DNA from: Candidatus Uhrbacteria bacterium
GTDB taxonomy: Bacteria > Patescibacteriota > Patescibacteriia > UBA9934
Assembly: GCA_943354605.1 (NCBI GenBank)
Contig: CALRCK010000002.1
Location: 6,280 to 70,279 of the forward strand
Reading direction: 5' to 3'
DNA length: 64,000 nucleotides
The translations under genes were made by a program, and so were the position numbers. This document shows positions 1 to 64,000 of this stretch, in pieces (position 1 is the stretch's first letter; each line of letters starts with the position of its first letter). A model generated the notes under the pieces. The model was not told where the DNA came from. It ran no database searches and saw only the letters and a program-made list of their open reading frames with translations.

Positions 1-1038
1 GATCCGCCTCAGCCTTCGTCGCAATACTTCTTCCATTGCCGCAACATCATTCGCGCCTTCAAAACCTTTAATCTTGAACTTCCGATACATCACCTTGTTT
101 GGCTGACCGTTTTCGAAAACGACCATAGACGCAACGTTCGACGTGCCGGAGATATTCGCGATGTCGTACGCTTCGATGCGACCCAACACATTGATGAATC
201 CTTCCCCACTTTTTGCTTTTAACTTTTCGCTTTTAACTCCTCCCCCATCCCAATCATCCTCTCTCGTAATCAACGCCACATCGTTCACGTGCTCGAGTGC
301 ATTGATTTTGTTTCGTAGGCCGGCAGCACGTTCGAAATCTTTCGCAAGCGCGGCTCGCTTCATCTCTTTCGTCATCTGTTTCACGATGGATGTTTTCTTT
401 CCTTCAAAGAATTGGATGAGCTGACGAATACTCTTCCGATACTCCTTCTTCGAAATTGCCCCAGTGCACACGCCAGGGCATCGGCCAATCTGCGCATCAA
501 AGCACGGCCGACCGCCCTCCTGATGTTCACATGTACTCCACGGAATGGATCGCCTTACCAATTCAAGCGCAGTTCGAAGTGATCGACTGCTGATGTACGG
601 ACCAAATACGGCGAAAAACTTTTTCTTTGCCGCTCCAGAAAGCACTTTGGTAAACGGCTGCACGCCCATGCGCTCCAAGTCGAGTCCGCGCAGCAACACC
701 GGCCTTGGAAAATCCTCGTTCGTGATACAGAGATACAAGAAACTCTTGTCGTCTCTGCTCAAAATATTGTACGGCGGCTGGTTCTTGCGAATCTGATTTG
801 ATTCTAAGACGAGCGCCTCGATAACCGTTGGTGTTTGAACATAATCAATGCGCGCAATGTTCGCGACGAGATCGGCGATACGGCCGTTGTGCGCTTTAGT
901 AAAATACGATCCGACTCTTTTCTTCAAACTCGTCGCCTTTCCGATATACAACAATCTCCCCGCAACGTCGTAATACAAATACACCCCAGGAGCATCTGGA
1001 AGTTCGCCATGCAAAATGCGGATGGAGGAAGGAATCAT
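1..1038 (-). CDS. uvrC: Excinuclease ABC subunit C, N-terminal part. The gene continues past the window start.
   Basis: Reverse translation from about 1038 begins MIPSSIRILHGELPDAPGVYLYYD...LLYIGKATSLKKRVGSYF, a GIY-YIG nuclease motif, followed by a UvrC-like Cys-rich region. It is absent from the ORF track because there is no stop inside the window. Confidence 0.85.
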   Translation of the reverse strand, partial: MIPSSIRILHGELPDAPGVYLYYDVAGRLLYIGKATSLKKRVGSYFTKAHNGRIADLVANIARIDYVQTPTVIEALVLESNQIRKNQPPYNILSRDDKSFLYLCITNEDFPRPVLLRGLDLERMGVQPFTKVLSGAAKKKFFAVFGPYISSRSLRTALELVRRSIPWSTCEHQEGGRPCFDAQIGRCPGVCTGAISKKEYRKSIRQLIQFFEGKKTSIVKQMTKEMKRAALAKDFERAAGLRNKINALEHVNDVALITREDDWDGGGVKSEKLKAKSGEGFINVLGRIEAYDIANISGTSNVASMVVFENGQPNKVMYRKFKIKGFEGANDVAAMEEVLRRRLRRI

Positions 1039-1166
1039 TGAAAGAGCGTAACAAAAAAAGGTAAAAGTCGCGAGAACGGAACTGACCTTAGAGGAGACTA
1101 GGGCGGGATGACGGCGACAAGACATCAATGCCGAGAGTGGGGGTGCTCGATTTCCGAATCTTTGAG

Positions 1167-1184
1167 TGTAAAGCGGGCTTTACA
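1167..1184. promoter_or_regulatory. Perfect palindrome TGTAAAG-N4-CTTTACA, copy 1 of 2, upstream of uvrC. Putative operator.
   Basis: Read directly as tgtaaagcgggctttaca. A second copy lies 58 bp away. Both sit 130-200 bp upstream of the uvrC start. Confidence 0.4.
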
Positions 1185-1224
1185 TATCAAACAGCACTTT
1201 TATTGGGTTTTTCGATCGGAAACG

Positions 1225-1242
1225 TGTAAAGAGGGCTTTACA
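1225..1242. promoter_or_regulatory. Perfect palindrome TGTAAAG-N4-CTTTACA, copy 2 of 2.
   Basis: Read directly as tgtaaagagggctttaca. The flanking gtg...cat/cac is also shared with copy 1. Confidence 0.4.
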
Positions 1243-1382
1243 CTCGCAAACTGCAGAATCGAAGACCCCACGCTCTCCCCGCCAAACTCAGTTTCCTCGA
1301 GCGCTATATCACCATCCCAATCCATTCAAAGATTCAGATCAGGATTGCCTCCCCTTCACGTCCATCCAAGGTTAGTTCAGTT

Positions 1383-2513
1383 TCACCCAACAACCGTCGT
1401 CACCATCACCGCAACAAACATCACAAAGGTAAAAGCAATCGCCCACTGAGAAATTTGCAGAGAATTTTTTGGAAGATCCGCACTGACTCGAGCACGTTCG
1501 TAGGCGATAAGCATCATGATCGCGGTAAGCGAACTGAGTATGCCGCCCGTAATGGATAATACCGAAGCAATGCGCTGGGCGCCCATAAGAAACAATGCAA
1601 ACGGAAGGCTCGCTGTCGTCATCCACGCAGAAACAAAACGCATGCGTAAGTCGTACAGGAACGTATTTGTTAGCTGTGTTGCAAGATTGGTGTACGCGTT
1701 AAACGTGGTAAGCAGCGCAATGCCGCACGCAAGAAGGACGAGACTCTTTCCAACCGCAGAAAGTCCAAGAATGCCGTTCTCTGTGGTTGCCACTCCCGTT
1801 ACTGCAAGAATGCCAATGCCGAAAACGGTATATACCATCGGAACAATCACCGATGCGCGAATGATTGATTTTGGAAGAAGATCGGAGCGCTTTCCGAGAA
1901 TGTCGCGCATTTCTGGAACCGCAGACAACCCACCAAACGCGAACAGCATCACGCCAAGCGGAATGCTCATGTTGCCAGAGGCTGAGGCGAGAACGTGTAC
2001 AACCGTCATGTGCGGCGCCGCGACGATCATGAGAAGCACGATAAGGCCAATGAATAGTGGAATAAGAAACTTCTGTGCGCGAGCAACAAAGAGCGAACCA
2101 CCAATCGTAAAGAAGGATGCGACGACAAAAAAGACAACGCTCGCCGTCGTTATCGTCATCGGAAAAATCGGAAACGTCACCACGCGTAAAAACTGTCCGC
2201 CGAAAATGATAAAGGCGAGCAGCGCGCCAAATGTTGCGCCAATGTAGGCAAATGCCGCGATGCCGGTGCCGAGGTGGCCAAGTTCGCGACCGATTACTTG
2301 AATGAACCGTGCTTTCCCGCCACGAATCATCACCAAATCGCCGTACAAGCGCAGAACAAGAAAGCTGATGAGTGCCGCAAGAAGGAGCTCAAGAATTCCG
2401 ATGCCGATGCCAACCTGGAGGATCGCATACGGCAACCCCAAAATTCCCACGCCAATCATAGTGCCGATGAGTGGCCGTGCCGCGCTCCAAATACGAGACG
2501 AATCTGATTCCAT
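1383..2513 (-). CDS. Amino acid permease-like polytopic membrane transporter.
   Basis: A 390-aa ORF with about 11 hydrophobic helices and GxG-rich transporter-like segments. The N-terminus is chosen at MESDSS (ATG). The longer track ORF begins at a GTG inside a GGAGGGG stretch. Confidence 0.6.
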   Translation of the reverse strand: MESDSSRIWSAARPLIGTMIGVGILGLPYAILQVGIGIGILELLLAALISFLVLRLYGDLVMIRGGKARFIQVIGRELGHLGTGIAAFAYIGATFGALLAFIIFGGQFLRVVTFPIFPMTITTASVVFFVVASFFTIGGSLFVARAQKFLIPLFIGLIVLLMIVAAPHMTVVHVLASASGNMSIPLGVMLFAFGGLSAVPEMRDILGKRSDLLPKSIIRASVIVPMVYTVFGIGILAVTGVATTENGILGLSAVGKSLVLLACGIALLTTFNAYTNLATQLTNTFLYDLRMRFVSAWMTTASLPFALFLMGAQRIASVLSITGGILSSLTAIMMLIAYERARVSADLPKNSLQISQWAIAFTFVMFVAVMVTTVVG

Positions 2514-2627
2514 AGCGCCATCATTGTACCATTTTCGTTTATCCCCTCCCCGCACACAGCTTCTTCACACGTTACGCACGTTTTTCGCTTTCGATGCCCC
2601 GCGGAGTCGGTTACCATACCCCTACAT

Positions 2628-4106
2628 ATGTCCGATGTCGGTCGCATCCCTCCACACAATCTTGAAGCCGAGCGCTCGCTGCTTGGCGCGTTGTTGCTTG
2701 ACCAAGAAGTGCTCCTCAAAATCGGCGACACATTGCGGTCAGAGGACTTCTACAAAGATTCTCACCGAATCTTGTACGAAATCATGCTCGAGCTCGTTGA
2801 CCGCCATGAACCGATCGATGTGCTCACCCTCGGCAATCGTCTTGAAGAAAAAGGTGTGCTCAAGCAAATTGGCGGACGAACCGCGCTCGTCGAACTCACG
2901 AACGTGACGACGACTGCCGCACACGTTGCACACCACGCGGAAATTATTGCAAAAAAAGCAGCGCTTCGTCGTTTGCTCTCTGCCGCAAGCGAAATTACGG
3001 AACTTGGGTTCGACGAATCCCAAGACGTGGACGTGCTGCTCGACGAAGCCGAGCGCCGGCTGTTTAACGTTTCACAAAATTTCATTAAGCAATCGTTCAC
3101 GCCGCTCCACACGCTGCTGACTGAGGCGTTCGATCGTATCGACGAGCTTCACAAAGAAAAGGGAAAGCTTCGCGGTGTTGCGACAGGATTCTTTGGCATC
3201 GACAACTTGCTCGCCGGGTTGCAAAACTCGGACCTCATCATTCTCGCCGCCCGACCATCCGTGGGAAAAACATCCTTCGCCATGGACATCATTCGCAACG
3301 TCGCGCTGCGTACCGGCAAACCCGTGGGATTCTTCAGTCTCGAAATGAGCAAGGAACAGTTGGTTGACCGCATGATCTCCGCCGAAGCGAATGTGGACCT
3401 CTGGAAACTTCGTACGGGCCGGCTTTCCGAAAGCGCCGACGACTTCCCTCGCATCGGCGAAGCACTCGGCAAATTGTCGGAAGCGCCAATCTTCATCGAC
3501 GATTCTCCAATCGCGACAATCATGAGTATCCGTACGAAAGCGCGCCGGTTGCAAAGCGAACACGGGCTTTCCATGATCGTCATCGACTACTTGCAGCTCA
3601 TGGAAGCGCGAAAGAAAACGGACAATCGCGTGCAAGAAGTGGCAGAAATTTCTCGAGGATTGAAACAAATCGCTCGTGAACTCAACGTTCCAGTGCTCGC
3701 ACTCGCACAGCTCTCCCGTGCGGTGGAAATGACCAAGCCTGCTATTCCAAAACTCGCCCACCTCCGCGACTCGGGAAGCATCGAGCAGGATGCCGACGTC
3801 GTCATGTTCCTCTACCGTAAAGCCGCAGACCGAAACTATCAGCCAGAGGAACTGACGCCAGAAGAAAAAACCAAAGCCGAAGTGCACATCGCTAAACATC
3901 GTAACGGACCAACCGGCATGGTGCCGCTCTTCTGGGACGCAACGCATGCGAGTTTCAAAAACTTGGACACGCGGACGTCTGGGTTCTCTCCACCCAACAC
4001 CTCACACACTACACCCTCCGATGCTTCCACCGAACCAAAACCCAGCAACGTCGGTCTCCCGCCAGGCGTTCCGCCAAAAGGCTACGGTCTTCCACCGAAA
4101 CAGTAA
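2628..4106 (+). CDS. dnaB: Replicative DNA helicase DnaB.
   Basis: The N-terminus has NLEAERSLLGALLLD. There is a Walker A motif (ARPSVGKTSF), a DnaB C-terminal RecA-like domain (IVIDYLQLM, SGSIEQDADVV) and a 45-aa Pro/Ser/Thr-rich C-terminal tail. Confidence 0.95.
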   Translation: MSDVGRIPPHNLEAERSLLGALLLDQEVLLKIGDTLRSEDFYKDSHRILYEIMLELVDRHEPIDVLTLGNRLEEKGVLKQIGGRTALVELTNVTTTAAHVAHHAEIIAKKAALRRLLSAASEITELGFDESQDVDVLLDEAERRLFNVSQNFIKQSFTPLHTLLTEAFDRIDELHKEKGKLRGVATGFFGIDNLLAGLQNSDLIILAARPSVGKTSFAMDIIRNVALRTGKPVGFFSLEMSKEQLVDRMISAEANVDLWKLRTGRLSESADDFPRIGEALGKLSEAPIFIDDSPIATIMSIRTKARRLQSEHGLSMIVIDYLQLMEARKKTDNRVQEVAEISRGLKQIARELNVPVLALAQLSRAVEMTKPAIPKLAHLRDSGSIEQDADVVMFLYRKAADRNYQPEELTPEEKTKAEVHIAKHRNGPTGMVPLFWDATHASFKNLDTRTSGFSPPNTSHTTPSDASTEPKPSNVGLPPGVPPKGYGLPPKQ

Positions 4107-4158
4107 GATTGGTACCATTCGGAGCGTACGAACGGATAAAGATAAGAATTAATCTCAC

Positions 4159-4284
4159 CTGAACGTTCATATTTGCGACGAGTTTGGGTGCGCGTCGAGG
4201 AAAGCTCGCGAGACGTACTTCATGTGTACGTTGAGCGAGTTTCCGATGACGCAAGCCCAAAATCGGCCAAATAGGGACGTTCAG
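4159..4284 (+). ncRNA. Conserved structured intergenic element, copy 1. The family has seven copies in this window.
   Basis: The shared core is AGTTTCGGTGCGCG..GAGGAAAGC..GCGAGACGTACTTCA..GTACGTTGAGCGAGTTTCC..ACGCAA.CCGAAAAT.GGCCAA. The copy-specific closing stem is ctgaacgt / acgttcag. It ends 7 nt before the ybaB ATG. Confidence 0.5.
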
Positions 4285-4291
4285 AAAACCT

Positions 4292-4585
4292 ATGTTCAAT
4301 AAGATTAAGCAGATCAAAGACATGCGCGACCAGAGCAAGATGATGAAGGCGATGCTCGACGAAGTGGTGATTGTGGGAATAGGCGCTCGCGGAAAAGTGA
4401 TGATCACGGTGAACGGAAGCCACGAAACACTTGGAGTAAAGGTGGATGAGACACTCAACCATTCAGAAATCGAAACCGGCGTGAAGGAAGCGCTCAACGA
4501 CGTGAACAGCAAGCTTCAGGTTGAGCTCATGAAAAAGATGAAAGAGATGGGCGGATTGGATGCGTTTAAGAATCTCGGACTGTAG
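4292..4585 (+). CDS. ybaB: YbaB/EbfC family nucleoid-associated protein.
   Basis: A 97-aa protein MFNKIKQIKDMRDQSKMMKAM...GGLDAFKNLGL. It shows the classic ybaB-recR adjacency. Confidence 0.8.
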   Translation: MFNKIKQIKDMRDQSKMMKAMLDEVVIVGIGARGKVMITVNGSHETLGVKVDETLNHSEIETGVKEALNDVNSKLQVELMKKMKEMGGLDAFKNLGL

Positions 4586-4626
4586 ACCTCCCCTAACCCC
4601 TCCTTCGTAAGGAGGGGGACCGCTCT

Positions 4627-5226
4627 ATGCGCAGGTTCCCCACTCCCATTCATAATGCCGCGGCCGCATTGGGTCGCCTTCCGGGAGTGGGGCCAAAAAC
4701 CGCACTTCGTTACGCGTTCGCGCTTCTCCATTTCAGCAAACTTGAACTCGCGAGCATTGGTCGTGCGATTGTCGACCTCGGTAATATCACACTGTGCCAA
4801 ACCTGCTTCACGTTTGCTGAAAAAGACTTGTGCGAAATTTGTGCAGATCCAAACCGCGACGCAACAAAGCTCTGTATCGTTGCTGAGGCGCGCGATATTT
4901 CCACCATCGAGGCCACAAGCGTGTACAAAGGGCGCTACTTCGTCCTCGGTGGCACACTCAACCCTATCGACGGCCGCACACCAGAAACGCTCAACGTGAA
5001 AGCCTTGCTCGATCTTGTGAAAAACTCGCCTTCAATCACCGAGTGTATTCTTGCGTTCTCTCCAGATGTTCACGGCGAAACCACTATCATGTATCTGCAA
5101 CGCCAGCTTTCGACATTTGGAAAATCGATGACGCGACTCGCTCGCGGTCTCCCCATGGGTGCCGATATTGAGTATGCGGACGAAGTCACGCTCGCAAGCG
5201 CAATGACCGGGAGATCAAAAGCGTAG
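4627..5226 (+). CDS. recR: Recombination protein RecR.
   Basis: It has a helix-hairpin-helix (LPGVGPKTALR), a C4 zinc finger (CQTCFTF...CEIC) and a Toprim segment. Confidence 0.95.
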   Translation: MRRFPTPIHNAAAALGRLPGVGPKTALRYAFALLHFSKLELASIGRAIVDLGNITLCQTCFTFAEKDLCEICADPNRDATKLCIVAEARDISTIEATSVYKGRYFVLGGTLNPIDGRTPETLNVKALLDLVKNSPSITECILAFSPDVHGETTIMYLQRQLSTFGKSMTRLARGLPMGADIEYADEVTLASAMTGRSKA

Positions 5227-5228
5227 AG

Positions 5229-5258
5229 ACGACCCCGCCGGGTCGTCCCTCTTATTTC
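5229..5258. terminator. GC hairpin between convergent recR and the LCP gene. Possibly a bidirectional terminator.
   Basis: The sequence gacgacccCGCCgggtcgtc is flanked by T/A runs. Confidence 0.35.
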
Positions 5259-6484
5259 ACCAAGAGCGCCTCAAGAAGTGTTCGACCCTTTGTTTCCCAC
5301 ACTAACGATCCGAGCGTCTGTTGTTCGAGAATGTAATCCGCAACGAACTGGACCGCGCCGTCGTGGTCGGTAGCATTCAGCGACGTTGCATACGCCTCAG
5401 TAAACCGATATTCCAGAGACTCGCGCGCACCTTCGTCCTCAACTTGCAGCCACAACTGTTGATCGACAACGTCACCAACATGACCAGATTTCCCCGCAAG
5501 CACCGACTCTAAGTACGTCACCAAGTCGTTCTGCACATCTTCCACGGTCCGATTCGCTAAATCGAATCGCGACAATCTCCCTTCCAGCTTCGCGAGAAGA
5601 TCATCAATCTGCTTGCTCGCGTTCGCGGGATCGAAGTGAAGTTCTTTCACGTCGTAATGCGGCTTCATGGTCAGTGCAATGTCGTCTGGGCGATTCGCGA
5701 TGCCGTGAAGCAACAGACCGTCGTACAACGCCTTCGCGGTGCTTTCACTCATGTCGGTGTCCACAAACGAGTACAGTAAATGGAACATCACATCCGGCAC
5801 ACCGTCGCCATCAAGAAGTTTTAGCGCAACATCTTTCAAAAACACCGCTTGATTTTGACTACGCTGCGGATCCCCAATTTTATAACTCTGCCGTGCGCGC
5901 AACCACTGTAGGCCCTCAGTGGTCGGCAATTCCAGCGTGCGCAAAATACCAAGGACCTGAGAAAATCCCGCCGTCACGACGTAGTCTGCCTTCACGCCAA
6001 CGATGTGCTCAATTTGTTCCACACCGTAATCAAGGCCAGCAAACGCACACGCGTTCGCGAGATAATATTCATTGTCGGCATACGTTCCCGGTGGAATGTA
6101 CGCATAGGTTCCGCGCGGAACACTCGTCACGAGCACCGACCAGGTTTTCGTGTTCACGGACACCATGTGAATAGAATCACAATGCTGTTCGATCCCCTCT
6201 TTTCGCGAATCCAAACCAAGCACCAACACATTGATGGTTTGATCATCGCCAAACGGAACATCGTCATACGATAGCGTCGTAGCCTTTCGCGCAGAAAGCA
6301 CCGCATCCACGGCACTATTCACTCGCGGCGTTACCGCGGAAACCGAAAGGGGAACTGTACGAAACCACAAAAAAGTCGTCACCATTGCTGTACAACTTAC
6401 TGCAACCACAAGCAAAGTGACCCTCCGTTTTTCACGCCTCCAAAAGTTCAAAAAGGACATACAACAAATTCTTATCTCCTTCAT
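5252..6484 (-). CDS. LytR/CpsA/Psr (LCP) family cell-envelope polymer transferase.
   Basis: It has an N-terminal TM helix followed by INVLVLGLDSR...DSIHMVSVN, an LCP signature. The start is chosen at MKEIRI. The track ORF is longer because it uses a TTG start. Confidence 0.75.
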   Translation of the reverse strand: MKEIRICCMSFLNFWRREKRRVTLLVVAVSCTAMVTTFLWFRTVPLSVSAVTPRVNSAVDAVLSARKATTLSYDDVPFGDDQTINVLVLGLDSRKEGIEQHCDSIHMVSVNTKTWSVLVTSVPRGTYAYIPPGTYADNEYYLANACAFAGLDYGVEQIEHIVGVKADYVVTAGFSQVLGILRTLELPTTEGLQWLRARQSYKIGDPQRSQNQAVFLKDVALKLLDGDGVPDVMFHLLYSFVDTDMSESTAKALYDGLLLHGIANRPDDIALTMKPHYDVKELHFDPANASKQIDDLLAKLEGRLSRFDLANRTVEDVQNDLVTYLESVLAGKSGHVGDVVDQQLWLQVEDEGARESLEYRFTEAYATSLNATDHDGAVQFVADYILEQQTLGSLVWETKGRTLLEALLVK

Positions 6485-6592
6485 AATCGAAACTGAGCAA
6501 TCGCGCAATACAGATACCCCTGTGAATAACCTTCTTTCGTGCAATTGCAAAGATTGCTAAGCTTTCCGACGTAATTCATCTTTTTCTAATTC

Positions 6593-6712
6593 GGGGTTTC
6601 TTAGTTGCGACAAGTTTCGGTGCGCGTTGAGGAAAGCTTGCGAGACGTACTTCACGGTACGTTGAGCGAGTTTCCAATAACGCAAACCGAAAATTGGCCA
6701 ACTGAGGAAGCC
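6593..6712 (+). ncRNA. Conserved structured intergenic element, copy 2.
   Basis: It has the same core as copy 1. The closing stem is gggtttcttag / ctgaggaagccc. It ends 10 nt before the HU gene ATG. Confidence 0.5.
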
Positions 6713-6722
6713 CGCCAATCGT

Positions 6723-7010
6723 ATGGCAGCAAAGCGCCTCACAAAGTCCCAGATCATGGCAGAGCTCTCAGAGCGCTGGGGAGTTTCCAAGAAACAGGCT
6801 GGAGAAATGTACGACAGCTTCGTTGCAATGATCTACGGAGAAATCAAGCGCGCTGGCGAAGTTGCATTCCCAGGCCTTGGAAAGATGGTAAAGAAGCAGC
6901 GCGCAGCACGCATGGGCCGCAACCCAGCAACTGGAGCAACCATCAAGATCCCAGCACGCACCGTCCTCAAGTTCGGCGTGAGCAAGGCAGCAAAGGAAGC
7001 ATTGCTCTAA
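6723..7010 (+). CDS. hup: HU/IHF family DNA-binding protein.
   Basis: A 95-aa protein MAAKRLTKSQIMAELSE...GFGKM..RNPATGATIKIPARTVLKF, showing the HU arm motif. Confidence 0.9.
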   Translation: MAAKRLTKSQIMAELSERWGVSKKQAGEMYDSFVAMIYGEIKRAGEVAFPGLGKMVKKQRAARMGRNPATGATIKIPARTVLKFGVSKAAKEALL

Positions 7011-7029
7011 GCATTGGATCGTTTAAAAA

Positions 7030-7057
7030 ATCCCGCGAACAATCGCGGGATTTTTTA
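7030..7057 (+). terminator. Rho-independent terminator after the HU gene.
   Basis: The hairpin atcccgcga-acaa-tcgcgggat is followed by tttttt. Confidence 0.7.
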
Positions 7058-7098
7058 TTGTATGAAATACTTGATACACAATTTTCCTAACGAAATGT

Positions 7099-7524
7099 AT
7101 GAACAACGATTTCTACACCCACCGTTTTGAAGAAATACTCACAAAGATATCGATGACATCTTCCCTTCAGTCCGAACTCGATAGCGTTCGGGGTCCTAAC
7201 GATCCCGCAATGAGCACGGACGAATTTCGACGCGAACTTCTTGCACAGTTCTCGGTACTGCTCGAACGAGAGCGACTCAGCGATCCGAACGTAGAATTCA
7301 ATACTATCGCAGCAATGACCGTCAGCGCTTTTGCAAAGCAGTTCTCCCCAGCGCCCGACGCAAACGAAGATTCCGTCCTCAGTGAAGACGCGCAACGCCA
7401 ACTCCGCGAAATCTTCGATGACATAATGGTTCGCGTGCTCAACGCCCGATTCAAAGATCCAAATGCGTCAGAAATGCATGAGTCCTCGAATGTCATCGCT
7501 CTCAACACAAAAAGAAGGCGATAA
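7099..7524 (+). CDS. Hypothetical acidic protein.
   Basis: A 141-aa ORF with no recognisable motif. It is bracketed by two terminators. Confidence 0.4.
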   Translation: MNNDFYTHRFEEILTKISMTSSLQSELDSVRGPNDPAMSTDEFRRELLAQFSVLLERERLSDPNVEFNTIAAMTVSAFAKQFSPAPDANEDSVLSEDAQRQLREIFDDIMVRVLNARFKDPNASEMHESSNVIALNTKRRR

Positions 7525-7527
7525 TAC

Positions 7528-7558
7528 AAACCCGCGAGTGATCGCGGGTTTGTATTTG
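7528..7558. terminator. Bidirectional terminator hairpin.
   Basis: The hairpin aaacccgcga-gtga-tcgcgggttt is followed by gtatttg. It lies between convergent genes. Confidence 0.65.
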
Positions 7559-7562
7559 CTCG

Positions 7563-8453
7563 CTACGGCTGTAACGATTCCGCCGGAGAACGGCCTTCGG
7601 TGCTAATAATCACCGATGTCACCGTTGGGAACTGTTTCAGTGTTGATTCAATCTGCGAACGAATCGATGTCACGCGGCAAGAACCACCGGTTTCGAGCGA
7701 TTTGGAGAATTCCACTTTCGCAACACCGTCATTAATCGTGAGGCTCTTGATAGAAACGAACGGTGGGATGCTTGTGGAAAGCTGTGCCGACGATTCTGGC
7801 GTATTTGGACCAGCGAGCAACTCCGTAAGCGCCGTGTAGCCCACGGCCGCAGACTTCGCGACACGGCGCTCTGTTGCCGTCACCGAACTACATAGTCCGC
7901 TGGTTTCTGTATTGGTCCAATACGTTTTCACGACCATCGATTCAAGAGACGGAAACTTCACCGGAAATGCCACGAGGTCGATAACTGCACCATCTTTTGC
8001 GCTGTAATCGAACACTTCAAGCGATCCCACGCTGCCAGTTGGCGCATCGTAACTTGTGGTGACGGTGAAATTGCCGAACTCGCCAACATCTGGCGCGTTG
8101 CTCATCGCATTGCCTTCTGCAAGAACAGAGCCATTCGCGTCAAGCAATCGGTAATTGAATGTACTTTCAAAGACACGCGCCTTGCCCTTTATCACGAGCG
8201 GCAAGCCAATAATCTCGTCCGCGGTCGGACTCACGACGGTGATATTTCCCGATGTCGATGTTGCGCCAACCGAAACATCGGAACCGTCGTCAGAAATTCC
8301 GCCACCATCACCAACATCTGCAGTATCGTCCGTATCTCTCCAATCCGGAGGAATAATCGCACTATTCATCGAACGGAAGATGAGCAGCCCCACGAATGCA
8401 ACACCGATCGCTGCGAGAATCGCGAGTAACGCAAAGGAGAATGGATGTTTCAT
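7563..8453 (-). CDS. Membrane-anchored GerMN / Gmad2-like domain protein.
   Basis: It has an N-terminal TM helix and an acidic linker. The sequence composition resembles GerM-type spore/germination or lipoprotein domains. This call rests on weak motif-level support. Confidence 0.45.
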   Translation of the reverse strand: MKHPFSFALLAILAAIGVAFVGLLIFRSMNSAIIPPDWRDTDDTADVGDGGGISDDGSDVSVGATSTSGNITVVSPTADEIIGLPLVIKGKARVFESTFNYRLLDANGSVLAEGNAMSNAPDVGEFGNFTVTTSYDAPTGSVGSLEVFDYSAKDGAVIDLVAFPVKFPSLESMVVKTYWTNTETSGLCSSVTATERRVAKSAAVGYTALTELLAGPNTPESSAQLSTSIPPFVSIKSLTINDGVAKVEFSKSLETGGSCRVTSIRSQIESTLKQFPTVTSVIISTEGRSPAESLQP

Positions 8454-8486
8454 ATACAGAGAGCATACGCCATTCTCCCGAAACTA

Positions 8487-9728
8487 CTAGTCGGACTTTG
8501 GCCGCTCCACGAGCGTTGCGGTAACCGTCTTTTCATCGCCATCATGCAATATCTTCAACGTGACCGTATCGCCAACTGCTTTTTGACGGAGCTCCGTGGC
8601 GAGTTGATGCGTGCTATCAAGTTTTACCCCATCAACCTCGGTAATAATGTCGTTCTCCTCAATGCCCGCCTTGTCTGCCGGCGAACCCGGAACCACTGCA
8701 AGCGTTTTGCCGTCGTTTCCACGAATCACCAGCGCGCCATCTGTGACCGGAAGATCGTTCGCTTTCGCGTAATCCGCGTCAATCACAACATATCGCACAC
8801 CAAGATACGGCTGAACAATCCGACCATTCTGACGAATAGAATCCACCGTTGCTTTTACCGTATTACTCGGAAGGGAGAATGATATGTTTTCTCCCCCACT
8901 ACTTGTTGCGACGTTTACACCAATCACATGACCGGAAAGATCGAGTAATGGACCACCAGAGTTCCCCGGATTGATTGCCGCATCGGTCTGCAATACATCA
9001 GAAAGTAATTCCGAACCGCCGTTGCTTCCTGCGGTAATGGACCGCGACAAACCGGAAATAACGCCAACGGAAACCGTGTTCCGGAATTGTCCGAGTGCAT
9101 TGCCGATTGCCACCACAGACTGGCCAACCTTTACCGTGTCCGAATCACCAAATTCCAAATAGGACAAGTTGGACGCATCAATTTTCAAGACCGCAATATC
9201 CAACGTGCTGTCTGCCGCAACCACTGTCGCATCATGCTTGCTCTCGTCGTTTAGCAACACGGTGTACTTTGCGTCCTTATCGCTCACCACGTGTGCGTTC
9301 GTGACGATGTATCCATCATCCGACACAATAAATCCGCTTCCTCCACCAATCTCTTTTTCCTCGGTTCCATTTTGCCGATACTGCGGCATGGAGAACCCAA
9401 AAATCCCAAATGGATTATTCTGCCCGTCTTGATTGAGAATTTGTTCCATCTTTGGCACGTCTTTTGTAATAACGATGGACACCACCGCCGGATCTACAGC
9501 ATCGACCACGTCAACGACATCTGAATGATTCCCCGCGGAATCCGTGAGATTCTTTTCTGTCACCGCATGGTCGACAATCGATTGCAACCGATCCCGAAGC
9601 GAATCCTTGAGCGGTGAGTACAACACCAAACTCAAACCAACCGCAACAAGGACCACCTGACACAGCACCGCACCAATAAACCCAACGAACAGCGACGGAA
9701 GGTGTTGCCTGAGTATCTGTTTGTCCAT
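8487..9728 (-). CDS. HtrA/DegP-type serine protease (S1C) with a PDZ domain.
   Basis: It has catalytic-triad context (TNAHVV, D, GNSGGPLLD), a C-terminal PDZ domain and an N-terminal TM helix. The start is chosen at MDKQIL (ATG). Confidence 0.9.
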   Translation of the reverse strand: MDKQILRQHLPSLFVGFIGAVLCQVVLVAVGLSLVLYSPLKDSLRDRLQSIVDHAVTEKNLTDSAGNHSDVVDVVDAVDPAVVSIVITKDVPKMEQILNQDGQNNPFGIFGFSMPQYRQNGTEEKEIGGGSGFIVSDDGYIVTNAHVVSDKDAKYTVLLNDESKHDATVVAADSTLDIAVLKIDASNLSYLEFGDSDTVKVGQSVVAIGNALGQFRNTVSVGVISGLSRSITAGSNGGSELLSDVLQTDAAINPGNSGGPLLDLSGHVIGVNVATSSGGENISFSLPSNTVKATVDSIRQNGRIVQPYLGVRYVVIDADYAKANDLPVTDGALVIRGNDGKTLAVVPGSPADKAGIEENDIITEVDGVKLDSTHQLATELRQKAVGDTVTLKILHDGDEKTVTATLVERPKSD

Positions 9729-9844
9729 ACAGATCAATAATCGATAAGAATATCTTTGAACCACCCGAGAGTATAGATCGAGCGCAAAACAGATTCCAGT
9801 TCCCGCTTCATCGATGATTCATGATTCCGGTATACTGCGGGCGT

Positions 9845-10759
9845 ATGAGCACCCAGGTCGTTATTCTCGGCTACGGAGAGTTTGGGAAAGCCATTCATCA
9901 CCTCCTCCTTCCGCAAACGGACGTGACGGTGACGTGTTGGGATAAGAACAGCGACATCATTCCCGAGCAACATCCGTTACAAACCATTATCCCAACGTGC
10001 GATGTGCTGTTTGTGTGCGTGCCAACATGGACGACACGGTCTGCACTCCAAAGCATCCATCCATTCCTCAATCCAAAAACCATTGTCGTCAGCCCGTCCA
10101 AAGGATTTGAAAAAGAAACCTGTCGTCGCGTCGATACGTTGTTTCCGCAAAATCTCCCAAACCACAACCCGTTCGTTTTTCTTGGCGGGCCAATGATTGC
10201 GGAAGAAATACTTGCAGGTCTTCCGGCAATCGGCGTTGCTGCAAGTACGTCGGTGGACGCGCGATCTGTTGTTGCAACACTTTTTGACCGCACGCCGCTC
10301 GTCGTGTGCCAAACGGACGATCTTGCTGGAGCAGTTCTCGCGGCGGCACTCAAAAATATTTACGCCCTCGGCCTTGGCATTTGCGACGGCCTCCAGATGG
10401 GCAGCAACATTCATGGCGCTCTGGTTGCGCAAGCGACACGAGAAATGATGCACATGATCGAAACGATCGGTGGCAATCCGCAGACGGCATTCGGCCCCGC
10501 AGGACTCGGCGACCTTGTGGCTACCGCACAAAGCGCGAACTCCACGAACTACACCACCGGCACTCGATTTGCGCAAAACCTCAAACCCGTCCGCGGAAGC
10601 GAAGCACTCAACACCATCCCCTGCATCGTGAACATTCCAGGGGTCGTGCTTGCAGACATTCCGTTCCTCAGATCAATTTACGGCGTTGTTGTTGAAAAAA
10701 GCCCGGCCAGAGAAGCGTTTCTCACAGCGCTTCTTGCGCTTTGCCCAAAAACGGTCTAA
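9845..10759 (+). CDS. gpsA: NAD(P)H-dependent glycerol-3-phosphate dehydrogenase.
   Basis: It has a Rossmann N-terminus (VVILGYGEFGKAI) and the GpsA C-terminal motifs KNIYALGLGICDGL, GSN and GLGDL. The start is chosen at MSTQVV. Confidence 0.75.
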   Translation: MSTQVVILGYGEFGKAIHHLLLPQTDVTVTCWDKNSDIIPEQHPLQTIIPTCDVLFVCVPTWTTRSALQSIHPFLNPKTIVVSPSKGFEKETCRRVDTLFPQNLPNHNPFVFLGGPMIAEEILAGLPAIGVAASTSVDARSVVATLFDRTPLVVCQTDDLAGAVLAAALKNIYALGLGICDGLQMGSNIHGALVAQATREMMHMIETIGGNPQTAFGPAGLGDLVATAQSANSTNYTTGTRFAQNLKPVRGSEALNTIPCIVNIPGVVLADIPFLRSIYGVVVEKSPAREAFLTALLALCPKTV

Positions 10760-10786
10760 CACTATTCCATACTCTTTACCCATACT

Positions 10787-11530
10787 ATGCCTCTCTTTCT
10801 TCTGTTCATCGCGGTCGTTGTGATTCTCGTGTCGCTCCGCCAGATTAACCAGTACGAACGTGGTGTGAAGTTCACCATGGGCCGATATTCAAACATGGTG
10901 GATCCGGGTTGGCGTATCGTGTTCCCTATCTTCCAGTCGATGACCAAGGTGGATCTTCGGTTGAAGGCGGTGGAGGTTCCACCACAAGACGCCATTACGA
11001 AGGACAACGTATCTGCAAAAATCACCGCAGTCATCTATTACAAAATTGTTGACGCGATGAAGTCGGTCATTGAAGTAGAGCACGTCCACTGGGCCGTGTC
11101 TCAGCTTGCACAGACGACGATGCGCAACGTGATCGGCGAAGTGACATTGGACGAGCTCCTTTCACAACGACAGCAGATTTCCGATCGCATTGAGCAACTG
11201 GTGGAAGCAGCAACGACCGGCTGGGGCGTGGAAGTAACGGCGGTCGAACTAAAGGACATCAACCTGCCACCGGAAATGGTGCGCACCATTGCAAAGCAGG
11301 CCGAAGCCGAGCGCGAGCGCCGCGCCGTCATCATCAGCTCCGAAGGCGAAGTGGCTGCCGCAGAAAATCTTGCAAAAGCCGCATCGGTTCTGGCCGTCGC
11401 TCCAGGCGCTTTGCACCTCCGCACACTGAACTCCATCAACGACATTTCGTCCGATCAATCCAACACCGTGGTGTTCGCAGTTCCACTGGAAGTACTGAAA
11501 GCGATCGAAGGATTCAAGAAAGGAATGTAA
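10787..11530 (+). CDS. SPFH/band-7 (stomatin/prohibitin-like) membrane protein.
   Basis: It has an N-terminal TM helix followed by INQYERGV.F..GR and a Glu/Ala-rich coiled coil (QAEAERERRAVI). Confidence 0.9.
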   Translation: MPLFLLFIAVVVILVSLRQINQYERGVKFTMGRYSNMVDPGWRIVFPIFQSMTKVDLRLKAVEVPPQDAITKDNVSAKITAVIYYKIVDAMKSVIEVEHVHWAVSQLAQTTMRNVIGEVTLDELLSQRQQISDRIEQLVEAATTGWGVEVTAVELKDINLPPEMVRTIAKQAEAERERRAVIISSEGEVAAAENLAKAASVLAVAPGALHLRTLNSINDISSDQSNTVVFAVPLEVLKAIEGFKKGM

Positions 11531-11551
11531 GAAATCCTCAACCTCCAAACC

Positions 11552-11590
11552 AATACCGAGCCCGCAAGGCTCGGTATTGAATTTTCCTGT
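11552..11590 (+). terminator. Terminator hairpin after the SPFH gene.
   Basis: The hairpin aataccgagc-ccgcaagg-ctcggtatt is followed by a T-rich stretch. Confidence 0.55.
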
Positions 11591-11624
11591 AAAATCGGCT
11601 AACGTAAGCCACGGAGACTTGCCA

Positions 11625-12083
11625 ATGGATCAACGTACAGTCAATACGGACAAACTCACCTTCGCCCTCATCATCATCGGCGTACTGACCATCGTCGGCG
11701 CCCTCATGTACAGCCGTCCGGCACACAGCGCCACACGAATCGATGTCACGAAGGCCATCGCCAAGACAAAGGCCGCCGGTACCCACTCGATGGCGACAGT
11801 GCCACTCGACAAGGGCGGCGTCTTCGTCCTCGACGTCTGGGAATTCCGCCCGAACGGATGCGAGAAGAACGTCGGAGTGAACATCACCATCCCCATGGAC
11901 TCGCCCACGGCCGTGACCCTCATCGCGTTCAAGCCGATGGTCGTGGACAGCAAGACGGCGGCCGTGGCCTTCATCGACATGAACGGTGACGGCATCGTAG
12001 ACGACGTGGCCAACACCACGATGACCGTCCAAGCCGCTCAGCCGATGTACGACGCCATCGTGGAGTGCGTCGCGCGGCAGTGA
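11625..12083 (+). CDS. Hypothetical membrane-anchored protein in high-GC island 1.
   Basis: The 11577-12160 segment is about 62% GC with GC3-biased codons, against about 50% for the flanks. It has an N-terminal TM helix and then a soluble domain. The start is chosen at MDQRTV. Confidence 0.45.
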   Translation: MDQRTVNTDKLTFALIIIGVLTIVGALMYSRPAHSATRIDVTKAIAKTKAAGTHSMATVPLDKGGVFVLDVWEFRPNGCEKNVGVNITIPMDSPTAVTLIAFKPMVVDSKTAAVAFIDMNGDGIVDDVANTTMTVQAAQPMYDAIVECVARQ

Positions 12084-12163
12084 CGCTTCCGTCACGCACA
12101 GCAACCAAACGCGACGACGCAGTGGCCCGGACTTCCGCAAGGAGGCCCGGGCCGTGCACGTTT

Positions 12164-12652
12164 TTACCGCTTGTTCACAATTTCCATCACCACATCCAGC
12201 GCACCAGAAGGGATCTTTTTTCTCCACTCGTCCACCTTGCCGCTCACGATTGCCGCACGAATCGCGGCGCCGTCGATGCCAGGAACCGGAACAATCTTTT
12301 TTGTTGGAATTTTTTTCTCGTCGAACATCGCCCGAATCTCGTCTCGCCCACTCCAAACGAGTGGCTCCGCTGGCCTGCCAGCAGCATCAAGTATGGCGTC
12401 AACCCACTGTTCGTCTGTCGGCTTATCGACGACGTCGACAATCGTCGCTTCAGTAATATCCCCCGCAAGCAATGCCGCGCTAATCATTTCGTGACGCTGC
12501 GCCACCGTAAACGGCGTGTCGGCACCATGCTCTGACTTGCCTTCACAGATCGCGATGGTGGCATTGCCATGAATTTTCATCATGCCTTGCACCACAAGCA
12601 AGTGGCCTTCGTGGAATGGCTGAAACCGACCAGGAAAAATACAGGTGGACAT
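12164..12652 (-). CDS. Cytidylyltransferase-like nucleotidyltransferase, probably an NMN adenylyltransferase.
   Basis: A 162-aa protein with GRFQPFHEGH (an (H/T)xGH motif) near the N-terminus and a C-terminal SGxxxR-like region. Confidence 0.7.
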   Translation of the reverse strand: MSTCIFPGRFQPFHEGHLLVVQGMMKIHGNATIAICEGKSEHGADTPFTVAQRHEMISAALLAGDITEATIVDVVDKPTDEQWVDAILDAAGRPAEPLVWSGRDEIRAMFDEKKIPTKKIVPVPGIDGAAIRAAIVSGKVDEWRKKIPSGALDVVMEIVNKR

Positions 12653-12696
12653 AGGAAATGACGGAATAAAATCCGCAAGGAATTGATAGGATTATT

Positions 12697-13389
12697 TTAC
12701 CGTGAAATCAATCCGAGTGGAATATCAATCTTCGAAAGCGCACAAACCCCTAATCCTCGTCGCGATAATGCGGAAAGATAGCCGACAGACTCTGGATCGA
12801 CTCCGGCTCTGTGCACCGCAACAGTATCGACCGCAACCGAATCGAAGCTCGCAAGCACAATGCCGGCAGTGGCGGTGCCGTCGATGATTGCGAGATCGAT
12901 CGGTCTCTGTGCGTACAAATCGGCGAGGACAATATCGCGCAAATCCCCTTCTAACCACGGCTCGTGACTGCGAACAAATCCGTGCGCCGTTCTCCGTTCT
13001 GGCACGTACCATGTTGCAAAAAGGAACTGTTCTATGGTGAATGCGGTTCGCCGATTGCGATCCGCGAGCATTGGCGCGATGGAAATCACGACATCGGCGT
13101 CGATGATGGATCGAGGTCGGCGAACGGGCATACGGACATCGTCCCCTCGAGGGATCGACGATTCAACACCATCGATCTCATCGTCCGCATTCAACACATG
13201 AATCGGCACGCGACTGTGAAAATGGATCGCGTCAACGACGGCCTGAGTTGATTCGTCCGATGCTGTCGAAACGATACAAATCGACTTTGCCGATTTTACG
13301 AAATCAACAAACACCAAACCAAGGTCCTCAATCACCTCCCGAATCGCGACCAGCGAATCATTCCCCTGCGCCACAGCAACTTTTGGCAT
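12697..13389 (-). CDS. DUF362-like protein.
   Basis: An N-terminal MPKVAVAQGND... resembles the DUF362 family start. Support is weak. Confidence 0.35.
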   Translation of the reverse strand: MPKVAVAQGNDSLVAIREVIEDLGLVFVDFVKSAKSICIVSTASDESTQAVVDAIHFHSRVPIHVLNADDEIDGVESSIPRGDDVRMPVRRPRSIIDADVVISIAPMLADRNRRTAFTIEQFLFATWYVPERRTAHGFVRSHEPWLEGDLRDIVLADLYAQRPIDLAIIDGTATAGIVLASFDSVAVDTVAVHRAGVDPESVGYLSALSRRGLGVCALSKIDIPLGLISR

Positions 13390-13408
13390 AATGCTTCATT
13401 CCCTTCCG

Positions 13409-13475
13409 GTCATCCCCGCGAAGGCGGGGATCTAGAGTGTTCGAATTGATGGATCCCCGCCTTCGCGGGGATGAC
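13409..13475. repeat. Perfect 24-bp inverted repeat: GTCATCCCCGCGAAGGCGGGGATC, a 19-nt spacer, then GATCCCCGCCTTCGCGGGGATGAC.
   Basis: Read directly. Related copies are at 20927-20952 and, degenerate, at 51666-51790. It sits at the boundary of high-GC island 2. Confidence 0.7.
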
Positions 13476-13591
13476 AGAGTAAATAATTCAGCTACTCCGA
13501 TTGTACCGTATAAAAACGAACTGCGGGCCGGGAGACTTTCGTCTTCCGGCCCGCCGTCGTGAGTCACCGTGATGTCACCGGTCACCCAACC

Positions 13592-14851
13592 TCAGGTCTG
13601 CTCGCACCAGGCCACGAAGGTCTGGATACGTTCGATCGCCTTGCTGTCCTCGACCACCCGACCCTCGAACTTGATCTTCGCGCCGCGAACGGCGTTCAAC
13701 ATCCGCTCGATGGTGGGCCAGGTGTGGGGCACCGGCCGTTCCGCGTGGAGCCGTGCAACCGTCGCCGGGCTGAGGGCCTGGATCCGATCAGCAAGGCTCC
13801 TATTGGAGTCGCTGATGAAGATCGGACCGGTCCCCTTCGACTTCTTCTCGCCGTTGATCGTCCGTTCGAGCTCGGCCAGCGCCGCCTTCGAGGGGCGGGG
13901 ACTGGAGGGCACGGTGGACGAGCGGTTGGCGCGGAGGTGGTCGAAGATGTTGAACGGCTTCTTCGGCGCGTTCGCTTCGGCGGCCTTGCGAGCCTCCTCC
14001 GCGATGCGGGCGGCTTCGGCCTTGGCCTTCGCCGCCTCAGCCGCACGGTAGCGGACGACCGCGGCCTCAAGGCCGCGACTGACGGAGCTGAGCCAAGCCA
14101 GGTCTGCGCATCGGCCGTTCTCCAGGAACCAGCCGCGGGTGAGGGCACCGTTCCAGGCGTAGGCGAACGCGCCGTCGTCCATGCTCTGAACGAACGTCGC
14201 GAACTCCGTGTACGCGGTAGCGAGGTCCCATTCCGCATCGAGGCGAGCACGCTCCGCAGCGGCCTGGCGCTCGGCCTCGGCGGCCTCCTTCTGCCGATAG
14301 TCGCCCATCGCGGAGTCGAACACGGCTTGGGTCTTGCCGACCCAGTCCATGTCGCCATGCGAGATGTTCTCTTCGAACCAGCTCCGGGGGTACTTGCCGC
14401 CCCAGGTCTGGACGAAGAAGGCATCGGGCGCCTGGCGGACGACGGAGAGGAACGAATCGCGAGCGTTCTGCAGCTCCCGCCACTTCTGCTCCGCGGCTTC
14501 GGCGGCCTTGCGGGCTTCGGCGGCCTTACGGGCCTCCTCGGCGCGGGCGGCTTCGGCCTTGGCCTCGGCTTCCGCGGCGGCCTTGCGCTCGGCCGCGAGT
14601 CGGGCGAGGCGGGCCTCCTCGAGCTTCGCCTGGTGCGCGGCCTCGTCGAGGGCCTTCTGCGCGAGATCAGTCGCCATGCTGCGGTTCCGCCGCTTCACCC
14701 CGGCGGGGTTCATGCGGAGGATGGGGATGACGACGTCGTCGCGGCCGTAGTCGGGGCCCCAGGCACGACCCATGTTGCGGTCGGCACGGAAGGCAAAGGC
14801 GTCTTCGACACGGGAGGCACGGGAGGCGAAGTGTGCGGCGTTGCTGGACAT
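13592..14851 (-). CDS. Hypothetical Ala/Glu-rich coiled-coil protein with internal Trp-rich repeats, in high-GC island 2.
   Basis: The 13490-14900 segment is about 65% GC. It has AEAARKAAE repeats and two related modules (FFVQTWGGKYPRSWFEENISHGDMDWVG and FAYAWNGALTRGWFLENGRCADLAWL). The antisense 431-aa ORF is an artifact. Confidence 0.5.
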   Translation of the reverse strand: MSSNAAHFASRASRVEDAFAFRADRNMGRAWGPDYGRDDVVIPILRMNPAGVKRRNRSMATDLAQKALDEAAHQAKLEEARLARLAAERKAAAEAEAKAEAARAEEARKAAEARKAAEAAEQKWRELQNARDSFLSVVRQAPDAFFVQTWGGKYPRSWFEENISHGDMDWVGKTQAVFDSAMGDYRQKEAAEAERQAAAERARLDAEWDLATAYTEFATFVQSMDDGAFAYAWNGALTRGWFLENGRCADLAWLSSVSRGLEAAVVRYRAAEAAKAKAEAARIAEEARKAAEANAPKKPFNIFDHLRANRSSTVPSSPRPSKAALAELERTINGEKKSKGTGPIFISDSNRSLADRIQALSPATVARLHAERPVPHTWPTIERMLNAVRGAKIKFEGRVVEDSKAIERIQTFVAWCEQT

Positions 14852-15112
14852 TGAAGGTTCTCCGGGTGGGATCAGTGGGGTAACGGGACAGGAAGGATGT
14901 GGGGGAGAATTCCCTCCACGAAAGCCCGCTGAATAGCCTATTCAACAGATTTTCGCAGAAAGAATGCACATCTCATAACCCTATACTATAGCAGAAAAAG
15001 GCGTTTTTGTCAATAAAAATGGCTAATATGAGCGAAAAAAGAAGCCTTTCTAGGGTATTCCACTTTGATGATTCTCTTGTGTTGCGATACACTTCGCTTC
15101 GATCGAACAGAT

Positions 15113-15239
15113 CAGGATTTTCTTATTTCAGACCAGTTTCGGTGCGCGACAAAAGCATAAGCACCAAGCCGTACTTCTCAGTACGCCCTCGATCATGCCG
15201 AGGAAGTAAGCCGAAAATTGGCAAATAAGGATATCCTGC
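15113..15239 (+). ncRNA. Conserved structured intergenic element, copy 4.
   Basis: Its core is AGTTTCGGTGCGCG...CCGTACTTCTCAGTACGCC...GCCGAAAATTGGCAA. The closing stem is caggat / atcctg. It ends 1 nt before the tRNA-Gln 5' end. Confidence 0.5.
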
Positions 15240-15240
15240 A

Positions 15241-15314
15241 TTCCGGGATCGTCTAACGGCAGGACAGCGGCCTTTGAAGCCGTGAACCGTGGTTCGAATC
15301 CACGTCCCGGAACC
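15241..15314 (+). tRNA. tRNA-Gln (anticodon TTG). CCA is encoded.
   Basis: The acceptor stem is tccggga/tcccgga. The T-arm is cgtgg-TTCGAAT-ccacg. The anticodon loop is cTTTGAAg. Confidence 0.8.
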
Positions 15315-15417
15315 ATCACGACCTGTTCCTACAGACCGGAACAGGGGGTGACCAAGAAAACCCGCCTCCAGTAATGGAAGCGGGTTTTCGATTGAGATAT
15401 GCTAATATGATCTGCAT

Positions 15418-15708
15418 ATGAGCAAACAAATGCGAAATCGTATCTTGATCAGCGTAATTGTTGGATTCATTCTGACGTTTGCATCGTTCGGCATACGAGA
15501 AAAGAATTCTCCCCTTGGGTATCCGAAAGTTAGTGCGGGTTATCCAAGAGCTTACTTGAGGGACGCTGGCGGTGTCAGTGTCGAAGGGTCACTTGGTCCA
15601 GAGGATTATTTTTCTCTGGGAGATTTTTTTATTGACGTGCTCGCATTCACCCTTGCAGCAAATGCTGTAGTTGAGCTGGGACAACAAGTAAAACGAGAAA
15701 AGAGTTGA
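15418..15708 (+). CDS. Small two-TM membrane protein directly upstream of the MazF-like gene.
   Basis: A 96-aa protein with hydrophobic helices at both ends. It lies in an AT-rich (about 40% GC) islet 3' of tRNA-Gln. There is a 7-nt gap to the next gene. Confidence 0.4.
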   Translation: MSKQMRNRILISVIVGFILTFASFGIREKNSPLGYPKVSAGYPRAYLRDAGGVSVEGSLGPEDYFSLGDFFIDVLAFTLAANAVVELGQQVKREKS

Positions 15709-15715
15709 GGATCTT

Positions 15716-16144
15716 ATGACTGCTCGTGGCATACTTAACTCAGTACAGCGATTCATCGCTTGGACGAACAGAAAAATCACTATCCATTTCGAAGATCGCT
15801 CAGAGTTCTATTTTTATGAGCGAGAAGTTTGGTGGGCGAGCTTGGGTGAAAATGTTGGATCGGAAACGAACGGTAAGAATTTTCATTTTGAACGTCCCAT
15901 CGTGATTGTGAAAAAATTCAGCAAAGATATGCTTTTCGTGATACCCACAACGACGAAAACTAAAGTTGGAACATGGTATCAGCCAATTGAATACGGTGAC
16001 ATAAAAACTCAGGCAATTTTAGCTCAAGCAAGGACCATTAGCGCAAAACGACTCATTCGAAAAATTGGCAATCTTTCACCAGAACAATTTCAACCACTCA
16101 TTGAAGGATTCGTTGCGCTTATAAAAACGAATTCCTCGACGTGA
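15716..16144 (+). CDS. PemK/MazF-family endoribonuclease toxin-like protein with a roughly 35-aa N-terminal extension.
   Basis: EVWWASLGENVGSETNGK...RPIVIV aligns to MazF/Kid GDIWxVDLDPTxGSEQxGxRPxVV. FVIPTTTKTK and the C-terminal ARTIS...L..I also match the fold. Confidence 0.55.
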   Translation: MTARGILNSVQRFIAWTNRKITIHFEDRSEFYFYEREVWWASLGENVGSETNGKNFHFERPIVIVKKFSKDMLFVIPTTTKTKVGTWYQPIEYGDIKTQAILAQARTISAKRLIRKIGNLSPEQFQPLIEGFVALIKTNSST

Positions 16145-16156
16145 GTCGAGGAATTC
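16129..16156 (+). terminator. Perfect 12-bp hairpin overlapping the MazF-like stop codon.
   Basis: The sequence is gaattcctcgac-gtga-gtcgaggaattc. Confidence 0.4.
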
Positions 16157-16308
16157 TCGGAGCTTCTTACGAAGCCAATGTAATTATAGAATACCACACC
16201 GCGTCATTTCGTCAATCAGTTTCTATTGAATTCTATCCGACCGGGACAGGGTCGGCGGACATATAGGAGGAAGCTCCAAAGTCACCGATAGGTTACAATA
16301 CACACACT

Positions 16309-17280
16309 ATGCCTCTTCTCGATTCCCTTGGGCGCGCAGCGAAATCCGTCGTCGTCCCCACAACGCTCGCCATCAGCGGCTGCGGAGCCCTCCCGGATGG
16401 AGCGAACACACCAAACGATGAACAGTACGACAGAATTGGGTATCTCGTTGATGTTGCCGACGACGCAAGACCCATCGTTAGAGAAATCGTACACTCAATG
16501 GATGGTGGGTGGGTGGACGCGCACGGCACCGTCGATAATCCCGAAGCAATGATCGATGCCGTCGACAAGGCACAAGAAACGCTCGACTACTACTGGGCGA
16601 ACGGAAATTTCTATGTTGGACCAACGTCGGTGATGGCTAGGGTCGATGGCAACGCCGTTGGATTTCACTCCCCCGCCGACAGCACGCCAACCGATCGTTC
16701 GGACAATTATATCGTCCTCAACTCCGACAAGGAAGACGAGTGGAAATCTGAGCTTGTGGTGCACGAATCCACCCATTTTTTTATGTCGCACGATGCCACC
16801 ATTGAAAGCGACCTCCTTGCAACAGAAGACGCAAGCTACACAAATCCCGAGATTGCAAAAATTATCCGGCGGCACAACGACCTCGCATACATGCACACCG
16901 GTTTGTACGCCGGTCCAAGTAATCTCCTTATTTCACTCGACCTATACCGTCGCGACAGACTTGCCGAAGCGCGCGCCGCTATTGCTGCCGGCAACACACG
17001 AGAGGCAATGCAGCAACTCAAAATGGATTTGGACATGGGCAATACGGACGAATGGATTTTAGACAAAGCCCAGTGGATTACCGAGCGATCCGTGTTCTAC
17101 GCCGAATTTGGCATCACCACAGAAATCCTTGCTGATGACCTTTCGGAAGCGGGATTGTACGAGTCAGAAATGGAAAAACGGACTAAAATTATTGACGAAC
17201 TCACCAAAGAAATCAGCGAACATCACAAGGAAGCGATTCGCGAAATTCAACTTCCGCCTATCGAATGGAACGTAAACTGA
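16309..17280 (+). CDS. Putative lipoprotein with an HExxH motif.
   Basis: It has a signal/lipobox-like TLAISGCGA and an HESTH metal-binding motif. There is no further family assignment. Confidence 0.4.
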   Translation: MPLLDSLGRAAKSVVVPTTLAISGCGALPDGANTPNDEQYDRIGYLVDVADDARPIVREIVHSMDGGWVDAHGTVDNPEAMIDAVDKAQETLDYYWANGNFYVGPTSVMARVDGNAVGFHSPADSTPTDRSDNYIVLNSDKEDEWKSELVVHESTHFFMSHDATIESDLLATEDASYTNPEIAKIIRRHNDLAYMHTGLYAGPSNLLISLDLYRRDRLAEARAAIAAGNTREAMQQLKMDLDMGNTDEWILDKAQWITERSVFYAEFGITTEILADDLSEAGLYESEMEKRTKIIDELTKEISEHHKEAIREIQLPPIEWNVN

Positions 17281-17349
17281 AAGAACGTTCTCATTTGAGA
17301 CCAGTTTCCGATGATCTGAGTCGAAAATGGGCCAAAGGAGAACGTTCTC
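17281..17349 (+). ncRNA. Truncated mini-copy of the conserved element, with both ends and closing stem but no central core.
   Basis: The sequence aagaacgttctc-atttgagaccagtttc...gtcgaaaatgggccaaagga-gagaacgttctc retains the 5' motif, the 3' CGAAAAT.GGCCAAAGGAG motif and a GAACGTTC-containing stem. Confidence 0.4.
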
Positions 17350-17433
17350 ATAAACGCCGAACGTCCCCCTTCCCTCCGTGCTTCCGCATGAAGTTCCAGG
17401 GGACGTCGCGTGCCGTACGTTGTGTGCGCCTCA

Positions 17434-18053
17434 TCACGCCGCGTAAACGAGCCCGCGAATCGTCGCCATGAAGCGCGCGCACTTGTCGTCGAAGTCGTCG
17501 CCGCCGGGGATGTCGTGGAGCGTGTCGCCCGGCACGAAGCCGAGATCGATGTACGCCTGCCGTGCCTTCACGCCGAGCTCCACAGCTTCCGGGTAGGTCT
17601 CGAAGCGATACGCGTTCGTCTCGTAGAACCGTTCAGGGGGCGGCCCAGGAACGATGACGTGATCGACACCCTCCACGATCTGCTCCCGGCTATAGCCGAT
17701 GAGCCCGACGAGCTGGTTGATTCCGTTGGGCAGATACGCCGCGCCGCTCGGGATGGAACGGTTGAGAACCACAACGCAGCAACCGGTCTGGCGCGCACGC
17801 TCGAACGCGAGGGCGATGGCGAACACCGTGTACTCGGCGATGATCTTCTGGAACCGCACCCACATGTGGGGCGGCCAGCGCGACTTCTCCTCGCGTTCGA
17901 TCCCGAACCCGAGGTGCACCGCCATCGCCGCTTCATTGACGACAACGGCGTTTCGGGAGAACCAGTGATCTGCGGCCAGTCGCCGCAGCATCTCGTCCTT
18001 GCCTCCCCCGGGGGTTCCATCAACCACGATCAATTGAATTCCTTCCTTCATGA
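17434..18053 (-). CDS. P-loop NTPase, kinase-like, in high-GC island 3.
   Basis: It has a Walker A motif (IVVDGTPGGGKD) near the N-terminus. The 17360-18060 segment is about 62% GC. The start is trimmed to MKEGIQ because the long track ORF overlaps the next gene. Confidence 0.45.
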
Positions 18054-18128
18054 CCACTCCTGCCGTTATAGGCCGAAGGAATGTATCAAAAAACCACGAA
18101 TCTGCAAAACGTTCCGCGTTGTAAAATA

Positions 18129-19121
18129 TTACTTTACCTTCCCGTTCGAGGTGTACACCATGATGTAGGTTCCGTTGTCGGCCTTGATGACTGCCGGATC
18201 TCCGCCACGAATTCCGGTAAATACCGCCGAGGACCACGCTTCTCCGTCCGCAGAGGTGGCGTACCACACACCAGATCCAGTGTCCGTACCAAAGAAATAG
18301 ATGGAACCATTGTCGACGAGATAGTTTCCGGTCCAATTGTTCGAGGCGTTGGAAGAATTGACCCCCGTGTACGTGAAGGTTATGCCGTCTGTTGAAGTCC
18401 CATGATGCGTTCCAAAATTCGGTGCATACGGCGTGGACATCAGCCAGGTTTCTCCCACAGGCACCACCGCAGAATCGTATAACCGCGCACCAGTTTTCGT
18501 CATTGCTGTTCCGGTAAAGGTGTAATGCACGCCGTCGGAAGATGTCGCACTTGCGATGTATGTGTCTTGGGATCCTCTTTCACTCGTCGTGAAGTACATG
18601 CGCAACGTGTCGTCCGGAAGCACAACCAATGTGGGATCAAACGCCCTCTGGAGCGTGGACGGCATGTCGGCGATAGCAACCGTTTCAGGATCGGTCCACG
18701 TCACGCCATTGTCGTGAGAAATCGATGTTGCAACTTTGTCGAATGACGCGTCGACGTCTGGAAACCACTGAAACGATGCATACAGCGTTCCGTCGCTCGT
18801 CTTTGCAAGCGTTGGCACACCGGCGGATTCAACAAATCGCTCCGACGACGACGCAAACCCCGTAATAGACGAACTCGTCGTTATAATCAGATCGTTGTTC
18901 CACGGCCCGTTCTGAGATGTTTTCCGCGAAATGACCGCATTTATGTTCGCGGGCGTTCCGCTTGGCACAGCGTCCTGATTTTGCGCGACAGACGGCGAAG
19001 AAGAACCGGAATCCTCGTCGCTTGTAGAATTCATCTTCCATAACACATATCCATTCACGCCAAGCAGCCCCGCAAGCCCGAGCGTCACAACAGTGATCAG
19101 TGCAATTTTTGATGTGGTCAT
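18129..19121 (-). CDS. BNR/Asp-box repeat (sialidase-fold) secreted protein with an N-terminal anchor.
   Basis: It has an Asp-box (SISHDNGVTW), several S/T-x-D-G motifs and an N-terminal TM/signal sequence. Confidence 0.55.
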   Translation of the reverse strand: MTTSKIALITVVTLGLAGLLGVNGYVLWKMNSTSDEDSGSSSPSVAQNQDAVPSGTPANINAVISRKTSQNGPWNNDLIITTSSSITGFASSSERFVESAGVPTLAKTSDGTLYASFQWFPDVDASFDKVATSISHDNGVTWTDPETVAIADMPSTLQRAFDPTLVVLPDDTLRMYFTTSERGSQDTYIASATSSDGVHYTFTGTAMTKTGARLYDSAVVPVGETWLMSTPYAPNFGTHHGTSTDGITFTYTGVNSSNASNNWTGNYLVDNGSIYFFGTDTGSGVWYATSADGEAWSSAVFTGIRGGDPAVIKADNGTYIMVYTSNGKVK

Positions 19122-19127
19122 ATGTTC

Positions 19128-20039
19128 TTATACTCGTAAATATCTTCGCATGGCAAACGCTGTAGTGCCAAGACCGAGGAATGCGAGAATACCGAACTGG
19201 GCACCGAAGAGTGGGGCGGCGTTGGTGGTGTAATAGGCGACGAGATCGACATCGACGCCCTGGAAGAACGCAACGATGTACGGATTTGCAAAGGAAAGTG
19301 TTGAAGCGATAATCGCGGCCATGATTGCGGTGGCAATGAGGGCGTAGAAGATGGACTCAAGGAGGAACGGGCCGCGCACAAACCAGTCGTTCGCGCCCAC
19401 AAGTTTCATGATGCCGATTTCTTCACGATGGACGTAAATCGCAACGCGAATGGTGTTAAAGACAATGAGAATCGCAATAAAGCCGAAGAACAAGGCAAGG
19501 ATCAAGAATCCGAGACGGACCTTCTCAGAGAAATCGCTGAGCACCTTGAGTGCGGATTCGTAGTTGTCGTAATTCTTTTCTTTGATGAACGGTTTGTACT
19601 CCGGTGTTTCGAGCGCTTCGAGGATGAACGGAAAATCGCTCGCATTGTACGCGCGGATTTTCAAGGCCTGGCCAAGTGGGTTGCCATCAACCTCATCAAG
19701 CGCCGCAAGAATCACCGGATCGTTCTGATGGTTGAGTTTAAAATTCGCGAGAGCTTCTTCTGCTGTCACGTACGACACCTCTTTCACCTGCGACAAGCCG
19801 AGCAAATACCCCTGTACGCTCTTCACCGTGTCTTCCGATGAATCCGATGTGAAATACACCGTCACTTGCACGCGGCCCTCAACGCTCTTCACCGACGCAT
19901 TTGCGAGCACGTTTAAGATGATGACGGAGTTAATCGTGATCAGCGTGAGCACAAACACGGACACCGTCACAAACGACAACCAAAAATTCCGCATCATGCT
20001 TTGCAGCGCGAACCGAATGATGCGAAAGAATGAGCGCAT
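19128..20039 (-). CDS. ftsX: Cell division permease FtsX.
   Basis: It has four TM helices and a large periplasmic loop. It is directly downstream of ftsE. Confidence 0.85.
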   Translation of the reverse strand: MRSFFRIIRFALQSMMRNFWLSFVTVSVFVLTLITINSVIILNVLANASVKSVEGRVQVTVYFTSDSSEDTVKSVQGYLLGLSQVKEVSYVTAEEALANFKLNHQNDPVILAALDEVDGNPLGQALKIRAYNASDFPFILEALETPEYKPFIKEKNYDNYESALKVLSDFSEKVRLGFLILALFFGFIAILIVFNTIRVAIYVHREEIGIMKLVGANDWFVRGPFLLESIFYALIATAIMAAIIASTLSFANPYIVAFFQGVDVDLVAYYTTNAAPLFGAQFGILAFLGLGTTAFAMRRYLRV

Positions 20040-20042
20040 ACG

Positions 20043-20726
20043 CTAAGCAAGAAGATATTTACCCTTTTCCGCATCGGAAGCCACTTTTCCCTCTCGCAAG
20101 GTGATAACCCGACGATGCAAACCATTCACAATGTCACGATCATGGGTGACGAGCACGATGGTGGTACCAAAGTCGTTGATGCGTGTAAACAGCTCAATGA
20201 TTTCTCGGGCCGTAATGGCATCGAGGTTTCCCGTTGGCTCGTCGGCAACAATAATCTTTGGCCGATGGACAAGGGCGCGGGCAATAGAAACGCGCTGCTG
20301 TTCACCGCCGGAAAGCTGACGAGGATACCGCCCACCCTTCTCCCCAAGCCCCACAATCTTCAGCACATGTGGAACAACGTCCCGAATGCGCTTGCTCGAT
20401 TCCCCCGCAACTTCCAACGCAAATGCAACATTCTCGAACGCGGTCTTTTTTGGAAGCAGTTTAAAATCTTGAAACACCACACCAATCTGCCGACGAAGAA
20501 TCGGGATATCCGAATGTCGAATGTTGGAAATATCCCAATCCCCAATGTGAATGTGGCCACTCGTCGGCTTCTCTTCTGCAAAAATCAACTTCGCCACCGT
20601 GGACTTTCCCGAACCGCTCTGACCAGTAATAGAAACAAACTCCCCCGCCTCAATACGAAAACTCACCCCAGCAAGCGCGTGTGTTTTTGGCGGATATTCT
20701 TTTGTCACGTTTTTGAACGTGATCAT
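20043..20726 (-). CDS. ftsE: Cell division ABC ATPase FtsE.
   Basis: It has Walker A (GQSGSGKST), an ABC signature (LSGGEQQRV) and Walker B (IIVADEPTGNLD). The start is chosen at MITFKNV. Confidence 0.9.
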   Translation of the reverse strand: MITFKNVTKEYPPKTHALAGVSFRIEAGEFVSITGQSGSGKSTVAKLIFAEEKPTSGHIHIGDWDISNIRHSDIPILRRQIGVVFQDFKLLPKKTAFENVAFALEVAGESSKRIRDVVPHVLKIVGLGEKGGRYPRQLSGGEQQRVSIARALVHRPKIIVADEPTGNLDAITAREIIELFTRINDFGTTIVLVTHDRDIVNGLHRRVITLREGKVASDAEKGKYLLA

Positions 20727-20926
20727 GATGGGATTATACCATGCAGCATCGAACCAACCGAGCGGAGCGAGTGATTCAACGGGTGGCGCCGAGGGAGGTC
20801 CCCGTACGGAGCGCAACGAGCGCCGCATGCATTCGATGCTTAGGCAAAACATTCATGCGCGAGCTGAGCACCGTAACGGGGTCCGAGGCGACAGGACCCG
20901 TTGATGAGTGAGAGGAGCGGCAGTCT

Positions 20927-20952
20927 GGATCCGCGCCTACGCGGGGATGACC
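20927..20952. repeat. Single-arm copy of the GATCC(C/G)CGCCT(T/A)CGCGGGGATGAC repeat.
   Basis: The sequence ggatccgcgcctacgcggggatgacc matches one arm of the 13409-13475 palindrome with 2 mismatches. Confidence 0.55.
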
Positions 20953-20966
20953 GAACGTTTCATGCA

Positions 20967-21779
20967 CTATTCCGCATCCTTCACCAAATCGAACTCAAAT
21001 GTAGTTTCCCCAACATCGGCGATAACGTGGACGGTGTCGTCGGCGAGTTCGGACGATGTGTATACTCGCTCGAATCCTGCGCCTTCCACCCAGCCGGTCG
21101 TGGATCCGGTACTCGGCAGTGCACGAAGGCCGATGCTCACACGATAGGTGTCGTCAGTATCTGACCCGTGGACTTCTGGGGCCTGGTAGAGGGCGTAAAT
21201 ATCTGGAGCGTTCAAAGATGATGCGCAAGAATCATACAGCGTTGCTCTTCCGGAATCACGATCTGTCAGCATTCGAGTAAATCCTGAACACGACAGCTGA
21301 TCACATTCCACGGAATCGAGAAAATTGGACTCTCCAATGTCTTTGATGTGTGCCGTAAACATGCTGCCACTATCTGGCAACGTAAACTCAATGTCCTTGC
21401 CGTCGAGTACATCGAGCCCGAACGTTTGTGTGGGAAGATTTGTTTGATATCCGTCGATCAACTCGTAGCCGCCAAACACAATCTGATCCTCGCGACCATT
21501 CGCATTCGCCCACAACATCGCCTCTGCACACGTTGGATCCTTTACACCGTCGTAATATTGCACGTCAGGCTGCTGATCGCTCACGAGCATGACGTTATCG
21601 CACTGTCCAGAACATTTCGCGTTCTCCACGTGTCGGCCTGCTGCCATGGAAAGCGGATGTGCGGTTTCCGCCCGATGCGTCTCTGCCGCACGAACCGCAG
21701 CAATTCCCGCCAAGAGAACCGCAGGCACAAGAATCGCGAGCCGGCGAGAAAAGGAGAGTTTTTTTGATGATTTTTTCAT
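20967..21779 (-). CDS. Secreted hypothetical protein.
   Basis: The signal peptide MKKSSKKLSFSRRLAILVPAVLLAGIAA follows a Cys-containing region. The start is trimmed so that it does not overlap tRNA-Thr. Confidence 0.45.
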   Translation of the reverse strand: MKKSSKKLSFSRRLAILVPAVLLAGIAAVRAAETHRAETAHPLSMAAGRHVENAKCSGQCDNVMLVSDQQPDVQYYDGVKDPTCAEAMLWANANGREDQIVFGGYELIDGYQTNLPTQTFGLDVLDGKDIEFTLPDSGSMFTAHIKDIGESNFLDSVECDQLSCSGFTRMLTDRDSGRATLYDSCASSLNAPDIYALYQAPEVHGSDTDDTYRVSIGLRALPSTGSTTGWVEGAGFERVYTSSELADDTVHVIADVGETTFEFDLVKDAE

Positions 21780-21833
21780 ACTGCGTTCATTGTACTCGAA
21801 ACAAAAAACCCCCGATAGGATCGAGGGATTTTT

Positions 21834-21909
21834 TGGAGCCATTTCCGGGAATCGAACCCGGGACCTCTGCTTTACGAAAGCATTGCTCTACCAGCTGAGC
21901 TAAAATGGC
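21834..21909 (-). tRNA. tRNA-Thr (anticodon CGT). CCA is encoded.
   Basis: Reverse-complement reading gives GCCATTTTAGCTCAGCTGGTAGAGCAATGCTTTCGTAAAGCAGAGGTCCCGGGTTCGATTCCCGGAAATGGCTCCA. Confidence 0.8.
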
Positions 21910-21912
21910 AGG

Positions 21913-22036
21913 TGAAACGCCCACATTTGGCCTCTTTTCGACTCACTGCGTCGCAAATTCGCTCAACGTACCGTGACGTACGCCTCGCGAACTTTGCTCC
22001 TCGTTCATCGAAAATAGTCTCAAATGTGAACGTTTC
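21913..22036 (-). ncRNA. Conserved structured intergenic element, minus-strand copy, between tRNA-Gly and tRNA-Thr.
   Basis: The reverse complement carries the ATTTGAGAC...GCGAGGCGTACGTCACGGTACGTTGAGCGAATTTGCGACGCAG...GTCGAAAAGAGGCCAAA core. It has a 15-bp closing stem (gaaacgttcacattt / aaatgtgggcgtttc, 2 G-U pairs). Its 3' end is 3 nt from the tRNA-Thr 5' end. Confidence 0.5.
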
Positions 22037-22049
22037 AATCGCATTCTCT

Positions 22050-22124
22050 TGGAGCAGGAGACGGGGATCGAACCCGCGACCTTCTGCTTGGGAAGCAGAC
22101 GTTCTACCACTGAACTACTCCTGC
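22050..22124 (-). tRNA. tRNA-Gly (anticodon CCC). CCA is encoded.
   Basis: Reverse-complement reading gives GCAGGAGTAGTTCAGTGGTAGAACGTCTGCTTCCCAAGCAGAAGGTCGCGGGTTCGATCCCCGTCTCCTGCTCCA. Confidence 0.8.
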
Positions 22125-22179
22125 ACGCGGGCAGTTTTATATCACGAACCCCTTCAGGCGTAAAGCAAAGAATGCACCC

Positions 22180-23073
22180 CTACCTCACCCAAAGTCTTGG
22201 AGCAATTTCCGATGTTCGTTCATCCAAAATATCGGCGAGTGTCCCCTTTTTTACCGCGATTCCTCGAAGCAAGTATCGTGTGCCGCTGTCATCCGTAATC
22301 GAATCTTCAATGCGGAGGATCCAATATGCATCGGTAGTTGCAATCACGTCCGACGACGTATTTAGCGCTAAAGAAAATACGGGCAAAAATGCCGCATCAA
22401 CTTCGGACGGCAACACGTAGCCAAAACTTCCCTTAATCTGGGCGGTTGCGGGATCCTCCGAATATTCCTTTGCAACGTCCTCGAACGCGATACCGAGCGT
22501 GAGCTTTGCCTGCAACTCCGCCATCCTGTCATGCGCTTTGTTTTGATACGCCTCGTCTGCAAGCACCGCGCTTTGCACCGCGTTCGACAACACGAACGAT
22601 CGCTGAATGTAATCGAGATATTCGCCGTCGCTCCATCCGGCCAACGTCTCAAACGATCGAATGTCGTCCGTCCATTCAACAGCTGCAGAGACATCGGCGT
22701 TCGAAACATTCACATGCTCTTCCGATGCAATATCCTCCAACGCGTGCCGGCGAACCATCGCATCGATGGCCTGCGCATAGTCGGCCTCAGAAACTACAGA
22801 ACGATTGTCTGCGGCAGCAATACCGCGCGCAAGTCGGGCAACACTCGGAAACCACAACACGTGGCCGTCCTCAAATCCAATGGGAATACACAATGTTCGC
22901 TCAACGATTGGTGGCAGCGCTCCGCTGCGCCATCCTTTCCAAAAAAACCACCCACCCCCCGCAACAACACTCAACACAAGCACCGCGCCAAGCACCCACC
23001 AAACGATCCGGAAACGTTCCGGTGCAACATGACGCTCATGAACGTGATGTTCGTGATGCCATACCACGGTCAT
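22180..23073 (-). CDS. Membrane-anchored PpiC/parvulin-type peptidyl-prolyl isomerase (SurA/PrsA-like).
   Basis: It has an N-terminal TM helix. A parvulin-like segment (AQIKGSFGYV...FSLALNTSSDVIATTDAYWILRIED) matches PpiC. Confidence 0.55.
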   Translation of the reverse strand: MTVVWHHEHHVHERHVAPERFRIVWWVLGAVLVLSVVAGGGWFFWKGWRSGALPPIVERTLCIPIGFEDGHVLWFPSVARLARGIAAADNRSVVSEADYAQAIDAMVRRHALEDIASEEHVNVSNADVSAAVEWTDDIRSFETLAGWSDGEYLDYIQRSFVLSNAVQSAVLADEAYQNKAHDRMAELQAKLTLGIAFEDVAKEYSEDPATAQIKGSFGYVLPSEVDAAFLPVFSLALNTSSDVIATTDAYWILRIEDSITDDSGTRYLLRGIAVKKGTLADILDERTSEIAPRLWVR

Positions 23074-23477
23074 ACGTTCTGCAACGCAATAAACGCATCG
23101 TGGTCAAAAAAATAATCAAACCAACGCAGTGGATTAGGAATATCATCGTGGGAAACTACCGGAACCGCCGCATCAGCATTCCCCGATCCGTCCTGAACAA
23201 TAATCAATTGCTCGCCGTCTTTTCCCATACCGCTCTGACGGGCCTCGCTTTCCACGTAATACGAACTCGACAACGTATCAATGAGCTTCAACGACGCCAG
23301 TCGGTCCGCATCAAGCTTTGCATTTTCCGCCTGCATTTGAGCGATCTGGTCTTCAATTTCCCTGTTGCGTAAATACTCCTCGCCAAAACCAAACCCCACA
23401 AGCAACAACAAAATAACGGGAAGAATCACCGCAATGCGAAACGTCGATCTGTGCCGAACCGGACGATCACTAGTCAT
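23070..23477 (-). CDS. FtsB/DivIC-like septum formation initiator.
   Basis: A 135-aa protein with one N-terminal TM helix followed by a coiled coil (EIEDQIAQMQAENAKLDADRLASL). Confidence 0.5.
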   Translation of the reverse strand: MTSDRPVRHRSTFRIAVILPVILLLLVGFGFGEEYLRNREIEDQIAQMQAENAKLDADRLASLKLIDTLSSSYYVESEARQSGMGKDGEQLIIVQDGSGNADAAVPVVSHDDIPNPLRWFDYFFDHDAFIALQNV

Positions 23478-23489
23478 ACGCGAATTCTT

Positions 23490-23612
23490 GGAGATTTCTC
23501 ATTTGCGACGAGTTTCGGTGCGCAAGGAGCACAGTTCGCGAGGCGTACTTCTTGGTACGTTGAGCGAATGTGCGACGCAGCAAGCCGAAAATCGGCCAAA
23601 GGAGGAATCTCC
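23490..23612 (+). ncRNA. Conserved structured intergenic element, copy 3, antisense to the surrounding minus-strand operon.
   Basis: Its core is ATTTGCGACGAGTTTCGGTGCGC..GCGAGGCGTACTTCTTGGTACGTTGAGCGAATGTGCGACGCAGCAAGCCGAAAATCGGCCAAAGGAGG. The closing stem is ggagatttc / gaatctcc. There is no co-oriented gene downstream. Confidence 0.45.
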
Positions 23613-23614
23613 AC

Positions 23615-24094
23615 CTATTGTACCTTAGGGAGTGCGCTCACCACAGCATCAGGCTTCCACACCGGGCCGACAATCAACGAAAATCCATCCTCGTCGGCGC
23701 CGCGAATACAGACGTGGCCGTAGCCAATCATGGACGAAAGACCTTTGCGCATCGCCACGATCTTCTCAACGACACTCCAGGAAAGCTCGGTAACGTGGAA
23801 CGACTTTCGTTTTGAATGAACATCAATGGCGCGACGAGACGTAATGTACATGCCGTTCTCAAGATACGATCGGCGCGTATCGCGGAGCTGAGTTGTCCCA
23901 ATCATGAACGAAAGCGCACCAAGAAAGCCGCCAAAAAAAACGCCAAGGTAGAGCAACGACGACCAAAAAACGAATGGAAACACAATCAACACGAGCGCCG
24001 CAAGAATCCGCGGTGTGAGCGACCATAAACTCGGGCGAATGACGCCAAGAAATTCTTCGTCTGGTTCGAGCGTAAAAAACTTTCGCTGAATCAT
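23615..24094 (-). CDS. Membrane protein with a bacterial PH-like (YdbS/YdbT-like) domain.
   Basis: It has two TM helices and then YITSRRAIDVH..., which is bPH_2-like. Its ATG overlaps the murE stop (ATGA). Confidence 0.35.
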   Translation of the reverse strand: MIQRKFFTLEPDEEFLGVIRPSLWSLTPRILAALVLIVFPFVFWSSLLYLGVFFGGFLGALSFMIGTTQLRDTRRSYLENGMYITSRRAIDVHSKRKSFHVTELSWSVVEKIVAMRKGLSSMIGYGHVCIRGADEDGFSLIVGPVWKPDAVVSALPKVQ

Positions 24095-25419
24095 AGGGCA
24101 GAATATCCGGCATTCGCTAAGGCATTCCGAACTTCTTCTCGGTCGTCCCACGGAATCTTTCCTCCGGCAACGGCCATCACTGGTTCTGATCCTTTGCCGG
24201 TGACGAGTACCACGTCGCCCGCCTTTGCGAGATGGATCGCTTTTGCAATCGCTTCTCGACGATCATCGATAGCGAACAGCGTTTGACCGTCAACCTTTCC
24301 ATGCGCTCGAGCTCCAGCGGCAACGGCGTCAATAATCGCGCGCGGATCCTCGTCGTACGGATCTTCGTTCGTCACAAGAACGATATCTTCATTCTGGGCG
24401 GCAACCCGTCCAATTTCTGTTCGACGGGCAACGTCGCGACCTCCGCCCGCGGAACCGTGAATACCGATCACGCGACCGGATTTCATTGGGGCAAGTGATC
24501 GATACAGTGCGAGGAGCGCAAACGGTTCATACGCGTAGTCCACAACAACCATAAACGGCTGACCACAGTCGATCATCTCGAATCGACCAGGAACAGAATG
24601 GAGCGTTCCTGCTGCGCGCATCGCATCCTTCAAGGAAGCGCCGATGGCTACCGCACCAGCAATAGCGGCGAGCGCGTTCTTGTGTTCAAAATCCGCCACA
24701 AGCGCAAGCGATGTTTCGACTCCGTTCACCGAAAGCGTCACACCGCGCTGGCGGTCGTGGCGCTCCACATACGCAACAAGCCGATCCGCACTTGGCGTTC
24801 CGTTCATACCAAACGCAATATGCCGATCCGCGCGGAACGATCCATAATATGCCGCGTGTTCGTCGTCGGCATTCACCACATTTACTTTTGGAATCACCTT
24901 TCCCCCGATTGTTTTCTTTGGTCGTGCTGTGAGATGTTTGAATAAAATCCCCTTCGCTTTTTTATAGTTTTCAAAACCACCGTGCGCCTCAATATGTTCC
25001 GGCGTGAGATTCGTCAACATCGCCACGTCGTAATTCACTCCAACGTGACGATGCTGAATAAGCCCCTGCGACGACGTTTCCACAATCGCCACCGTGCAAC
25101 CCGCATTCACCATCGATCGGAGTAATCGCTGCAACGTAAAACGCCCAGGCATCGTCATCTTCATCGCGTTCACCACGTCCTTCCCGGCAATGTTGAACCC
25201 CGCCGTTGATGTGTACCCAACCGTGTAGCCAAGCGTGGTAAGAATCTGCGCCAAAAAATTCACCGTAGACGATTTTCCGTTTGTTCCCGTTACACCAATC
25301 ACGATCATCTCGCTTGACGGATGACGATACACAACCTCGGCGATTCCAGCGAGTGCATGATGATACCGCGCAACCATCGGCGCAGGGACAAGAGATTTGA
25401 GACTGCGGAGGAGAGACAT
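24091..25419 (-). CDS. murE: UDP-N-acetylmuramoyl-tripeptide synthetase (Mur ligase, MurE-type).
   Basis: It has a Mur ligase P-loop (GVTGTNGKSST), a central domain (DYAYEP..) and a C-terminal domain. The start is chosen at MSLLRSL (ATG). Confidence 0.85.
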   Translation of the reverse strand: MSLLRSLKSLVPAPMVARYHHALAGIAEVVYRHPSSEMIVIGVTGTNGKSSTVNFLAQILTTLGYTVGYTSTAGFNIAGKDVVNAMKMTMPGRFTLQRLLRSMVNAGCTVAIVETSSQGLIQHRHVGVNYDVAMLTNLTPEHIEAHGGFENYKKAKGILFKHLTARPKKTIGGKVIPKVNVVNADDEHAAYYGSFRADRHIAFGMNGTPSADRLVAYVERHDRQRGVTLSVNGVETSLALVADFEHKNALAAIAGAVAIGASLKDAMRAAGTLHSVPGRFEMIDCGQPFMVVVDYAYEPFALLALYRSLAPMKSGRVIGIHGSAGGGRDVARRTEIGRVAAQNEDIVLVTNEDPYDEDPRAIIDAVAAGARAHGKVDGQTLFAIDDRREAIAKAIHLAKAGDVVLVTGKGSEPVMAVAGGKIPWDDREEVRNALANAGYSAL

Positions 25420-25559
25420 AGAGATGCGTAGTGAGCGATGAGGGACACTTTGCGCAGCGAGAGCGTTGATGCACAGCCGCAGTTGAGCGAAGCGAAACGT
25501 CGCGGCGTAGCGTGATCGGTCGCAGCGGAGCAAAGTCGTCCCGAGTCGCCACGGAGCGA

Positions 25560-27035
25560 TTACAGGTTTCTCACTTCCTCCCTAAACTGTTCGCCGCGCT
25601 CGAATTCGTTACGGAACAGATTGAAACTTGCGGCGCCCGGAGAGAGCAATACTGTGTCGCCGCGAACGGCGGCGGAACGCGCACCCTGTACCGCTTCTTT
25701 CATACTTTTTACCGTCGTTACTGGAACACGGCCCTTGATCGCCGCATTCAACAGATCCGACGCATCACCAGGAAACAGAAACACCGCCTTACACACCTTT
25801 ACAATCTCCTCCCCCAAGCCATCATATGCAAGCTTTTTATTCACACCTCCGGCAATGAGCACGATATCCTTCTTTTCTGTGCCAAAACGGCGCAACGCCG
25901 CAATCACCGCGTCTGGGCCAGTGGCCGCCGTGTCGTTAATGTATGTAATCTCATCAACCTCGCGCACCATTTCTTGTCGGTCCACGACGCCCTCAAAATG
26001 CCGAAGCACGTCGGCAATGTCGCCAACAGAAACATCGGAGAGCATTGCCGCGCACGTTGCCGACAAGATGTTCTCAACGTTGTGATCACCCTTCAGCGCA
26101 ACCTCGGCGACTGGAATCACGACGGTATCTGCGCCGTTGTTCCGGAACACCACGTTGCCACCCTTCATGTAACACCCATGTTCTTCGCGAGCGTCTTTCG
26201 AAAACCAAAACAATTTTCCTTTCACGAGCGGCGCCATACCTTTCACCAAGTCGTGATCCGCATTCAACAGCGTGTACTGATCTGGCGTTTGATGCTCAAA
26301 AATAATGCGCTTGCTCGCGGTATACGCCTCGAACGACGGATAACGATCCAAATGATCCGGATACACGTTGGTGAGAATCGCAATCGCTGGCCCGCGTTTG
26401 ATATCGGCGAATGCTTGCGGCAACGATTCCAACATCCACGACGACAGCTCGAGCACCACCGGAATGGCATTTGGTTCTTCAATAAGCTCATCAAGATGCT
26501 CGAGCGGCGACACTTTGATGTTCCCCGCCACAACAGCTTTCTCGTCTTTACGCTTCATCATCTCGGCGAGGAGCAACGTCGTGGTCGTTTTTCCTTTTGT
26601 TCCCGTCACCGCAATAATCGGCTGCGGATAAAAACGGAAAAACAAACTCACGTCGGATTCAATCGGAACCTTTTGTTCCTTTGCGGCAACGATGTATTCC
26701 GACTCACTTGGCACACCCGGATTCTGCACCACGCAGTCCACATTGAGAAAATCGTCTTTCCGATGCTCGCCTAACACAAACACCGGCTGATAGAGCGTGC
26801 GGTCGGGATACAGCTCCCGATACCGCCGATACCAGTCCATGATAATCGTGACGGATTCCTTCAGCTCTTCGGCGTTCTTGAGGTCCGTAATGACCGTTTG
26901 CGCGCCGTGGCGCACCAGCCATTTTGTTGCGCCCATGCCGCTCCCCCGTTTGTATCGGCCCAAACCCATCACCGTCACCACCGCGTCTTGAAAATTGTGG
27001 ATGCTGGACAAGTCCATAAAATCGATACTTTTCAC
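25560..27035 (-). CDS. murD: UDP-N-acetylmuramoylalanine--D-glutamate ligase.
   Basis: It has an N-terminal Rossmann-like domain (VVTVMGLGRYKRGSGMGATKWL), a Mur ligase P-loop (GTKGKTTTT) and a C-terminal domain. The first codon is GTG. An ATG alternative lies at about 27017. Confidence 0.9.
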   Translation of the reverse strand: MKSIDFMDLSSIHNFQDAVVTVMGLGRYKRGSGMGATKWLVRHGAQTVITDLKNAEELKESVTIIMDWYRRYRELYPDRTLYQPVFVLGEHRKDDFLNVDCVVQNPGVPSESEYIVAAKEQKVPIESDVSLFFRFYPQPIIAVTGTKGKTTTTLLLAEMMKRKDEKAVVAGNIKVSPLEHLDELIEEPNAIPVVLELSSWMLESLPQAFADIKRGPAIAILTNVYPDHLDRYPSFEAYTASKRIIFEHQTPDQYTLLNADHDLVKGMAPLVKGKLFWFSKDAREEHGCYMKGGNVVFRNNGADTVVIPVAEVALKGDHNVENILSATCAAMLSDVSVGDIADVLRHFEGVVDRQEMVREVDEITYINDTAATGPDAVIAALRRFGTEKKDIVLIAGGVNKKLAYDGLGEEIVKVCKAVFLFPGDASDLLNAAIKGRVPVTTVKSMKEAVQGARSAAVRGDTVLLSPGAASFNLFRNEFERGEQFREEVRNL

Positions 27036-27135
27036 CTGTAGTCACCCTGAGCGAAGCGAAGGGTCTCCGCAGGGAGTCCCGACGGAGATTCTTCGCTTCG
27101 CTCAGAATGACGAGACGCAGCCGTCCTTAATGAGT

Positions 27136-29676
27136 CTATGATACCAAACTCGACGGCGTCGCACGATGAACCAGTTTGCGTTTTGCAATATCGAGCGGCA
27201 GAAGCACAAGGATGACTGCGCTAATCACGACGCCGATCATTGGCAACGGAAGATCGACGAGACCAAAGAACGCTCGAAGGGAGGGCACGGTAAGCGGCAA
27301 CACGAGAAATGCAGCGCTGATCATTGCCCCAGTCCACAGCGGCGTTTTCGCAAAAACGTTTGTCACGATAGATGTTCGAAGGGATCGCGTCACAAAGATA
27401 AAACACAAACCCAGGGCGCCGATGAACGCGTAACTCATCGTGAGCGCCGTCGCTGAGTTCACGCCGGATGATCGAAGGAACGCCAGGAATCCGGAAAGAA
27501 CGAACAAAAGGATCGCCGAAGAAAAATAAAGGAAGGTGCGAACATCGGGCGACACCAAGCCATCCTTTGGTGATCGAGGATTCTCGAGCATTGCCCGGCG
27601 ATCGGCGCCCTCGAACGCGAAAAAGATCGCAGGGATTCCATCGGTCACCACATTGAGCCATAAAATGAGAAGCGGTGTGAGGAACGGTGGCATGGAAAAG
27701 AGAAACGCCACAAGCACGCCGAATGTTTCGCCTAGCCCAAGTGCCAACAGAAAGATCGTCACGTTTCTCGCGTTCGTAAATACGGTTCGCCCCTCGGCGA
27801 TTGCGGCGATGATGTTTCCGAAATCTCCGTCAAGGAGCACAAGGTCCGATGATTCCTTTGCAACTTCCGTGGCATGACCAACAGCAATCCCAACATCAGC
27901 CGCCTTCAACGCCGGCGCGTCGTTCACGCCATCACCGGTCATCGCAACCCGCATACCGTTCGCGTGGAGCGCCTCAACAACAAGGAGCTTGTGTTCTGGA
28001 AGCATACGTGCAAACACTGTGGTCTGCATTACTGCCCGCAATCGATCAGGCTCCGGCATGGCCGCAAAATCAACGCCGATTGTCACGGAGACGTCGCGTG
28101 TACCAAACGCTTGCGCCGCAATATTTCGCGCAGTCTCTGGATGGTCCCCCGTCATCATCACCGTGCGAATCCCGGCACGAGTGGCGCTTGCAATTGCCGC
28201 AGGAACGCTTTCTCGAAGCGGGTCCTCGATGCCGAGCAGTCCAAGAATTGTTCCGTCGCGAAACGCATCAATAGCGAATGTTCGATTCCCGAGCGTTGAT
28301 GTTGCAACGGCAATCACGCGTAGCCCCCGTGCCGCCATCTCGTCGATCGTTTTCAAAAGCTGCGTACGTTCAGCATCACGTATGTCACAACGTGCTAACA
28401 CCACATCTGGAGCGCCCATCACATACGCTGTTCGATCAGCACCATGTGAAAGACATGCGCTCATGCGATACGCTGGATCGAACGGAATTGTTGCAAGAGA
28501 CGACGTCTTCTTTGCCCATCCAGTATCCCGAACATACCGCATCACCGCATCAGCAGTTGCGGCGCCCGCGAACGCGCCGTCCCCAGTTTCCGCATGAATC
28601 GTCGCAAAACAGCTGAGTGCAGAAAAAAGATCAGGTTTTTGAAATTGCGTTTCAACAATCGACATCACGCCGGTGGTGAGTGTTCCCGTCTTATCCACGC
28701 AGAGCACGTTCACGCAGCCAAGCGATTCCGTCGCGTTCAAATGCCGAACCAACACCCCGCGATGAAACATACGGCGCATTGCTGCAGAAAGCAGGACGGT
28801 GAGGGTCATCGGTAAACCCTCAGGGATTGCCGCAATCGCAAGCGCCGCCGAAAGCGATATCGCAAAAATCAACTGATCCCCACGAAGAAGTGCGGCAATA
28901 AAAACAACAGATGCGAGAGCCAACACCATCACCGTCAACAGTTGCGAGACGCGATTCATTTCACCCTCAAGCGGAGTCTCGCGATCGACGACCCCCATCG
29001 TCATGACGCCGATTTTTCCAAACTCCGTTTGCGAGCCGAGCGCAGTCACGAGCACGGTTGCCTGGCCGGTCAGCATCGACGTTCCAGCATACACCATGTT
29101 TGTGCGAGCAAAAATTCCAACCGTTGCCACGCAGCTCGGTGTATTCTTTTCAACAGCGGCAGATTCTCCAGAAAGCGCAGCCTCGTTCACCGAGCAGTTC
29201 GTCGCCTCCAGAATGCGACCATCGCAGACAATATTCTGCCCAGCACGAAACAACGCAATGTCTCCAGGCACAAGCTCCTCCGCGGGAATCGTTAGATTCG
29301 CGCCATCACGTCGTACCGTTACGCGCCTTGGCAAGTACTGTTGCAGCGCAAAAAATTCCCGATCGGCATGAAATTCCTGAAAAAAACCCAGCCCGATATT
29401 CACAACAACAATCGCGAGCGTTACTGCGGCATCGAGGAGCTGTCCCGTCCACCAAGAGATGCCAATCGCAATAGCAAGAAGAACGACGAACGGGCCGCGG
29501 CATTGCTTCCAAAGCAACCGAAAAATACTTTGCGGCTTTGGCGGAGCAACGTTCCACGAATCCGCCCGACGCAATCGCTTCCGCGCCTCGTCCGTAGATA
29601 GGCCAGATAGCGACGATTGGAGAGAAAGAAGCGCATCGTGGGCTTCAATTGCATGAAAAGGCAAAAGCGGGGACAT
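27136..29676 (-). CDS. P-type cation-transporting ATPase (P2-type, Ca2+/Mg2+-like).
   Basis: It has the phosphorylation motif CVDKTGTLT, TGDHPETA, the hinge motif TGDGVNDAPALKAADVGIA and about 10 TM helices. Confidence 0.9.
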   Translation of the reverse strand: MSPLLPFHAIEAHDALLSLQSSLSGLSTDEARKRLRRADSWNVAPPKPQSIFRLLWKQCRGPFVVLLAIAIGISWWTGQLLDAAVTLAIVVVNIGLGFFQEFHADREFFALQQYLPRRVTVRRDGANLTIPAEELVPGDIALFRAGQNIVCDGRILEATNCSVNEAALSGESAAVEKNTPSCVATVGIFARTNMVYAGTSMLTGQATVLVTALGSQTEFGKIGVMTMGVVDRETPLEGEMNRVSQLLTVMVLALASVVFIAALLRGDQLIFAISLSAALAIAAIPEGLPMTLTVLLSAAMRRMFHRGVLVRHLNATESLGCVNVLCVDKTGTLTTGVMSIVETQFQKPDLFSALSCFATIHAETGDGAFAGAATADAVMRYVRDTGWAKKTSSLATIPFDPAYRMSACLSHGADRTAYVMGAPDVVLARCDIRDAERTQLLKTIDEMAARGLRVIAVATSTLGNRTFAIDAFRDGTILGLLGIEDPLRESVPAAIASATRAGIRTVMMTGDHPETARNIAAQAFGTRDVSVTIGVDFAAMPEPDRLRAVMQTTVFARMLPEHKLLVVEALHANGMRVAMTGDGVNDAPALKAADVGIAVGHATEVAKESSDLVLLDGDFGNIIAAIAEGRTVFTNARNVTIFLLALGLGETFGVLVAFLFSMPPFLTPLLILWLNVVTDGIPAIFFAFEGADRRAMLENPRSPKDGLVSPDVRTFLYFSSAILLFVLSGFLAFLRSSGVNSATALTMSYAFIGALGLCFIFVTRSLRTSIVTNVFAKTPLWTGAMISAAFLVLPLTVPSLRAFFGLVDLPLPMIGVVISAVILVLLPLDIAKRKLVHRATPSSLVS

Positions 29677-29730
29677 AAAGGAAGTATAGCGTACAAAAGA
29701 AAAGACTGACGAAATTTCGTCAGTCTTTTC

Positions 29731-29805
29731 TGGTGCGCCGAGCGGGGATCGAACCCGCGACCACGAGCTTAAAAGGCTCTTGCTCTACCACTGAGCTACC
29801 AGCGC
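29731..29805 (-). tRNA. tRNA-Lys (anticodon TTT). CCA is encoded.
   Basis: Reverse-complement reading gives GCGCTGGTAGCTCAGTGGTAGAGCAAGAGCCTTTTAAGCTCGTGGTCGCGGGTTCGATCCCCGCTCGGCGCACCA. The acceptor stem has 2 G-U pairs. Confidence 0.75.
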
Positions 29806-29807
29806 AG

Positions 29808-29933
29808 GGAGAACGCCCCCGGTTGGTCTATTTTCGGCTTGCGGCTTCGAAAACTTTTTCAACGTACCGAGAAGTACGTCTCAAAAGCTTTTCTCGCCAC
29901 GCACCGAAACTAGCCACAACCGGGAACGTTCTC
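29808..29933 (-). ncRNA. Conserved structured intergenic element, minus-strand copy, immediately 5' of tRNA-Lys.
   Basis: The reverse complement carries AGTTTCGGTGCGTGGCGAGAAAAGC..GAGACGTACTTCTCGGTACGTTGA...GCCGAAAATAGACCAA. The closing stem is gagaacgttcccgg / ccgggggcgttctc. Its 3' end is 2-3 nt from the tRNA-Lys 5' end. Confidence 0.5.
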
Positions 29934-30050
29934 TTCAATTCTCATTCAAATTACGTCCGGAGGATATCAGATCTTGAGGGTTTTGAAAAGCAGAAGACCC
30001 CGGCGCATGGCGGACCGAGGTCCTGCCACGCAGCCGAGGCCGCGTTCGCG

Positions 30051-30416
30051 CTACACCGCCATCGACGGCCGCATGAGGCACACGGGGAGCCGCGTCTCAC
30101 CGAAGGGTCCGAACCGGCCAATCTCCAGGAGCCGTTCGTGCAAGAGCGTCGAAACGCCGTCGATGGGTCCGGGACGAAGGATTTGGAGCGCGTCGCACTC
30201 CATACAGTGCCCGTGAACTGCACGAGAAGAACACGTTGCCGCGTGCTTGGCGTCCTTCGCCTCCCAGAAGTCGATGAACGCGGGGTCGAGGTCGCCGATG
30301 TGGTCGAGGTAGACCTCCGAATCGTTGGGGTTGTGGCTAGCGGGGATTTGGGTTGCGAGGAATTCCGCGATGAGCGCACGAGCCGCTCGTCGAGCGAGTT
30401 GACGTGACGTGGACAT
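30051..30416 (-). CDS. Small Cys/His-rich hypothetical protein in high-GC island 4.
   Basis: The 29990-30440 segment is about 60% GC. It contains CSSRAVHGHCMEC (possible metal binding). The start is chosen at MSTSRQL. Confidence 0.35.
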   Translation of the reverse strand: MSTSRQLARRAARALIAEFLATQIPASHNPNDSEVYLDHIGDLDPAFIDFWEAKDAKHAATCSSRAVHGHCMECDALQILRPGPIDGVSTLLHERLLEIGRFGPFGETRLPVCLMRPSMAV

Positions 30417-30575
30417 GTACACCTCCAACAAAGAGCGTAACGGAATATCACAGAAGGGACAACTGACCTGACCTTGGATGAAAAGGGGCGGAAAACTCGG
30501 TGTGTCATCGGCGACGCTCGACGAGCCTGAGTTGGGCGAGGAGAGTGTAGGAGTACTCGATTTCCTGTTTTGCGG

Positions 30576-30595
30576 ATGTCGTGTCAACACAACAT
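30576..30595. promoter_or_regulatory. A 20-bp near-palindrome ATGTCGTGTC/AACACAACAT. Operator-like, site 1.
   Basis: Read directly. 8 of 10 positions are symmetric. Confidence 0.3.
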
Positions 30596-30631
30596 CTGAT
30601 TATCAAAATCATTGGCATTTTTGTATCTAAA

Positions 30632-30651
30632 ATGTCGTGTGGACACGACAT
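30632..30651. promoter_or_regulatory. A 20-bp palindrome ATGTCGTGTG/GACACGACAT. Operator-like, site 2.
   Basis: Read directly. 9 of 10 positions are symmetric. It lies 56 bp from site 1, between the murG 3' end and the island-4 gene start. Confidence 0.35.
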
Positions 30652-30723
30652 ACAAATTTTGCAAAACGCACACCACGCCGACCAATGTCCGCCGTCATTC
30701 ACGCCCGTCCCAAGCCAGTCTCA

Positions 30724-31839
30724 TCACCCCTTCAAAGAATCAGGCCGGTCCCTCTTCACTTCCCCCTCCCCCAAAATCCGTAACGCCTCGTGCACAATGC
30801 GCTCATCACCGTTCGTCGGGAAAACAGTTCGAACCTTCGCCGAAAGCGCCTCACGACGTTCTGGGCTCTCGACCAAACGCAAAATGGATTGCAACAACGT
30901 CTGTGGCGTGACGTGTTTCAGTACTTCTGCGGCGCCACGATCTTCGAGCGCCTTCGCATTTTCCTCCTGCTGCCCCTCGAGCGGCAAAATAATCGCTGGT
31001 TTTCCAAGTGCAACCACCTCCGCCAACGTCCCCATTCCGGCGCGACACACCACCACGTCGGCGAGCGCCAAAATATCGGCCATGCCTTCGCCAATAAATT
31101 CTCGCGTCACGTACCCGTCGCCGATCGTTTCGAGTGCACTCAACATTTTTCCTCGACCAGTGATATGAATCACGTTTGCATGGCGGACGAGTTCTGGCCC
31201 AATCACCGAGAATCGCTCGTTCATCCGTGCAGATCCTGTACCACCACCAATCACCAATACCGTCGGCTTCGTTGCGGATAGTCCGAACAGCTCACGCGCC
31301 ATTTGTGCATCGCCTAATCGTAAAAACGGACGAATCATCGCGCCAACAACACATGTTTTTTGTGCACCAAAACTCGCAACGTTCTCCTCCCACGTCACAC
31401 TGACACGTTTCGCAAAAGGCGCCATCAATCGATTCGCAAGTCCAACAACAATATCAAACTGATGTACCCACGATGGAATGCGCATCACCGCAGCAGCAAA
31501 CGCAACAGGAACACTGACGTATGCCCCGGCAGTCATCACCATTGTGGGCTCAAGACTTGCGAGCATTCGCCCCGCGCGAATCATGCTGACGACGAGCTGA
31601 ATTGGCGCAATGATCCACGTCCACGGCCGAGTGCGATCAAACTTTGGCGCAGCAAGTGCAATGAAGGGAATCTTTGCAGACTCCACCACCAATCGCTCGG
31701 GGCCATCCGGTGTGCCAATCCACGTAAACTTCACCTGCGGATCACGCTTTCGCCATTCTGCAGCAACCGCAAGTAACGGTGTTACTGGACCCAGCGTTCC
31801 CCCGCCGGTAAACACAATGTGATGTTCTGGAGGATTCAT
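30724..31839 (-). CDS. murG: Undecaprenyl-PP-MurNAc-pentapeptide-UDP-GlcNAc transferase.
   Basis: A GT28 two-domain layout with an N-terminal G-rich loop (VFTGGGTLGPVTP) and a C-terminal motif (GAGMGTLAEVVALGKPAIILP). Confidence 0.9.
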   Translation of the reverse strand: MNPPEHHIVFTGGGTLGPVTPLLAVAAEWRKRDPQVKFTWIGTPDGPERLVVESAKIPFIALAAPKFDRTRPWTWIIAPIQLVVSMIRAGRMLASLEPTMVMTAGAYVSVPVAFAAAVMRIPSWVHQFDIVVGLANRLMAPFAKRVSVTWEENVASFGAQKTCVVGAMIRPFLRLGDAQMARELFGLSATKPTVLVIGGGTGSARMNERFSVIGPELVRHANVIHITGRGKMLSALETIGDGYVTREFIGEGMADILALADVVVCRAGMGTLAEVVALGKPAIILPLEGQQEENAKALEDRGAAEVLKHVTPQTLLQSILRLVESPERREALSAKVRTVFPTNGDERIVHEALRILGEGEVKRDRPDSLKG

Positions 31840-31848
31840 ACAAATACA

Positions 31849-32967
31849 TTACACATTCTTCGAGTGCGACGAGACGTTGACGACAACACCGAGAGCGGTA
31901 AGCGTGACGGCGAGCGCGGTTCCACCGTAGCTTACCAAAGGAAGCGGAACGCCGGTAATTGGCAGCACCCCAACCATGGCGGCAATGTTAAAAAATGCCT
32001 GCGCACCAATCCACGACATCACCCCAACCGCGAGATACCGGCCAAACGCATCGCGCGCCAGAGAAGCAACCTTCAATCCGCGCTGCAAAAATGCGACGTA
32101 CAGCACAAGGAACGCCGTCGTGAGCACAAAACCGAGCTCTTCAGCGACCACGGCAAAAATGGAATCTCCGGCGACTTCCGGAAGATACTGAAATTTTTGC
32201 AACGAATGACCGTATCCTCGGCCAAAGAACCCCCCACTTCCCACTGCAAGCAACGCTTGATTAATGTGATACCCCGTATGAAGCGGATCGAGTTCCGGAT
32301 GTAAAAACGTAATAAAACGATCCCGTCGATATGGCGAGAATGCCAAAAGCAATCCCAACAACACGCCACCGCCTGTCCCAAAAAGTGCAAAGTACCGAAA
32401 CGGCGCTCCGGCGGAGAAATACACGCCAAGTGCCATGATAACGATAACGCCGAGCGTTCCCGTGTCGTGCTCAAGTAACAACAATCCCATCACCACCGAA
32501 AGAACGATCGCGAACGGGATCAGTCCGCTGTGCAAGTCTCGAATCTCATGTTCTGATCGTTTCTCCATCCATGCCGCGATGTAAAAAAGGAACGTAAGTT
32601 TTACGAGTTCGGACGGCTGGAGCGTCAGAGGACCGATATGAATCCATTGTCGTGCAAACGTTCCGAGATCGGTACCGAGGCCAGGAATAAACACCGAAAG
32701 CAAAAGAACAATGGAAATGAACAACATCACCCCAGCAAACCGGCGATAGGTTGTGTACGGCACTCGGCTTGCGAGAAAGAATCCAATTGCGCCAGGAACC
32801 AGGCCGAAGATGATTTGATGTTTCAAGAAATAATACGTGTCGTTGAATTTTACAAAACCTGTTGGGCCGGACGCAGACGCAAGCAATACAAAACCGAGCA
32901 ACAGCAGGCCGCCGAGCAAAGCAAGAAACGTTCGGTCTGCATGTCGAATTCCTCCAAAGAGCGCCAT
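31849..32967 (-). CDS. ftsW: SEDS-family peptidoglycan polymerase FtsW/RodA.
   Basis: It has 10 TM helices with conserved SEDS motifs (QPSELVK, PEVAGDSIFAVVAEELG). Confidence 0.9.
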   Translation of the reverse strand: MALFGGIRHADRTFLALLGGLLLLGFVLLASASGPTGFVKFNDTYYFLKHQIIFGLVPGAIGFFLASRVPYTTYRRFAGVMLFISIVLLLSVFIPGLGTDLGTFARQWIHIGPLTLQPSELVKLTFLFYIAAWMEKRSEHEIRDLHSGLIPFAIVLSVVMGLLLLEHDTGTLGVIVIMALGVYFSAGAPFRYFALFGTGGGVLLGLLLAFSPYRRDRFITFLHPELDPLHTGYHINQALLAVGSGGFFGRGYGHSLQKFQYLPEVAGDSIFAVVAEELGFVLTTAFLVLYVAFLQRGLKVASLARDAFGRYLAVGVMSWIGAQAFFNIAAMVGVLPITGVPLPLVSYGGTALAVTLTALGVVVNVSSHSKNV

Positions 32968-32970
32968 ACA

Positions 32971-34036
32971 CTATGCTGAGGCATGCGTTGCGACGTCGAG
33001 AAGCGCAAGGAGCACGCCAAGTACAGCTGTAATCCACGAAATCACCCAAAACCGCATCACGACTTTTGGTTCGGGCCATCCGAGCGCCTCAAAATGATGA
33101 TGAATAGGCGCAATGAGGAAGATTTTCTTTCCGAACAATTTCTTGGATCCTATTTGAAGAATCGTCGTCACCATTTCAAGCACAAAAATAAATCCAATCA
33201 AGGGGAGAAGCAGTGGCTGGTTGGTAATCATCGCCACAACGCCGAGCGTGACGCCAAGCGACATCGCTCCGGTGTCGCCCATAATGAATCGGGCGGGATA
33301 AATGTTAAACCACAAAAACGCGAACAGTGCGCCCATCACCACCGCACAAAACGCCGCAAGATCGTAACGCCCCTGCATCACCGCAATCAGCGAATACGCA
33401 CCGAACGCACTTGCAAGCGTTCCACCGGCCAAGCCGTCCAGCCCGTCGGTTTGATTCACAGAGAACGACGTTGCAACAATCACGCCAATAAAAAATATCG
33501 CGTACGGCACTACCCCAACCACCACGTCGCCAACAAACGGAACATGCAACGAATCAAATCCAAGCTTTGCGGTAAACCACCACGCACCAACCGCCGCAAC
33601 CGCCGCGTACAACACAAGTCGATGACGAATATGCAAACCGCCACCGTGCGAACCGATTTTGAAGACGTTCATGAAGTCGTCCGCTAATCCAACAACTCCT
33701 GCAGCAACAAGCGCGGCAACCGGAAGCCATGTTTGCCCACGCGAAAGAAAATTGAGTTCTGCAAGCGCGCTGTTCGGATAGAGCAAATGACACGCGGAAA
33801 AAAACGCCGCCATCCCAGCAACGGTGAGCCAAATGAGCACGCCGCCCATAGTGGGAACGCCAGCTTTCTTCGCGTGGAGCTTGGCGAACATTGGCGCAGT
33901 CACTGCGCTCCGAATCGATTTCCCTAATCGGAACCGATACAGCACGTGTGTTAAGAGCGGCGTCCAACAAATCGCCACCACGAAGCTTGCGGTGCCAAGC
34001 AAGAGAATTTTGGTAATCGCAAAAGCGTCAACCATA
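32971..34036 (-). CDS. mraY: Phospho-N-acetylmuramoyl-pentapeptide transferase.
   Basis: It has MraY motifs (GTPTMGGVLI, NQTDGLDGLAGG and DDF..V.K). Confidence 0.9.
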
Positions 34037-34420
34037 CACAATATTCATGAGGACAACGAAAATCGTAGAAAGAAAGAGGAATCCGGTCAGCACCACCGTT
34101 GATACCAATACCACGCGGGCAAGCATCGGTTCGCGCTTCGCGAGCAACAACGCCACAACGGCGTTTACGACGCACAGTAACGCGCCAGCGGCGGGATACA
34201 CAAAAATCTGCCACCACACTCCCGTCCAGTCCACGCCGTAGTGGATATTGTAATGCAATGGAATAACCTCCTTCCCATACATGTCAGGAAAGAGCCTCCA
34301 TAAGAGCAGCCCCACCGACACCACAACAAAACCAAAGGAGAGGCCAACGCACAACTTGAAGTACTGTACGCCAAAAAGCGATACAATCCGCCCCCTTCGC
34401 TCAACGGCAATGTTAGACAT
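34028..34420 (-). CDS. Hypothetical small four-TM membrane protein.
   Basis: A hydrophobic ORF directly upstream of mraY. The start is chosen at MSNIAV. No motif was recognised. Confidence 0.35.
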   Translation of the reverse strand: MSNIAVERRGRIVSLFGVQYFKLCVGLSFGFVVVSVGLLLWRLFPDMYGKEVIPLHYNIHYGVDWTGVWWQIFVYPAAGALLCVVNAVVALLLAKREPMLARVVLVSTVVLTGFLFLSTIFVVLMNIVYG

Positions 34421-34649
34421 GAGAATCGGCGGTAAGGATTTTTCGAATGCCAGGCACCCGCTCGCAGAGCACAACTTCTATTCCCTTTTTCATCGTGACA
34501 TCGGAAAGCGCACACCCAGCACAAGCACCAGTAAAACGAAGCGTAACGGTCCCCGTAACCTCATCGAGGCTCACCAGATCGATTCCGCCTCTATGGAGCC
34601 GTAAACTGCCCCGAATATCCTCCAAAGCCGCAAGAATGGCATTTCGCAT
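34413..34649 (-). CDS. NifU-like (Nfu) Fe-S cluster scaffold domain protein.
   Basis: A 78-aa protein with LRLHRGGIDLVSLDE..GTVTLRFTGACAGCALS and a CxxC motif typical of the NifU C-terminal domain. Confidence 0.65.
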   Translation of the reverse strand: MRNAILAALEDIRGSLRLHRGGIDLVSLDEVTGTVTLRFTGACAGCALSDVTMKKGIEVVLCERVPGIRKILTADSHV

Positions 34650-34745
34650 AGCTTTCCACAGTATACCCCATTTTCCAGCCCAGGATAGCCCCAGTTTCTG
34701 CTTGACGCTCCCCAGGAATTAGGCTAATCTACCCACCGTTAGCCG

Positions 34746-34766
34746 CACCGATCACTGTGATCGGTG
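34746..34766. promoter_or_regulatory. Perfect 10-bp-arm palindrome in the rpmA leader.
   Basis: The sequence caccgatcac-tg-tgatcggtg lies 20 nt upstream of the rpmA ATG. Confidence 0.3.
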
Positions 34767-34785
34767 TCCGGCACTTACCCCATGT

Positions 34786-35064
34786 ATGGCTCATAAATTA
34801 GCTCAAGGCTCCACACGAAACGGCCGCGATTCCCAGGCAAAACGCCTTGGAGTGAAGCGTTCCGACGGTACGCAGGTCCAGATTGGCGAAATCATCATTC
34901 GTCAGCGCGGAACCCAAGTCCATCCAGGAAAGAACGTTCGCGCCGGCAAGGACTTCACCCTCTACGCTCTTGCCGACGGCGTGGTTTCCTTCATGAAGAA
35001 GCGCGTTCCAGACTTCACGGGAAAGCTCAAGCTCCGCACCTTCGTTTCCATCAAAACCGCGTAA
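34786..35064 (+). CDS. rpmA: 50S ribosomal protein L27.
   Basis: The sequence [47 protein letters not shown] matches L27. No rplU precedes it. Confidence 0.9.
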
Positions 35065-35075
35065 TCGCAAACCAA

Positions 35076-35104
35076 ACCCCAGTCGCAAGGCTGGGGTTTT
35101 GTGT
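35076..35104 (+). terminator. Rho-independent terminator after rpmA.
   Basis: The hairpin ccccag-tcgcaagg-ctgggg is followed by ttttgtgttt. Confidence 0.7.
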
Positions 35105-35121
35105 TTCAACGATCTTTCGCC

Positions 35122-35156
35122 GGACTAACTTAGTTTGTCACTAACGTAGTTAGTCC
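35122..35156. repeat. Solo REP-like palindrome of the GACTAACTTAG...TAGTTAGTC family. It overlaps the last 9 codons of pyrG.
   Basis: The sequence ggactaacttagtttgtcactaacgtagttagtcc matches the inverted ends of the transposase unit at 62669-62701 and 63374-63406. Confidence 0.55.
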
Positions 35157-36785
35157 TTCATGTTTGTCCGCAGAGGCTTGAACAAATTTCACGAATAAAG
35201 GGTGAGGTCGCAGCGGACGCGATTGAAATTCTGGATGGAACTGTACGCCGACGAAAAACGGGTGCTCAGCGACCTCGATAATTTCGACGAGACGATCGTC
35301 CGGCGACGTGCCGGCAATGATCAGCCCGGCATCGATGAGCTGCTGACGATACTCGTTATTGAATTCGTAGCGGTGACGGTGACGTTCATTGGTCGAATTG
35401 GACCCATAGGACCTATACGAAAGTGAGTTTTCTGCGAGAACACACGGATAGCTCCCCAGCCGCAACGTTCCGCCAATTCCGGTTCCCTTGAGTTTCTTCG
35501 CCTGATCATTCATCAGGTGAATAACCGGATTCTTCGTCTTCGGCGCGATCTCCGTGGTATGCGCATCAGCAAGCCCAAGCACCGATCGCGCAAACTCAAT
35601 CACCGCGCACTGCATACCGTAGCAGATGCCAAAGTACGGGATCTTGTGTTCGCGAACATACTTGATCGCCGCCATCTTTCCTTCAATTCCTCGCGAACCA
35701 AATCCGCCAGGCACCAACACGCCGTCGTACTGTGCGAGTTCCTGAAGCTTTGACGGATCCTGTTCGTACGCTTCGCTATTGAGCCATTCAATCACCGGTT
35801 TCCGACCAATACTCCACGCGGCATGCTTAATCGCCTCGAGCACCGAGAGGTATGCGTCGGACAACACGAAGTCTCCGGTAGAAAAGTATTTGCCGATGAC
35901 GCCGATACGAACCGGACGATCAACAGTCTCGATCGTATCGGCAAGCGAGTCCCAAGCCGAAAGGTTCGGTGCCGATCGCGCCTTCATCCGAAACGACTTC
36001 AACACCGAGTCGGCGAACCCTTGCTCATCGAACAGCCGAGGCACCTCATAAATCGACCTGGCGTTCGGTGCGGTGATGATGTGCGACGGATGCACGCCGC
36101 AGAATCGGCTCAACTTCTCTCGCCGTGGCATATCGAGCGCAACCTCAGATCGACAAATCAAGAACTCTGGATTGATACCGATCCGATTCACCTCGCGAAC
36201 CGCGTGCTGCGTTGGTTTCGTCTTCATCTCGCCAATCGACGGTGGAACCGGAAGATAACTGACAAGTACCGTCCGAACATCGTCAGGATTCTTCAGCTTC
36301 ATCATGCGAATCGCTTCAAGAAAAAGAATGTTCTCGTACTCACCAACCGTTCCGCCAATCTCAACGAGCACGAAATCCGCCTTCGCCTTCTTTGCCGCCT
36401 TCTCAAGACGATCGATCACTTCCTCCGGAACTCTCGGAACGACCTCAACGCACTTCCCATGATAATCTCCACGGCGCTCACGCTCGATCACAGACTGATA
36501 CACCCGACCGGTCGTCATGTAATTCACCGACGTGATGTTCTCATCAAGGAAGCGCTCATAGTTCCCAATGTCCTGGTCGGTCTCGTCGCCATCGATCGTC
36601 ACAAATACTTCGCCGTGTTCCACTGGGTTCATCGTCCCCGCGTCCACATTCACATACGGATCAATTTTCACGGCCGTTACTCGAAACCCTCGAGCTTTAA
36701 GAGTCAATCCAAGCGCTGCGCTACTCGTCCCCTTTCCCACGCCGCTCATGACTCCACCCACAACAAAGATATATCGATGATGCAT
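35130..36785 (-). CDS. pyrG: CTP synthase.
   Basis: It has an N-terminal synthetase domain (YIFVVGGVMSGVGKG, a P-loop) and a C-terminal class-I glutamine amidotransferase domain (GICYGMQ, HPEF). Confidence 0.95.
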   Translation of the reverse strand: MHHRYIFVVGGVMSGVGKGTSSAALGLTLKARGFRVTAVKIDPYVNVDAGTMNPVEHGEVFVTIDGDETDQDIGNYERFLDENITSVNYMTTGRVYQSVIERERRGDYHGKCVEVVPRVPEEVIDRLEKAAKKAKADFVLVEIGGTVGEYENILFLEAIRMMKLKNPDDVRTVLVSYLPVPPSIGEMKTKPTQHAVREVNRIGINPEFLICRSEVALDMPRREKLSRFCGVHPSHIITAPNARSIYEVPRLFDEQGFADSVLKSFRMKARSAPNLSAWDSLADTIETVDRPVRIGVIGKYFSTGDFVLSDAYLSVLEAIKHAAWSIGRKPVIEWLNSEAYEQDPSKLQELAQYDGVLVPGGFGSRGIEGKMAAIKYVREHKIPYFGICYGMQCAVIEFARSVLGLADAHTTEIAPKTKNPVIHLMNDQAKKLKGTGIGGTLRLGSYPCVLAENSLSYRSYGSNSTNERHRHRYEFNNEYRQQLIDAGLIIAGTSPDDRLVEIIEVAEHPFFVGVQFHPEFQSRPLRPHPLFVKFVQASADKHEGLTTLVTN

Positions 36786-36820
36786 AGAAACGAAACGCTC
36801 CGCCGGGGCGGAGCGCTGTA

Positions 36821-37144
36821 TTAGGCCATTTGGAGGCGAACCTTGATGTGATCAACGTCTGTCCGCAGATCCGAAATCTGGGGAAGAATCCCTTCATCGA
36901 TGATCTCGGTGATTCCATCGATGATCTCCTCTTTGATTTCGTCCATTCGCTTCATCATCCGCTGTTCCGACGCAGAAACCGCGCCATTCACCACCGAATA
37001 CATCTCATCACGAATATTCTGTTTCAAGTCATCTATTTTCTGATCGAACCGAGCCTCAATCCGAACCTCCTGTTCTTTCAATGCGCTCGCGAGTACTTCA
37101 ACGAGAACATCCCGCGTGACCGCAACATCCTTTTTGCTTGCCAT
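36821..37144 (-). CDS. Hypothetical small coiled-coil protein, paralog A.
   Basis: A 107-aa protein. Its C-terminus (IIDGITEIIDEGILPQISDLRTDVDHIKVRL) is paralogous to the 39513-39773 protein. Confidence 0.4.
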   Translation of the reverse strand: MASKKDVAVTRDVLVEVLASALKEQEVRIEARFDQKIDDLKQNIRDEMYSVVNGAVSASEQRMMKRMDEIKEEIIDGITEIIDEGILPQISDLRTDVDHIKVRLQMA

Positions 37145-37325
37145 ACATACAAAAATAAAGAATAAGCGTCTCGTGGGGATAAGACTTCATCATGGTATCA
37201 AATACACGAACGCTGAACCAGTGGAAAACTCTCCGCTCTTTTTACAACAGATCTTCGGAGACGAAATCCTGAGCAATGCTGCAATATACCAAGATACGAC
37301 GAGAGATTCTTCTCATTGATTCGCC

Positions 37326-37772
37326 TCAGCATCCTTCGTTTCGTTCGCGTTCGATAATGACAGAAAGTTGAGACTCAAATCCGGATGGAAACATGACGGG
37401 AACTTCGACGGTGCCGAAATCCTTGATTGCATTCATCTTGAGATATTCGCGAGGAATCTTGAATCCAAGTTCCTTTAATCCCTTTCGCACGTCGTCCGCA
37501 GTGACCGGCTGTGCCGGAAGATTCTTCTCGACCTTCACTGGAATCACCACTTCCAGACCATCAACCTCGCCAGCAAGCTCGCGCTCCTCGCGTTCCGCCT
37601 TGGATTCCTTTGGGCGATCGTCGAGCGCCTTGTCGGCAGCCACCACGTCCTTCGTCGCTAAAACCGCAAGGTGTTCAGGGAAGAGGAAGCTTCGGGCGTA
37701 GCCTTCGGGGACGTCGACGATGGCGCCTTTGGGGCCGAGGGCGCGGACATCGTTGAGGAGGGAGACGAGCAT
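37326..37772 (-). CDS. rplI: 50S ribosomal protein L9.
   Basis: The N-terminal domain is MLVSLLNDVRALGPKGAIVDVPEGYARSFLFPEHLAVLAT. The C-terminal domain carries a Glu/Lys-rich linker. Confidence 0.85.
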   Translation of the reverse strand: MLVSLLNDVRALGPKGAIVDVPEGYARSFLFPEHLAVLATKDVVAADKALDDRPKESKAEREERELAGEVDGLEVVIPVKVEKNLPAQPVTADDVRKGLKELGFKIPREYLKMNAIKDFGTVEVPVMFPSGFESQLSVIIERERNEGC

Positions 37773-38287
37773 AGACGTAACGCTTTCTTAATGATGTGGA
37801 TCATGTCGCGATAACTCGAACGACGGAGCAGGTCTCTTGCCGGAACCCAGCCCACCGCGCGAATGGTCTCGCCTTGGTCTTGCGGCGTTGGCCGACGCAC
37901 CGCAGCATCTGCATCGGCTTCAAACAAGAAATAGTGAATGTATTTGTGCACCAACTTTCCTTTGTGCACAAAACGATCACGGAACCAAATATCAATCGTG
38001 TCCAGTCGACAGACCATGCGCAAACCGGTTAATCCCATTTCCTCGCGAATTTCGCGTGTTGCGCCGTCGCGATAGGATTCTCCCTGCCGAACATGACCTT
38101 TGGGAAACGCCCACTTCCCGTACGAGTCTTTCACCATGGCAAAGTATACCAGCCCGTTGACGCGCTTAAACACGAGGCCTCCAGCAGAGACCTCTGTGCG
38201 ATGACGTTCTTCTTCCCCTTTATTCCTTCGCGAGGAAATCGAGCGCCGCGTCGAATTGGGTGTCGTGGTTTGCATGAACGTCGTCAA
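37658..38287 (-). CDS. NUDIX hydrolase.
   Basis: It has the Nudix box GHVRQGESYRDGATREIREEMGL. The low-complexity C-terminal tail overlaps the rplI start by about 115 nt in another frame. The N-terminus overlaps the S41 protease stop, so the true start is probably internal. Confidence 0.65.
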   Translation of the reverse strand: MTTFMQTTTPNSTRRSISSRRNKGEEERHRTEVSAGGLVFKRVNGLVYFAMVKDSYGKWAFPKGHVRQGESYRDGATREIREEMGLTGLRMVCRLDTIDIWFRDRFVHKGKLVHKYIHYFLFEADADAAVRRPTPQDQGETIRAVGWVPARDLLRRSSYRDMIHIIKKALRLCSSPSSTMSAPSAPKAPSSTSPKATPEASSSLNTLRF

Positions 38288-39470
38288 TCGTCAGTGGGAC
38301 AACATCGTCTGGAGCAATCCCTTGTTTATCAATCGAACGCCCAAGCGGCGTGAGCCACCGAGCAACCGTCACTTTTACCGCGCCACCGTCCGGAAGATCG
38401 TGGTATTCCTGCACCGATCCTTTCCCGAACGTCTGTTCGCCGATCACTGTCGCTTCGTGGGTGTCCTGCAATGCCCCTGCAAGAATTTCTGCAGCAGACG
38501 CCGATCCTCCGTTCACAAGAACAACGGTTGGAATATCCTTCAAGCTTCCAGAGCCCGACGTTGGATATTCAGTTTTCTCCCCACGAACGTCTTCAATAAC
38601 CGCGGTACCGCCCTTCGGAATCCAGTATCCCGCTAAGTCGATTGCGGAGTCGAGCAATCCGCCTGGATTGTTACGCAAGTCGAGCACAATGCTCGTTGCG
38701 CCGTCTTTGACTGCATTCTCTGCAGCCTTCGCAAAAAGCGAAGAAGTGTCTTCATTAAACATCGAAATCGCAATCACTGCAACGTGGTCGTCCTTCATGG
38801 CGTACGTTACGCTGTCCACGGTAATTTCATCGCGAACAATCGAAATGTCCTGCGTTTCCGTTGCGCCGTCACGAAGAACGCTCAATACCACGGCAGTTCC
38901 CTTTTCTCCGCGAATATGGCTTACGGCTTCGTCGATGCTCATGCCATCAGTCGTAGTTCCATCAATCGCTGCGATAACGTCATTCGTTCGCAAACCGGTG
39001 CGATCTGCTGGCGTTCCAGGCAAGGGAGCGACAACGACAATCTGGTCGTCCTTCATGTCGAGCTGCGCACCAATCCCAAAGAAACTTCCCGCAAGTTGCT
39101 CGTCAAACGCTTTCGCGTCTTCTGGCGTGAAGTACGTCGAATACGGGTCGTTCAGACTCGCAACCATGCCGCCAATGGATCCGTAATAGAGGTTCTTCTC
39201 CGACACTGGCTGATCAACGTACGCTGAACGAACCAAGCGCCACACATCCCAGAATGTCGCAAAATCTGCGTCGGCACTCACGTCTGGCGGAATAAATCCC
39301 TGATTGGTGACGTGGCCTTCGCCAGCCGGAACAACAGCCTGTGCAGACTGATGCGAACCAAGCGTGTATCCAAGAGCGACACAAACCACCGCGACCAAAA
39401 CCGCACCGAACGCTTGCAACGGCGCCGCTAACGGAGAACGAGAAAAACGCATATGGGAGAATGGTAACAC
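38220..39470 (-). CDS. C-terminal processing peptidase (S41, CtpA-like) with a PDZ domain.
   Basis: It has an N-terminal TM helix, a PDZ domain and an S41 catalytic region (LVNGGSASAAEILAGALQD) with Ser/Lys dyad context. Confidence 0.85.
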   Translation of the reverse strand: MLPFSHMRFSRSPLAAPLQAFGAVLVAVVCVALGYTLGSHQSAQAVVPAGEGHVTNQGFIPPDVSADADFATFWDVWRLVRSAYVDQPVSEKNLYYGSIGGMVASLNDPYSTYFTPEDAKAFDEQLAGSFFGIGAQLDMKDDQIVVVAPLPGTPADRTGLRTNDVIAAIDGTTTDGMSIDEAVSHIRGEKGTAVVLSVLRDGATETQDISIVRDEITVDSVTYAMKDDHVAVIAISMFNEDTSSLFAKAAENAVKDGATSIVLDLRNNPGGLLDSAIDLAGYWIPKGGTAVIEDVRGEKTEYPTSGSGSLKDIPTVVLVNGGSASAAEILAGALQDTHEATVIGEQTFGKGSVQEYHDLPDGGAVKVTVARWLTPLGRSIDKQGIAPDDVVPLTIDDVHANHDTQFDAALDFLAKE

Positions 39471-39512
39471 AAGACCAACTGCTTCCGAAATCGAACGGAA
39501 TTCGGAACAATC

Positions 39513-39773
39513 CTACGCAACGCGTTGCTCTAAACGAAAAACTCGTCCCTCAAGATCGTCAATCTGTGGAACGATATCCCCTCCAATGAATTCAGTGATC
39601 TCAGAAATAATTTTGTGCTCAGTGGCACGAAGAAGACCACGGACTTCGTCACGAATCTCACATTTCTGAATCACAAGAAGCGACCGCATCTCCTCACGAA
39701 GAATGGCGTTGTTCTCGACAAACTTCCGATCGAGGACTTTCTCTATCATCTGAAGATCTTTTGCACTCAGCAT
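39513..39773 (-). CDS. Hypothetical small coiled-coil protein, paralog B.
   Basis: The C-terminus IISEITEFIGGDIVPQIDDLEGRVFRLEQRV aligns with paralog A. The start is chosen at MLSAKDL. Confidence 0.4.
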   Translation of the reverse strand: MLSAKDLQMIEKVLDRKFVENNAILREEMRSLLVIQKCEIRDEVRGLLRATEHKIISEITEFIGGDIVPQIDDLEGRVFRLEQRVA

Positions 39774-39916
39774 ACAAATATATGCTACGCAGTCCACCTG
39801 GGCGATCCCTTCCTCGCCTCAAGGCCACGAGTATAAATATCATGCACATGGGATTGCGAATATCGTATCATGCGACGACCCTCGAATCAACGTATTGATT
39901 CTGTTATACTTTCTTC

Positions 39917-41110
39917 ATGCACCGGCGAGTACGTAATGGAATCTTCTTCGTTTTTGTAACGATTTTCGTGATTGGGGCACCAATCATCGTTTTGTATACC
40001 GCGGGATATCGGCTCAATATTTCAACGTGGCGCGTTCAGCGCACCGGAGTTATCGCCATTTCCACACTCCCCCGCGGTGCAAGCGTCACCATGAACAACG
40101 CATTGATCGCCGACAAAACGCCGTACGTTGCGCAGCGCCTTACCCCGGGCGACTACGACGTGTTGCTCCAAAAATCCGGATATCGATCATGGAACCAACA
40201 TGTGAGCGTCGGAAGTGGGTCAACCACATACATCACCGCGCTCCTGTTCTCCGACACCAAACCCGAACTCCTTCTTGAAGAGAACGCGCTTTCGGTGGTT
40301 GGCGACAAGAGTGGACGATTCGTTTATCTCCTGGTTGCAAACGGCGACACGCACGAGGTGTGGCGGTACGACACCGTTACCCGGCTTCAGCGCCTGGTCA
40401 ACGACAGTGTTGGCAACACCACGTCGTCTATCGCACTCAATGCCGATGAATCCGCTCTCATCATCCAGCAAGACAGCCAGCGCGCGCCAACGTCGGAAAT
40501 CGGCATTTCCGCAGACACCGGAACGCCCCTCAGCGCCACAGAACTCGCAAACGCGACGAATGCGCTTCCGGAATATTCGTTCTTCGATAACGGCTCGAAC
40601 GTGGAGATGCGTCTTGCGGGCACCGATACGCTCGTTACACTTCTTCCTCCAAGCACATACACTGTCGCGTTCCGAAACTCGTCGATCGCGATACTCAAAG
40701 ATACTCGTAATCGAGCATATCTCGTCGATTTCAAAACAGATACTGTTACGCAAGTTGATCTTCCCACTCCATTGCTTTCCGAAAGCTCAACCGAAAGTCT
40801 CGTTGCAGCTTCCGACGGCAACGAAATCGACGTCTACGACCCGCAAACCGGAGAACGTACGTTCGTTGCACGACAAAGCGACCCCATTCTTGCACTCGCA
40901 TGGCATTCAAGCGATCGCGCGCTGCTTTTTGCCACCGGATCAAAAATTGTCGCTATCGAACGCGATAAATACGAAACTCGAGAAACAACGACACTCGTCG
41001 ACAATGCGTCAATCGTGAATATGTGGCCCGACACCACAGGAAAAAGCCTCACATTCTTCGGAACCGTGAACGGCATCACCGGAATTTGGAAAGTGGCACT
41101 CACGCAATAA
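39917..41110 (+). CDS. PEGA-domain protein with a C-terminal beta-propeller-like (TolB-like) region.
   Basis: It has an N-terminal TM helix. The PEGA-like segment is PRGASVTMNNALIADKTPYVAQRLTPGDYDVLLQKSGYRSW. Repeated strand motifs follow. Confidence 0.5.
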   Translation: MHRRVRNGIFFVFVTIFVIGAPIIVLYTAGYRLNISTWRVQRTGVIAISTLPRGASVTMNNALIADKTPYVAQRLTPGDYDVLLQKSGYRSWNQHVSVGSGSTTYITALLFSDTKPELLLEENALSVVGDKSGRFVYLLVANGDTHEVWRYDTVTRLQRLVNDSVGNTTSSIALNADESALIIQQDSQRAPTSEIGISADTGTPLSATELANATNALPEYSFFDNGSNVEMRLAGTDTLVTLLPPSTYTVAFRNSSIAILKDTRNRAYLVDFKTDTVTQVDLPTPLLSESSTESLVAASDGNEIDVYDPQTGERTFVARQSDPILALAWHSSDRALLFATGSKIVAIERDKYETRETTTLVDNASIVNMWPDTTGKSLTFFGTVNGITGIWKVALTQ

Positions 41111-41629
41111 CTATTCCGTCTTCAGCGCAAATGTTGCAAACATAATTGCGATCGTCTCGTCGTCAATCTCGTCGGATGCCACAATCACGACGCCGTCGTG
41201 ATACGAGATAACGTATTCCGTGTGATTGTTCCCAATAACATATTTTGCCGCAGGATAATTCGAGATTGTCACGTCTGTTGGTGCGCGATATCCGTCCGCA
41301 TCGCGAGCAATGGTGAACGCATCGAGCGATAGTGCTTCCTGCGTTACAAGAAAATACGTTTTCTTGTCGTCAGCACCGCTTGGGAGAAACCACACCGCAC
41401 CGTCGTCTCGCGTGTGCACCTCAAAATCTTTTGGATACCCAACGCTCCACGCATCAGCACGATACGTCTGCCAATCCGGCGGAAGCAATGCGGAGTGCTG
41501 TTCAATATTCCCGCTTCCTTTTGTTGAAAGAAAAAACTGTGCAAAATATCCAAACCACGTAAATACCGCGACGGCAGCAATAGCGGAACACGACGCGAGA
41601 ACCCAGAGCATTTTTGGCGGGCGCTTCAT
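41111..41629 (-). CDS. Hypothetical membrane-anchored protein.
   Basis: A 172-aa protein with one N-terminal TM helix. No motif was recognised. Confidence 0.4.
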   Translation of the reverse strand: MKRPPKMLWVLASCSAIAAVAVFTWFGYFAQFFLSTKGSGNIEQHSALLPPDWQTYRADAWSVGYPKDFEVHTRDDGAVWFLPSGADDKKTYFLVTQEALSLDAFTIARDADGYRAPTDVTISNYPAAKYVIGNNHTEYVISYHDGVVIVASDEIDDETIAIMFATFALKTE

Positions 41630-41641
41630 GAACTCATTGTA

Positions 41642-42748
41642 CTACCAGCGAACAATGCTCTTCAACAGCAAAAAATAAACCGAAAGAATCGGATTCACCA
41701 CACGAGTCATTATCTTGCTCTCAACCTCCTGAGACACCACAACACCGACCATGTTTTGCAGCATCTCACGATCGGATCGAGTCCGGATCGACCGGACGAA
41801 TCGGCGCCGATCATAAATATATTTCCAGGTCGATCGCTTCCAAAAGAAACCCCATGATCGCAGCTTTTCTTTCCACCAACCAGACCGAAAAGCAAAAAAC
41901 AACGTTCCAAGCTCCATCACAATCATCGGCGGAGCAATGAAGACGAGCGTTCCGGTTCTGTAGTTACAAAAATTCGTCAGGTGCCGATTCCGTTCCATCC
42001 AAAAAAACTTTTTCATGCTTCGTGAAAAATCGTATCGATGATAGACGACGGAATTATCGGCGTACCCAACATCGGATCCGGCAAGCCGTGCCCGCCAACA
42101 TACGTCGAGGTCCTCGTGATACATGAAATACGACGACACAAACATATCGCCGATCATGTTGAACACACCCGTCCGAATCATCGCCCCGGCTCCAGACGCG
42201 TAAAACATCGGTAACCCACCTCGCTGCTGCTCAATCGTGAGCGTCGAGTTTCGAACGTCGCCGTTGGCAAGGGAGAATCCAAAGCCCAAAAAGTGCATCG
42301 CATTCCCAGCGGAGTTATACCGATCCGGCGTTTGCGCACGCATAATGCGGGACTGCACTGTCGCCATATTCGGATTCGATTCCGCGTATTGCACGATCGA
42401 CCTCAAAAAATCTGCATCAACATACGCGTCCTGGTTCAACAAATATACGAACTCTGGATTCCGATCACGGATCGCCTCGTACAACTTCATGTGCCCGCCA
42501 GCAAAGCCAAGATTCTCGTCGTTGAAAACGCAAACGACTTCGGGTAACTCCATTCCACTCCGAGGCTTCACTTTTGATTCAAGGTATTCTCGAAGATTTC
42601 CAAGTGCCGACGGTTGATCAATCACCGCAAGAACCCACCCACCTTCTGGCGCACGGGTCTTTGCAAGGCTGTCAAAAAGCTCATCGAGTTCAGCCTCAAT
42701 GCCTTCTGTTCGATACGTGATAATCTGCACGATGACCTTTACGGACAT
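41642..42748 (-). CDS. Family 2 glycosyltransferase with a C-terminal membrane region.
   Basis: It has the GT-A fold with a DxD motif (YHEDLDV) followed by hydrophobic C-terminal helices. Confidence 0.7.
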   Translation of the reverse strand: MSVKVIVQIITYRTEGIEAELDELFDSLAKTRAPEGGWVLAVIDQPSALGNLREYLESKVKPRSGMELPEVVCVFNDENLGFAGGHMKLYEAIRDRNPEFVYLLNQDAYVDADFLRSIVQYAESNPNMATVQSRIMRAQTPDRYNSAGNAMHFLGFGFSLANGDVRNSTLTIEQQRGGLPMFYASGAGAMIRTGVFNMIGDMFVSSYFMYHEDLDVCWRARLAGSDVGYADNSVVYHRYDFSRSMKKFFWMERNRHLTNFCNYRTGTLVFIAPPMIVMELGTLFFAFRSGWWKEKLRSWGFFWKRSTWKYIYDRRRFVRSIRTRSDREMLQNMVGVVVSQEVESKIMTRVVNPILSVYFLLLKSIVRW

Positions 42749-42751
42749 AGG

Positions 42752-43585
42752 CTACGATTTTGTCGCGATTGCTTTCCCAGAAAACGGACGCCATTTCCAC
42801 TGATACCGAAGCCAACTCATGATATGTGCGCGAAGTGGACGATTGGTGAAAAGATTTTTGATGTATCCGCCCGGCGTCGCCGAAGCCTTCCCGTACGCAT
42901 GGTGCAACACCACGTCTGGATAATAATACACTGGACGATGATGCTCCCACGCCCTGCGGCACAAATCGATATCCTCAAAGTACATCCAAAATTGGTCATC
43001 GAATCCGCCGAGCTCCTTGTACAGAGACGAAGAAATAAACATTGCTGAACCCTGAACCCAATCAACAAGCCGGCGATCTCGAAGAACACGCTCGCGCATT
43101 AAAAAATGATCAGCGTATTTCCGTCCAAACGCGGTATTCGCTAACAGTGTTCGCTGCACAATCGGCATGTACCAGTTTGGGAACCGACGATGCGTTTCCT
43201 GAAGCTCCCCCGTGAGATGATGAATGCGAGGAGCAACAATTCCCGTCCACGGCCTCTCGCGCATAAACGTGTGCAAACGATCAAAAATTGTCTCGTCCAC
43301 CAACACCGTGTCCGGATTCAACAAAAAGAAAAACTCTGCATCAACTTCTTGAATCCCACGATTACATGAGTTCCCGAATCCATAATTTTTGTCGCGGAGA
43401 ATAATCGTCGCGTTCGGCAAATGCGCTTTGACGAGTTCGTGTGCGCGAAGATTTGGCGATCCGTTATCGACGAGAACAAACGCAATATTCAGCGACGATG
43501 CTGCCATCGCGCGCACGATCGACGGTAGGCAGTCGTCGACGATCTTGTTGTACGACACCATGACAATCGCAATATCGTACCTCAT
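42752..43585 (-). CDS. Family 2 glycosyltransferase.
   Basis: It has the N-terminus DIAIVMVSYN, the motifs DNGSPN and YFEDIDLC, and a stop/start overlap with the downstream gene. Confidence 0.8.
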   Translation of the reverse strand: MRYDIAIVMVSYNKIVDDCLPSIVRAMAASSLNIAFVLVDNGSPNLRAHELVKAHLPNATIILRDKNYGFGNSCNRGIQEVDAEFFFLLNPDTVLVDETIFDRLHTFMRERPWTGIVAPRIHHLTGELQETHRRFPNWYMPIVQRTLLANTAFGRKYADHFLMRERVLRDRRLVDWVQGSAMFISSSLYKELGGFDDQFWMYFEDIDLCRRAWEHHRPVYYYPDVVLHHAYGKASATPGGYIKNLFTNRPLRAHIMSWLRYQWKWRPFSGKAIATKS

Positions 43586-44484
43586 ACGTGTTTTGCAAAA
43601 AAATATCGGAGTGTTCGCCAAAGAATCATTGGCTTTGTGAAGAGAAAAAATCCAATCTTCGCAGCCTCAAACGGAAGAATGGCCCAGCCATCACGCAACC
43701 AATCGCGCCACGATAAATGCCGGGTTAAGTTTTTCCAATGGTTTCGATACGACAATTCTTGAAATCGCGAGCTGACGCCCTTGTGAAATATCGAGAATTG
43801 AAATGTCCGAAAATGATAGGCGACAACACCAGGAACTCGCGCCGCCTTCATACCAATCTTTTGCATCCGATACGCGACATCCACGTCCTCCTTGTACATG
43901 ACAAACGCCGGATTAAAAAGCATTATTCCGAGCGCAGAACGGCGATACATCGGAAGACAACCGGAAATCCCAAAAACCGGGACGCTGTACGCCGTGCAGT
44001 CCTCAAGCGCCACGCCAGAGGCAATGTCATACACCTTATGCGATCGGGCCTTTGCGAGGCCTAAGGAATCGATAACATTCGTAAATTGCGGTTGATGCTT
44101 CGTATCCCACGTCCATCGAAGAATCGTTCCAGCCGCAGCCGCAACATCGGCGTGGTTTTCCATGAATGCTCGGACGTTCGCGATGTATGCCGGAGTAAAA
44201 AGAACATCCTGGTTCACTAACAACACAAGCTCTTCGTCGTGCCGCTCGTACATTTCTTGATGCGAGACTGCAAAACCGATATTCACGCCAGAAACAAAAT
44301 CTACGCGACGATGTGTGGCAAATTCAGCCACAAGAGTTCGCGTCTTCGTCAATTCATCCGCCGTTGATCCGTCGTCGCGAACCCGAAGAATCCAATCCTG
44401 ATCCGTCTGCGCCGCGAGCGACGCAAAAAGGCCCGGTAAGAATTCGGAACCATTGTACGTGGAAAGGTGAAGGGCGAGGCGCAT
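43582..44484 (-). CDS. Family 2 glycosyltransferase.
   Basis: It has LHLSTYNGSEF, DDGSTD and a DxD-like YKEDVDV motif. Confidence 0.8.
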   Translation of the reverse strand: MRLALHLSTYNGSEFLPGLFASLAAQTDQDWILRVRDDGSTADELTKTRTLVAEFATHRRVDFVSGVNIGFAVSHQEMYERHDEELVLLVNQDVLFTPAYIANVRAFMENHADVAAAAGTILRWTWDTKHQPQFTNVIDSLGLAKARSHKVYDIASGVALEDCTAYSVPVFGISGCLPMYRRSALGIMLFNPAFVMYKEDVDVAYRMQKIGMKAARVPGVVAYHFRTFQFSIFHKGVSSRFQELSYRNHWKNLTRHLSWRDWLRDGWAILPFEAAKIGFFLFTKPMILWRTLRYFFAKHV

Positions 44485-44487
44485 AGA

Positions 44488-45267
44488 TTACGCAGTGTGG
44501 AATCCCCACTTTCGGAAATACTTCCACGCACTCGTGAAAAACATTCGCTGCTTCTTCCACACGGAAACCTGAGCAAAACTCTTCCCCACAAAGTCACGAC
44601 ACACTGCTTCGGCGCAATATCGGATACGCAATCCGTTACCGCGAACGCGACGACAAAAATCAACTTCTTCAAACCAAATGAAGAACCGTTCGTCGAGCAT
44701 ACCGACGTACTGCAGAATCTCGCGCCGGAATGCAAAGTACGATCCGCGAATTTGCTCGACGTCTTGTGACGTCGCGTAATCAAAATCCGTCGCAAGATAT
44801 CGGTCGTTCACGTGCGGAAAAAGATGTGGGAGTTTCAACAGTACTGCGAGCTGGTCTCGCCATGTTGGATTCCGCCGAACGGATCGAACCACGTCGCCCT
44901 TGTCGTCAAGGAGCCTCACCCCAAGAACGCCAATATCGCGATATTCCATGAGTTGACGGTGGGTGAGCTCCAATGTTCCCGTCTCTACTCGCGTGTCGGG
45001 ATTCAAGAGAAGCACAACATCGCCCTTCGCCATCCGAATCGCTTGGTTACACGCCTTTGCAAAACCCGCATTGTAATCATTTTGCATCAAATGGACCCAA
45101 GGAAATTCATCACGAACCATGTGTGCAGAACCGTCTTTCGATCCATTGTCCACCACAAACACCTCAACCGAAAAATCCTCGCGCCGCAATACAAAAAGTT
45201 GCGCAAGATTCTGTTTGAGCAAATCACGAACGTTCCAGCTTACAATGACAACAGAAATTTTTGGCAC
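44488..45267 (-). CDS. Family 2 glycosyltransferase.
   Basis: It has ISVVIVSWN, DNGSKDGS and FEEVDFC. The start is chosen at an internal GTG (MPKISVV) to avoid a 32-nt overlap with rfbA. Confidence 0.75.
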   Translation of the reverse strand: MPKISVVIVSWNVRDLLKQNLAQLFVLRREDFSVEVFVVDNGSKDGSAHMVRDEFPWVHLMQNDYNAGFAKACNQAIRMAKGDVVLLLNPDTRVETGTLELTHRQLMEYRDIGVLGVRLLDDKGDVVRSVRRNPTWRDQLAVLLKLPHLFPHVNDRYLATDFDYATSQDVEQIRGSYFAFRREILQYVGMLDERFFIWFEEVDFCRRVRGNGLRIRYCAEAVCRDFVGKSFAQVSVWKKQRMFFTSAWKYFRKWGFHTA

Positions 45268-45271
45268 AACG

Positions 45272-46345
45272 CTAAAGTTCGATGGAGGAATTATCGCCGG
45301 CAATCAACCGATGGCCACGTGGCGGATAGCTCGCTGCTTTCGTAATGGTCGCATTCTGACCAAGGAGACTGTCGACAACATGACAATCCTTCACCGTTAC
45401 GCCCGAAAACACGATCGTATTTTCAATCGTCGCTCCGTGGATTTTTGCATCATTTCCGATCGATGAATACGGTCCGATGTAGCAATCTTCAAGAACGACA
45501 TTCTCTCCAATCACCGCAGGACCACGAACAATCACATTCCGTCCAACAACCGTTCCCTTCCCCACTGAAACGTCTCCACGAATCACCGCAGTCGAATCAA
45601 CGGTGCCCTCATTGCGAATTTGCCATGTTTGACGATCGTTCAACAATAACGCATTACCTTCAAGAAGATCTTTTGGCGTCCCCGTATCCTTCCACCAACC
45701 CGTAATCTCTTCAAACCCGATATTCGCACCGTGATCGATCATCCAGGTATGTGCATCAGAAATCTCGAACTCACCGCGCGGGCCAGCAACGATAGACTCG
45801 ACTGCATCAAAAATCTTGCTGTTGTACAAATAAATTCCCGTCACAGCGAAATCGGAAACGTACTCCTTCGGCTTCTCGATCACTTTCGTAATGCGTCCGT
45901 TTTCAATCACTGGCACGCCAAAACGCTGCGGGTCCGGAACGCGAGAAAGTGCGAGTAAGCCATCAAGATCGCCTTTTTCAAATCGCTCAATGAATCGTCG
46001 GAGACTCCCAAGAATAATATTGTCGCCAAGATAAAAGACAAACGAATCTGTTCCAAGGAACGACTTCGCGTTCTTGACGATATGTGCCAAACCGAGTGGC
46101 CCACCCTGCTGCTCAAGGTAGGTAATTTTTGCGCCGTACGCAGCGCCGTTGCCAAACACCGCAGAAATTTCCGTATCACCCGGGTTAATATTGATGCCGA
46201 TTTCGGTGATTCCCGCATCCACAAGCTTCTCAACAGCATTCGCCAGCATTGGCTTGTTCGCAAGCGGGATCAGATGCTTATTTCGCGTCCAGGTAATTGG
46301 ACGCAATCGCGTTGCCCGTCCCCCAGCAGCAATAAGAGCCTTCAT
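45272..46345 (-). CDS. rfbA: Glucose-1-phosphate thymidylyltransferase, long form with a C-terminal left-handed beta-helix.
   Basis: The N-terminus is MKALIAAGGRATRLRPIT, the nucleotidyltransferase G-x-G-T-R motif. Hexapeptide repeats follow at the C-terminus. Confidence 0.85.
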   Translation of the reverse strand: MKALIAAGGRATRLRPITWTRNKHLIPLANKPMLANAVEKLVDAGITEIGININPGDTEISAVFGNGAAYGAKITYLEQQGGPLGLAHIVKNAKSFLGTDSFVFYLGDNIILGSLRRFIERFEKGDLDGLLALSRVPDPQRFGVPVIENGRITKVIEKPKEYVSDFAVTGIYLYNSKIFDAVESIVAGPRGEFEISDAHTWMIDHGANIGFEEITGWWKDTGTPKDLLEGNALLLNDRQTWQIRNEGTVDSTAVIRGDVSVGKGTVVGRNVIVRGPAVIGENVVLEDCYIGPYSSIGNDAKIHGATIENTIVFSGVTVKDCHVVDSLLGQNATITKAASYPPRGHRLIAGDNSSIEL

Positions 46346-46363
46346 ATACGTGCAGGTTATCAA

Positions 46364-47797
46364 TTACAGCGCATCTGTAAATGGCGTGTGCAGTTCCGAG
46401 AAAACCGGCCAAGAAGCATCGCGAGCATTAGCGGAAAAAGGCACTCCAACGTCTGGCCACGCAATGTCGAGCGCGGGATCGTTATATTGCAGACCACCTT
46501 CCGCAGACTTTTCCCACGACGCGCCAAACACGTGGTATCGGATCCGCGAACCGTCCTCAAGCGACACCCAACCGTGCGCAAAGCCCTCTGGAACGTACAG
46601 CGCTTTGCCGTTTGCAGCACTTAATTCGATCGAGAAATGTTTTCCGTATGTTGGTGAGCTCATTCGAATATCAACTGTGACATCACGAATCGATCCCGCC
46701 GTGCACGATACAATCTTAGCCTGACCAAACGGTGGAGCTTGAAAATGTAATCCGCGAAGAATCCCCTTCGTCGATTGCCCCTCATTAATCTGCGCAAGAT
46801 CCGTACGAAGTCCGAGATTACGGAGCGCAACCAGACTTAACACCTCAGAAAACCATCCCCGTTCGTCACCGAATCTCGTTGGAGTAAATGCGAAGAGACC
46901 AGGGATTCCCGTTTGTTCAATTTTCATCCCGCCCTTAAGCGGCCCGAGGAGAAATCGCGTAAGCGCATCGCGGCGAGATGGCAGTTTTGGACCGCGTGTG
47001 TTGCGCATCATCGTAGACAGTGCGCGTTTTGCTGGCCGTTTGAATGTCGCACCATCGACAGTTGATCGCATCGGATCGATTCCGAGAACAGAAAAGATTT
47101 CTTCCGCAAATCCGTTCCACGTGACGCCGTCGTCTTCGTTCACCAAATGATACGTGCCCGCCGGATACGATTCGTCGAATAATGCGCGAACCGCAACGGC
47201 AAGGTCGGCGGTGTACGTTGGACACGCAAACTCCTCGTCGACAAGCGTAATCGCCGGCTTCGTCAAAGCACGCTGAACAATCAGCGTCACGAAACTCGGC
47301 TTACAATCAGGCGACGCACCCTGCTGCCCAAACAATCGAGACGTACGGACGATGTACGTCGAATCATGTTCAGTGCGAACCGCAACCTCCCCTGCGAGCT
47401 TGCTTTCGCCGTACACGTTTGCTGGTGCAGGAACCGCATCTTCGTTGCTCATCGATGTTGCATCACCGGAAAAAACGTAATCCGATGAAAAGTGAAGAAA
47501 CTTCGCGCCGATCGTTTTTGCTTCGCGAGCCAAAATTCCTGGAGCCTCACCATTCAACTTCGTCGCAACTGATCGCGCCGGTTCAGATTCTGCAAGATCG
47601 ACGGCGTTATACGCCGCTGCGTTTATCACGATGTCCGCAGGATGTTCCGCAAGAAATGTCTGGACGGCTTTCGCGATCGTCACGTCACAGTCGTCACGCG
47701 TCGCCGAAACGACCGAATCGCCGGCTCGTGTAAATTCTTTTACAAGATCCGACCCAAGATTCCCATTTCCTCCAAAAATAACGATGCGGCGATTCAT
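46364..47797 (-). CDS. Fused dTDP-4-dehydrorhamnose reductase (RfbD-like, N-terminal) and dTDP-4-dehydrorhamnose 3,5-epimerase (RfbC-like, C-terminal).
   Basis: The N-terminal half has an SDR Rossmann fold (IVIFGGNGNLGSDL) and YxxxK context. The C-terminal half has a cupin with GIPGLFAF...RGLHFQ and the typical RmlC motifs. The start is chosen at MNRRIV. Confidence 0.8.
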   Translation of the reverse strand: MNRRIVIFGGNGNLGSDLVKEFTRAGDSVVSATRDDCDVTIAKAVQTFLAEHPADIVINAAAYNAVDLAESEPARSVATKLNGEAPGILAREAKTIGAKFLHFSSDYVFSGDATSMSNEDAVPAPANVYGESKLAGEVAVRTEHDSTYIVRTSRLFGQQGASPDCKPSFVTLIVQRALTKPAITLVDEEFACPTYTADLAVAVRALFDESYPAGTYHLVNEDDGVTWNGFAEEIFSVLGIDPMRSTVDGATFKRPAKRALSTMMRNTRGPKLPSRRDALTRFLLGPLKGGMKIEQTGIPGLFAFTPTRFGDERGWFSEVLSLVALRNLGLRTDLAQINEGQSTKGILRGLHFQAPPFGQAKIVSCTAGSIRDVTVDIRMSSPTYGKHFSIELSAANGKALYVPEGFAHGWVSLEDGSRIRYHVFGASWEKSAEGGLQYNDPALDIAWPDVGVPFSANARDASWPVFSELHTPFTDAL

Positions 47798-47801
47798 AAA
47801 A

Positions 47802-48824
47802 TTACAACTTCCCGAGCCTATCTTTGTAATACATATCGTAATACTCCTGATACGCGCCGCTCTTACAGCGCATCCACCATTCTGGATTGTCGCGGTACCA
47901 GAGAATTGTTTCTTTAATGCCCTGTTCAAAAGGAATCTCCGCCTTCCAGCCGAGTTCACGTTCGATTTTCGCAGGATCGAGGAGGTAACGCTTGTCGTGC
48001 TGTAAACGATCAGGAACGTACGTCTTCAAACTCTGTGGCTTTCCTAACGTCTCAAGAACGAGATCCGCGATCTCTTCAACAGACTTCTCTACGCGTGTTC
48101 CAACGTTGTACGCCTCGCCGACCTTGCCTTTGTGAATAATCAGATCGATTGCGCGAGCATGATCGTCTACATGAATCCACTCGCGGCGATTCTGGCTCGT
48201 CTTGAATAATGGAAGCGACGTATCCTCGAGCGCATTCGTGGTAAATACCGGAATCACTTTTTCTGGAAATTGATACGGGCCGTAATTGTTCGCGCAATGA
48301 CTGATCGTGATTGGCATCTTGAATGTATGAAAATACGACATGACGACGTGATTCGCGGCCGCCTTCGATGCGTTGTACGGCGTCTTTGGTTGATATGCAT
48401 CGTCCTCTTGAAACATCCGATCCTCATCGAGCTCGAGCTCGCCGAACACCTCGCACGTTGAAATATGATGGAAGCGAGAAACATTCGCATTCTTTGCGGC
48501 TGCGAGAAAAATCTGCGTTCCCAAAACATTGGTACGAAGAAAAATTCCCGGATCGAGGATTCCACGATCGTTGTGCGACTCCGCAGCAAAATTCACAACA
48601 ACATCCACACCTTCAAGTGCAGCACGAGCCACGGCGTAGTCGCCAATATCGCCTTTCACGAATCGATATCGTGGATTCTTTTCCACGTCGCGAAGATTTT
48701 CCAAATTGCCAGCGTACGTTAACGCATCGTACGCAATCACCGAATCTTCCGGATGTGTCTTCAGCCAATACCGCACGAAATTCGACCCAATAAATCCTGC
48801 GCCTCCCGTGACGAGAATGTTCAT
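47802..48824 (-). CDS. rfbB: dTDP-glucose 4,6-dehydratase.
   Basis: It has MNILVTGGAGFIGSNFVRY, the catalytic YxxxK (YNASKAA) and the typical RmlB length. Confidence 0.9.
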   Translation of the reverse strand: MNILVTGGAGFIGSNFVRYWLKTHPEDSVIAYDALTYAGNLENLRDVEKNPRYRFVKGDIGDYAVARAALEGVDVVVNFAAESHNDRGILDPGIFLRTNVLGTQIFLAAAKNANVSRFHHISTCEVFGELELDEDRMFQEDDAYQPKTPYNASKAAANHVVMSYFHTFKMPITISHCANNYGPYQFPEKVIPVFTTNALEDTSLPLFKTSQNRREWIHVDDHARAIDLIIHKGKVGEAYNVGTRVEKSVEEIADLVLETLGKPQSLKTYVPDRLQHDKRYLLDPAKIERELGWKAEIPFEQGIKETILWYRDNPEWWMRCKSGAYQEYYDMYYKDRLGKL

Positions 48825-48877
48825 ATTAGGCTCAATTCTAGGGCTTTTTGGTGGTCATGGCAATCTTTTTACTAAGA

Positions 48878-49291
48878 TTAGCCAACTTTCTGAAGCTCGG
48901 CCCGAATCGCCTCGGCGGTGGCGGCGAGTTCTTCCTTCGACGGATGCGTTTTGGTGAAGGTTCGGGGAATGCCATTGGTGCGGGGCATGATGTGCAAATG
49001 GGTGTGCATCACGTCTTGGCCGGCGCATTCGCCATGGTTCATACCAAGGTTGTACCCATCGGCTCCGACAGCCTTCAGAATCGATGGGGCGATCGTGTAA
49101 ATGGCCGACATCAATCTCTCGGCATCTGCCAGTGATCCTGTTTCGAGATTTTCTGCGTGAGCTTTTGGAAGGACGAGTGTATGACCAGTGCTCACCGGAC
49201 CGATGTCGAGAAATGCGATGACGAATTCGCTCTCGTAAATCTTGTGGCATGGAATTTCGCCGGCGATAATCGAACAAAAAATACAGGACAT
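48878..49291 (-). CDS. HIT-family (histidine triad) nucleotide hydrolase.
   Basis: It has HTHLHIM, the histidine triad. The N-terminus CIFC is HINT-like. Confidence 0.85.
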   Translation of the reverse strand: MSCIFCSIIAGEIPCHKIYESEFVIAFLDIGPVSTGHTLVLPKAHAENLETGSLADAERLMSAIYTIAPSILKAVGADGYNLGMNHGECAGQDVMHTHLHIMPRTNGIPRTFTKTHPSKEELAATAEAIRAELQKVG

Positions 49292-49301
49292 AGAAGAATT
49301 A

Positions 49302-49329
49302 TTGACAAAATCGTATTTTATGCTATAGT
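49302..49329 (+). promoter_or_regulatory. Near-consensus sigma70-like promoter: TTGACA, a 16-nt spacer, then TGcTATAGT (extended -10).
   Basis: Read directly. It is divergent from the HIT start 10 bp away. CPR/unknown-lineage promoter rules may differ from the sigma70 model. Confidence 0.4.
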
Positions 49330-49335
49330 ATCATT

Positions 49336-49394
49336 ATCACTACAAAAGAGACCCCTGTACGGTTCCGTCCGTATCGGGGGCTTTTTTATTTCTT
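49336..49394 (+). ncRNA. Candidate roughly 55-nt small RNA ending in an intrinsic terminator.
   Basis: The sequence gacccc-tgTACGGttccgtCCGTAtc-ggggg has nested stems and is followed by cttttttatttctttt. It may alternatively be only a bidirectional terminator for the convergent NYN gene. Confidence 0.3.
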
Positions 49395-49453
49395 TTGAAG
49401 ATGGGGTCGAAGACGCTCATTCCCGAGGTATGTTATTGGTGCATTGGTCTTCT

Positions 49454-49822
49454 TCAATAAAATCGAACAAGACTCGCGTAGTCACCGTCACTCGTTACCA
49501 ATAGCGCTTTCTCGAATTTCTTTTCAAAAAATCCCCTCACAACCTGAAGAACGAGGTCTGCATCACAATTCCCTTTTGCCTTTCCAGAACTATCGTAGAC
49601 GACCTCCTTGAAAACAAGAATATATCCGTCTTCTTGCAGTCTTCGATAAAGATCAGAAAACTTTGCAATCAAACCAAGAAAAATATACGCGTCTTGAACA
49701 CCGTGTTTTTCTCGAAGCCAAATACGAAACCGACGATAATCCAAAACCCAACCCTGGGACTCGATACCTTTATGAAGATTTGCACCGTCGATATATGCGA
49801 CAACGTGACCATCTTTCTGCAT
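49454..49822 (-). CDS. NYN/LabA-like domain protein, short.
   Basis: The sequence VAYIDGANL...KGNCDADLVLQ...LLVTSDGDYASLV shows NYN/PIN-like acidic residues. It is shorter than typical LabA proteins. Confidence 0.45.
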   Translation of the reverse strand: MQKDGHVVAYIDGANLHKGIESQGWVLDYRRFRIWLREKHGVQDAYIFLGLIAKFSDLYRRLQEDGYILVFKEVVYDSSGKAKGNCDADLVLQVVRGFFEKKFEKALLVTSDGDYASLVRFY

Positions 49823-49830
49823 AATTATTC

Positions 49831-50163
49831 TTATGAACCCTTCAAAAGGATACAGGGCAGAATACCAACGGCGAGCGCAAAGAACAACCGCATGTCGCCA
49901 AAGAATGCGCCGAGATGCCAGACGATAAGCGCAAGGAGAATACCGACAATCGCTGGCCAAAAGAACGCCAACCGCGATTTCCTTTCTTCGCTCGTCGATC
50001 GTGATTCAACAGCAAGGTCGTACGCACCAAATCCAATAATCGCAATCCACAGCACATGCACGTTCATTGCGTTCGACACAAACCCAGGCCGAAGATACTC
50101 AGCAAAGAGAAAACTGAGATACACGACAAGAGAAACGGTGAGACCAAATCGAGAAATCGACAT
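49831..50163 (-). CDS. Hypothetical small membrane protein.
   Basis: It has three predicted TM helices. The start is chosen at MSISRF, adjacent to the upstream gene stop. Confidence 0.35.
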   Translation of the reverse strand: MSISRFGLTVSLVVYLSFLFAEYLRPGFVSNAMNVHVLWIAIIGFGAYDLAVESRSTSEERKSRLAFFWPAIVGILLALIVWHLGAFFGDMRLFFALAVGILPCILLKGS

Positions 50164-50164
50164 A

Positions 50165-51655
50165 TTAGAAGAGCCGATCATACACCGCACCGCGCCAACG
50201 ACGAAGTTCAAGTTTTATTGCCGCGAACAACGAAATGGGGTCTTTACGGAAGGTGATGGTGAAGCGATGCACATCAACCGATTGCGCGTCGGTGGCAAGA
50301 CCAGGAAGCGAAAGCGCAAATTTGTACGCACCGGTCTCTTTCGCGAGATCGGCGAGATGAAATGTTGTGTCCGCAACCCTCCAGCCATCCGCATTCATGG
50401 TCGACTTCGGAAGATTCGCATACACGTACCGAGTTGTTGGATCATCAAGATTCGTTTGCGTCGTTAACGGCCGAGGATCGGGATCGAAAAACGCCTGTGC
50501 CGAAGGTGCGAACTTCCCCTCCCCCGTCATTTTAATGTCGCCCGCATCAGTAAGCCCGGCCACCGTTCCATTGTCGGGAATCGTTGCTCTCGTCAGAACA
50601 TGGCTCTGCGGAATATCAACCGTCGACGCCCCGAGAGTAACGTGATGCGCGGAGTCGGCATGAAATGTTTCGAACGCAATCGATTTGCTGTTCGTGACAA
50701 ACGACGTTTTCCGATCAACGCTCAAATACCCAACGTCATCACCAACGTAGAGTCGATTCTTAAATGCCATATATCGCTGGCTCGTCGTAAACTGCCGCCA
50801 CACGATGTCCGACGTTCCCGAAAGCTCCACGCGATACACGCCTTCTGGCCAATTTTTTCCATCGAGCACCACATCGTGAGAAGAATATGTTTGATCCTCG
50901 GAAATATCCCCGTCATCAACGATTGCCTTCTCGAGCATCACCGTTCCGTTCTCGTCGTAGACCCGAACGTAGCCTTCGTCCGCGCCAAACGTGCGATTAA
51001 TATCTTGATATCGAAGCGCGAGGTGGAATGCCTCGTTCTTGATGTACGTCACATACTCATGGCTTCCTCGGAGCGAAATGGAAAATGTTTGTTCGTACCC
51101 AAGCGGCGTATACGACGACTCGCGATACGTCCCCGGCAACGTTGCGCGATACGTCACCACCGATGTTCGCGCCGGCTGATGTAATGCGAAGTCTTGAACT
51201 GCGGCCTTCACGTCGTCCTTTACAAAGACTATGAGTGTTGATTCGGAATCTGTGTTCGGCAGCACATTCCACCCAAGATTCTCCAGCCGCGTGTTCGATA
51301 GTGCGCGGAAATCGAATGCGTATGCCGCAAGATTCGTCATGCCACCAAGCTCCACCGCAAACGCATCATGAGGATCGAACTCCAGAGTAACCTCCGCACT
51401 CGTAAAGTCGTCTGACGGTGGGAAAACGGAAAAATATACAGGCTCATTTTCGATCGTAATGTATGTCCCGCGATCGGAATCATGCACTTCAGAAACACGC
51501 TCCGCAGGCAACGGCGCTTGCACAAACGGCGATAACGATCCCGGAGTCCACGATACCGTTCGCTCGCCGCTCGGCGACGCCGACAACCACGACAGCCAAA
51601 CAACGGGCACAACAGCCGCGATGACGATGAAGGATTTTACAAAAAGTTTTTTCAT
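50165..51655 (-). CDS. Large secreted or membrane-anchored hypothetical protein.
   Basis: The N-terminal signal anchor is MKKLFVKSFIVIAAVVPVVWLSW. The roughly 470-aa ectodomain has no recognised motif. It is co-oriented with the GT-C gene. Confidence 0.45.
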   Translation of the reverse strand: MKKLFVKSFIVIAAVVPVVWLSWLSASPSGERTVSWTPGSLSPFVQAPLPAERVSEVHDSDRGTYITIENEPVYFSVFPPSDDFTSAEVTLEFDPHDAFAVELGGMTNLAAYAFDFRALSNTRLENLGWNVLPNTDSESTLIVFVKDDVKAAVQDFALHQPARTSVVTYRATLPGTYRESSYTPLGYEQTFSISLRGSHEYVTYIKNEAFHLALRYQDINRTFGADEGYVRVYDENGTVMLEKAIVDDGDISEDQTYSSHDVVLDGKNWPEGVYRVELSGTSDIVWRQFTTSQRYMAFKNRLYVGDDVGYLSVDRKTSFVTNSKSIAFETFHADSAHHVTLGASTVDIPQSHVLTRATIPDNGTVAGLTDAGDIKMTGEGKFAPSAQAFFDPDPRPLTTQTNLDDPTTRYVYANLPKSTMNADGWRVADTTFHLADLAKETGAYKFALSLPGLATDAQSVDVHRFTITFRKDPISLFAAIKLELRRWRGAVYDRLF

Positions 51656-51665
51656 ATCATTTCTT

Positions 51666-51790
51666 TCCGTCATTCCCGCGACCTGTTCCCCAGAGGGGAA
51701 GGCGAGGATGGAGCGATCATCGCTCGCTGGTGGCTCGGATCCCTTCTTCTGCACTCCGCGCGAATCCCCTACGCTGCGACGATTCGCTTT
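51666..51790. repeat. Degenerate, expanded copy of the GTCATCCCCGCGAAGG.../GGATCCC... palindromic repeat family in a GC-rich intergenic spacer.
   Basis: The sequence gtcattcccgcgacc...ggcgaggatggagcgatc...ggatcccttcttctgc...cccctacgctgcg has piecewise similarity to the arms at 13409-13475 and 20927-20952. Confidence 0.3.
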
Positions 51791-51891
51791 CGCTCACCTG
51801 CAGCTGTGGGGCGCGTGCTCGTTGGAAGAATGGACCTCGCCACTCGTGCTCGCCATGTCCTCGGCGCCACCCGTTGAATCGCTCGTTCCGT

Positions 51892-53487
51892 TCATTTCAA
51901 GTTCGTTACCTCGATACGATACAACGTCTCATCTTGAATCGTTACAACGGACGTGATCGATAATCCCATGGCGCCAAGTTTTTCGTTGTTCAGATAGTCG
52001 AGATCAGATTGCGGGAACGTAATGCCAAAATAATACAGTGGAACGATCGGAGCGAGCGCCGGCACCGCAGCGTACGTTGCGTCCGATCGTAATGGAACAA
52101 TAACTCGACGGTACGGAAAAAGATATTTATCTGCGCGATCGACGATAACGACGGCGTTATATTCGGTATTCGCGATAACCACAGCGCGCTTCTCAATAGA
52201 TGTCACCGCCGCTGCACGAGCAGCAATAAGTCCGTCTGAACCCAGAAATACCGTTTGTACACTCAACGTTGCAACAATCACCACAAGCACGATCGTCCCG
52301 ACGGTGGATCGAAAACCGTGCATCATTTTCTCTCGAACACGAAGCAACGCCAGTCCAACCAAAACACTCGAGGCAAAAAAGAGTGGCAGCCAATATCGCA
52401 CATGTGAATTCCCAATGGTGACGGCTTTCGGATCCGGATTATCCGCAACAGACCAACTTCCGTACACCACTGCCATCCACAGCGCAGCAACACCAAGGCA
52501 CAGCACAAACGTTCGCCACGCTTTTCGATGCTCTTTCGCCGTCCATGCAAACCAAGCGCCGATGACAGCGAGTGTTGACGATACCGGATACAACCACCAA
52601 CCATAACGAAACGCATTCGCAAGAATCGTACGAAGATGAAATCCGAATGGAAGAAGCAAGTGTCCGATCGTTGTAAGCGGCGAGATCGACGCCGCAGCAT
52701 CCGCCGCCGATCGTGCGTCGGGCAATGTGTACCCCGTCGTGAGCGCCGATCCGTACAGCGCAGAATTCGCAAGAAGATACGTGCCGAAAACGATCGATCC
52801 ACCAATCGCCGCTGCACACACAATTTTCCATGGGAATGATTTTCGATACGCGATGAGAACGATTGCGATGACGATCATTGCGATCGGGGCCTCAACCAGC
52901 CGCATCGTCAAACCGATCGCGAAGATCAACCCCGCGATAAAGCCGATCGCACTCGATCGCCTCGAACATGCGGAAATAAAGACCGCAACGCCAATCGCGA
53001 GCAACGAAACACATGCAACGTTCGGCATCATGACTCGCGTGCCGTAGTACCAAAATGCCGGATGGATTAACGCGAAGAACGCCGAGCAATCCGCGAGAAG
53101 CTCATCGCCGCTCAACCTGCGAACCATCCACCACAACGCCGCAATGCCGAACGCGGCAGCAATTGGCGTAAAGAAATATTGAATGAATTCTCCAAGAACA
53201 TATCGAAGAGCCCCGGAGACAAACGGGAATCCCAAAAAGCTTGTTGGAAGGATTGCCGTGCCCGGGGCAATCATCGATCGTGGGTGAATGACGCCTTGCG
53301 CAATAGCATTCAGCGGTTCCGTTGTCATCATCGATCCCGTCTCTGCAAACGTTCGAGCAAAAAACGCGTTCGCACTCTCGTCTGGCGACGCAAAAACCCC
53401 CTGGGTTCCCACCGTCAGCCACGCCATCGTCACAACAACGATTCCAAGCACCGCAATGCGCAATGCCCATCGAAAACGGGTATTCAT
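51892..53487 (-). CDS. GT-C family polytopic membrane glycosyltransferase (ArnT/PMT-like).
   Basis: A 531-aa protein with about 12 TM helices. Its architecture is typical of polyprenyl-phosphate-sugar-dependent GT-C enzymes. The call is motif-level only. Confidence 0.45.
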   Translation of the reverse strand: MNTRFRWALRIAVLGIVVVTMAWLTVGTQGVFASPDESANAFFARTFAETGSMMTTEPLNAIAQGVIHPRSMIAPGTAILPTSFLGFPFVSGALRYVLGEFIQYFFTPIAAAFGIAALWWMVRRLSGDELLADCSAFFALIHPAFWYYGTRVMMPNVACVSLLAIGVAVFISACSRRSSAIGFIAGLIFAIGLTMRLVEAPIAMIVIAIVLIAYRKSFPWKIVCAAAIGGSIVFGTYLLANSALYGSALTTGYTLPDARSAADAAASISPLTTIGHLLLPFGFHLRTILANAFRYGWWLYPVSSTLAVIGAWFAWTAKEHRKAWRTFVLCLGVAALWMAVVYGSWSVADNPDPKAVTIGNSHVRYWLPLFFASSVLVGLALLRVREKMMHGFRSTVGTIVLVVIVATLSVQTVFLGSDGLIAARAAAVTSIEKRAVVIANTEYNAVVIVDRADKYLFPYRRVIVPLRSDATYAAVPALAPIVPLYYFGITFPQSDLDYLNNEKLGAMGLSITSVVTIQDETLYRIEVTNLK

Positions 53488-53490
53488 ACC

Positions 53491-54072
53491 CTACAATGAA
53501 TACGTGACCGCGGCGATAAGCGCAAATCCCAACGAAATTCCCAAAATCGCTTCACCGACAGTTATCAGTGCCGTTGACCCGGCAAATATTCCAAAAAGCA
53601 ATGCCGTCAGCGCAAAAAATTGCAACACCATTTTTACCTTTCCCCACACATTTGCTTTCATCATATCGCCGCCAGGATTCTTTCTTGACAGAAAGACGAG
53701 CGCCGGCAACAAGTCGAGCGCAATGGCGACGAACACAAGAACGGGATGGAAGTACTTCAACGCAACCGTCAATGCAACTCCCCCAACCAACATCTTGTCT
53801 GCAACGGGATCGAAAAAAATTCCCCACGGAGTAATTTGGTGGCGCAGTCGGGCAACAGAACCGTCGAGCATGTCGGTAAACGCAGCAAGCACAAACAGTG
53901 GAATGCCCAACGCGTAGTCCCCAAGAAACAAAATCCACACGACGAATGGCGTGAGTGCCATGCGGAACAAGGTGATGTGATTTGGGGTAATCCAGCGCGG
54001 AACCAACGGAACAAACGTGTACCGCATGACGTAGTCGTGCGGATAGAGTTTCGCAAAGCCTCTCTGTGCCAT
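53491..54072 (-). CDS. CDP-alcohol phosphatidyltransferase family protein.
   Basis: It has D-x2-D-G-x2-A-R...G...D-x3-D (DMLDGSVARLRHQITPWGIFFDPVADK) and 5-6 TM helices. Confidence 0.85.
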   Translation of the reverse strand: MAQRGFAKLYPHDYVMRYTFVPLVPRWITPNHITLFRMALTPFVVWILFLGDYALGIPLFVLAAFTDMLDGSVARLRHQITPWGIFFDPVADKMLVGGVALTVALKYFHPVLVFVAIALDLLPALVFLSRKNPGGDMMKANVWGKVKMVLQFFALTALLFGIFAGSTALITVGEAILGISLGFALIAAVTYSL

Positions 54073-54101
54073 AGATCAATTCGCGTGTACCATGAGGATA
54101 A

Positions 54102-56102
54102 TTGAATACAGTATACGCTATGGCTGTCATTTTCTTGAGTTTCGCCCTCATCCTTGGTCTTTTGACGATTCTTGGTCGCAGAATCGGCACAATGCTCTTC
54201 CCCGCCGAAACCCGCGAACTCTCAACCGCGATTGGAGCGCTCCTCGCCGTCGCATGCTTCTCCATTTCCGGCACCGCGGTGTATTACCTCACATCAGTGA
54301 ATACTTTCACACTCGGTACTACTGCAATCGCTACCATCGGCGGAATTCTCTTCGCGACACGATCGAGATCGATTTCAAAAACCGCCCAACGGGCCGTCTC
54401 TACAACACCAATCTCTCACACTCTTTCGCTCCTTTTCATCGCGATTATTTCTCTCGCAGCCTGGTGGCAAGCAATCCTCTCCACACCAATCACCGATGCC
54501 GTACGCTCACCCTGGCTCGTCCTTTCGCCAATCAGCATCATCGCCCCAGCAGTCGCGTTCGTCGCAAGCTTCGCAATGCTTCACCGTGGCGCCAAACTCC
54601 TCGGCTCCCTTGCGCTTTTCGCGACGCTTTTCTCCATCTTCGCGTCAGCAACCGTACTCTTCCCTCTCGGATATGGATTCGATCCATTCCTTCACCGGGC
54701 GACGATTGCGCACATCGCCGAGCACGGAACCATCACACCAAAACCGCTGTACTACATTGGTGAATACGCCATCGAACTCTTTGGGAATATTCTTGGCGGA
54801 ATTCCGATCGCGGTCATCGACGCGTTCCTCGTTCCCCTCATTGCAGCACTAACGCTCACCGTTACTGCGCGGCGTCTCCCAACGGGAATCGCTATTCTCC
54901 TCATCGCACTCAGCAACTTCACCACAACAACTCCACAATCGTTAGCATATCTTTTTACCATCCTCACCATCATCTCCGTCCCGAAATTCATCCAGCGATA
55001 TCGCGATCTTCTCGCGCCGCTGATCTTCGCAGCCGCCGCGCTCATCACTCACCCCATTGCCGGGGTTCCGGCATGTTTCTTTGTGGCATTCTGCGCAACG
55101 CGTCTGTGGGACGTGTCACTGATGAAGACGATTGCGCGATCGCTTCTCGCAATTGGCGCAGCGCTTGCGCTCCCAATAATGTTTGCCACACAAGCGATCA
55201 TCAGTCACGCGCCAATCTCATTCTCGTTCGACAATCTCTGGAAACTCAACGAACTCCCGCTCACCGGATTTCTGTTGTCCCACGGCAACACATGGCTTGA
55301 TGCGCTCTATCTCGTCGTCGGAAATCTTTCGACCATCATTCTCATTCTTGCAATCATCGGAATAATCCTTCTCCGAAAAGCCGGAACGCCATCACCGAAC
55401 GATAACGGAATACTCATGATTGCTCTTCTCATCTCCTTCGCGATCGTTTCGCTCGGAATCGACTTCTCGTATCTCATCGACTACGAACGTCAAGATTTTG
55501 CGCTTCGTCTTTTGCTCCTCGCAACACTCTTTGCCCTCCCGATCGCGGATGAGACGCTTCGAGTAATCATCGATCGCGCTGGTTGTTCTTCGCGGTCTCG
55601 ATCCGCCGTCGCATTCGTCGCGCTTTTCATGGTGAGCGCCGCAGCAGTCTACGGACTGTATCCACGCCACGATGGTTATGTACGCTCAGCGGCGTTCAAT
55701 GTGAGCCAAGCAGACTTTGACACGGTATACGCAATTCATCAGCGTGAAGCGGAAGATGCGGACTACATCGTGCTTTCGAATCAGGCAACCGCTGCAGCCG
55801 CGTTGCAAGAGTTTGGCTTTCGAAAGTATTATCACACCGACATCTTTTACTACCCTATTCCAACGGGAGGCACGCTCTATCAGTCGTATCTTTCCATGGT
55901 GGACACTGCGCCAACAAAAGAAACTGTTCTTGCAGCCATGAACCTTGCCGGAGTTTCGAAGGCATATTTCGTCGTCAGTGACTACTGGTGGAAAAGCGAT
56001 GCGATTATTGAAAACGCAAAACAGCAAACCGACGACTGGTTTGCTGTTGATGGCGGGAAAACAACGGTGTGTATTTTTACGAACGAAGCGAACGCGCGAT
56101 AG
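54102..56102 (+). CDS. Large polytopic membrane protein, possibly a GT-C-like glycosyltransferase or polymerase, with a C-terminal soluble domain.
   Basis: A 666-aa protein with about 14 TM helices and a roughly 190-aa C-terminal extracytoplasmic-like domain. No definitive motif was found. Confidence 0.4.
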   Translation: MNTVYAMAVIFLSFALILGLLTILGRRIGTMLFPAETRELSTAIGALLAVACFSISGTAVYYLTSVNTFTLGTTAIATIGGILFATRSRSISKTAQRAVSTTPISHTLSLLFIAIISLAAWWQAILSTPITDAVRSPWLVLSPISIIAPAVAFVASFAMLHRGAKLLGSLALFATLFSIFASATVLFPLGYGFDPFLHRATIAHIAEHGTITPKPLYYIGEYAIELFGNILGGIPIAVIDAFLVPLIAALTLTVTARRLPTGIAILLIALSNFTTTTPQSLAYLFTILTIISVPKFIQRYRDLLAPLIFAAAALITHPIAGVPACFFVAFCATRLWDVSLMKTIARSLLAIGAALALPIMFATQAIISHAPISFSFDNLWKLNELPLTGFLLSHGNTWLDALYLVVGNLSTIILILAIIGIILLRKAGTPSPNDNGILMIALLISFAIVSLGIDFSYLIDYERQDFALRLLLLATLFALPIADETLRVIIDRAGCSSRSRSAVAFVALFMVSAAAVYGLYPRHDGYVRSAAFNVSQADFDTVYAIHQREAEDADYIVLSNQATAAAALQEFGFRKYYHTDIFYYPIPTGGTLYQSYLSMVDTAPTKETVLAAMNLAGVSKAYFVVSDYWWKSDAIIENAKQQTDDWFAVDGGKTTVCIFTNEANAR

Positions 56103-57291
56103 CTTCTGTAAAGAATTCAATAAGGCGTTCCGCGTACTTCGTAAGAACGTATGGCGCAACACTTTCGCGCATTGCCTCACCACGAGTAGCGTATACATCT
56201 TTCTCGGCATCCATAATTCGGATTGCGCGCAAAAAATCTGTCTCGTCCCCCGGCGTGAACAACAATCCCGTTTTGCCATCCTGAATCAATTCACCAACGC
56301 CACCAATTCGTGAAGCGATCAATGGAATGCCTGCCGACAATGCTTCGTAAATCACCGTTGGAGAATTCTCGTAGCACAAGCTTGGAACCACGACGGCATC
56401 CACCGCTGCGATGCACTTCATCACCTCCTCCTGCGGCGTGTATCCCAAATACACAATACGTTTGTCGTGCTGCGCGCGCTCTTCAACCATCGACCGCAAC
56501 GGACCGCCGCCAACGATCTGCAACTGCGCATCACCCTCGTATTTTGAAAATGCATCCAAAAGAAATCCAAGACCCTTGTGATATCCGAGCTGCCCAATAA
56601 ACAATAATCGCAACGGACCAGAACGATGTGGATCACGAAGGACATCCGATGGCTTTGGCGATGGGTTTGGAACAAAGCGAACGTCGGTATCCTTAAAATA
56701 TCCAACCTTCTTATACTCATCGATGAGGAATTGCGACGGAGAAAGCACGAGCGATGGCTTGCCCAACCGCGCACGGCAAATTGCACGGTACACGATGTAT
56801 CCAGGCTTGGCGTACCACGGCTCTTTTTCCTGGCCGAACATACGAAGACCCGAAGGAATAACCAACTGCAAGTCGTGCATGATGTGCACATGCGGAATGT
56901 TCATCGCTTGAATAGCGCCGGGAATGCGCAAGCCAATGCCCTTCAAATTATGTGTAACCACAACATCGGGTTTTTCGTCGGCAAGAATTTGAGACACCGC
57001 AGAGCGACCGCTAAACGAAAATGCATCGATGATGTGCCACAATAAACGCACCGGCCACGAGTGTTTGTAATCGTCGAGCGTGAAATACACGTTTTGGGGA
57101 AAGAATCGATACACGCGTTCAACACTCAACCTCCCCAGCGAAATTCCGACGCCCTTATCCTTTGGTTGCCCAGTGATAATAAAAATATCATGTCCCATGG
57201 CCAACAACTGCTCAACAGTACGAACGATGACGTTTTCCGCACCACCACGCGTGTGTGGCGGATAGAGATTCGTGATGATTCCAATTTTCAT
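56077..57291 (-). CDS. Family 4 glycosyltransferase (GT-B, group 1).
   Basis: The N-terminus is MKIGIITNLYPPHTRGGAE. The C-terminal domain has an E-x7-E-type motif (VVPSLCYENSPTVIYEALSAGIP). Confidence 0.8.
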   Translation of the reverse strand: MKIGIITNLYPPHTRGGAENVIVRTVEQLLAMGHDIFIITGQPKDKGVGISLGRLSVERVYRFFPQNVYFTLDDYKHSWPVRLLWHIIDAFSFSGRSAVSQILADEKPDVVVTHNLKGIGLRIPGAIQAMNIPHVHIMHDLQLVIPSGLRMFGQEKEPWYAKPGYIVYRAICRARLGKPSLVLSPSQFLIDEYKKVGYFKDTDVRFVPNPSPKPSDVLRDPHRSGPLRLLFIGQLGYHKGLGFLLDAFSKYEGDAQLQIVGGGPLRSMVEERAQHDKRIVYLGYTPQEEVMKCIAAVDAVVVPSLCYENSPTVIYEALSAGIPLIASRIGGVGELIQDGKTGLLFTPGDETDFLRAIRIMDAEKDVYATRGEAMRESVAPYVLTKYAERLIEFFTEAIARSLRS

Positions 57292-57303
57292 AAGCAACGA
57301 TCG

Positions 57304-58419
57304 TTACAAGTTGTTGTACACCTGGAGCAAACGCCTCGCAAGGATTCGTTCATCGTACAGTGCACAAGCCCGAACCCTTGCCCGTTCTCCGCAATGCTTC
57401 GCAAAGTTTTCATCGCCACAGAATCGATTCAACGCCGCCGTCAACGACGCAACGTCGTTTGGAACCACAAGACTTCCCGTTTCATTTGGAACAATCAACG
57501 ATCGCACACCCGGCAAATCCGAGACGATGCTTGGAACGCCGCTCGCCATTGCCTCGAGCGTCACAAGACCAAATGCCTCAGAACGATCGATAGACGGGAG
57601 AACGTGGATATTCGCGGCCTGATATGCAAGCGGCAAATCTTCAAAAGGAATCGATCCCGCGAAGTGGACCCGATCACTCACTCCAAGATCGGCTGCGAGT
57701 GATTCGAATGTTTTTCGATTATTTCCATCGCCAACAATCAAGAGCTGCCACGGTGTCGTCATCGCAGCGCACGCAGAAAGCAACACATCGACACCTTTAA
57801 AATAATGCGCACGATCGAGTCCGCCAACGAACAGAATCGTTGGAACATTCTCGCAAAGACCAAATATGTTACGAGCCGTCGCGCGGTCACCCGGAACAAA
57901 TCTCTCTGTATCAATCCCGAATGGCAACGCTTCGATATTTCGATGCCGCACATGATGTTCTTGAGCGTATTCCTTCGAGCTCACGACAAGCACTTTCGCC
58001 GTCTGAAAAATGAATCGTTCAAGCGCCAATCGATACGCGCGAAACGTCAGTCCAAGAATGCCCGACGCCTTTGGCCGCATATGGTACGTCACGACAAGCG
58101 GAATGTTCCAAAGCTTTGCCGCAAATGCTACGAGAATATCGCTCCCAAAAAATGGATAGTGCAAATGCACCACGTCGTATCCTCGGAGCTTCTTCACGAG
58201 ATCAAGTAATACCGCGCCATTCCCCCATGCATAAAACGGTTGAAGGCGGGTGGTTCCCGTCTCAATGCCTGTAGGAATCTTGTGCGTTGGTGTAAAAACA
58301 TCGACCGTTTGGCCGAGCGCGCGAAGGCATCGCGCGTCATGAGCGGCAGCTGTCCCAATACCACCGCGGTATGGCGGATAGACCGGAGTGACGATTGCGA
58401 TCCGACGAAAAGTACTCAC
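57304..58419 (-). CDS. Family 4 glycosyltransferase (GT-B, group 1).
   Basis: It has RRIAIVTPVYPPYRGGIGT and a C-terminal SIDRSEAFGLVTLEAMASGVP. The start is chosen at GTG (MSTFRRIAIV). Confidence 0.8.
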   Translation of the reverse strand: MSTFRRIAIVTPVYPPYRGGIGTAAAHDARCLRALGQTVDVFTPTHKIPTGIETGTTRLQPFYAWGNGAVLLDLVKKLRGYDVVHLHYPFFGSDILVAFAAKLWNIPLVVTYHMRPKASGILGLTFRAYRLALERFIFQTAKVLVVSSKEYAQEHHVRHRNIEALPFGIDTERFVPGDRATARNIFGLCENVPTILFVGGLDRAHYFKGVDVLLSACAAMTTPWQLLIVGDGNNRKTFESLAADLGVSDRVHFAGSIPFEDLPLAYQAANIHVLPSIDRSEAFGLVTLEAMASGVPSIVSDLPGVRSLIVPNETGSLVVPNDVASLTAALNRFCGDENFAKHCGERARVRACALYDERILARRLLQVYNNL

Positions 58420-58420
58420 A

Positions 58421-58759
58421 TTATGAACGGTGGTGATGCTTTGGATGATCGATAGCAATCGAACGGACGAGCTCGGTAATTTCCTCGCTCATTTTTTGCT
58501 GGCGTACCATGATACGCAATACCGCATACAGCAAAAACGTCACAGCAAGATACACGAGCAAATCCGCACCACGACCGATTCCAGCAAGAGCAGCAATGCG
58601 ATCCGTTGCCTGGGGCATGAGCGCAACGCCGATCACCGTCGTCCAAAGCACTGACCACACGACAACCCAATACCTTGAAACCTGTTTTCGTGAATACTGC
58701 TTTACCGAACGAAGAATCGCATACAATGAGAACGCAACAAGGAAAAGTTGAAACATCAT
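58421..58759 (-). CDS. DUF2304-like small membrane protein, the usual partner of GtrB/DPM1-like GT2 genes.
   Basis: A 112-aa protein with three TM helices, immediately downstream of the polyprenyl-phosphate glycosyltransferase. Confidence 0.4.
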   Translation of the reverse strand: MMFQLFLVAFSLYAILRSVKQYSRKQVSRYWVVVWSVLWTTVIGVALMPQATDRIAALAGIGRGADLLVYLAVTFLLYAVLRIMVRQQKMSEEITELVRSIAIDHPKHHHRS

Positions 58760-58761
58760 AA

Positions 58762-59442
58762 TTATCCAACAATTTTTTTCTTCAGAATATCTTTTGCCGT
58801 GAGTAGTGCCTTCAGCGTTGACTGACCTTTTTGCAGCGTTTCCACGGAATAGGAAATGCGAACCGGTCGTTCAGTGTATCGTAAACGCTTCGCCTGAATG
58901 AGGTCGAGAATTTCTGATGCATGCGCCATTCGATCAATCGAGATCCGCATCACCCCGGCAGCATGACGAGAGAGCGCACGAAACCCGTTGTGTGTATCAG
59001 TGACCCGAATCCCAGAAAGCGCAACAGTGAACAGCGTCCCAAGACGAATGAGAATCTTTCGTATGATTGGCATGTCCTTCGCGGAAACCCCAAGGAATCG
59101 AGACCCAAGAACAACGTCCGCTTCACCACCAACAATCGGTTTCACCATCATGGGAATTTCGTCTCCGCGCATCTGACCGTCGGCATCAAAATGTACAAGA
59201 ATATCCGCACCAAGCTCCTGAAGCGCAAAATCTGTTCCCGTTTGAATTGCCGCACCCTGTCCACGATTCAGAATATGACGAAGCACGGTAATGCAATCTC
59301 GAGAAGGAATATCCACGGTGTCGTCGGTTGATCCGTCGTCCACCATCACGACGTGGTCAACGAAGCGCACAGCATCGAGAATCGCAGATTCTGTGAGTGC
59401 TTTTCCCTTGTTATACGCTGGAATAATCGCAACAACACGCAT
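58762..59442 (-). CDS. Polyprenyl-phosphate glycosyltransferase (GT2, GtrB/ArnC/DPM1-like).
   Basis: It has VAIIPAYN, DDGSTDDT and DADGQ (a DxD-type motif). At 226 aa it is a typical soluble DPM1-like size. Confidence 0.8.
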   Translation of the reverse strand: MRVVAIIPAYNKGKALTESAILDAVRFVDHVVMVDDGSTDDTVDIPSRDCITVLRHILNRGQGAAIQTGTDFALQELGADILVHFDADGQMRGDEIPMMVKPIVGGEADVVLGSRFLGVSAKDMPIIRKILIRLGTLFTVALSGIRVTDTHNGFRALSRHAAGVMRISIDRMAHASEILDLIQAKRLRYTERPVRISYSVETLQKGQSTLKALLTAKDILKKKIVG

Positions 59443-59462
59443 ATATCTTCCAGTGTGGCGAT

Positions 59463-60473
59463 CTACGTACCATTGGTCAAGAGGAGCTTGTTTGCGCGAA
59501 CGTAGTCAATAGTTTTCGCGAATCCGTCCTCCAAACGCACTAACGGAATCCAATTCAGCTGATTTCGAGCCTTCGTAAGATCTGGTAGGCCCATTTGCGT
59601 CAGAAATGGCTGTGCAGGTTCGTATACAATCTCCGACGTGCTTTCCGCGAGTTTGATGATATTCGCCGCAACGTCGCGCATCGGCAACTCAACATCACTC
59701 CCAATATTCACCGGACCAACACTTGGTTCTGCGCGCATCAGACGAATCAACGCATCGACAACGTCGGAAACATAAATCAACGCCGTTGTCGTGGATTCAT
59801 CACCAGAGATGGCGAGCGGTTTGTTGTCGAGCGCCGCAAGAACGAAGTCTGGAATTTGGTGCCCCTGAAACAGCGGCATGCGCGGCCCGAACGTTCGGAA
59901 AATTCGCGCAATCTTTGCATCGAGGTGATGAACGCTTGCGTAGGTGGTGACCATCGTTTCCGCAAAACGCTTCCCCTCGTTGTACGGAGCGCGTGGCGTG
60001 AGGTGATTCACAACGCCAAGATGCTCTTCATTAAAAAGCTTCACGTCAGGAGTTCGATTCCCGTAAATCACCGCACTCGACGCAAGCAAAAACTTCGCCT
60101 TGTATTTCACGGCAATATCGAGCATGTTTCGCGTTCCGATGCTATTTGCGAGAAGCGTTGGAATACGAAACTCCTCAAATCCTTTCGAAATTGTTGGCAT
60201 CGCAAGGTGGTACACCTCGTGTACGCCAATAAATTTCACTTTGAACGGTTCAAGCTCGGCAAACGACGCAAGGTCGAACGCGTCGTTCACGTCAATGCGC
60301 AAAAACTGAAAATCAGGATTCCGCAAAAGTCCTTCAATGTTTCGCACGTGACCCGTCGAAAAGTTATCAATACAGATCACGCGATTCCCTTCTCGCAATA
60401 ACGCTTCACACAAAAACGACCCAATGAATCCCGCCCCTCCCGTGACCACTGACGTTTTTTGTTCTAATGACAT
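59463..60473 (-). CDS. NAD-dependent SDR epimerase/dehydratase, UDP-glucuronate decarboxylase (UXS)-like.
   Basis: It has VVTGGAGFIGSFLCEAL, a catalytic YxxxK (YNEGKRF) and a UXS/ArnA-decarboxylase-like length and motifs. The start is chosen at MSLEQKT. Confidence 0.7.
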   Translation of the reverse strand: MSLEQKTSVVTGGAGFIGSFLCEALLREGNRVICIDNFSTGHVRNIEGLLRNPDFQFLRIDVNDAFDLASFAELEPFKVKFIGVHEVYHLAMPTISKGFEEFRIPTLLANSIGTRNMLDIAVKYKAKFLLASSAVIYGNRTPDVKLFNEEHLGVVNHLTPRAPYNEGKRFAETMVTTYASVHHLDAKIARIFRTFGPRMPLFQGHQIPDFVLAALDNKPLAISGDESTTTALIYVSDVVDALIRLMRAEPSVGPVNIGSDVELPMRDVAANIIKLAESTSEIVYEPAQPFLTQMGLPDLTKARNQLNWIPLVRLEDGFAKTIDYVRANKLLLTNGT

Positions 60474-60514
60474 ATTTTGTAGAGACGGCCCGCTGAGCCG
60501 TTGTGATGAAACAT

Positions 60515-62602
60515 TTACCACCCAGCAAAAAATGCGCCGGTGGTAGAGCCAAAGGTTGGCGCATGCCACGATCCAAGAACGGTTTTTCCGTCAGACACCG
60601 TCAGTGTGACTAAACCAGCATCCACGTTTTCCATCGTCATCATATCATCCCAGCCATCAAGATCGAGATCCGTACCAACCGTCGCTGTTCCGGAAGACGC
60701 CTGATCCTGAAGAACAAACACTCCAACGAGTGAGCCGATGGTCCGAACAACATTCACTGTGTTCCCCGAAGACAAGTTGCTCACGAAAATGTCGTCAATA
60801 AGATCCCCGTCGCGGTCGCCAGCCGAAACGCTCACCGCGGTCGCGCTTGGGAATGGAACAAAGTCCACGAGATATTTCCCATCGTTGTCGTACACCGCAA
60901 CATGGATCGCACCATCAATAACGCCGCTGACCACAACTTCGTCCGCAGAGTCTTGATCAATGTCTGCAGTAGAGACGGAGAGCGCCGAACTTGATGGGAA
61001 CACCGACGCTGGGAAACGGAAAATTTCTTCCCCGCTCTCGCTCCATGCAACAACGTCTTGGCTAACGCCCTCGCCAACCGCGGTAACAATATCGTCCTCG
61101 CCGTCGCCGTTGATATCACCAACAGCAACAGAAACGCCGTGGCTCGACGCGTTGTCGTATGCAAAAAACTCGTGGTCGACCGCACCGAAGGCTTTAAACA
61201 CTCGAACGTGCGGGCCACCGGATTCACCAGCACCGGTCACAATTTCCGGAATGCCATCGTGATCATTATTGATGGTTGCCACACGAACGCCACCGTGAAA
61301 GTTGCTCGAATACGCCATAAACCTTGCGTATTCCGATCCATCCGCCCGCCGAACATCAACTGCTGGCGCAACACCAGACGGTGCACCAAAAACGGCAAAC
61401 GAATATCTGAGAACATCCTCAGATCCTGTCGCAACGTCGGACTTCGTCGATTCCGAATCTGTGGCGGACGATGCTGACGCAGCGGGAATGGATGTCTCAA
61501 CATCCACTGCCGGAGCGTATGAAGACGCCATCGAAAGCGCCCGGTCAATATTCAATCGACCCGCCCCAAGCTGACCAGACGTAAAACCAGTGATCGTGAC
61601 TGGATCCACCGAAAGCTTCAGAATATTTCTCACGTCCGCTGCAGAAAGACTAGGAAATCGGGAAAAAAGAAGCGCCGCAGCACCAGCAACAAGCGGTGAT
61701 GCCATAGACGTTCCGCTCCATCCGCCCTGATAAAGGTCTGGATACCCGGCACGAGTGTTTTGATACGCCAATCCATACACATCGGTCCCCGGCGCAGCAA
61801 CGTCGGCACAAATCGTTCCAAAATTCGTAAAAGGAGCCCCATGGTCCGTTTCGTCAATGGCCGTTACGCCAATCACCCAATCGTCGTCTGTTGTTCGTAG
61901 GCATGCGGGATACACCGGATTCGCATTCGTATCGCGGGCATCGTTTCCCATTGCTGCAACAACCACAACGCCATGTGCGTATGCATCTTTGACCGCATTT
62001 TGCAGTGCCGTGTGTGCCTCGTTCCCCGCAAAACTCAAATTAATGACTTTCGCACCATTCCGTACCGCGTATCGAATAGCATTCGCAGCATCGTATTCTG
62101 TTCCGCTGCCCTGATCATCGAGCATGCGCACCGGCATAATTTTTACCGACCAATTGACGCCAGAAATACCAACATGATTATCGCCAACCGCACCAATTTC
62201 CCCGGCAATAAGTGTTCCGTGCAAAATCGCTTCTTCCGACGAATCGTTCTTCGGGCTTGGTGAAGGATCGTTGTCGCCACCAATAAAATCCCAGCCATGC
62301 ACGTCGTCCACAAAGCCATTCGCGTCGTCGTCTTCCCCATTCCCCGGAATTTCTTTTGTGTTCACCCAAAGGTTATCTACGATATCCTCATGCGTGAGAT
62401 CGAGGCCCGTATCGAGCACTGCAACAGTTACCGAGGACGAACCCGTGGTAACGTCCCACGCCGCTGGAGCATGGATTGCGTCCAAATACCACTGCTGTTC
62501 AGCGTATCGAGGATCGTTAGGCGTTTGGGCAAGAACAAGCGATGGGATAAGCGCGGCGGAGGCTGCAGCAGCAATCACACGCGAAAAAAAGCGATATCGC
62601 AT
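60515..62602 (-). CDS. Secreted S8 subtilisin-like serine peptidase with C-terminal FG-GAP/VCBS-like repeats.
   Basis: It has a signal peptide and the catalytic Asp (VAVLDTGL), His (HGTLIAG) and Ser (GTSMASPLVAGAAAL). C-terminal repeats contain DxDGDG motifs. Confidence 0.85.
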   Translation of the reverse strand: MRYRFFSRVIAAAASAALIPSLVLAQTPNDPRYAEQQWYLDAIHAPAAWDVTTGSSSVTVAVLDTGLDLTHEDIVDNLWVNTKEIPGNGEDDDANGFVDDVHGWDFIGGDNDPSPSPKNDSSEEAILHGTLIAGEIGAVGDNHVGISGVNWSVKIMPVRMLDDQGSGTEYDAANAIRYAVRNGAKVINLSFAGNEAHTALQNAVKDAYAHGVVVVAAMGNDARDTNANPVYPACLRTTDDDWVIGVTAIDETDHGAPFTNFGTICADVAAPGTDVYGLAYQNTRAGYPDLYQGGWSGTSMASPLVAGAAALLFSRFPSLSAADVRNILKLSVDPVTITGFTSGQLGAGRLNIDRALSMASSYAPAVDVETSIPAASASSATDSESTKSDVATGSEDVLRYSFAVFGAPSGVAPAVDVRRADGSEYARFMAYSSNFHGGVRVATINNDHDGIPEIVTGAGESGGPHVRVFKAFGAVDHEFFAYDNASSHGVSVAVGDINGDGEDDIVTAVGEGVSQDVVAWSESGEEIFRFPASVFPSSSALSVSTADIDQDSADEVVVSGVIDGAIHVAVYDNDGKYLVDFVPFPSATAVSVSAGDRDGDLIDDIFVSNLSSGNTVNVVRTIGSLVGVFVLQDQASSGTATVGTDLDLDGWDDMMTMENVDAGLVTLTVSDGKTVLGSWHAPTFGSTTGAFFAGW

Positions 62603-62795
62603 AGAATGTTTTAATTATCCCACGCGGAGCAACGAAACAAAAGAACGGTACCCACAGGCACTGTCCTCGACTAACTTAGTTAGTCACAAACTAAGTTAGT
62701 CACAGGCCTCATTGACGAAGGAAAGAAAGTGAGAAAAAATAGACTCAATCCCCACGCCCGAAAGGCCTGGGTTTTTATTTGGCCGCAAATGATTT

Positions 62796-63374
62796 ATGCG
62801 GAATATTATTTTCGGAACTGGCGAGTTTTATCATATTTACAATCGCGGTGTGGACAAGCGAACAACTTTTCTCGAAAGCCAACACTACAAACATTTCATG
62901 TTTCTCGCCGGAAGAAGCAAACACGAAATAGGGACAGGAAAACACCTTGTAAATCTGCATGCCTACGCCCTGATGCCAAATCACTTTCATTTTCTCCTTG
63001 AGCAAATGTGCGACGATGGCATAGCGCAGTTTATGCAACGTCTGAGCACTAGCTATACTCGGTGGTTCAATCATCAAAACAACCGAACAGGCAGCCTCTT
63101 TGAAACAACCTACAAAGCCAAACATATCGATACAAACGCCTACCTCGCGGTCGTTGCCGCCTATATTCATCGAAACCCGCTCGATATCATCGGAACCGAT
63201 TCAGTAGAAAATCTTGATACGTACGAATGGTCAAGCTATCCGCACTATCGAGGAATTGTAAAAAATCCCATAGTAGACGATGCGATGCTTTTCGATTTCT
63301 TTGGTGGGAAGGATTGTATTCAAAACTTTCACCAAAAATCCTTTACTCTTGGCATTGATGGCTTCGCGGAATAA
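62796..63374 (+). CDS. HUH-family Y1 tyrosine transposase (REP-associated tyrosine transposase / IS200-like TnpA).
   Basis: It has the HUH motif (NHFHFLL) and a catalytic Tyr region (TSYTRWFNHQNNRTGSLFETTYKAKHI). The roughly 190-aa size fits the family. Confidence 0.7.
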   Translation: MRNIIFGTGEFYHIYNRGVDKRTTFLESQHYKHFMFLAGRSKHEIGTGKHLVNLHAYALMPNHFHFLLEQMCDDGIAQFMQRLSTSYTRWFNHQNNRTGSLFETTYKAKHIDTNAYLAVVAAYIHRNPLDIIGTDSVENLDTYEWSSYPHYRGIVKNPIVDDAMLFDFFGGKDCIQNFHQKSFTLGIDGFAE

Positions 63375-63413
63375 CAAACTAAGTTTGAGACTAACTAAGT
63401 TAGTCAGCTTGTG

Positions 63414-63453
63414 AAACAAAAGAACGGTGCCCACAGGCACCGTTCTTTTGTTT
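63414..63453. terminator. Perfect 17-bp-stem hairpin with a T-run. It acts as a bidirectional terminator at the element's right end.
   Basis: The hairpin aacaaaagaacggtgcc-cacag-gcaccgttcttttgtt is followed by tttatc. Confidence 0.6.
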
Positions 63454-64000
63454 TTATCGAGGAGCTTCGCAAGTTGCGAGCTTGTCTTGTTGTTCTTGTT
63501 TTAAGACTGCCGCGTCGTCTGGCGATAGAGATATCGCAACATCATAATGTGCTTTACCCTGATCACAATCTCCAGTCTCAAAGAACCAATCGCCAAGCGC
63601 GGTCATGGTCCATGGGGTCTGCAGAAGATTCTTATACGCATCGTCCAACACCGCCTTCACATCATTACGACGATCCGGATAGTGGAGTTTTAAGAATTCA
63701 ACGTAGTCACGATAATATTCCTCGGTTTTTAAAAGGTCGAGCGATTTTTTGTATCCCGCTTCTGCATTTGGATAATCCGTCATCAGTTCCAAAAGGGCAG
63801 CGTACGAATTCCACGCAACGTACGACGTTGGCATGAGGGCCAAATATTTCTCATAGGTTTTACGGGACGCAACCAAATCACCAAGCATCTTTTCGTTTTC
63901 GGCAATAACAAGGTAGAGCTGATTATCAACCTCGGCGCCGGAAGAAACCTGCGACGCCAACGATGCTTGCGCGGTTGCAAGGCGCTGTTGCAGTAATACC
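63454..64000 (-). CDS. Tetratricopeptide-repeat protein. The 5' end lies beyond the window.
   Basis: It has TPR-like repeats (YEKYLALMPTSYVAWNSYAALLE...). The ORF continues in frame past 64000. Confidence 0.6.
   Translation of the reverse strand, partial: VLLQQRLATAQASLASQVSSGAEVDNQLYLVIAENEKMLGDLVASRKTYEKYLALMPTSYVAWNSYAALLELMTDYPNAEAGYKKSLDLLKTEEYYRDYVEFLKLHYPDRRNDVKAVLDDAYKNLLQTPWTMTALGDWFFETGDCDQGKAHYDVAISLSPDDAAVLKQEQQDKLATCEAPR

Follow-up and report, generated by a model that had tools for sequence, protein, structure and literature searches.

An undescribed family of ∼125-base hairpin repeats dispersed between the genes of Candidatus Uhrbacteria

Introduction

In the short spacer between dnaB and ybaB of a Candidatus Uhrbacteria genome lies a sequence of some 125 bases that pairs with itself along most of its length, and recognisable versions of it return at other positions nearby. 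Is this a regulatory RNA belonging to the genes beside it, or a repeat that has spread among them? The initial annotation of the window (the whole stretch of DNA analysed here, 64 kb in length) leaned towards the former: it listed seven copies, placed their 3′ ends immediately before tRNA genes and start codons, and proposed a structured cis-acting RNA, perhaps a processing or insulator leader or a self-cleaving ribozyme. The latter answer would be surprising on general grounds. Genomes of CPR bacteria (Patescibacteria) measure about 1 Mb, face strong deletion pressure and are considered repeat-poor; a 125-nt hairpin repeat found in several spacers per 10–60 kb is therefore unexpected. Here we examine the element in the window and in ∼0.46 Mb of contigs from related genomes. 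Its copies form an undescribed repeat family, ∼125 bases long, dispersed between genes of Candidatus Uhrbacteria.

Results

Seven copies in the window

All seven copies are present where they had been reported, a repeat search linked copies in both orientations, and mean column identity in MAFFT alignments is 71–77%, within the ∼70–80% first estimated. Coordinates were refined with a covariance model of the six full copies, to which it gives 136 to 88 bits; the truncated copy scores 51 bits. No further copy was found in the 64 kb window, where the next best model score with filters off is 20.5 bits. Two other stretches, 47275–47420 and 63365–63500, were examined as extra copies and are not members of the repeat family.

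The focal copy occupies positions 4159–4284 on the forward strand (131.8 bits), 52 nt 3′ of the dnaB stop codon and 7 nt 5′ of the ybaB ATG, with neighbours identified by Pfam; its minimum free energy (MFE) is −70.9 kcal/mol (z −11). In the predicted dot-bracket structure the 5′ arm of the outer, closing stem runs from 4159 to 4175 (forward strand) and contains a hypervariable 6-bp box. The apical hairpin, GACGUAC-loop-GUACGUU, is found at 4212–4232, and the purine-rich 3′ arm of the outer stem (AAAUAGGGACGUUCAG), defined by predicted fold and covariation, at 4268–4284, both again on the forward strand. A second full copy, at 6591–6715 on the forward strand (133.2 bits), precedes the ATG of the HU gene and is divergent from a LytR-family gene.

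Three copies precede tRNA genes: a diverged full copy at 15113–15238 on the forward strand, before tRNA-Gln(ttg) (88.3 bits; its interior has diverged and its MFE is −43 kcal/mol); a full copy at 21913–22037 on the reverse strand, 12 nt after tRNA-Gly(ccc) and before tRNA-Thr(cgt) (125.5 bits); and a full copy at 29809–29933, also reverse, before tRNA-Lys(ttt) (132.6 bits). The 3′ ends had been placed 1–3 nt before these tRNAs and 7–10 nt before the ATGs of ybaB and HU; with tRNAs defined by ARAGORN and Rfam and the two genes by Pfam, the distance is 3 nt in all three of the former and 7 nt in both of the latter. The orthologous tRNA-Gly/tRNA-Thr spacer in the related locus L033 holds two copies, arranged head-to-head.

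The placement that had been described as fixed is, nonetheless, not uniform even within the window. The full copy at 23489–23613 on the forward strand (136.3 bits) is antisense to both of its neighbours: 1 nt separates its 3′ end from the stop codon of the minus-strand ORF 23615–24151 (178 aa), and 11 nt separate its 5′ end from the start codon of minus-strand divIC (assigned by Pfam). The copy at 17281–17349 (forward strand; 51 bits over model positions 1–125) is internally deleted, keeps both ends as a short hairpin, and lies directly 3′ of the stop codon of ORF 16309–17280 in a convergent intergenic region.

Distribution among related genomes

A search with the apex pattern returned 60 loci in 12–13 species-representative assemblies, and the covariance model identified 92 non-redundant copies in the related loci, or 99 including those in the window; internally deleted copies and remnants consisting of the 5′ arm alone also exist. 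Nearly all carrier assemblies are Candidatus Uhrbacteria or ‘Patescibacteria group’ MAGs. A few are titled Gammaproteobacteria, Methylococcaceae or Bdellovibrionales, but these titles are probably wrong, since one such assembly, L058, shares synteny with the window. Metagenome contigs also encode the window's HU protein, and the apex DNA pattern had no match in viral contigs. Recurrence in relatives 5′ of tRNA and nucleoid-protein genes, which the initial annotation had proposed to check, is thus confirmed in part: the element recurs in 12–13 MAGs, but at 3′ ends and in antisense orientation as well.

At the gathering threshold of Rfam 15, nothing but tRNA, tmRNA and one group I intron was matched in the window and 18 related loci, and at E ≤ 10 the focal copy gave only two chance snoRNA-like matches (E > 1). 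The earlier failure to place the element among known RNA motifs therefore stands, as no Rfam family fits, hammerhead, twister, pistol, hatchet, HDV-like, hairpin, T-box, 6S and SRP included. The literature was searched for a CPR repeat or MITE of similar type and no description was found.

Structure and strand polarity

Each full copy in the window is predicted to fold as a single unbranched rod hairpin of ∼55 bp (−43 to −73 kcal/mol; z −5 to −11 versus shuffled sequences). RNAalifold, applied to the six full copies, defines 47 pairs, 20 of which have compensatory double changes. In an alignment of 88 sense-strand copies from the window and related MAGs, both sides have changed at 36 of the 47 pairs (662 cells); 96.4% of pair cells are standard, against 80.7% after shuffling, and the covariation score is 0.473 against 0.175, values that none of 500 shuffles attained. 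As a control, pairing partners were slid by 1–3 columns, whereupon only 30–47% were paired. Covariation, which it had been recommended to test, is strongly supported, and the remark that closing stems vary between copies yet stay complementary holds at both sampling depths (20/47 pairs in six copies, 36/47 in 88).

Most compensatory changes fall in the outer stem (alignment columns 2–17/115–130), which consists of a hypervariable 6-bp box between RRAC…GTYY and ATTTG/CAAAT. The internal CGTAC/GTACG hairpin, by contrast, had been thought to co-vary and does not: pairs 60–64/73–77 of this apical stem are identical in 87–88 of 88 copies, which makes it an invariant module of the family, and diverged relatives in L041 carry the same apex. 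Conserved unpaired bases occur as isolated purine-purine mismatches along the rod (G24·A109, G32·A101, and A40 with G92-A93-G95), together with a conserved tandem GA/GA mismatch at 55–57/80–81. The predicted rod contains no junction or conserved loop resembling a catalytic core. A self-cleaving ribozyme was accordingly considered and rejected on the predicted structure, a single unbranched rod in which the conserved unpaired bases would be isolated G·A mismatches.

Of particular interest is the polarity of the hairpin. Across 86 full copies, G·U cells number 356 and A·C cells 28, and outside five conserved wobble positions the counts are 75 and 23; this asymmetry, together with the compensatory covariation, is what a structured single-stranded RNA or DNA generically displays. 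In every one of the 86 copies the element's own strand folds more stably than its complement (mean ∼−64 versus −49 kcal/mol). This holds for 19 copies antisense to both flanking genes and for those at tRNA 3′ ends, among which a flipped polarity was looked for and not seen. On the opposite strand the conserved G·A mismatches would become C·T. That the same strand is favoured in every copy, antisense ones included, indicates that polarity belongs to the element itself and does not stem from host transcription; a role in host transcripts does not account for its retention in copies that host genes would transcribe in antisense only. The G·U and G·A features of one strand are kept wherever a copy sits. 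What survives of the first description is therefore a structured, covarying and strand-specific element that is not a protein gene; a cis-acting role deduced from fixed placement does not survive.

Filled and empty sites

Searches based on flanking sequence revealed at least eight independent cases of an orthologous site that carries the repeat in one genome and lacks it in another. The site upstream of HU is filled in the window, L001 and L002, and empty in L003–L006 and L060, whose HU proteins are the same or nearly so (identical in L003–L006); in L001, ybaB has no repeat upstream. The breakpoints fall at the ends of the hairpin, at times with a few additional bases on the 5′ side. None of the eight or more comparisons shows a target-site duplication (the dinucleotides at the two ends are inverted and not direct), nor do these sites share a target motif. 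Derivation of the outer stem from the target or from a pre-existing hairpin is ruled out, as empty sites contain neither arm; derivation from the flanks, or pairing of a guide-like variable box with flanking DNA, did no better than a permutation null. Two orthologous sites hold, in another genome, a long palindrome of another sort, in which GAGCGA units abound.

The ∼0.5 Mb examined yielded no partner gene, be it a transposase, a RAYT, a reverse transcriptase or another, and Y1_Tnp was absent among 30 ORFs scanned with Pfam (64 kb plus ∼0.46 Mb of related contigs). A 141-aa indel-polymorphic ORF beside HU was considered as a hidden Y1 transposase and discarded: it has no Pfam match, and the hairpins flanking it are ordinary terminators. 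A classical, DDE-derived MITE was likewise rejected, because the element varies most at its termini, where an RRAC…GTYY trend is all that is shared, and there is neither terminal inverted repeat (TIR) nor target-site duplication (TSD). A match to an Rfam family or to a MITE had been named at the outset as an outcome that would overturn the RNA reading; neither occurred in the strict sense, yet a dispersed repeat it is.

Mobility of this kind could be a matter of DNA alone. The repeat may be a single-stranded DNA substrate of a strand-specific HUH/Y1 nuclease or of a tyrosine recombinase, as are REPINs with their RAYTs, the ends of IS200/IS605 elements, and attC sites; hairpin, mismatches and invariant apex would then serve strand choice and protein binding during mobilisation. 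Strand selection in attC sites and IS608 ends relies on mismatched or extrahelical features, and the conserved one-strand mismatches recall these. The polarity that is independent of host transcription, as well as the absence of TSD and TIR, would follow naturally, and long vertical persistence is known for REPIN-RAYT systems (bioRxiv 10.1101/2021.07.10.451892). However, there is no flanking tetranucleotide or target motif such as GTAG (REP) or the TTAC-like motif of IS200/IS605; orientation flips within ∼200 bp around single tRNA genes and so does not track replication direction; the ∼0.5 Mb contains no visible partner gene; and the in-situ conservation of single residents described below would not be expected from element-level selection alone. 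We regard a substrate of this sort as possible, if on balance unlikely.

Genomic context and orientation

The repeat is strictly intergenic, save for overlaps of a few nucleotides with stop codons, and its two ends behave differently: a gene boundary lies no more than 10 nt from the 3′ end in 61 of 93 cases (median distance 4 nt) but as close to the 5′ end in just 11 of 81 (median 55 nt). Four kinds of boundary are involved. The 3′ end abuts tRNA 5′ ends in 20 cases (gaps of 0–7 nt; ∼15 different tRNA genes) and start codons in 11 (5–8 nt, mostly 7–8 nt); in the opposite orientation it abuts the encoded CCA ends of tRNAs or tmRNA in 11 cases (−1 to 3 nt; ∼8 genes, with two tmRNAs among the cases), and it meets the stop codons of convergent genes in 19 (−4 to +4 nt), where the terminal CTA of the repeat sometimes provides the neighbour's stop codon. 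In total, 31 tRNA/tmRNA ends face the 3′ end of a repeat and ∼3 face a 5′ end. Three tRNAs are flanked on both sides with both repeat 3′ ends inward (Ala in L057, Pro in L034, Arg in L042), and repeats also occur as head-to-head pairs with spacers of 22–155 nt.

Relative to the flanking genes, the 99-copy set includes 20 tandem-sense, 19 tandem-antisense, 12 convergent and 14 divergent arrangements. Besides the copy at 23489–23613 of the window, those at L054 4389–4513 and L015 2423–2547 are examples that run antisense to their neighbours. Gene strand is backed by Pfam for nine of the ten genes that flank five antisense copies, one example being an antisense repeat between the genes for signal peptidase and HisRS. 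Given the near-even orientations and the many copies at 3′ ends and stop codons, the ‘fixed placement before 5′ ends’ is a sampling effect of the window.

These data bear directly on the proposal that the element is a cis-acting 5′ leader that fixes the mature 5′ ends of tRNAs and mRNAs, whether through processing, insulation or ribozyme self-cleavage. The 20 copies that end shortly before tRNAs and the 11 that end shortly before start codons are what such a leader would produce, its structure is strongly selected, and the base at −1 is often U, which suits RNase P. Yet about half of all copies are antisense or at 3′ ends, HU and ybaB do without the repeat in close relatives, the rod with its isolated mismatches lacks a multi-helix junction or conserved loop core, and no ribozyme model (hammerhead, twister, pistol, hatchet, HDV, hairpin) matches at the gathering threshold or, on the focal copy, at E ≤ 10. 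A leader that defines 5′ ends is therefore highly improbable: near-even orientations, sites empty in relatives and the lack of a catalytic core all speak against it. The repeat is most probably neither a ribozyme nor a dedicated tRNA leader.

Terminators, promoters and ribosome-binding sites

Copies located 3′ of tRNA or tmRNA genes are significantly richer in A at their 5′ terminus, with 3.8 A among the first six bases against 2.7 (p = 0.0014). They carry CAAAAC…GUUUUG ends, and on the tRNA strand the hairpin is followed by GUUUU(G/U) and a U-rich stretch. Canonical terminators in the window adjoin tRNA 3′ ends in the same manner, at 0 nt. From the A/U-tract ends and the similar position of terminators, these tRNA/tmRNA-3′ copies probably serve as terminators; they are the only subset in which a G+C-rich stem leads directly into a U-tract, as in an intrinsic terminator, and does so in both directions; most other copies lack this arrangement. 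A consensus terminator scan did not call the copies in the window. Copies after stop codons are without U-tracts, and a separate canonical terminator often comes after them, for example on the 3′ side of HU in L060; for these two reasons, copies 3′ of coding sequences are unlikely to be terminators.

Junctions so close to RNA ends could also be taken as the trace of a retro-mobile RNA, whose cDNA was joined to the ends of stable RNAs, by tRNA CCA priming or by template switching at tRNA 5′ ends, and then recombined into the chromosome. This would account for junctions lying exactly at mature tRNA and tmRNA ends with the repeat 3′ end inward on both sides (the 11 cases after CCA and the 20 before +1), and the mirror-image orientation and sense-strand polarity are as tRNA-primed cDNA or template switching would give. 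But tight junctions are accounted for by compaction, since canonical terminators too abut tRNA 3′ ends; stop codons, although not ends of RNAs, are abutted as well; neither a linked reverse transcriptase nor any signature of poly(A) or of template switching was seen, and the recombination step is an ad hoc assumption. A retro-mobile origin thus seems very remote.

A σ70-type promoter at a fixed offset upstream of or inside the repeat was not found, with the proviso that CPR promoters may differ, and AAGAAT/GAATGA is only weakly enriched in the 5′ flank. This matters for the reading in which each copy is an independent small RNA gene with a promoter in its AT-rich 5′ flank, the rod RNA acting in trans (as sponge, scaffold or dsRNA) and transcription either running into the downstream tRNA or gene or terminating at the hairpin. 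It would fit a sense strand that always folds better, strong in-situ conservation, a 5′ side that keeps its spacer while the 3′ side abuts the neighbour, and the head-to-head pairs; AAGAAT/GAATGA-like motifs, which resemble a −10 box, are enriched 2–8-fold in the 16 nt upstream. σ70-like promoters, however, occur within 30 nt upstream of only ∼20% of copies, at no fixed offset, and a promoter scan gave none; several copies leave no room for a promoter, lying 3–24 nt from a divergent start codon or 7–20 nt past a terminator; and the insertion at HU brought the hairpin alone, downstream of a pre-existing promoter region. We judge independent small RNA genes to be decidedly unlikely.

Before protein genes, the purine-rich 3′ arm was considered as a Shine-Dalgarno (SD) sequence and rejected, being ∼15 nt from the ATG in genomes that hardly use SD (motifs in 64/334 versus 60/389 in the background). 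As carrier genomes barely use SD, the gap of 7–8 nt between repeat and start codon needs no special explanation.

Conservation of resident copies

The copy upstream of ybaB is 98.4% identical between the window and L058, genomes in which third codon positions of dnaB, ybaB and recR are 73%, 61% and 60% identical, first and second positions of the same genes 92–96%, and other intergenic bases 88%. Orthologs of the tRNA-Thr and tRNA-Lys copies, and the orthologous pairs L047/L018 and L065/L026, are reciprocal best matches with 93–97% identity in the inner region and 0–6 compensated pairs, far below neutral expectation; for the tRNA-Lys copy, inner-region identity to the orthologs in L010 and L035 is 93%. 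Other sites tell of turnover: the HU copies of the window and L001 share the same outer stem and have different interiors, and the orthologous copies at tRNA-Gln are only 54% identical, so that some orthologous sites have diverged or been replaced and others are strongly kept. It was also observed that at some loci the repeat is more conserved than the first and second codon positions of essential genes.

The high identity of orthologs, measured against their neighbours, implies that many copies are vertically inherited and constrained in situ; as judged from sequence comparison, several resident copies are under purifying selection where they stand. This constraint exceeds what is predicted for a purely selfish repeat. 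In-situ conservation so high is unusual for a merely tolerated repeat and suggests a stronger host function. The repeat might, instead of being a passenger, be a host-essential, protein-bound RNA or single-stranded DNA module peculiar to this CPR lineage: a dedicated factor would recognise the invariant apical hairpin and the periodic G·A mismatches and would use the repeat to mark or process the ends of stable-RNA and mRNA transcription units, or the repeat itself would target tRNA-gene ends on insertion. We consider a module of this kind unlikely. Were it true, ultra-small genomes would have a hitherto unknown means of arranging the ends of transcripts or of steering a mobile element to its target.

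Discussion

Taken together, the above analyses are best accommodated, at a probability that we put at roughly one half, by a dispersed, insertion-polymorphic palindromic family that is native to the Candidatus Uhrbacteria clade and whose hairpins have been tolerated or co-opted. The repeat has multiplied into the very short intergenic spacers of compact genomes, each insertion bringing its own outer stem. The form under selection is the single-stranded rod hairpin of the element's own strand, with a covarying structure of 47 pairs, G·U wobbles, periodic G·A mismatches and an invariant apex; apex and mismatches probably constitute the docking site of a dedicated protein, either a mobiliser or an RNA-binding or RNA-processing factor. 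Resident copies would then be tolerated, or co-opted as transcript-end hairpins: sense copies would sit in the leaders of tRNAs and of short-leader mRNAs, and antisense copies would directly follow CCA ends or stop codons, those linked to tRNAs having presumably gained A/U-tract ends. The flanks of tRNA genes may be favoured because leaders and trailers are removed in processing, so that insertion there would be harmless.

Its 88 aligned copies, its 36 covarying pairs and the lack of any match in Rfam make the repeat a clean candidate for a new RNA or repeat family, and its invariant apex offers a handle for finding the partner protein. There are practical consequences too: the repeat would mark Uhrbacteria contigs that have been mis-binned under proteobacterial names, and annotators should not take it for a tRNA leader motif or a riboswitch. 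If the polarity towards tRNA ends reflects targeting and not selection, the family would add a new bacterial example of tRNA-gene-directed insertion.

How does this family relate to those already described? REP sequences and REPINs are extragenic hairpins with proposed roles in termination and mRNA stability (PMC3116915; bioRxiv 10.1101/2021.07.10.451892), a REPIN comprising two conserved terminal REP palindromes, inverted, around a variable spacer (bioRxiv 10.1101/2021.07.10.451892). The Uhrbacteria repeat is like them in being an extragenic hairpin of ∼100–125 nt, present in tens to hundreds of copies, with a strand-specific single-stranded form, no TSD and vertical persistence. The layout, however, is reversed, with an invariant apex and variable termini, and a REPIN-RAYT arrangement was set aside on this opposite pattern of conservation; neither a GTAG-like flanking tetranucleotide nor, in the sequence examined, a RAYT accompanies the repeat. 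In REPIN-RAYT systems the cognate RAYT is a single-copy gene, usually with REPINs on its flanks. REPINs, moreover, are known mainly from Proteobacteria and not from CPR. An element derived from IS200/IS605, which would insert 3′ of a conserved tetra- or pentanucleotide and in an orientation tied to the replication strand, was also rejected, there being no conserved flank motif and opposite orientations on either side of single tRNA genes.

Integron attC sites, such as the 123–126-bp VCRs of Vibrio, share with the repeat an imperfect palindrome of similar length, a variable sequence with conserved structure, a single functional strand that extrahelical or mismatched bases mark out, and a position at gene ends. 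The repeat differs in that it has no R″/R′ core (RYYYAAC/GTTRRRY), no co-oriented array of promoterless cassettes beside an intI gene and no visible integrase; core genes (dnaB, ybaB, recR, HU, tRNAs) lie between its copies, and orientations are mixed. An integron attC was rejected for lack of the GTTRRRY core and for this mixture of orientations. The palindromic RPE repeats of Rickettsia have spread in a reduced genome and persist at orthologous sites, and in the proliferation of palindromes within a reduced genome the two families are alike; RPEs, though, are often found in frame inside protein genes, whereas the Uhrbacteria repeat is intergenic.

The ERIC (IRU, 127 bp) elements of enterobacteria and the Correia (NEMIS) elements of Neisseria resemble the repeat in length, in being imperfect palindromes, in insertion polymorphism and in the existence of variants with internal deletions. 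According to De Gregorio et al. and Siddique et al., such palindromes reportedly enter host mRNAs either way round, with orientation-dependent effects on RNA fate (through RNase E or RNase III, and through promoters or terminators at their ends). Conserved 26-bp TIRs and a TA duplication characterise Correia elements and are both absent from the Uhrbacteria repeat, which has no sequence similarity to ERIC or Correia elements and differs from both in its stronger in-situ conservation and its polarity towards tRNA genes. The repeat is closest in kind to REP/REPIN, ERIC and Correia elements, yet it fails the tests that define each of them.

Diverged relatives and remnants of E

Two diverged relatives of E, the dispersed ∼125-nt palindromic hairpin repeat, lie in locus L041 (1070-1200 and 1215-1345). 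Only the apical hairpin, GACGUACUUCACGGUACGU, is held in common with E; the arms differ. The second of the two terminates at a tRNA-Thr gene (1344). Remnants consisting of the 5′ arm of E alone were found 30-55 nt upstream of full copies in L010, L033, L057 (two) and L042, and every one of these adjoins tRNA genes.

Other features of spacers and related loci

Spacers orthologous to those that carry E in other genomes hold, in L027 (7160-7345) and L026 (665-842 and 6437-6544), a second family of long palindromic hairpins. Members span ∼125-185 nt, contain many TGAGCGA/TCGCTCA units, have minimum free energies of −65 to −75 kcal/mol and are unrelated to E.

The spacer between HU and Gmad2 is also variable in content. 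In the window it contains a 141-aa ORF (7099-7524; no Pfam match) located between two terminators (7023-7058 and 7522-7557). The ORF is present in L001 and L002 as well, and is missing from the same spacer in L003-L006 and L058; in L060 its site is taken up by a copy of E.

Two RNAs were recorded at the related loci: a group I intron in L062 (2343-2555; Rfam RF00028, 51.1 bits), 99 nt downstream of the E copy at 2120-2244, and, in L039 (2342-2417), a tRNA to which ARAGORN gives a four-base anticodon (tttc) and no identity, and which Rfam also calls as a tRNA (51 bits).

Additional features of the window

Directly downstream of tRNA-Gln is a 96-aa ORF, for which Pfam returned no match, and next to it comes a gene (15716-16144) for a MazF/PemK-like toxin; together (15418-16144) they are probably a type II toxin-antitoxin pair. 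Also returned by the repeat search were an inverted repeat at 1140-1269 (arms of 45 nt, 71% complementary, 40 nt apart), which bears no relation to E, and a GC-rich direct repeat of CTTCGGCGGCCTTGCGGGC-like units (13961-14560). The latter sits within an ORF of 419-431 aa that has no Pfam match and probably encodes a low-complexity repeat protein.

Assembly titles and translation initiation

Copies of E occur in assemblies titled Gammaproteobacteria, Methylococcaceae or Bdellovibrionales: CAYHKX, CAZVBP, CAYROW and CAYMYA (L009, L017, L031, L038, L052-L055, L058, L063 and L065), together with JAUGSS (L036) and CANNBJ (L012). Synteny is evident between L058 and the window, which share the order DnaB-E-YbaB-RecR. 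Probably the assemblies have been given the wrong titles, or CPR contigs have been mis-binned into them.

Among CDS of ≥150 aa (n = 334; window and all loci), Shine-Dalgarno-like motifs precede 64 predicted start codons, as against 60 of 389 in the coding background, and are hardly enriched. This proximity to background suggests that translation initiation in these genomes is largely Shine-Dalgarno-independent, or that start calls are imprecise.

Follow-up and report, generated by a model that had tools for sequence, protein, structure and literature searches.

A MazF-type toxin gene with a convergent small RNA as its most likely antitoxin in a Patescibacteria genome

In the window, by which we mean the whole 64,000-nucleotide stretch of DNA that was analysed, a tRNA-Gln gene is followed on the plus strand by open reading frames (ORFs) for a 96-aa and a 142-aa protein, and the 3′ end of the latter meets a predicted small RNA (sRNA) gene on the minus strand (Table 1). 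The window as a whole averages 52% GC; the content is 49% in the spacer after the tRNA, 44.7% in the 96-aa (membrane protein) ORF, 40.6% in the 142-aa (toxin) ORF, and 41.8% in the RNA gene. An earlier sequence-only reading of this locus had placed a drop to ~40% GC right after tRNA-Gln; this stands for the toxin ORF, but not for the spacer and the membrane ORF. The same reading had ended the feature at position 16160 and did not include the RNA, half of whose gene (~16121–16215) lies beyond that point.

Table 1. Positions in the window of the toxin gene, the predicted small RNA gene and their neighbours.
Feature	Position	Strand	Basis or remark
tRNA-Gln(UUG)	15242–15315	+	context only, outside the toxin and RNA module
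Gene for 96-aa protein with two transmembrane (TM) segments	15418–15708	+	neighbour, not part of the module; syntenic with tRNA-Gln
Toxin gene, 142-aa MazF/PemK-fold endoribonuclease (activity predicted)	15716–16144	+	
Toxin N-terminal helix (residues 3–25)	15722–15790	+	
Toxin MazF core (residues 36–128)	15821–16099	+	
Toxin stop codon TGA	16142–16144	+	
Predicted ~60-nt small RNA ACAUUGGCUUCGUAAGAAGCUCCGAGAAUUCCUCGACUCACGUCGAGGAAUUCGUUUUUAU	16121–16181	−	covariance models, fold
U-run GUUUUUAU	16121–16128	−	follows hairpin B
Hairpin B, GC-rich, 12 bp	16129–16156	−	terminator scan, compensatory changes
Linker CCGA	16157–16160	−	structural alignment; within conserved C-Y-GAGA motif between hairpins A and B
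Hairpin A GGCUUC-GUAA-GAAGCU	16161–16176	−	6-bp stem, GNRA loop, conserved G.U closing pair
Predicted sRNA transcription start	~16181	−	
sRNA promoter	16188–16215	−	near-consensus sigma-70; independent promoter scanner
−10 TATTCT	16193–16188	−	
−35 TTGACG	16215–16210	−	followed by 16-nt spacer with TG extension

The 142-aa protein matches the Pfam family PemK_toxin (PF02452) over its MazF core with 37.6 bits (cutoff 23.1), and structure prediction confidently models a MazF/Kid SH3-like barrel. All 41 family members compared have R60-P61 and T79, which correspond in alignment to the R and P-x-T of Mtb MazF and are the equivalents of the catalytic Arg (R25/R29) and Thr/Ser (T48/T52). By Pfam match, modelled fold, and catalytic residues, the protein is a MazF-type enzyme with predicted endoribonuclease activity, which bears out its earlier description as MazF/PemK-like. 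An N-terminal extension of ~35 residues had also been described and is real: alignments to solved MazFs begin no earlier than query residue ~35, which leaves ~30 extra residues. Canonical MazF structures are without the additional N-terminal helix found here, which is family-specific and carries invariant W16 and K20 on an F..W...K face. The toxin falls outside the ToxN, CptN, and TenpN sequence families in a profile scan, and no match for it was found in the PADLOC and NCBIfam defence-system libraries.

MazF toxins are expected beside a protein antitoxin, and we looked for one at the window locus and its relatives. No MazE-like ORF is present at the locus, as had been noted before. All-vs-all BLAST of the ORFs within 700 bp of the toxin at 36 loci yielded no conserved protein partner, and the only families shared were artefacts of translating the RNA and tRNA-Gln; Pfam searches of the ORFs nearest to the toxin returned housekeeping genes and no antitoxin domains. 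These searches rule out a conserved protein partner in general, and by sequence comparison the toxin is without a conserved protein antitoxin. One-off protein neighbours were seen at single loci, i.e. an ArsR HTH protein at L008 and an RHH-like ORF on a Nitratiruptor plasmid.

The 96-aa protein, whose two TM segments (residues 8–27 and 67–88) and position 7 nt upstream of the toxin ORF agree with the sequence-only reading, is under purifying selection. It had been put forward as the partner, and in principle it could be a new kind of membrane-protein antitoxin whose translation is coupled to that of the toxin, as the two genes lie on the same strand at this short distance and no separate promoter was detected between them. 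The neighbourhood comparison proposed as the test of that idea makes it very improbable: only three homologues were found among 5.8 billion proteins, and none stands beside the toxin at the 35 other loci. In related contigs, the homologue follows tRNA-Gln and is itself followed by an unrelated 137-aa gene instead of the toxin, which ties it to the tRNA. Furthermore, the toxin at L003 starts 16 nt past the tRNA with no ORF upstream, and at L025 the entire module is inserted as a unit of 574 bp between atpG and atpD, which leaves space for the toxin and the RNA but not for a second protein.

The minus-strand element at the toxin 3′ end has the features of a small RNA gene, with a predicted transcript, start, and end. 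From 5′ to 3′, the RNA would comprise a short 5′ tail, hairpin A, the linker, hairpin B, and the U-run, and its predicted fold has a free energy of −27.3 kcal/mol (z −5.7). Covariance models R1 and R2 match at 16118–16184 on the minus strand with E-values of 1e-19 to 2e-20, the only strong match in the 64 kb. In the terminator scan, hairpin B with the U-run (16121–16156) came out as an intrinsic terminator on the minus strand alone, and no plus-strand terminator was found after the toxin gene. With its last ~21–24 nt, the predicted RNA covers the final toxin codons and the stop codon in antisense, and the loop of hairpin B holds the complement of that stop codon. Searching both strands with Rfam 15 (cmscan, E ≤ 10) returned no family for the RNA; the matches were confined to the tRNA and an artefact from a terminator hairpin. 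Rfam does hold a pemK RNA motif from Firmicutes, where it accompanies pemK genes as a structured RNA; the window RNA has no Rfam match, and the organisms differ.

For the comparison of loci, we used structure-guided N-padded and covariance-model alignments of the RNA, and set a MAFFT alignment aside, in which hairpin B was misaligned. Altogether 98.6% of alignment cells are paired and 16 of 19 pairs show double changes, a count that leans towards structure because the alignment was built from the hairpins themselves; none of 500 shuffles scored as high, and slid controls reached at most 65%. Double changes occur in 5/7 pairs of hairpin A, whose outer pair is G.U in 25 and G-C in 5 of 30 sequences, and compensatory changes in 11/12 pairs of hairpin B. 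The strand tests favour the minus strand, which gives the more stable fold in 25/30 loci (p = 9e-5), 42 G.U pairs versus 11 in the plus reading, and GNRA/UUCG loops in 36/60 cases versus 6/57. Of 43 loci, 38 have the promoter in the same place relative to the RNA (at least 9/12 matches to consensus, mean 10.2), compared with 4/85 control regions (p = 4e-19). The functional strand, structure, promoter, and terminator of the predicted RNA are supported by these data.

Two other roles for the element were considered and set aside. A plus-strand function, by which the element would serve the toxin gene as 3′ UTR or terminator, is disfavoured by the strand tests and the missing plus-strand terminator. 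A mini-ORF in the RNA (AUG-GGC-UUC-GGC-CUC-UGA) was dismissed on inspection, as it is present only in CUGAG variants, and neither the CCGAG nor the clade-A variants retain it.

Toxin and RNA are linked in both directions. The RNA was found at the toxin 3′ end in all 36 evaluable loci, and model R2 recovered ~55 loci with a linked toxin, at E-values from 5e-20 to 1e-2 and with hardly any off-target matches. When metagenomes were scanned by the RNA motif alone, 28 of the 30 matches had a convergent MazF-like gene 17–69 nt away or overlapping, and the other two are chance matches inside large ORFs, so that all 28 genuine RNA-first matches have the toxin. The lone IMG/VR viral contig with a toxin homologue also carries the RNA. 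Taken together, the toxin gene and the convergent RNA form a compact cassette of ~0.5 kb (15716–16215), which is quite probably a two-part toxin–antitoxin system with the RNA as the most likely antitoxin.

A counterpart of this arrangement is found on pVir, a plasmid carried by Campylobacter jejuni 81-176. The pVir0047 protein is homologous to the window toxin, including the F..W...K helix, at 26% identity (tblastn E 8e-6), and a Nitratiruptor homologue gives E 9e-15; both alignments begin at residue 1–11. Like the window toxin, pVir0047 has no adjoining protein antitoxin. Its gene faces CJpv3, a 77-nt minus-strand sRNA (31119–31043) that was detected by Northern blot, ends 5 nt past the pVir0047 stop codon, and has a TSS value of 16164 compared to 28 for the pVir0047 mRNA (Dugar 2013, Tables S5/S12). 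A convergent sRNA with its own promoter that ends at or in the toxin stop codon is predicted in the window and backed by an experimental TSS and Northern blot on pVir, where the RNA does not overlap the toxin coding sequence (CDS). On the H. suis plasmid, in the CJIE4 prophage, and in Nitratiruptor, we judged by eye that a convergent sRNA with a promoter likewise ends at or in the toxin stop codon. CJpv3 folds into the layout of hairpin A, short linker, and GC hairpin B and shares the AUUGGCU start with the window RNA; it differs in its length and in an extra 5′ hairpin that the ~60-nt window RNA does not have. With filters off, model R2 gave no match at E ≤ 10 to the Campylobacter, Helicobacter, and Nitratiruptor RNAs, and the proposed RNA homology between CPR bacteria and Campylobacterota draws on the architecture and the short AUUGGCU motif. 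The two systems also differ in location, the pVir system being plasmid-borne in Campylobacterota and the window system chromosomal in Patescibacteria.

The pVir0047/CJpv3 pair is probably the published CjpT/CjrA RNA-antitoxin system, in which we take CjpT to be pVir0047 and CjrA to be CJpv3. Shen et al. in 2016 reportedly described CjpT/CjrA of pVir as 'type I', with an RNA antitoxin and a proteic toxin, and the system is said to stabilise the plasmid. In those passages of citing papers that deal with CjrA, it is a validated RNA antitoxin and is called type I antisense.

The sequence-only reading had also allowed for an orphan toxin. In such a case, the protein would act as a toxin or RNase by itself, or possibly as a domesticated RNA-processing enzyme, and the 3′ element would be a mere regulatory or terminator structure, or the sRNA its substrate or product. 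The module does lie inside housekeeping operons in several genomes (atp, near rpoB, dnaX), its proximity to tRNA-Gln recurs, and toxicity and neutralisation in the CPR members are predictions from sequence. However, a terminator requires no promoter firing into it, yet the promoter is kept in nearly all loci, and the structure belongs to the strand opposite the toxin gene. The catalytic residues are invariant, and the sporadic spread, the low GC, and the occurrence on plasmids, in prophages, and on a viral contig are in keeping with a cassette of selfish or accessory nature. According to citing papers, the pVir system stabilises its plasmid. We therefore consider an orphan enzyme unlikely, and the strict co-inheritance of the RNA with the toxin speaks against the earlier suggestion.

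In the proposed mechanism, a MazF-fold endoribonuclease toxin of the subfamily with the N-terminal F..W...K helix would have as its cognate partner, and most likely antitoxin, an RNA and not a protein, i.e. the ~60-nt opposite-strand sRNA, which would be transcribed from its near-consensus promoter in large excess over the toxin mRNA and terminate inside the last toxin codons. How the RNA would neutralise the toxin can be seen in two ways. With no terminator on the plus strand, the toxin transcript is bound to continue across the RNA gene, which would allow pairing of the sRNA with the 3′ end of the toxin mRNA, as in 3′-overlapping type I systems; if the mRNA does read through, RNA and mRNA are fully complementary. 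On a purely antisense account, this pairing would set off RNase III cleavage with decay, or transcriptional interference, with no contact between RNA and protein. The genes are indeed cis-encoded, convergent, and overlapping, read-through is obligatory in the atp-operon insertion, and the citing papers, in the parts concerned, class Campylobacter CjrA in this way. Other observations fit this account less well. Pairing in cis survives any sequence, yet the RNA 5′ domain is 91–100% identical between loci whose toxins are 63–75% identical, with four-fold sites saturated (~23–50% identical), while the terminator hairpin B drifts (33–69% in the same comparisons). Complementarity of the sRNA to the ribosome-binding and initiation region of the toxin, of the par/Fst or SymR kind, showed no signal, with a mean z of 0.04. 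At the majority of loci, the RNA overlap is confined to the toxin 3′ UTR, and the RNA is clear of the CDS on pVir and in most clade-B loci. The conserved G.U pair and the invariant, family-specific N-terminal helix suggest a specific recognition partner. On balance, we regard pure antisense action as possible but rather doubtful.

The sequence-conserved 5′ domain and the invariant residues of the N-terminal helix suggest that the RNA binds the toxin. In the reading that we favour, which is nearly, though not quite, an even call, the 5′ tail, the G.U-closed hairpin A, and the CYGAGA linker would be additionally or mainly bound by the toxin in a type III-like, protein-level inhibition, which would use the RNA groove of the toxin and/or its N-terminal helix. 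That most loci hold one RNA unit and no array speaks against protein binding of the type III kind; two tandem units occur only in L014, L029, and L030. The complete model is more tentative: a convergent ~60-nt RNA of a single unit would neutralise a MazF-family toxin by acting on the protein, and the RNA groove and the W/K helix of the toxin would together recognise the 5′ domain of the RNA. If true, it would be a hybrid of type I gene architecture, type II toxin, and type III inhibition, and would apply to at least 550 clusters, concentrated in CPR.

Each known class shares part of these features. Among type I systems, txpA/RatA and bsrG/SR4 of B. subtilis and par RNAI/RNAII of E. faecalis have 3′-overlapping convergent RNAs, and SymE/SymR and RalR/RalA illustrate that type I toxins can be nucleases. 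As in txpA/RatA, bsrG/SR4, and par, the window has a convergent sRNA with a strong promoter over the toxin 3′ end or shared terminator region, and the predicted overlap with the end of the CDS is that of a type I antisense RNA. In contrast, type I toxins are by definition hydrophobic peptides of small size (<60 aa), whereas the window toxin is a 142-aa soluble MazF-fold enzyme, and the primary sequence of the window RNA is kept far beyond antisense need, with no complementarity to the initiation region. The type II MazEF, PemIK, and Kis-Kid systems have the Pfam family and the catalytic Arg/Thr in common with the window toxin; they encode a protein antitoxin in an operon with the toxin, whereas the window toxin has neither and its partner would be an RNA. 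The type III systems ToxIN, CptIN, and TenpIN (Blower et al. 2012, PMC3401426) likewise have a small structured RNA partner, and the two tandem units at three loci and the sequence constraint on the RNA are further points in common. Their RNA is a repeat array that lies upstream of the toxin gene on its strand, with a terminator between the two, whereas the window RNA lies downstream of the toxin gene on the other strand, has a promoter of its own, and is, as at most loci, a single unit; no pseudoknot is evident.

Members of the subfamily are annotated as 'type II PemK/MazF family toxin' and seem to be orphans, while their RNA partner is uncatalogued and not in Rfam; recognising it would remove a class of apparent 'orphan toxins'. 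It would also run counter to the rule of thumb that MazF comes with MazE, and RNA antitoxins with small peptides or ToxN-like toxins. The covariance model and the defined 0.5-kb minimal cassette make the question of type I versus type III testable. The subfamily has at least 550 representatives (50% identity clusters) at E ≤ 1e-30, and ~2000 at E ≤ 1e-10. Its distribution is sporadic, in candidate-phyla bacteria, Campylobacter plasmids, prophages, and one viral contig, and connects the CPR cassettes to a plasmid-stabilising Campylobacter system. In CPR/Patescibacteria with their tiny genomes, the cassette is kept even in core operons (atpG–atpD), which bears on addiction and defence in uncultured episymbionts.

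The locus had been viewed before as a tRNA-targeted integration islet, a view that gained no support: the 25-mer of the tRNA-Gln 3′ end has no second copy in the 64 kb at up to three mismatches, no other direct repeats of note occur in the window, and the neighbouring ORFs scanned hold no integrase domain. The low GC fits horizontal acquisition of the ~0.5-kb cassette, and the window copy is chromosomal and was probably acquired horizontally by this Patescibacteria (Uhrbacteria-like) genome. In other genomes, tRNA-Gln recurs near the module.

Sequence, fold and catalytic residues all place the 142-aa protein in the MazF/PemK family, as the sequence-only reading had proposed. Residues 36–128 match Pfam PemK_toxin at 37.6 bits (curated cutoff 23.1), with no match in NCBIfam or PADLOC, and comparison with MazF, Kid, CcdB, the type III toxin CptN, AbiQ and ToxN gave values of 14.3, 12.5, 10.8, 10.5, 7.3 and 7.2, respectively. 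Alignments with solved MazFs begin only at query residue ~35, so that ~30 residues at the N-terminus are truly extra to the core, and the extension noticed earlier is thus borne out. Among 41 members, R60-P61 and T79, the equivalents of the MazF catalytic residues, are invariant, strongly supporting a catalytically intact MazF-type RNase; W16 and K20 in the extension are also invariant and F13 nearly so, with a spacing (i, i+3, i+7) that places the three on one helix face. The extension therefore belongs, as a conserved functional element, to a MazF subfamily of its own and is not an annotation artefact. The toxin gene is, judging by 57 synonymous-only and 19 nonsynonymous codon differences from its closest relative, under purifying selection. 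A word-indexed search found 75 relatives, mostly of 128–156 aa, and an exhaustive search with a profile yielded 550 representatives of 50%-identity clusters at E≤1e-30, or 2039 at E≤1e-10; in 150/150 best profile matches the alignment starts at the N-terminal helix and continues onward. The 38 genome loci retrieved, a few with MAG labels of doubtful value, are nearly all from Patescibacteria/CPR (Uhrbacteria, Saccharibacteria, Paceibacterota, Kaiserbacteria, Azambacteria and Peribacteria), and the nearest kin of the window toxin are from Uhrbacteria (83–87%). At one locus (L031), a 405-aa reverse-transcriptase-like ORF (1406–2623), whose N-terminal motifs point to a group II intron or retron type, ends 9 nt 5′ of the toxin gene.

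Coordinates of the module and of tRNA-Gln genes near it, in the window and in other toxin loci (L numbers)
Feature	Location	Strand	Remarks
tRNA-Gln(UUG)	window 15242–15315	+	near module
96-aa ORF	window 15418–15708	+	two hydrophobic segments
142-aa ORF (toxin)	window 15716–16144	+	7 nt past 96-aa ORF
sRNA promoter	window 16215–16188	-	TTGACG, 16 nt, TATTCT, TG extension; independent scanner
Predicted sRNA, 61 nt	window ~16181 to 16121	-	fold -27.3 kcal/mol, z = -5.7
sRNA terminator	window 16156–16129 plus GUUUUUAU	-	independent scanner
tRNA-Gln near module	L001 528–601
tRNA-Gln near module	L003 3913–3985
tRNA-Gln near module	L005 2680–2753
tRNA-Gln near module	L007 267–340
tRNA-Gln near module	L023 4546–4619
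tRNA-Gln near module	L028 4462–4533

The upstream 96-aa protein, previously taken for the partner of the toxin, is a real protein to judge by its hydrophobic segments and codon differences from a homologue (36 synonymous-only, 26 nonsynonymous); a search of 5.8 billion proteins returned just three homologues. It is found beside none of 35 other toxin loci, and on related groundwater contigs its homologue directly follows tRNA-Gln and is itself followed by an unrelated 137-aa protein, synteny with the window being limited to the tRNA and the membrane gene. As it is not conserved next to MazF homologues, the membrane protein was rejected as partner. At L003 the toxin ATG lies 16 nt past the tRNA with no upstream ORF. 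The flanks of the toxin loci share no common ORF family, in agreement with the earlier statement that no MazE accompanies the toxin; the apparent ‘conserved ORFs’ are only spurious translations of tRNA-Gln and of an RNA element.

This element is conserved in the 3′ flanks of all loci, at or across every toxin stop codon. On the minus strand it opens with a sigma-70-type promoter, the RNA start lying ~7 nt on; there follow a short tail rich in A/U, hairpin A, the linker C-Y-GAGA and hairpin B, which is GC-rich and precedes a U-run. In the window, the hairpin B loop contains the toxin stop codon and the codons for ...IKTN encode the U-run; the independent scanner found no plus-strand terminator 3′ of the toxin gene. 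Across 30 loci, the minus strand is the more stable in 25 (Wilcoxon p = 9e-5) and has 42 G.U pairs versus 11, with GNRA or UUCG loops in 36/60 hairpins versus 6/57. Hairpin A is closed by a G.U pair in 25/30 and by a G-C pair in 5/30, the former corresponding to an A.C mismatch on the other strand. In a structure-guided alignment, which was built from the hairpins and so leans towards structure, 98.6% of cells are paired and 16/19 pairs show two-sided changes; none of 500 shuffles reached these values, and slid partners gave at most 65% pairing. A promoter with at least 9/12 matches to TTGACA-N16-19-TATAAT (mean 10.2) lies at a fixed distance in 38/43 distinct loci, compared to 4/85 control regions (p = 4e-19). 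In ~55 loci the covariance model of the RNA (R2) matches the toxin 3′ end in convergent orientation, with E from 5e-20 to 1e-2, and it gives a single strong match in the 64-kb window, with almost nothing elsewhere; Rfam 15 holds no matching family.

A reciprocal scan of a metagenome collection with the 20-nt RNA motif alone returned 30 loci, 28 of them with a convergent MazF-like gene that ends 17–69 nt from the motif or overlaps it, the other two falling by chance inside large ORFs of no relation, roughly as many as a pattern of this length should produce. The sole IMG/VR viral contig with a toxin homologue also carries the RNA. This two-way linkage makes toxin and RNA an obligate pair, and our survey strongly supports their strict co-inheritance without a protein partner. 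In Kaiserbacteria/Patescibacteria MAGs, the 574 bp that separate atpG from atpD in the ATP synthase operon hold the cassette (L025 3959–4532, L026 alike), which shows toxin and RNA to be sufficient as a unit; atpD expression then needs read-through over the convergent sRNA gene. We infer that the RNA is probably the cognate partner and antitoxin. Low GC, core-operon insertion and occurrence on plasmids, prophages and a viral contig strongly support a mobile, accessory distribution. Two tandem RNA units stand 3′ of the toxin at L014 (~4400–4520), L029 (~4600–4700) and L030 (~905–1030), recalling short type III antitoxin arrays.

A tblastn search of annotated plasmids and phages turned up distant relatives whose alignment starts at the N-terminal helix: on pVir of C. 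jejuni 81-176, on plasmids of Nitratiruptor and Helicobacter suis and, between the terminase and portal genes, in CJIE4 prophages. Each carries the annotation of a type II PemK/MazF toxin yet has no antitoxin alongside, and inspection of each revealed a convergent hairpin A, short linker and GC hairpin B abutting or overlapping the stop codon. On pVir, the 77-nt sRNA CJpv3 (minus strand, 31119–31043) was seen on a Northern blot and lies in the pVir0047–pVir0048 interval in ‘><>’ orientation, pVir0047 being a PemK-like gene of 405 nt (30634–31038); the TSS value is 16164 for CJpv3 and 28 for the pVir0047 mRNA (Dugar et al. 2013, PMC3656092, Tables S5 and S12). Of the three hairpins in the CJpv3 fold, the second and third correspond to hairpins A and B, and its hairpin A starts with AUUGGCUU, as does that of the window sRNA. 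The CPR model R2 did not detect the Campylobacterota RNAs, and the link between the two groups rests on protein homology and common architecture. The pVir0047/CJpv3 pair, which we take to be CjpT/CjrA, probably the same system, is the closest known relative of the module; CjpT is reportedly proteic and the system plasmid-stabilising. On the Nitratiruptor plasmid (L074), a 62-aa RHH/CopG-like ORF (1991–2179) sits just 3′ of the toxin and 5′ of the plasmid rep gene, overlapping the region where the sRNA promoter is predicted; it probably encodes a copy-control repressor, but could be a protein antitoxin in this lineage. In Campylobacter prophage CJIE4-3 (L077 701–1135), the toxin gene and convergent hairpin element lie between the terminase large subunit and portal genes, a typical moron position that suggests a phage-borne addiction or exclusion role.

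The convergent, strongly promoted, structured ~60-nt RNA would act as antitoxin to a MazF-type RNase, and in direct, type III-like inhibition it would be recognised by the toxin protein. We regard a contribution of such recognition as a serious possibility, if not quite a probable one. The 5′ domain of the RNA (tail, hairpin A, linker) is 91–100% identical where the toxins are 63–75% identical; four-fold degenerate sites in the same locus pairs are near saturation (about 23–50%), and hairpin B identity goes down to 33–69% with pairing kept. The constraint on the 5′ domain is not explicable by cis-antisense pairing and thus favours direct inhibition, as do the lack of complementarity to the toxin translation-initiation region (mean z 0.04, p = 0.77), the position of the RNA clear of the coding sequence in most loci, the co-occurrence of the invariant W/K helix with the RNA from CPR to Campylobacterota, and the tandem units in three loci. 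A purely antisense, type I-like action, which we rate somewhat less likely, also fits: the toxin gene lacks a terminator on its own strand, and in L025 transcription has to continue into atpD, so that the toxin mRNA would contain a perfect ~55-nt complement of the sRNA. The Campylobacter counterpart has been assigned to type I: two papers that cite Shen et al. (2016) present CjrA as an antisense RNA antitoxin with experimental validation, from a ‘type I’ system carried by 81-176 pVir.

In how it would work, the module resembles TA modules with an RNA antitoxin. The absence of a protein antitoxin excludes it from type II, and it resembles type I systems in gene layout only, not in toxin type; it is a further member of the little-known pVir0047/CJpv3-type kind. 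Apparently new are the size of the subfamily and its concentration in CPR bacteria, a defined RNA family absent from Rfam, the minimal 0.5-kb cassette, and the evidence that the RNA is constrained at the level of sequence.

Integration at tRNA-Gln, also suggested from sequence, found no support. The drop to ~40% GC after the tRNA holds at the toxin ORF (40.6%; 41.8% just beyond), but it is stepwise and not abrupt, passing through 49% in the spacer and 44.7% in the 96-aa ORF (window mean 52%). A terminator-like hairpin (AAAACCCGC...GCGGGUUUUC) lies directly 3′ of the tRNA at 15357–15392, and a weak minus-strand match to Rfam ‘ncr1175’ is this hairpin alone. Another, with a T-run, on the plus strand within the 96-aa ORF (15597–15630) could attenuate transcription into the toxin gene. 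Upstream, a ~1.3-kb patch of odd composition (13559–14854, 64–73% GC) holds a 419-aa Ala/Glu/Lys-rich ORF (13592–14851, minus strand) with no significant Pfam match, the long plus-strand ORF there being spurious. The ‘high-GC kinase’ is a 300-aa AAA_28-like P-loop ORF (17434–18336, minus strand) in a 63–65% GC patch (17400–18000); its Pfam match is only marginal (26.8 bits, cutoff 27).

tRNA-Gln lies within 0–3.2 kb of the module in 7/36 genome loci; of the 13 tRNAs recorded close to the module, 7 are tRNA-Gln. It is upstream in the Uhrbacteria-type clade, and immediately downstream, divergent from the sRNA promoter, in two clade-B loci (L023 and L028). Common descent or synteny in a few lineages could account for this recurrence, as could a preference for insertion there or some functional tie; some MazFs cleave tRNAs. 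Weak R2 matches also fall on tRNA 3′ halves with the following terminator hairpin (L039 3910–3981, L040 1061–1132, L041 3255–3326; E 0.002) and on a tRNA 3′ half in the window (21795–21845, minus strand, E ~1). The likeness is possibly trivial, both having a small UUCG-type hairpin, a GC hairpin and a U-run; alternatively, it hints at tRNA 3′-half mimicry.

Follow-up and report, generated by a model that had tools for sequence, protein, structure and literature searches.

Analysis of a 64,000-nucleotide window of a Candidatus Uhrbacteria genome revealed a real and strongly conserved envelope glycosylation cluster in this uncultured lineage of Patescibacteria. The cluster most likely charges a lipid carrier with a sugar on the cytoplasmic side and attaches this sugar outside by means of two membrane glycosyltransferases. 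We consider it rather probable that this account holds as a whole, with H and its partner G charging the carrier, GT-C enzymes carrying out the transfer outside, and the SDR of the cluster not acting as a decarboxylase.

Composition and conservation of the cluster

All of the ORFs named in an earlier sequence-only reading are present in the ORF listing at positions 51892-62602. The conserved block exceeds these coordinates, with protein A, a small membrane protein and a HIT protein added on the left, and a TPR protein on the right (Table 1). Conservation counts refer to loci from those species-representative genomes in which a D relative is encoded. Protein A lies beside D in 57/59 loci, and B and C in 58/59 each. 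The right-hand GT4-GT4-DUF2304-GT2-SDR-S8 genes (E to J) are found beside D in 37-42/51 loci (E and F in 42, H in 41, J in 40 and G in 37). Comparative genomics across Uhrbacteria and other Patescibacteria upheld the proposed cluster: gene order and strands are conserved, reaching D identities as low as ~30-40%, and the grouping is not due to chance.

Table 1. Genes of the glycosylation cluster and its borders, with positions in the window
Feature	Position	Strand	Description
HIT protein	48878-49291	-	HIT-family (HinT-like) nucleotide hydrolase
Small membrane protein	49831-50211	-	~110-126 aa, 3-4 hydrophobic segments
Protein A	50165-51754	-	N-terminal membrane anchor and outside domain
Protein B	51892-53487	-	531 aa, polytopic; weak PMT_2 match
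Protein C	53491-54072	-	193 aa; CDP-OH_P_transf
Protein D	54102-56102	+	666 aa, polytopic; no Pfam family
Protein E	56077-57297	-	GT4
Protein F	57304-58458	-	GT4
Protein G	58421-58759	-	112 aa; DUF2304
Protein H	58762-59442	-	226 aa; GT2
Protein I	59463-60473	-	336 aa; extended SDR
Protein J	60515-62602	-	695 aa; Peptidase_S8 and FG-GAP repeats
TPR protein	63454-63960	-	TPR/HAT matches; right border

The genes are tightly spaced, with 3 nt separating the C stop from the B start and the H stop from the G start. D and C are divergently transcribed, and E and D overlap by 26 nt, 3′ end to 3′ end. Nine of the 51 loci carry A-B-C-D without the GT2/DUF2304/SDR half nearby, so B and D may be independent of H and G, and the cluster could consist of two separate systems that often lie side by side.

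Protein A has a single predicted N-terminal TM segment and a ~460 aa domain outside (its probable start at 51655 gives 496 aa). It has no match in Pfam or NCBIfam, and a profile of 50 orthologues has no match in the PDB or Pfam; A belongs to a new family. At the left border, the HIT protein matches Pfam HIT (81.9 bits) and NCBIfam HinT (90.9 bits, below cutoff) and lies left of D in 50/59 loci. At the right border, the TPR protein occurs in 28/51 loci and is 235 aa long in the same strain (L086).

Proposed charging of the lipid carrier by H and G

Protein H matches Glycos_transf_2 in Pfam (65.9 bits) and, over positions 3-217 of 226 in the model, NCBIfam PpgS (171 bits, E = 2.5e-50), with AglJ as the second-best NCBIfam model (60 bits). 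Because the equivalog cutoff of the PpgS model is 370, GalNAc cannot be assumed as the sugar of H. The best relatives of H with a known structure are dolichol-P-mannose synthase of Pyrococcus (46 bits) and, at 23 bits, ArnC. No TM segments are predicted in H, and three are predicted in G, which matches DUF2304 with 84.3 bits against a gathering score of 25.5. The DUF2304 protein GacJ binds and stimulates GacI, and Rv3632 stimulates PpgS (10.1101/180810). From these matches, H is predicted to be a short soluble polyprenyl-phosphate glycosyltransferase of the PpgS/GacI type, and G its GacJ/Rv3632-type partner.

This pair has close parallels in two known systems. In Streptococcus pyogenes, GacI/GacJ/GacL decorates the group A carbohydrate with GlcNAc side chains; there too the polyprenyl-P-sugar synthase consists of a short GT2 together with a neighbouring DUF2304 protein of three TM segments, the transfer outside falls to a GT-C enzyme, and the genes adjoin dTDP-rhamnose/rhamnan genes. 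The Uhrbacteria cluster differs in having two unrelated GT-C proteins with a CDP-alcohol phosphatidyltransferase between them, and in the addition of protein A, the S8 protease and the SDR derived from UXS; no GacH-type glycerol-phosphate transferase or GacK-type flippase was seen in it. In Mycobacterium tuberculosis, PpgS (Rv3631)/Rv3632/Rv3779 places galactosamine on arabinogalactan. The likeness here lies in the match of H to PpgS along its whole length, the Rv3632-like DUF2304 partner and the GT-C transfer step, and the difference in the sub-cutoff score of H and its Patescibacteria host.

On the cytoplasmic side of the membrane, H would load polyprenyl phosphate with a single sugar taken from a nucleotide sugar, while G holds and stimulates it; judging from PpgS and GacI, a HexNAc or hexose is most likely, rather than a pentose. 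The lipid-linked sugar would then be flipped. There is no recognisable flippase family in the cluster, and we infer the small membrane protein, to which neither Pfam nor NCBIfam assigns a family, as its sole candidate. A small gene (111-130 aa) is called at the corresponding position in three related loci (L001, L003 and L005), and tblastn finds the protein in only part of the loci. Outside, B, D or both would pass the sugar to an acceptor, candidates being a glycolipid or lipoglycan, the neighbouring rhamnose-containing wall polymer and a surface protein.

Protein I is an offshoot of the UXS family

The sequence-only reading took protein I for a UDP-glucuronate-decarboxylase-like (UXS-like) SDR making a UDP-pentose, to be loaded by H/G and transferred outside by a GT-C enzyme; the pentose would be xylose or an Ara4N-type sugar. 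Overall similarity points in this direction: the best match of protein I is human UXS1 (213 bits, 41% identity), compared to ≤103 bits for any other SDR of known structure, epimerases and dehydratases included. Both contain the GGAGFIGS Rossmann motif, and their folds largely agree. Across the protein I family the NAD-binding motif is preserved, and the protein in the window retains the Ser, Tyr and Lys. Relatives of protein I are labelled ‘UDP-glucuronate decarboxylase’ in some public sources.

However, protein I contains a 14-aa insertion after the third strand, and the Ser119-Glu120 and Arg277 of UXS are replaced by Ala-Val and Gly. Glu120 and Arg277 are invariant residues that distinguish UXS, in which R277Q forms only traces of UDP-xylose and Y147F is inactive (PMC3438964). 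Neither residue is found in any of 109 close relatives of protein I, which have V, T or A at position 120 and G, A, V, S and others at position 277. A third Arg, constant in canonical UXS, is Thr in 96 of them, and Y147 is kept in only 71, leaving 38 (35%) without the catalytic Tyr. In a set of 150 library representatives, both Glu120 and Arg277 are present in 106 sequences, the canonical UXS, and both are absent from 34, which are the insertion-carrying set. A scan of ORFs ≥160 aa across the window found no UDP-glucose dehydrogenase gene, and H is nearest to a HexNAc-type synthase. Taken together, these findings make the UDP-pentose pathway highly improbable.

The proposed placement of the SDR with UXS thus stood as far as overall relationship is concerned and failed at the level of the decarboxylase residues. 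The residue losses, together with the UXS data (PMC3438964), exclude protein I as a canonical UXS, and we assign it as an extended SDR in a separate offshoot of the UXS family without decarboxylase residues. No other protein of the cluster is as well conserved, the identity of protein I to its relatives being the highest of all, and its family has a conserved C-terminal tail, RANKLLLTNG. The UXS-derived protein I would not decarboxylate UDP-glucuronate; it may instead be a 4-epimerase-like or redox enzyme of new specificity, or a non-catalytic NAD-binding partner.

GT-C fold proteins B and D

High-confidence structure models of the two polytopic proteins both show the anticipated GT-C fold, with ArnT as the top structural match. 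For B, the second match is STT3B, and the sole Pfam match, PMT_2 (24 bits), is under the gathering score of 26.1. The expected DE motif is present in B as an invariant S34-P35-D36-E37 in the first outside loop, and B is modelled as a GT-C glycosyltransferase of the ArnT/PMT type. In D, for which an identical public protein starts at 54120, the short loop after the first helix has no conserved acidic residue, and the candidate catalytic loop, G192-F193-D194-P195 ... K214, follows the sixth helix. A C-terminal outside alpha/beta domain of D is STT3/AglB-like. No relation between B and D was detected by hhalign. Their folds resemble ArnT, PMT and OST enzymes about equally, so the fold does not identify the class of acceptor.

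The general Gtr/Arn-like logic proposed for the cluster, a GT2 with a DUF2304 partner charging polyprenyl phosphate and a GT-C transfer outside the membrane, agrees with these assignments. Like ArnC/ArnT, which together with ArnA modify lipid A with aminoarabinose, the cluster combines a polyprenyl-P GT2 with ArnT-like GT-C enzymes. Unlike that system, the block has no ArnB aminotransferase, ArnD deformylase or ArnE/F genes, H is devoid of the C-terminal TM helices of ArnC, and ArnA-type decarboxylase chemistry would be missing because the SDR does not have the Glu and Arg.

Protein O-glycosylation, in which B or D would modify secreted proteins and J would process the same targets, is one alternative. 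Protein J matches Peptidase_S8 (172 bits) and FG-GAP_3 (41.8 bits) in Pfam and begins with a hydrophobic segment, as proposed for a secreted S8 subtilase; it has C-terminal FG-GAP repeats and is co-conserved with the cluster. A potential target is a Ser/Thr-rich protein of 1361 aa encoded after the TPR gene at L086, beyond the window; relatives have a large protein (1294-1409 aa) without a Pfam domain in the same place. The PMT_2 and STT3B matches of B and the STT3/AglB-like domain of D are consistent with such a role. However, the PMT_2 match is sub-threshold, D contains no WWDYG motif (only an invariant Y628-W629-W630), and the fold is about equally near to ArnT, rendering protein O-glycosylation improbable.

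CDP-alcohol phosphatidyltransferase C and GT4 enzymes E and F

Family matches bear out the earlier assignment of C as a CDP-alcohol phosphatidyltransferase and of E and F as GT4 enzymes. Protein C matches Pfam CDP-OH_P_transf (98.9 bits) and, with 79.7 bits against a cutoff of 109.1, NCBIfam pgsA, and the signature D-x2-DG-x2-AR-x8-G-x3-D-x3-D is intact. Its top relative of known structure is S. aureus PgsA (45.6 bits), suggesting a CDP-alcohol phosphatidyltransferase nearest to PgsA, which could be the housekeeping PgsA within an envelope super-operon. The window that contains C also contains dcw genes, an LCP gene and GpsA. Protein E matches Glyco_trans_1_4 (101 bits) and Glyco_transf_4 (59 bits) in Pfam, with no predicted TM segments. 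Protein F matches Pfam Glycos_transf_1 (131.5 bits) and NCBIfam MshA (128.5 bits, below cutoff); its relatives of known structure are SPS (111 bits), MshA (85), PimA (69) and PimB′ (62). E is a predicted cytoplasmic GT4, and F a predicted cytoplasmic GT4 of the MshA/PimA/BshA type. In the proposed pathway, C would provide a phosphatidylglycerol-type lipid, and the cytoplasmic substrate of E and F would be a glycolipid or a lipid-linked primer.

These proteins recall mycobacterial PIM/LM synthesis (PgsA1, PimA, PimB′, Ppm1 and the PimE/Mpt GT-C enzymes), which draws on the same enzyme classes: one CDP-alcohol phosphatidyltransferase, a pair of GT4 enzymes, a GT2 that makes polyprenyl-P-sugar together with a membrane helper, and GT-C enzymes. 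A comparable lipoglycan or glycolipid route would start from a PG-type anchor made by C and glycosylated by E and F in the cytoplasm; once flipped, it would be extended or decorated outside by B and D, with polyprenyl-P-sugar from H/G as donor. Alternatively, the ArnT-like B might add sugar straight to the head group of the phospholipid. Such a route uses every enzyme type of the block. The C and B genes are closely coupled, with C between the two GT-C genes in 58/59 loci, the alignment of F with PimA is full length, and ArnT, the top structural match of B, is a lipid-modifying GT-C enzyme. A GlcNAc-PG synthase model weakly matches F (72.6 bits) and E (40.3 bits), there is a published example of a GT4 that acts on PG (PMC12713373), and GpsA and CTP synthase are encoded in the window. 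However, the GT4 matches are all far under family cutoffs, and GT4 similarity tells little of the acceptor. C resembles PgsA, possibly with a housekeeping role, and not PI-phosphate synthase; no acyltransferase or inositol genes were seen, and there is no literature report of such lipids in these bacteria. We regard this route as tentative and, on balance, unlikely.

Neighbouring dTDP-rhamnose genes

The region at 41.6-48.8 kb encodes RmlA, RmlB, an RmlD-RmlC fusion and four GT2 enzymes, with the RmlA-long match (383 bits) passing the curated cutoff of 320. The block might decorate a rhamnose-containing wall polysaccharide in the manner of the group A carbohydrate, with a rhamnan made by these Rml proteins and GT2 enzymes, H/G-derived polyprenyl-P-HexNAc and a GacL-like GT-C enzyme that adds the side chain outside. 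The documented GacI/GacJ/GacL logic argues for this possibility, as does an LCP ligase gene in the window at 5252-6550; at one related locus (L046) an LCP gene directly adjoins D. However, neither an exporter (ABC or Wzx) nor an initiating enzyme of the WecA/GacO type was seen near the rhamnose genes, and protein C, protein A and the need for two GT-C enzymes are left unexplained, so that side-chain decoration of a rhamnan is possible but less than likely. The glycosylation cluster had been described as distinct from the dTDP-rhamnose locus, a separation that is now doubtful: rhamnose genes flank the block in 5/5 relatives inspected and in most loci.

A conserved gene block in Patescibacteria

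Ten genes (A–J) are tightly packed in the region, on the minus strand in the order J, I, H, G, F, E, C, B, A, the exception being D, placed between E and C on the plus strand. Searches of Pfam and NCBIfam confirmed every family that had been named from the sequence alone, the S8 subtilase being J, and B corresponds to the main GT-C-like polytopic enzyme proposed at that stage. Among the homologues listed for B, D and I, all are from Patescibacteria and most are labelled Candidatus Uhrbacteria. When one genome per species was scanned, a D relative appeared in 438 species genomes, and the best 80 of these are all Uhrbacteria, Patescibacteria, Parcubacteria or generically labelled records.

In the neighbourhood of five D relatives (82%, 59% and ~40% identity), the gene tables showed a single gene order, with rhamnose genes, HIT, a small membrane protein, A, B, C and D (plus strand) followed on the right by GT4, GT4, DUF2304, GT2, SDR, S8, TPR and a protein of 1294–1409 aa. 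How often each gene is conserved was counted by searching the D loci with the window's proteins (tblastn), using loci of sufficient flank (59 on the left, 51 on the right), and gene order was maintained down to ~30% identity. Nine loci have no right-hand gene adjoining D; in one relative (locus L046), that space holds several other genes, among them those for an LCP ligase and HtrA. The counts and these nine loci identify (HIT)-A-B-C-D as the invariant core, and the GT4-GT4-DUF2304-GT2-SDR-S8 half as a frequent but separable neighbour. Conservation of the block to this degree points to a core envelope structure. No paper on the cluster turned up in full-text literature searches.

Dozens of the loci (L014, L015, L017, L021, L025 and many more) come from third-party MAG records titled “uncultured Gammaproteobacteria bacterium”; on a Patescibacteria-type cluster, this looks like a generic or wrong label.

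Features of the gene block and its surroundings, with conservation beside D (positions are those of the window unless a locus is named)
Feature	Position (strand)	Assignment	Loci with the gene
Cytidylyltransferase	12164-12652	NMN adenylyltransferase relative	
ORF, 431 aa	13559-14854 (+)	no Pfam match	
ORF, 419 aa	13592-14851 (-)	no Pfam match	
RmlD-RmlC ORF	46364-47959 (-)	RmlD_sub_bind, 219 bits; dTDP_sugar_isom, 178 bits	
HIT gene			50 of 59
NYN-domain gene	49454-49822 (-)	LabA-like	
A	50165-51754 (-)	anchored ectoprotein	57 of 59
B	51892-53487 (-)	polytopic, predicted GT-C fold	58 of 59
C	53491-54072 (-)	CDP-alcohol phosphatidyltransferase	58 of 59
D	54102-56102 (+)	polytopic, predicted GT-C fold	
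DYWW of D	~55980-55991	residues 627-630	
Hairpin	56048-56020 (-)	11 pairs and T-run	
E	56077-57297 (-)	GT4	42 of 51
F	57304-58458 (-)	GT4	42 of 51
G	58421-58759 (-)	DUF2304	37 of 51
H	58762-59442 (-)	GT2	41 of 51
I	59463-60473 (-)	extended SDR	41 of 51
J	60515-62602 (-)	S8 subtilase with FG-GAP repeats	40 of 51
Transposase gene	62796-63374 (+)	IS200-like, Y1_Tnp 41 bits	
TPR gene			28 of 51
1361-aa protein	L086 12473-14300 (-)	no Pfam domain	
Extra GT2 gene	L005 14445-15524 (-)	~359 aa	

The GT2/DUF2304 pair

PpgS is the mycobacterial polyprenyl-P-GalNAc synthase, and its NCBIfam model matches the GT2 protein H over the whole length with 171 bits (E 2.5e-50), followed by the next model at 60 bits; as the score lies under the equivalog cutoff of 370 bits, H is a relative of PpgS and not an equivalog. 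H has 226 aa and no hydrophobic or TM segment, matches Glycos_transf_2 (Pfam, 65.9 bits), and contains a DxD motif, with its “FDADGQ” aligned to the DAD of dolichol-P-mannose synthase, which along with ArnC is among its best solved relatives. G (DUF2304, 84.3 bits; three TM segments) starts 3 nt past the H stop, and the two genes are adjacent in relatives too.

The DUF2304 protein GacJ binds GacI and raises its GlcNAc-P-undecaprenol synthase activity, and PpgS is stimulated by Rv3632 (10.1101/180810). Like GacI/GacJ and PpgS/Rv3632, which use HexNAc donors, H and G combine a short TM-free GT2 with an adjoining small DUF2304 membrane protein. The proposal that a GT2 and its DUF2304 partner would charge polyprenyl phosphate is thus well founded by homology, through the PpgS match of H and the DUF2304 match of G.

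The SDR and the UXS family

The closest solved relative of I is human UXS1 (213 bits, vs. 103 for the next solved SDR); the Pfam Epimerase model gives 131 bits and the NCBIfam ArnA model only 37 bits. The GxxGxxG NAD-binding motif is present in I, and neither GGAGFIGS nor the Asp of “IDNF” varies across a set of 109 close relatives (61–93% identity). In some of these, the stretch corresponding to hUXS1 Thr118–Glu120 reads “SSATVYG”, the GalE-type motif. Ser119–Glu120 and Arg277 of hUXS1 are described as invariant and distinguishing for UXS, and of the hUXS1 mutants, Y147F is inactive and R277Q forms only traces of UDP-xylose (PMC3438964). At a further position, canonical UXS sequences always have Arg, but 96 of the 109 relatives have Thr. 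The full Ser/Thr-Tyr-Lys triad occurs in 52 of the 109, and I itself has Ser, Tyr, and Lys. Loss of the Tyr as an alignment artefact is ruled out by the unambiguous flanking “PRA..NEGKRF” motif, and the recurrence of the Leu and Phe variants in many cluster representatives also speaks against it.

Residues of the SDR family at hUXS1 active-site positions
hUXS1 residue	I	Close relatives (n = 109)
Thr118	Ser	Ser 65, Ala 31, Thr 13
Ser119	Ala	Ala 60, Ser 29, Gly 20
Glu120	Val	Val 72, Thr 34, Ala 3; Glu 0
Tyr147	Tyr	Tyr 71, Leu 19, Phe 15, Val 3, Cys 1
Arg277	Gly	Gly 83, others 26; Arg 0

An exhaustive HMMER search of 1.84 billion representatives provided a wider set, and in an alignment of the best 150, Glu120 and Arg277 are both present in 106, both absent in 34, and mixed in 10. 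Among the 34 sequences with neither, 25 carry the same 14-residue insertion after the third strand as I and six are N-terminally truncated fragments. Judged from these alignments, I belongs to a discrete offshoot of UXS; as the decarboxylase residues are lost in this offshoot, UDP-glucuronate decarboxylation is not to be expected of it. The pentosylation route via UXS put forward in the sequence-only reading fails on this point, with Glu120 and Arg277 in none of the 109 relatives. As to the supply of substrate, no UDP-glucose dehydrogenase gene was found among the ORFs of at least 160 aa scanned across the 64-kb window.

The SDR is the best-conserved protein of the cluster (e.g. 67% identity in the relative's locus L005, where H has 56% and both B and D have 39%), and its family has a conserved 14-residue insertion and a conserved C-terminal tail. 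It is therefore strongly selected, but for a function distinct from UXS chemistry. This leaves two readings: the Tyr-bearing members may have 4-epimerase-like or other redox activity, or the protein may bind NAD in a non-catalytic role. There is precedent for an SDR epimerase acting on an undecaprenyl-P-linked sugar (PMC11127046). Relatives carry the public names “UDP-glucuronate decarboxylase” (JGI) and “GDP-mannose 4,6-dehydratase” (NCBI), and the alignments suggest that the former is wrong for this lineage. Since the lineage is without the UDP-glucuronate decarboxylase residues, UDP-xylose inferred from it in metabolic reconstructions is probably wrong.

Polytopic proteins B and D and ectoprotein A

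Alignments of 94 B relatives and 101 D relatives were made, and structures of both proteins were predicted with confidence (pLDDT 94.6 for B and 92.9 for D). In fold comparisons, the top 21 matches of B are all GT-C-fold proteins and the top 16 matches of D are all GT-C enzymes, so the predicted models bear out the GT-C fold suspected in both. For B, D and A alike, single-sequence searches against solved structures and family-profile searches against PDB sequences gave nothing useful; B and D were therefore identified by fold comparison only. Profile–profile comparison of B with D detected no relation (probability 0.4%), indicating that they are not recent duplicates.

The DE motif sought along with the fold is found in B as S34-P35-D36-E37, invariant in the 94 sequences, directly after helix 3–20, where the first outside loop starts, and opening helix 35–50, but not in D, where the loop after helix 1 has five residues and no conserved acid. 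The sixth helix of D is followed by a conserved outside loop that contains two short helices and the near-invariant D194 (GYGFDPFLHRAT...TITPKPLYY). The Pfam PMT_2 match of B (24 bits) is below the gathering score of 26.1, and about 15 of 120 listed B homologues have a precomputed PF13231 match. D matches no Pfam or NCBIfam family, and all 120 homologues listed for it likewise have no Pfam family on record; it appears to represent a GT-C family for which there is no existing model. Pfam searches with all 50 orthologues of A gave scattered weak Ig-like matches only.

The C-terminal outside domain of D contains “DYWW”, with invariant Y628-W629-W630; it recalls the WWDYG motif of oligosaccharyltransferase, but is not the same motif.

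Phosphatidyltransferase C and the GT4 enzymes

C matches PF01066 with 98.9 bits (gathering score 22) and has the full D-x2-DG-x2-AR-x8-G-x3-D-x3-D signature, read in 'FTDMLDGSVARLRHQITPWGIFFDPVADK'. The NCBIfam pgsA model TIGR00560 is its best family at 79.7 bits, under the cutoff of 109.1, and S. aureus PgsA is its best solved relative (45.6 bits, vs. 22 for PI-phosphate synthase). The GT4 protein F is akin to MshA, PimA, PimB', and BshA, and both E and F match the GlcNAc-PG synthase model weakly. The NCBIfam scores of C and the GT4 proteins lie far below cutoffs, and thus show the enzyme class only. Glycosylation of PG by a GT4 enzyme is documented (PMC12713373).

The C stop lies 3 nt before the B start, and in 58 of 59 loci C separates the two GT-C genes. 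It is possible that C is a plain housekeeping PgsA: the entire 64-kb window is an envelope region, with MurG, FtsW, MraY and Mur ligases as well as CTP synthase, GpsA, LCP, and CtpA genes. A cytidylyltransferase in the window was considered as the source of CDP-alcohol and rejected as a relative of NMN adenylyltransferase.

A proposed pathway and its candidate acceptors

The overall scheme of the sequence-only reading stands as a general idea, but not in its specific chemistry. The Gtr, Arn, Gac, PpgS, and CsbB/YfhO systems already follow this logic. H and G would form a polyprenyl-P-sugar at the inner face of the membrane; the sugar-lipid would be flipped, with the small membrane protein, to which no family is assigned, as the sole candidate within the block; and B, D, or both would transfer the sugar outside the membrane. 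Of the Arn pathway (lipid A aminoarabinose), ArnC-like and ArnT-like proteins are present; no ArnA, ArnB, ArnD or ArnE/F was found in the block or among the window ORFs scanned.

Three acceptors have some support. By analogy with PIM/LM, a PG-anchored glycolipid or lipoglycan would account for C, E, and F. The rhamnose polymer encoded next door would fit a parallel with GacI/GacJ/GacL; RmlA scores above its cutoff and an LCP gene is in the window. A surface protein is suggested by the PMT_2 match and STT3-like features, by the conservation of the S8 protease along with the block, and by a conserved Ser/Thr-rich protein of 1361 aa just past the right end of the window, seen in locus L086 of the same strain. 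An exact-sequence look-up of the D product led to this locus; for the S8 and SDR products of the window, such look-ups gave no record.

The large protein (1294–1409 aa in relatives) follows the TPR gene in all relatives inspected, at the right-hand ends of L001, L003, and L005. Ser, Thr, and Asp are abundant in its C-terminal 609 aa. The protein may belong to the surface or S-layer type and could be a target of glycosylation.

Patescibacteria form an abundant and largely uncultured group that probably lives attached to other cells, and to our knowledge almost nothing is known of their surface glycoconjugates. New here are the way in which the genes are combined, conserved as it is in Patescibacteria; the GT-C family of D and the ectoprotein family of A, for which there are no models yet; the constant position of a PgsA-like gene between two GT-C genes; and an SDR lineage derived from UXS that has lost the decarboxylase residues and in many cases the catalytic Tyr, yet is the most conserved member. 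Jointly, they could be read, tentatively and with some doubt, as an undescribed envelope glycoconjugate pathway of Uhrbacteria-type Patescibacteria that combines the PG-type lipid of C, D and A as new families, and a re-purposed SDR. Under this speculative reading, the PG-type phospholipid made by C might be glycosylated or extended outside by the two GT-C enzymes; D, together with the anchored ectoprotein A, might found a new family; and the SDR may conceivably bind NAD as a regulatory or scaffolding subunit within the GT2/DUF2304 synthase, or act as an enzyme on a new substrate. Concrete targets are an assayable GT2/DUF2304 synthase, two GT-C enzymes, one of a model-less family, and an SDR lineage that is probably mislabelled in public sources.

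Lineage-specific and other features

An IS200-like Y1 transposase gene lies between the S8 and TPR genes. It is present in L086 and not at the equivalent place in L001, L003, L005, and L006, and looks like a recent insertion within the conserved block. The HIT gene is separated from that of the small membrane protein by an NYN-domain gene; relatives have none called at that place, which makes it a second lineage-specific insertion. RmlD and RmlC form one ORF in the window and in L001 (477 aa), and two separate genes in L003 and L005.

Two opposite-strand ORFs of 431 and 419 aa occupy the same stretch further left, and probably no more than one of them is a gene. G+C there is 0.56–0.57, the maximum of the window. 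Rfam and tRNA scans found no RNA genes in 48–64 kb, and a promoter and terminator scan gave counts not clearly above those of shuffled sequence. D and E are convergent, their 3′ ends overlapping by 26 nt, and a hairpin followed by a T-run just past the E stop, within the end of D, may be the terminator of the J-to-E transcript.

In many loci, an extra GT2 gene lies between the second GT4 and the DUF2304 genes, where the F-to-G distance is ~1.8–2 kb, vs. 0.8 kb in the window. Since the window's lineage is without this gene, the glycan may differ between lineages.
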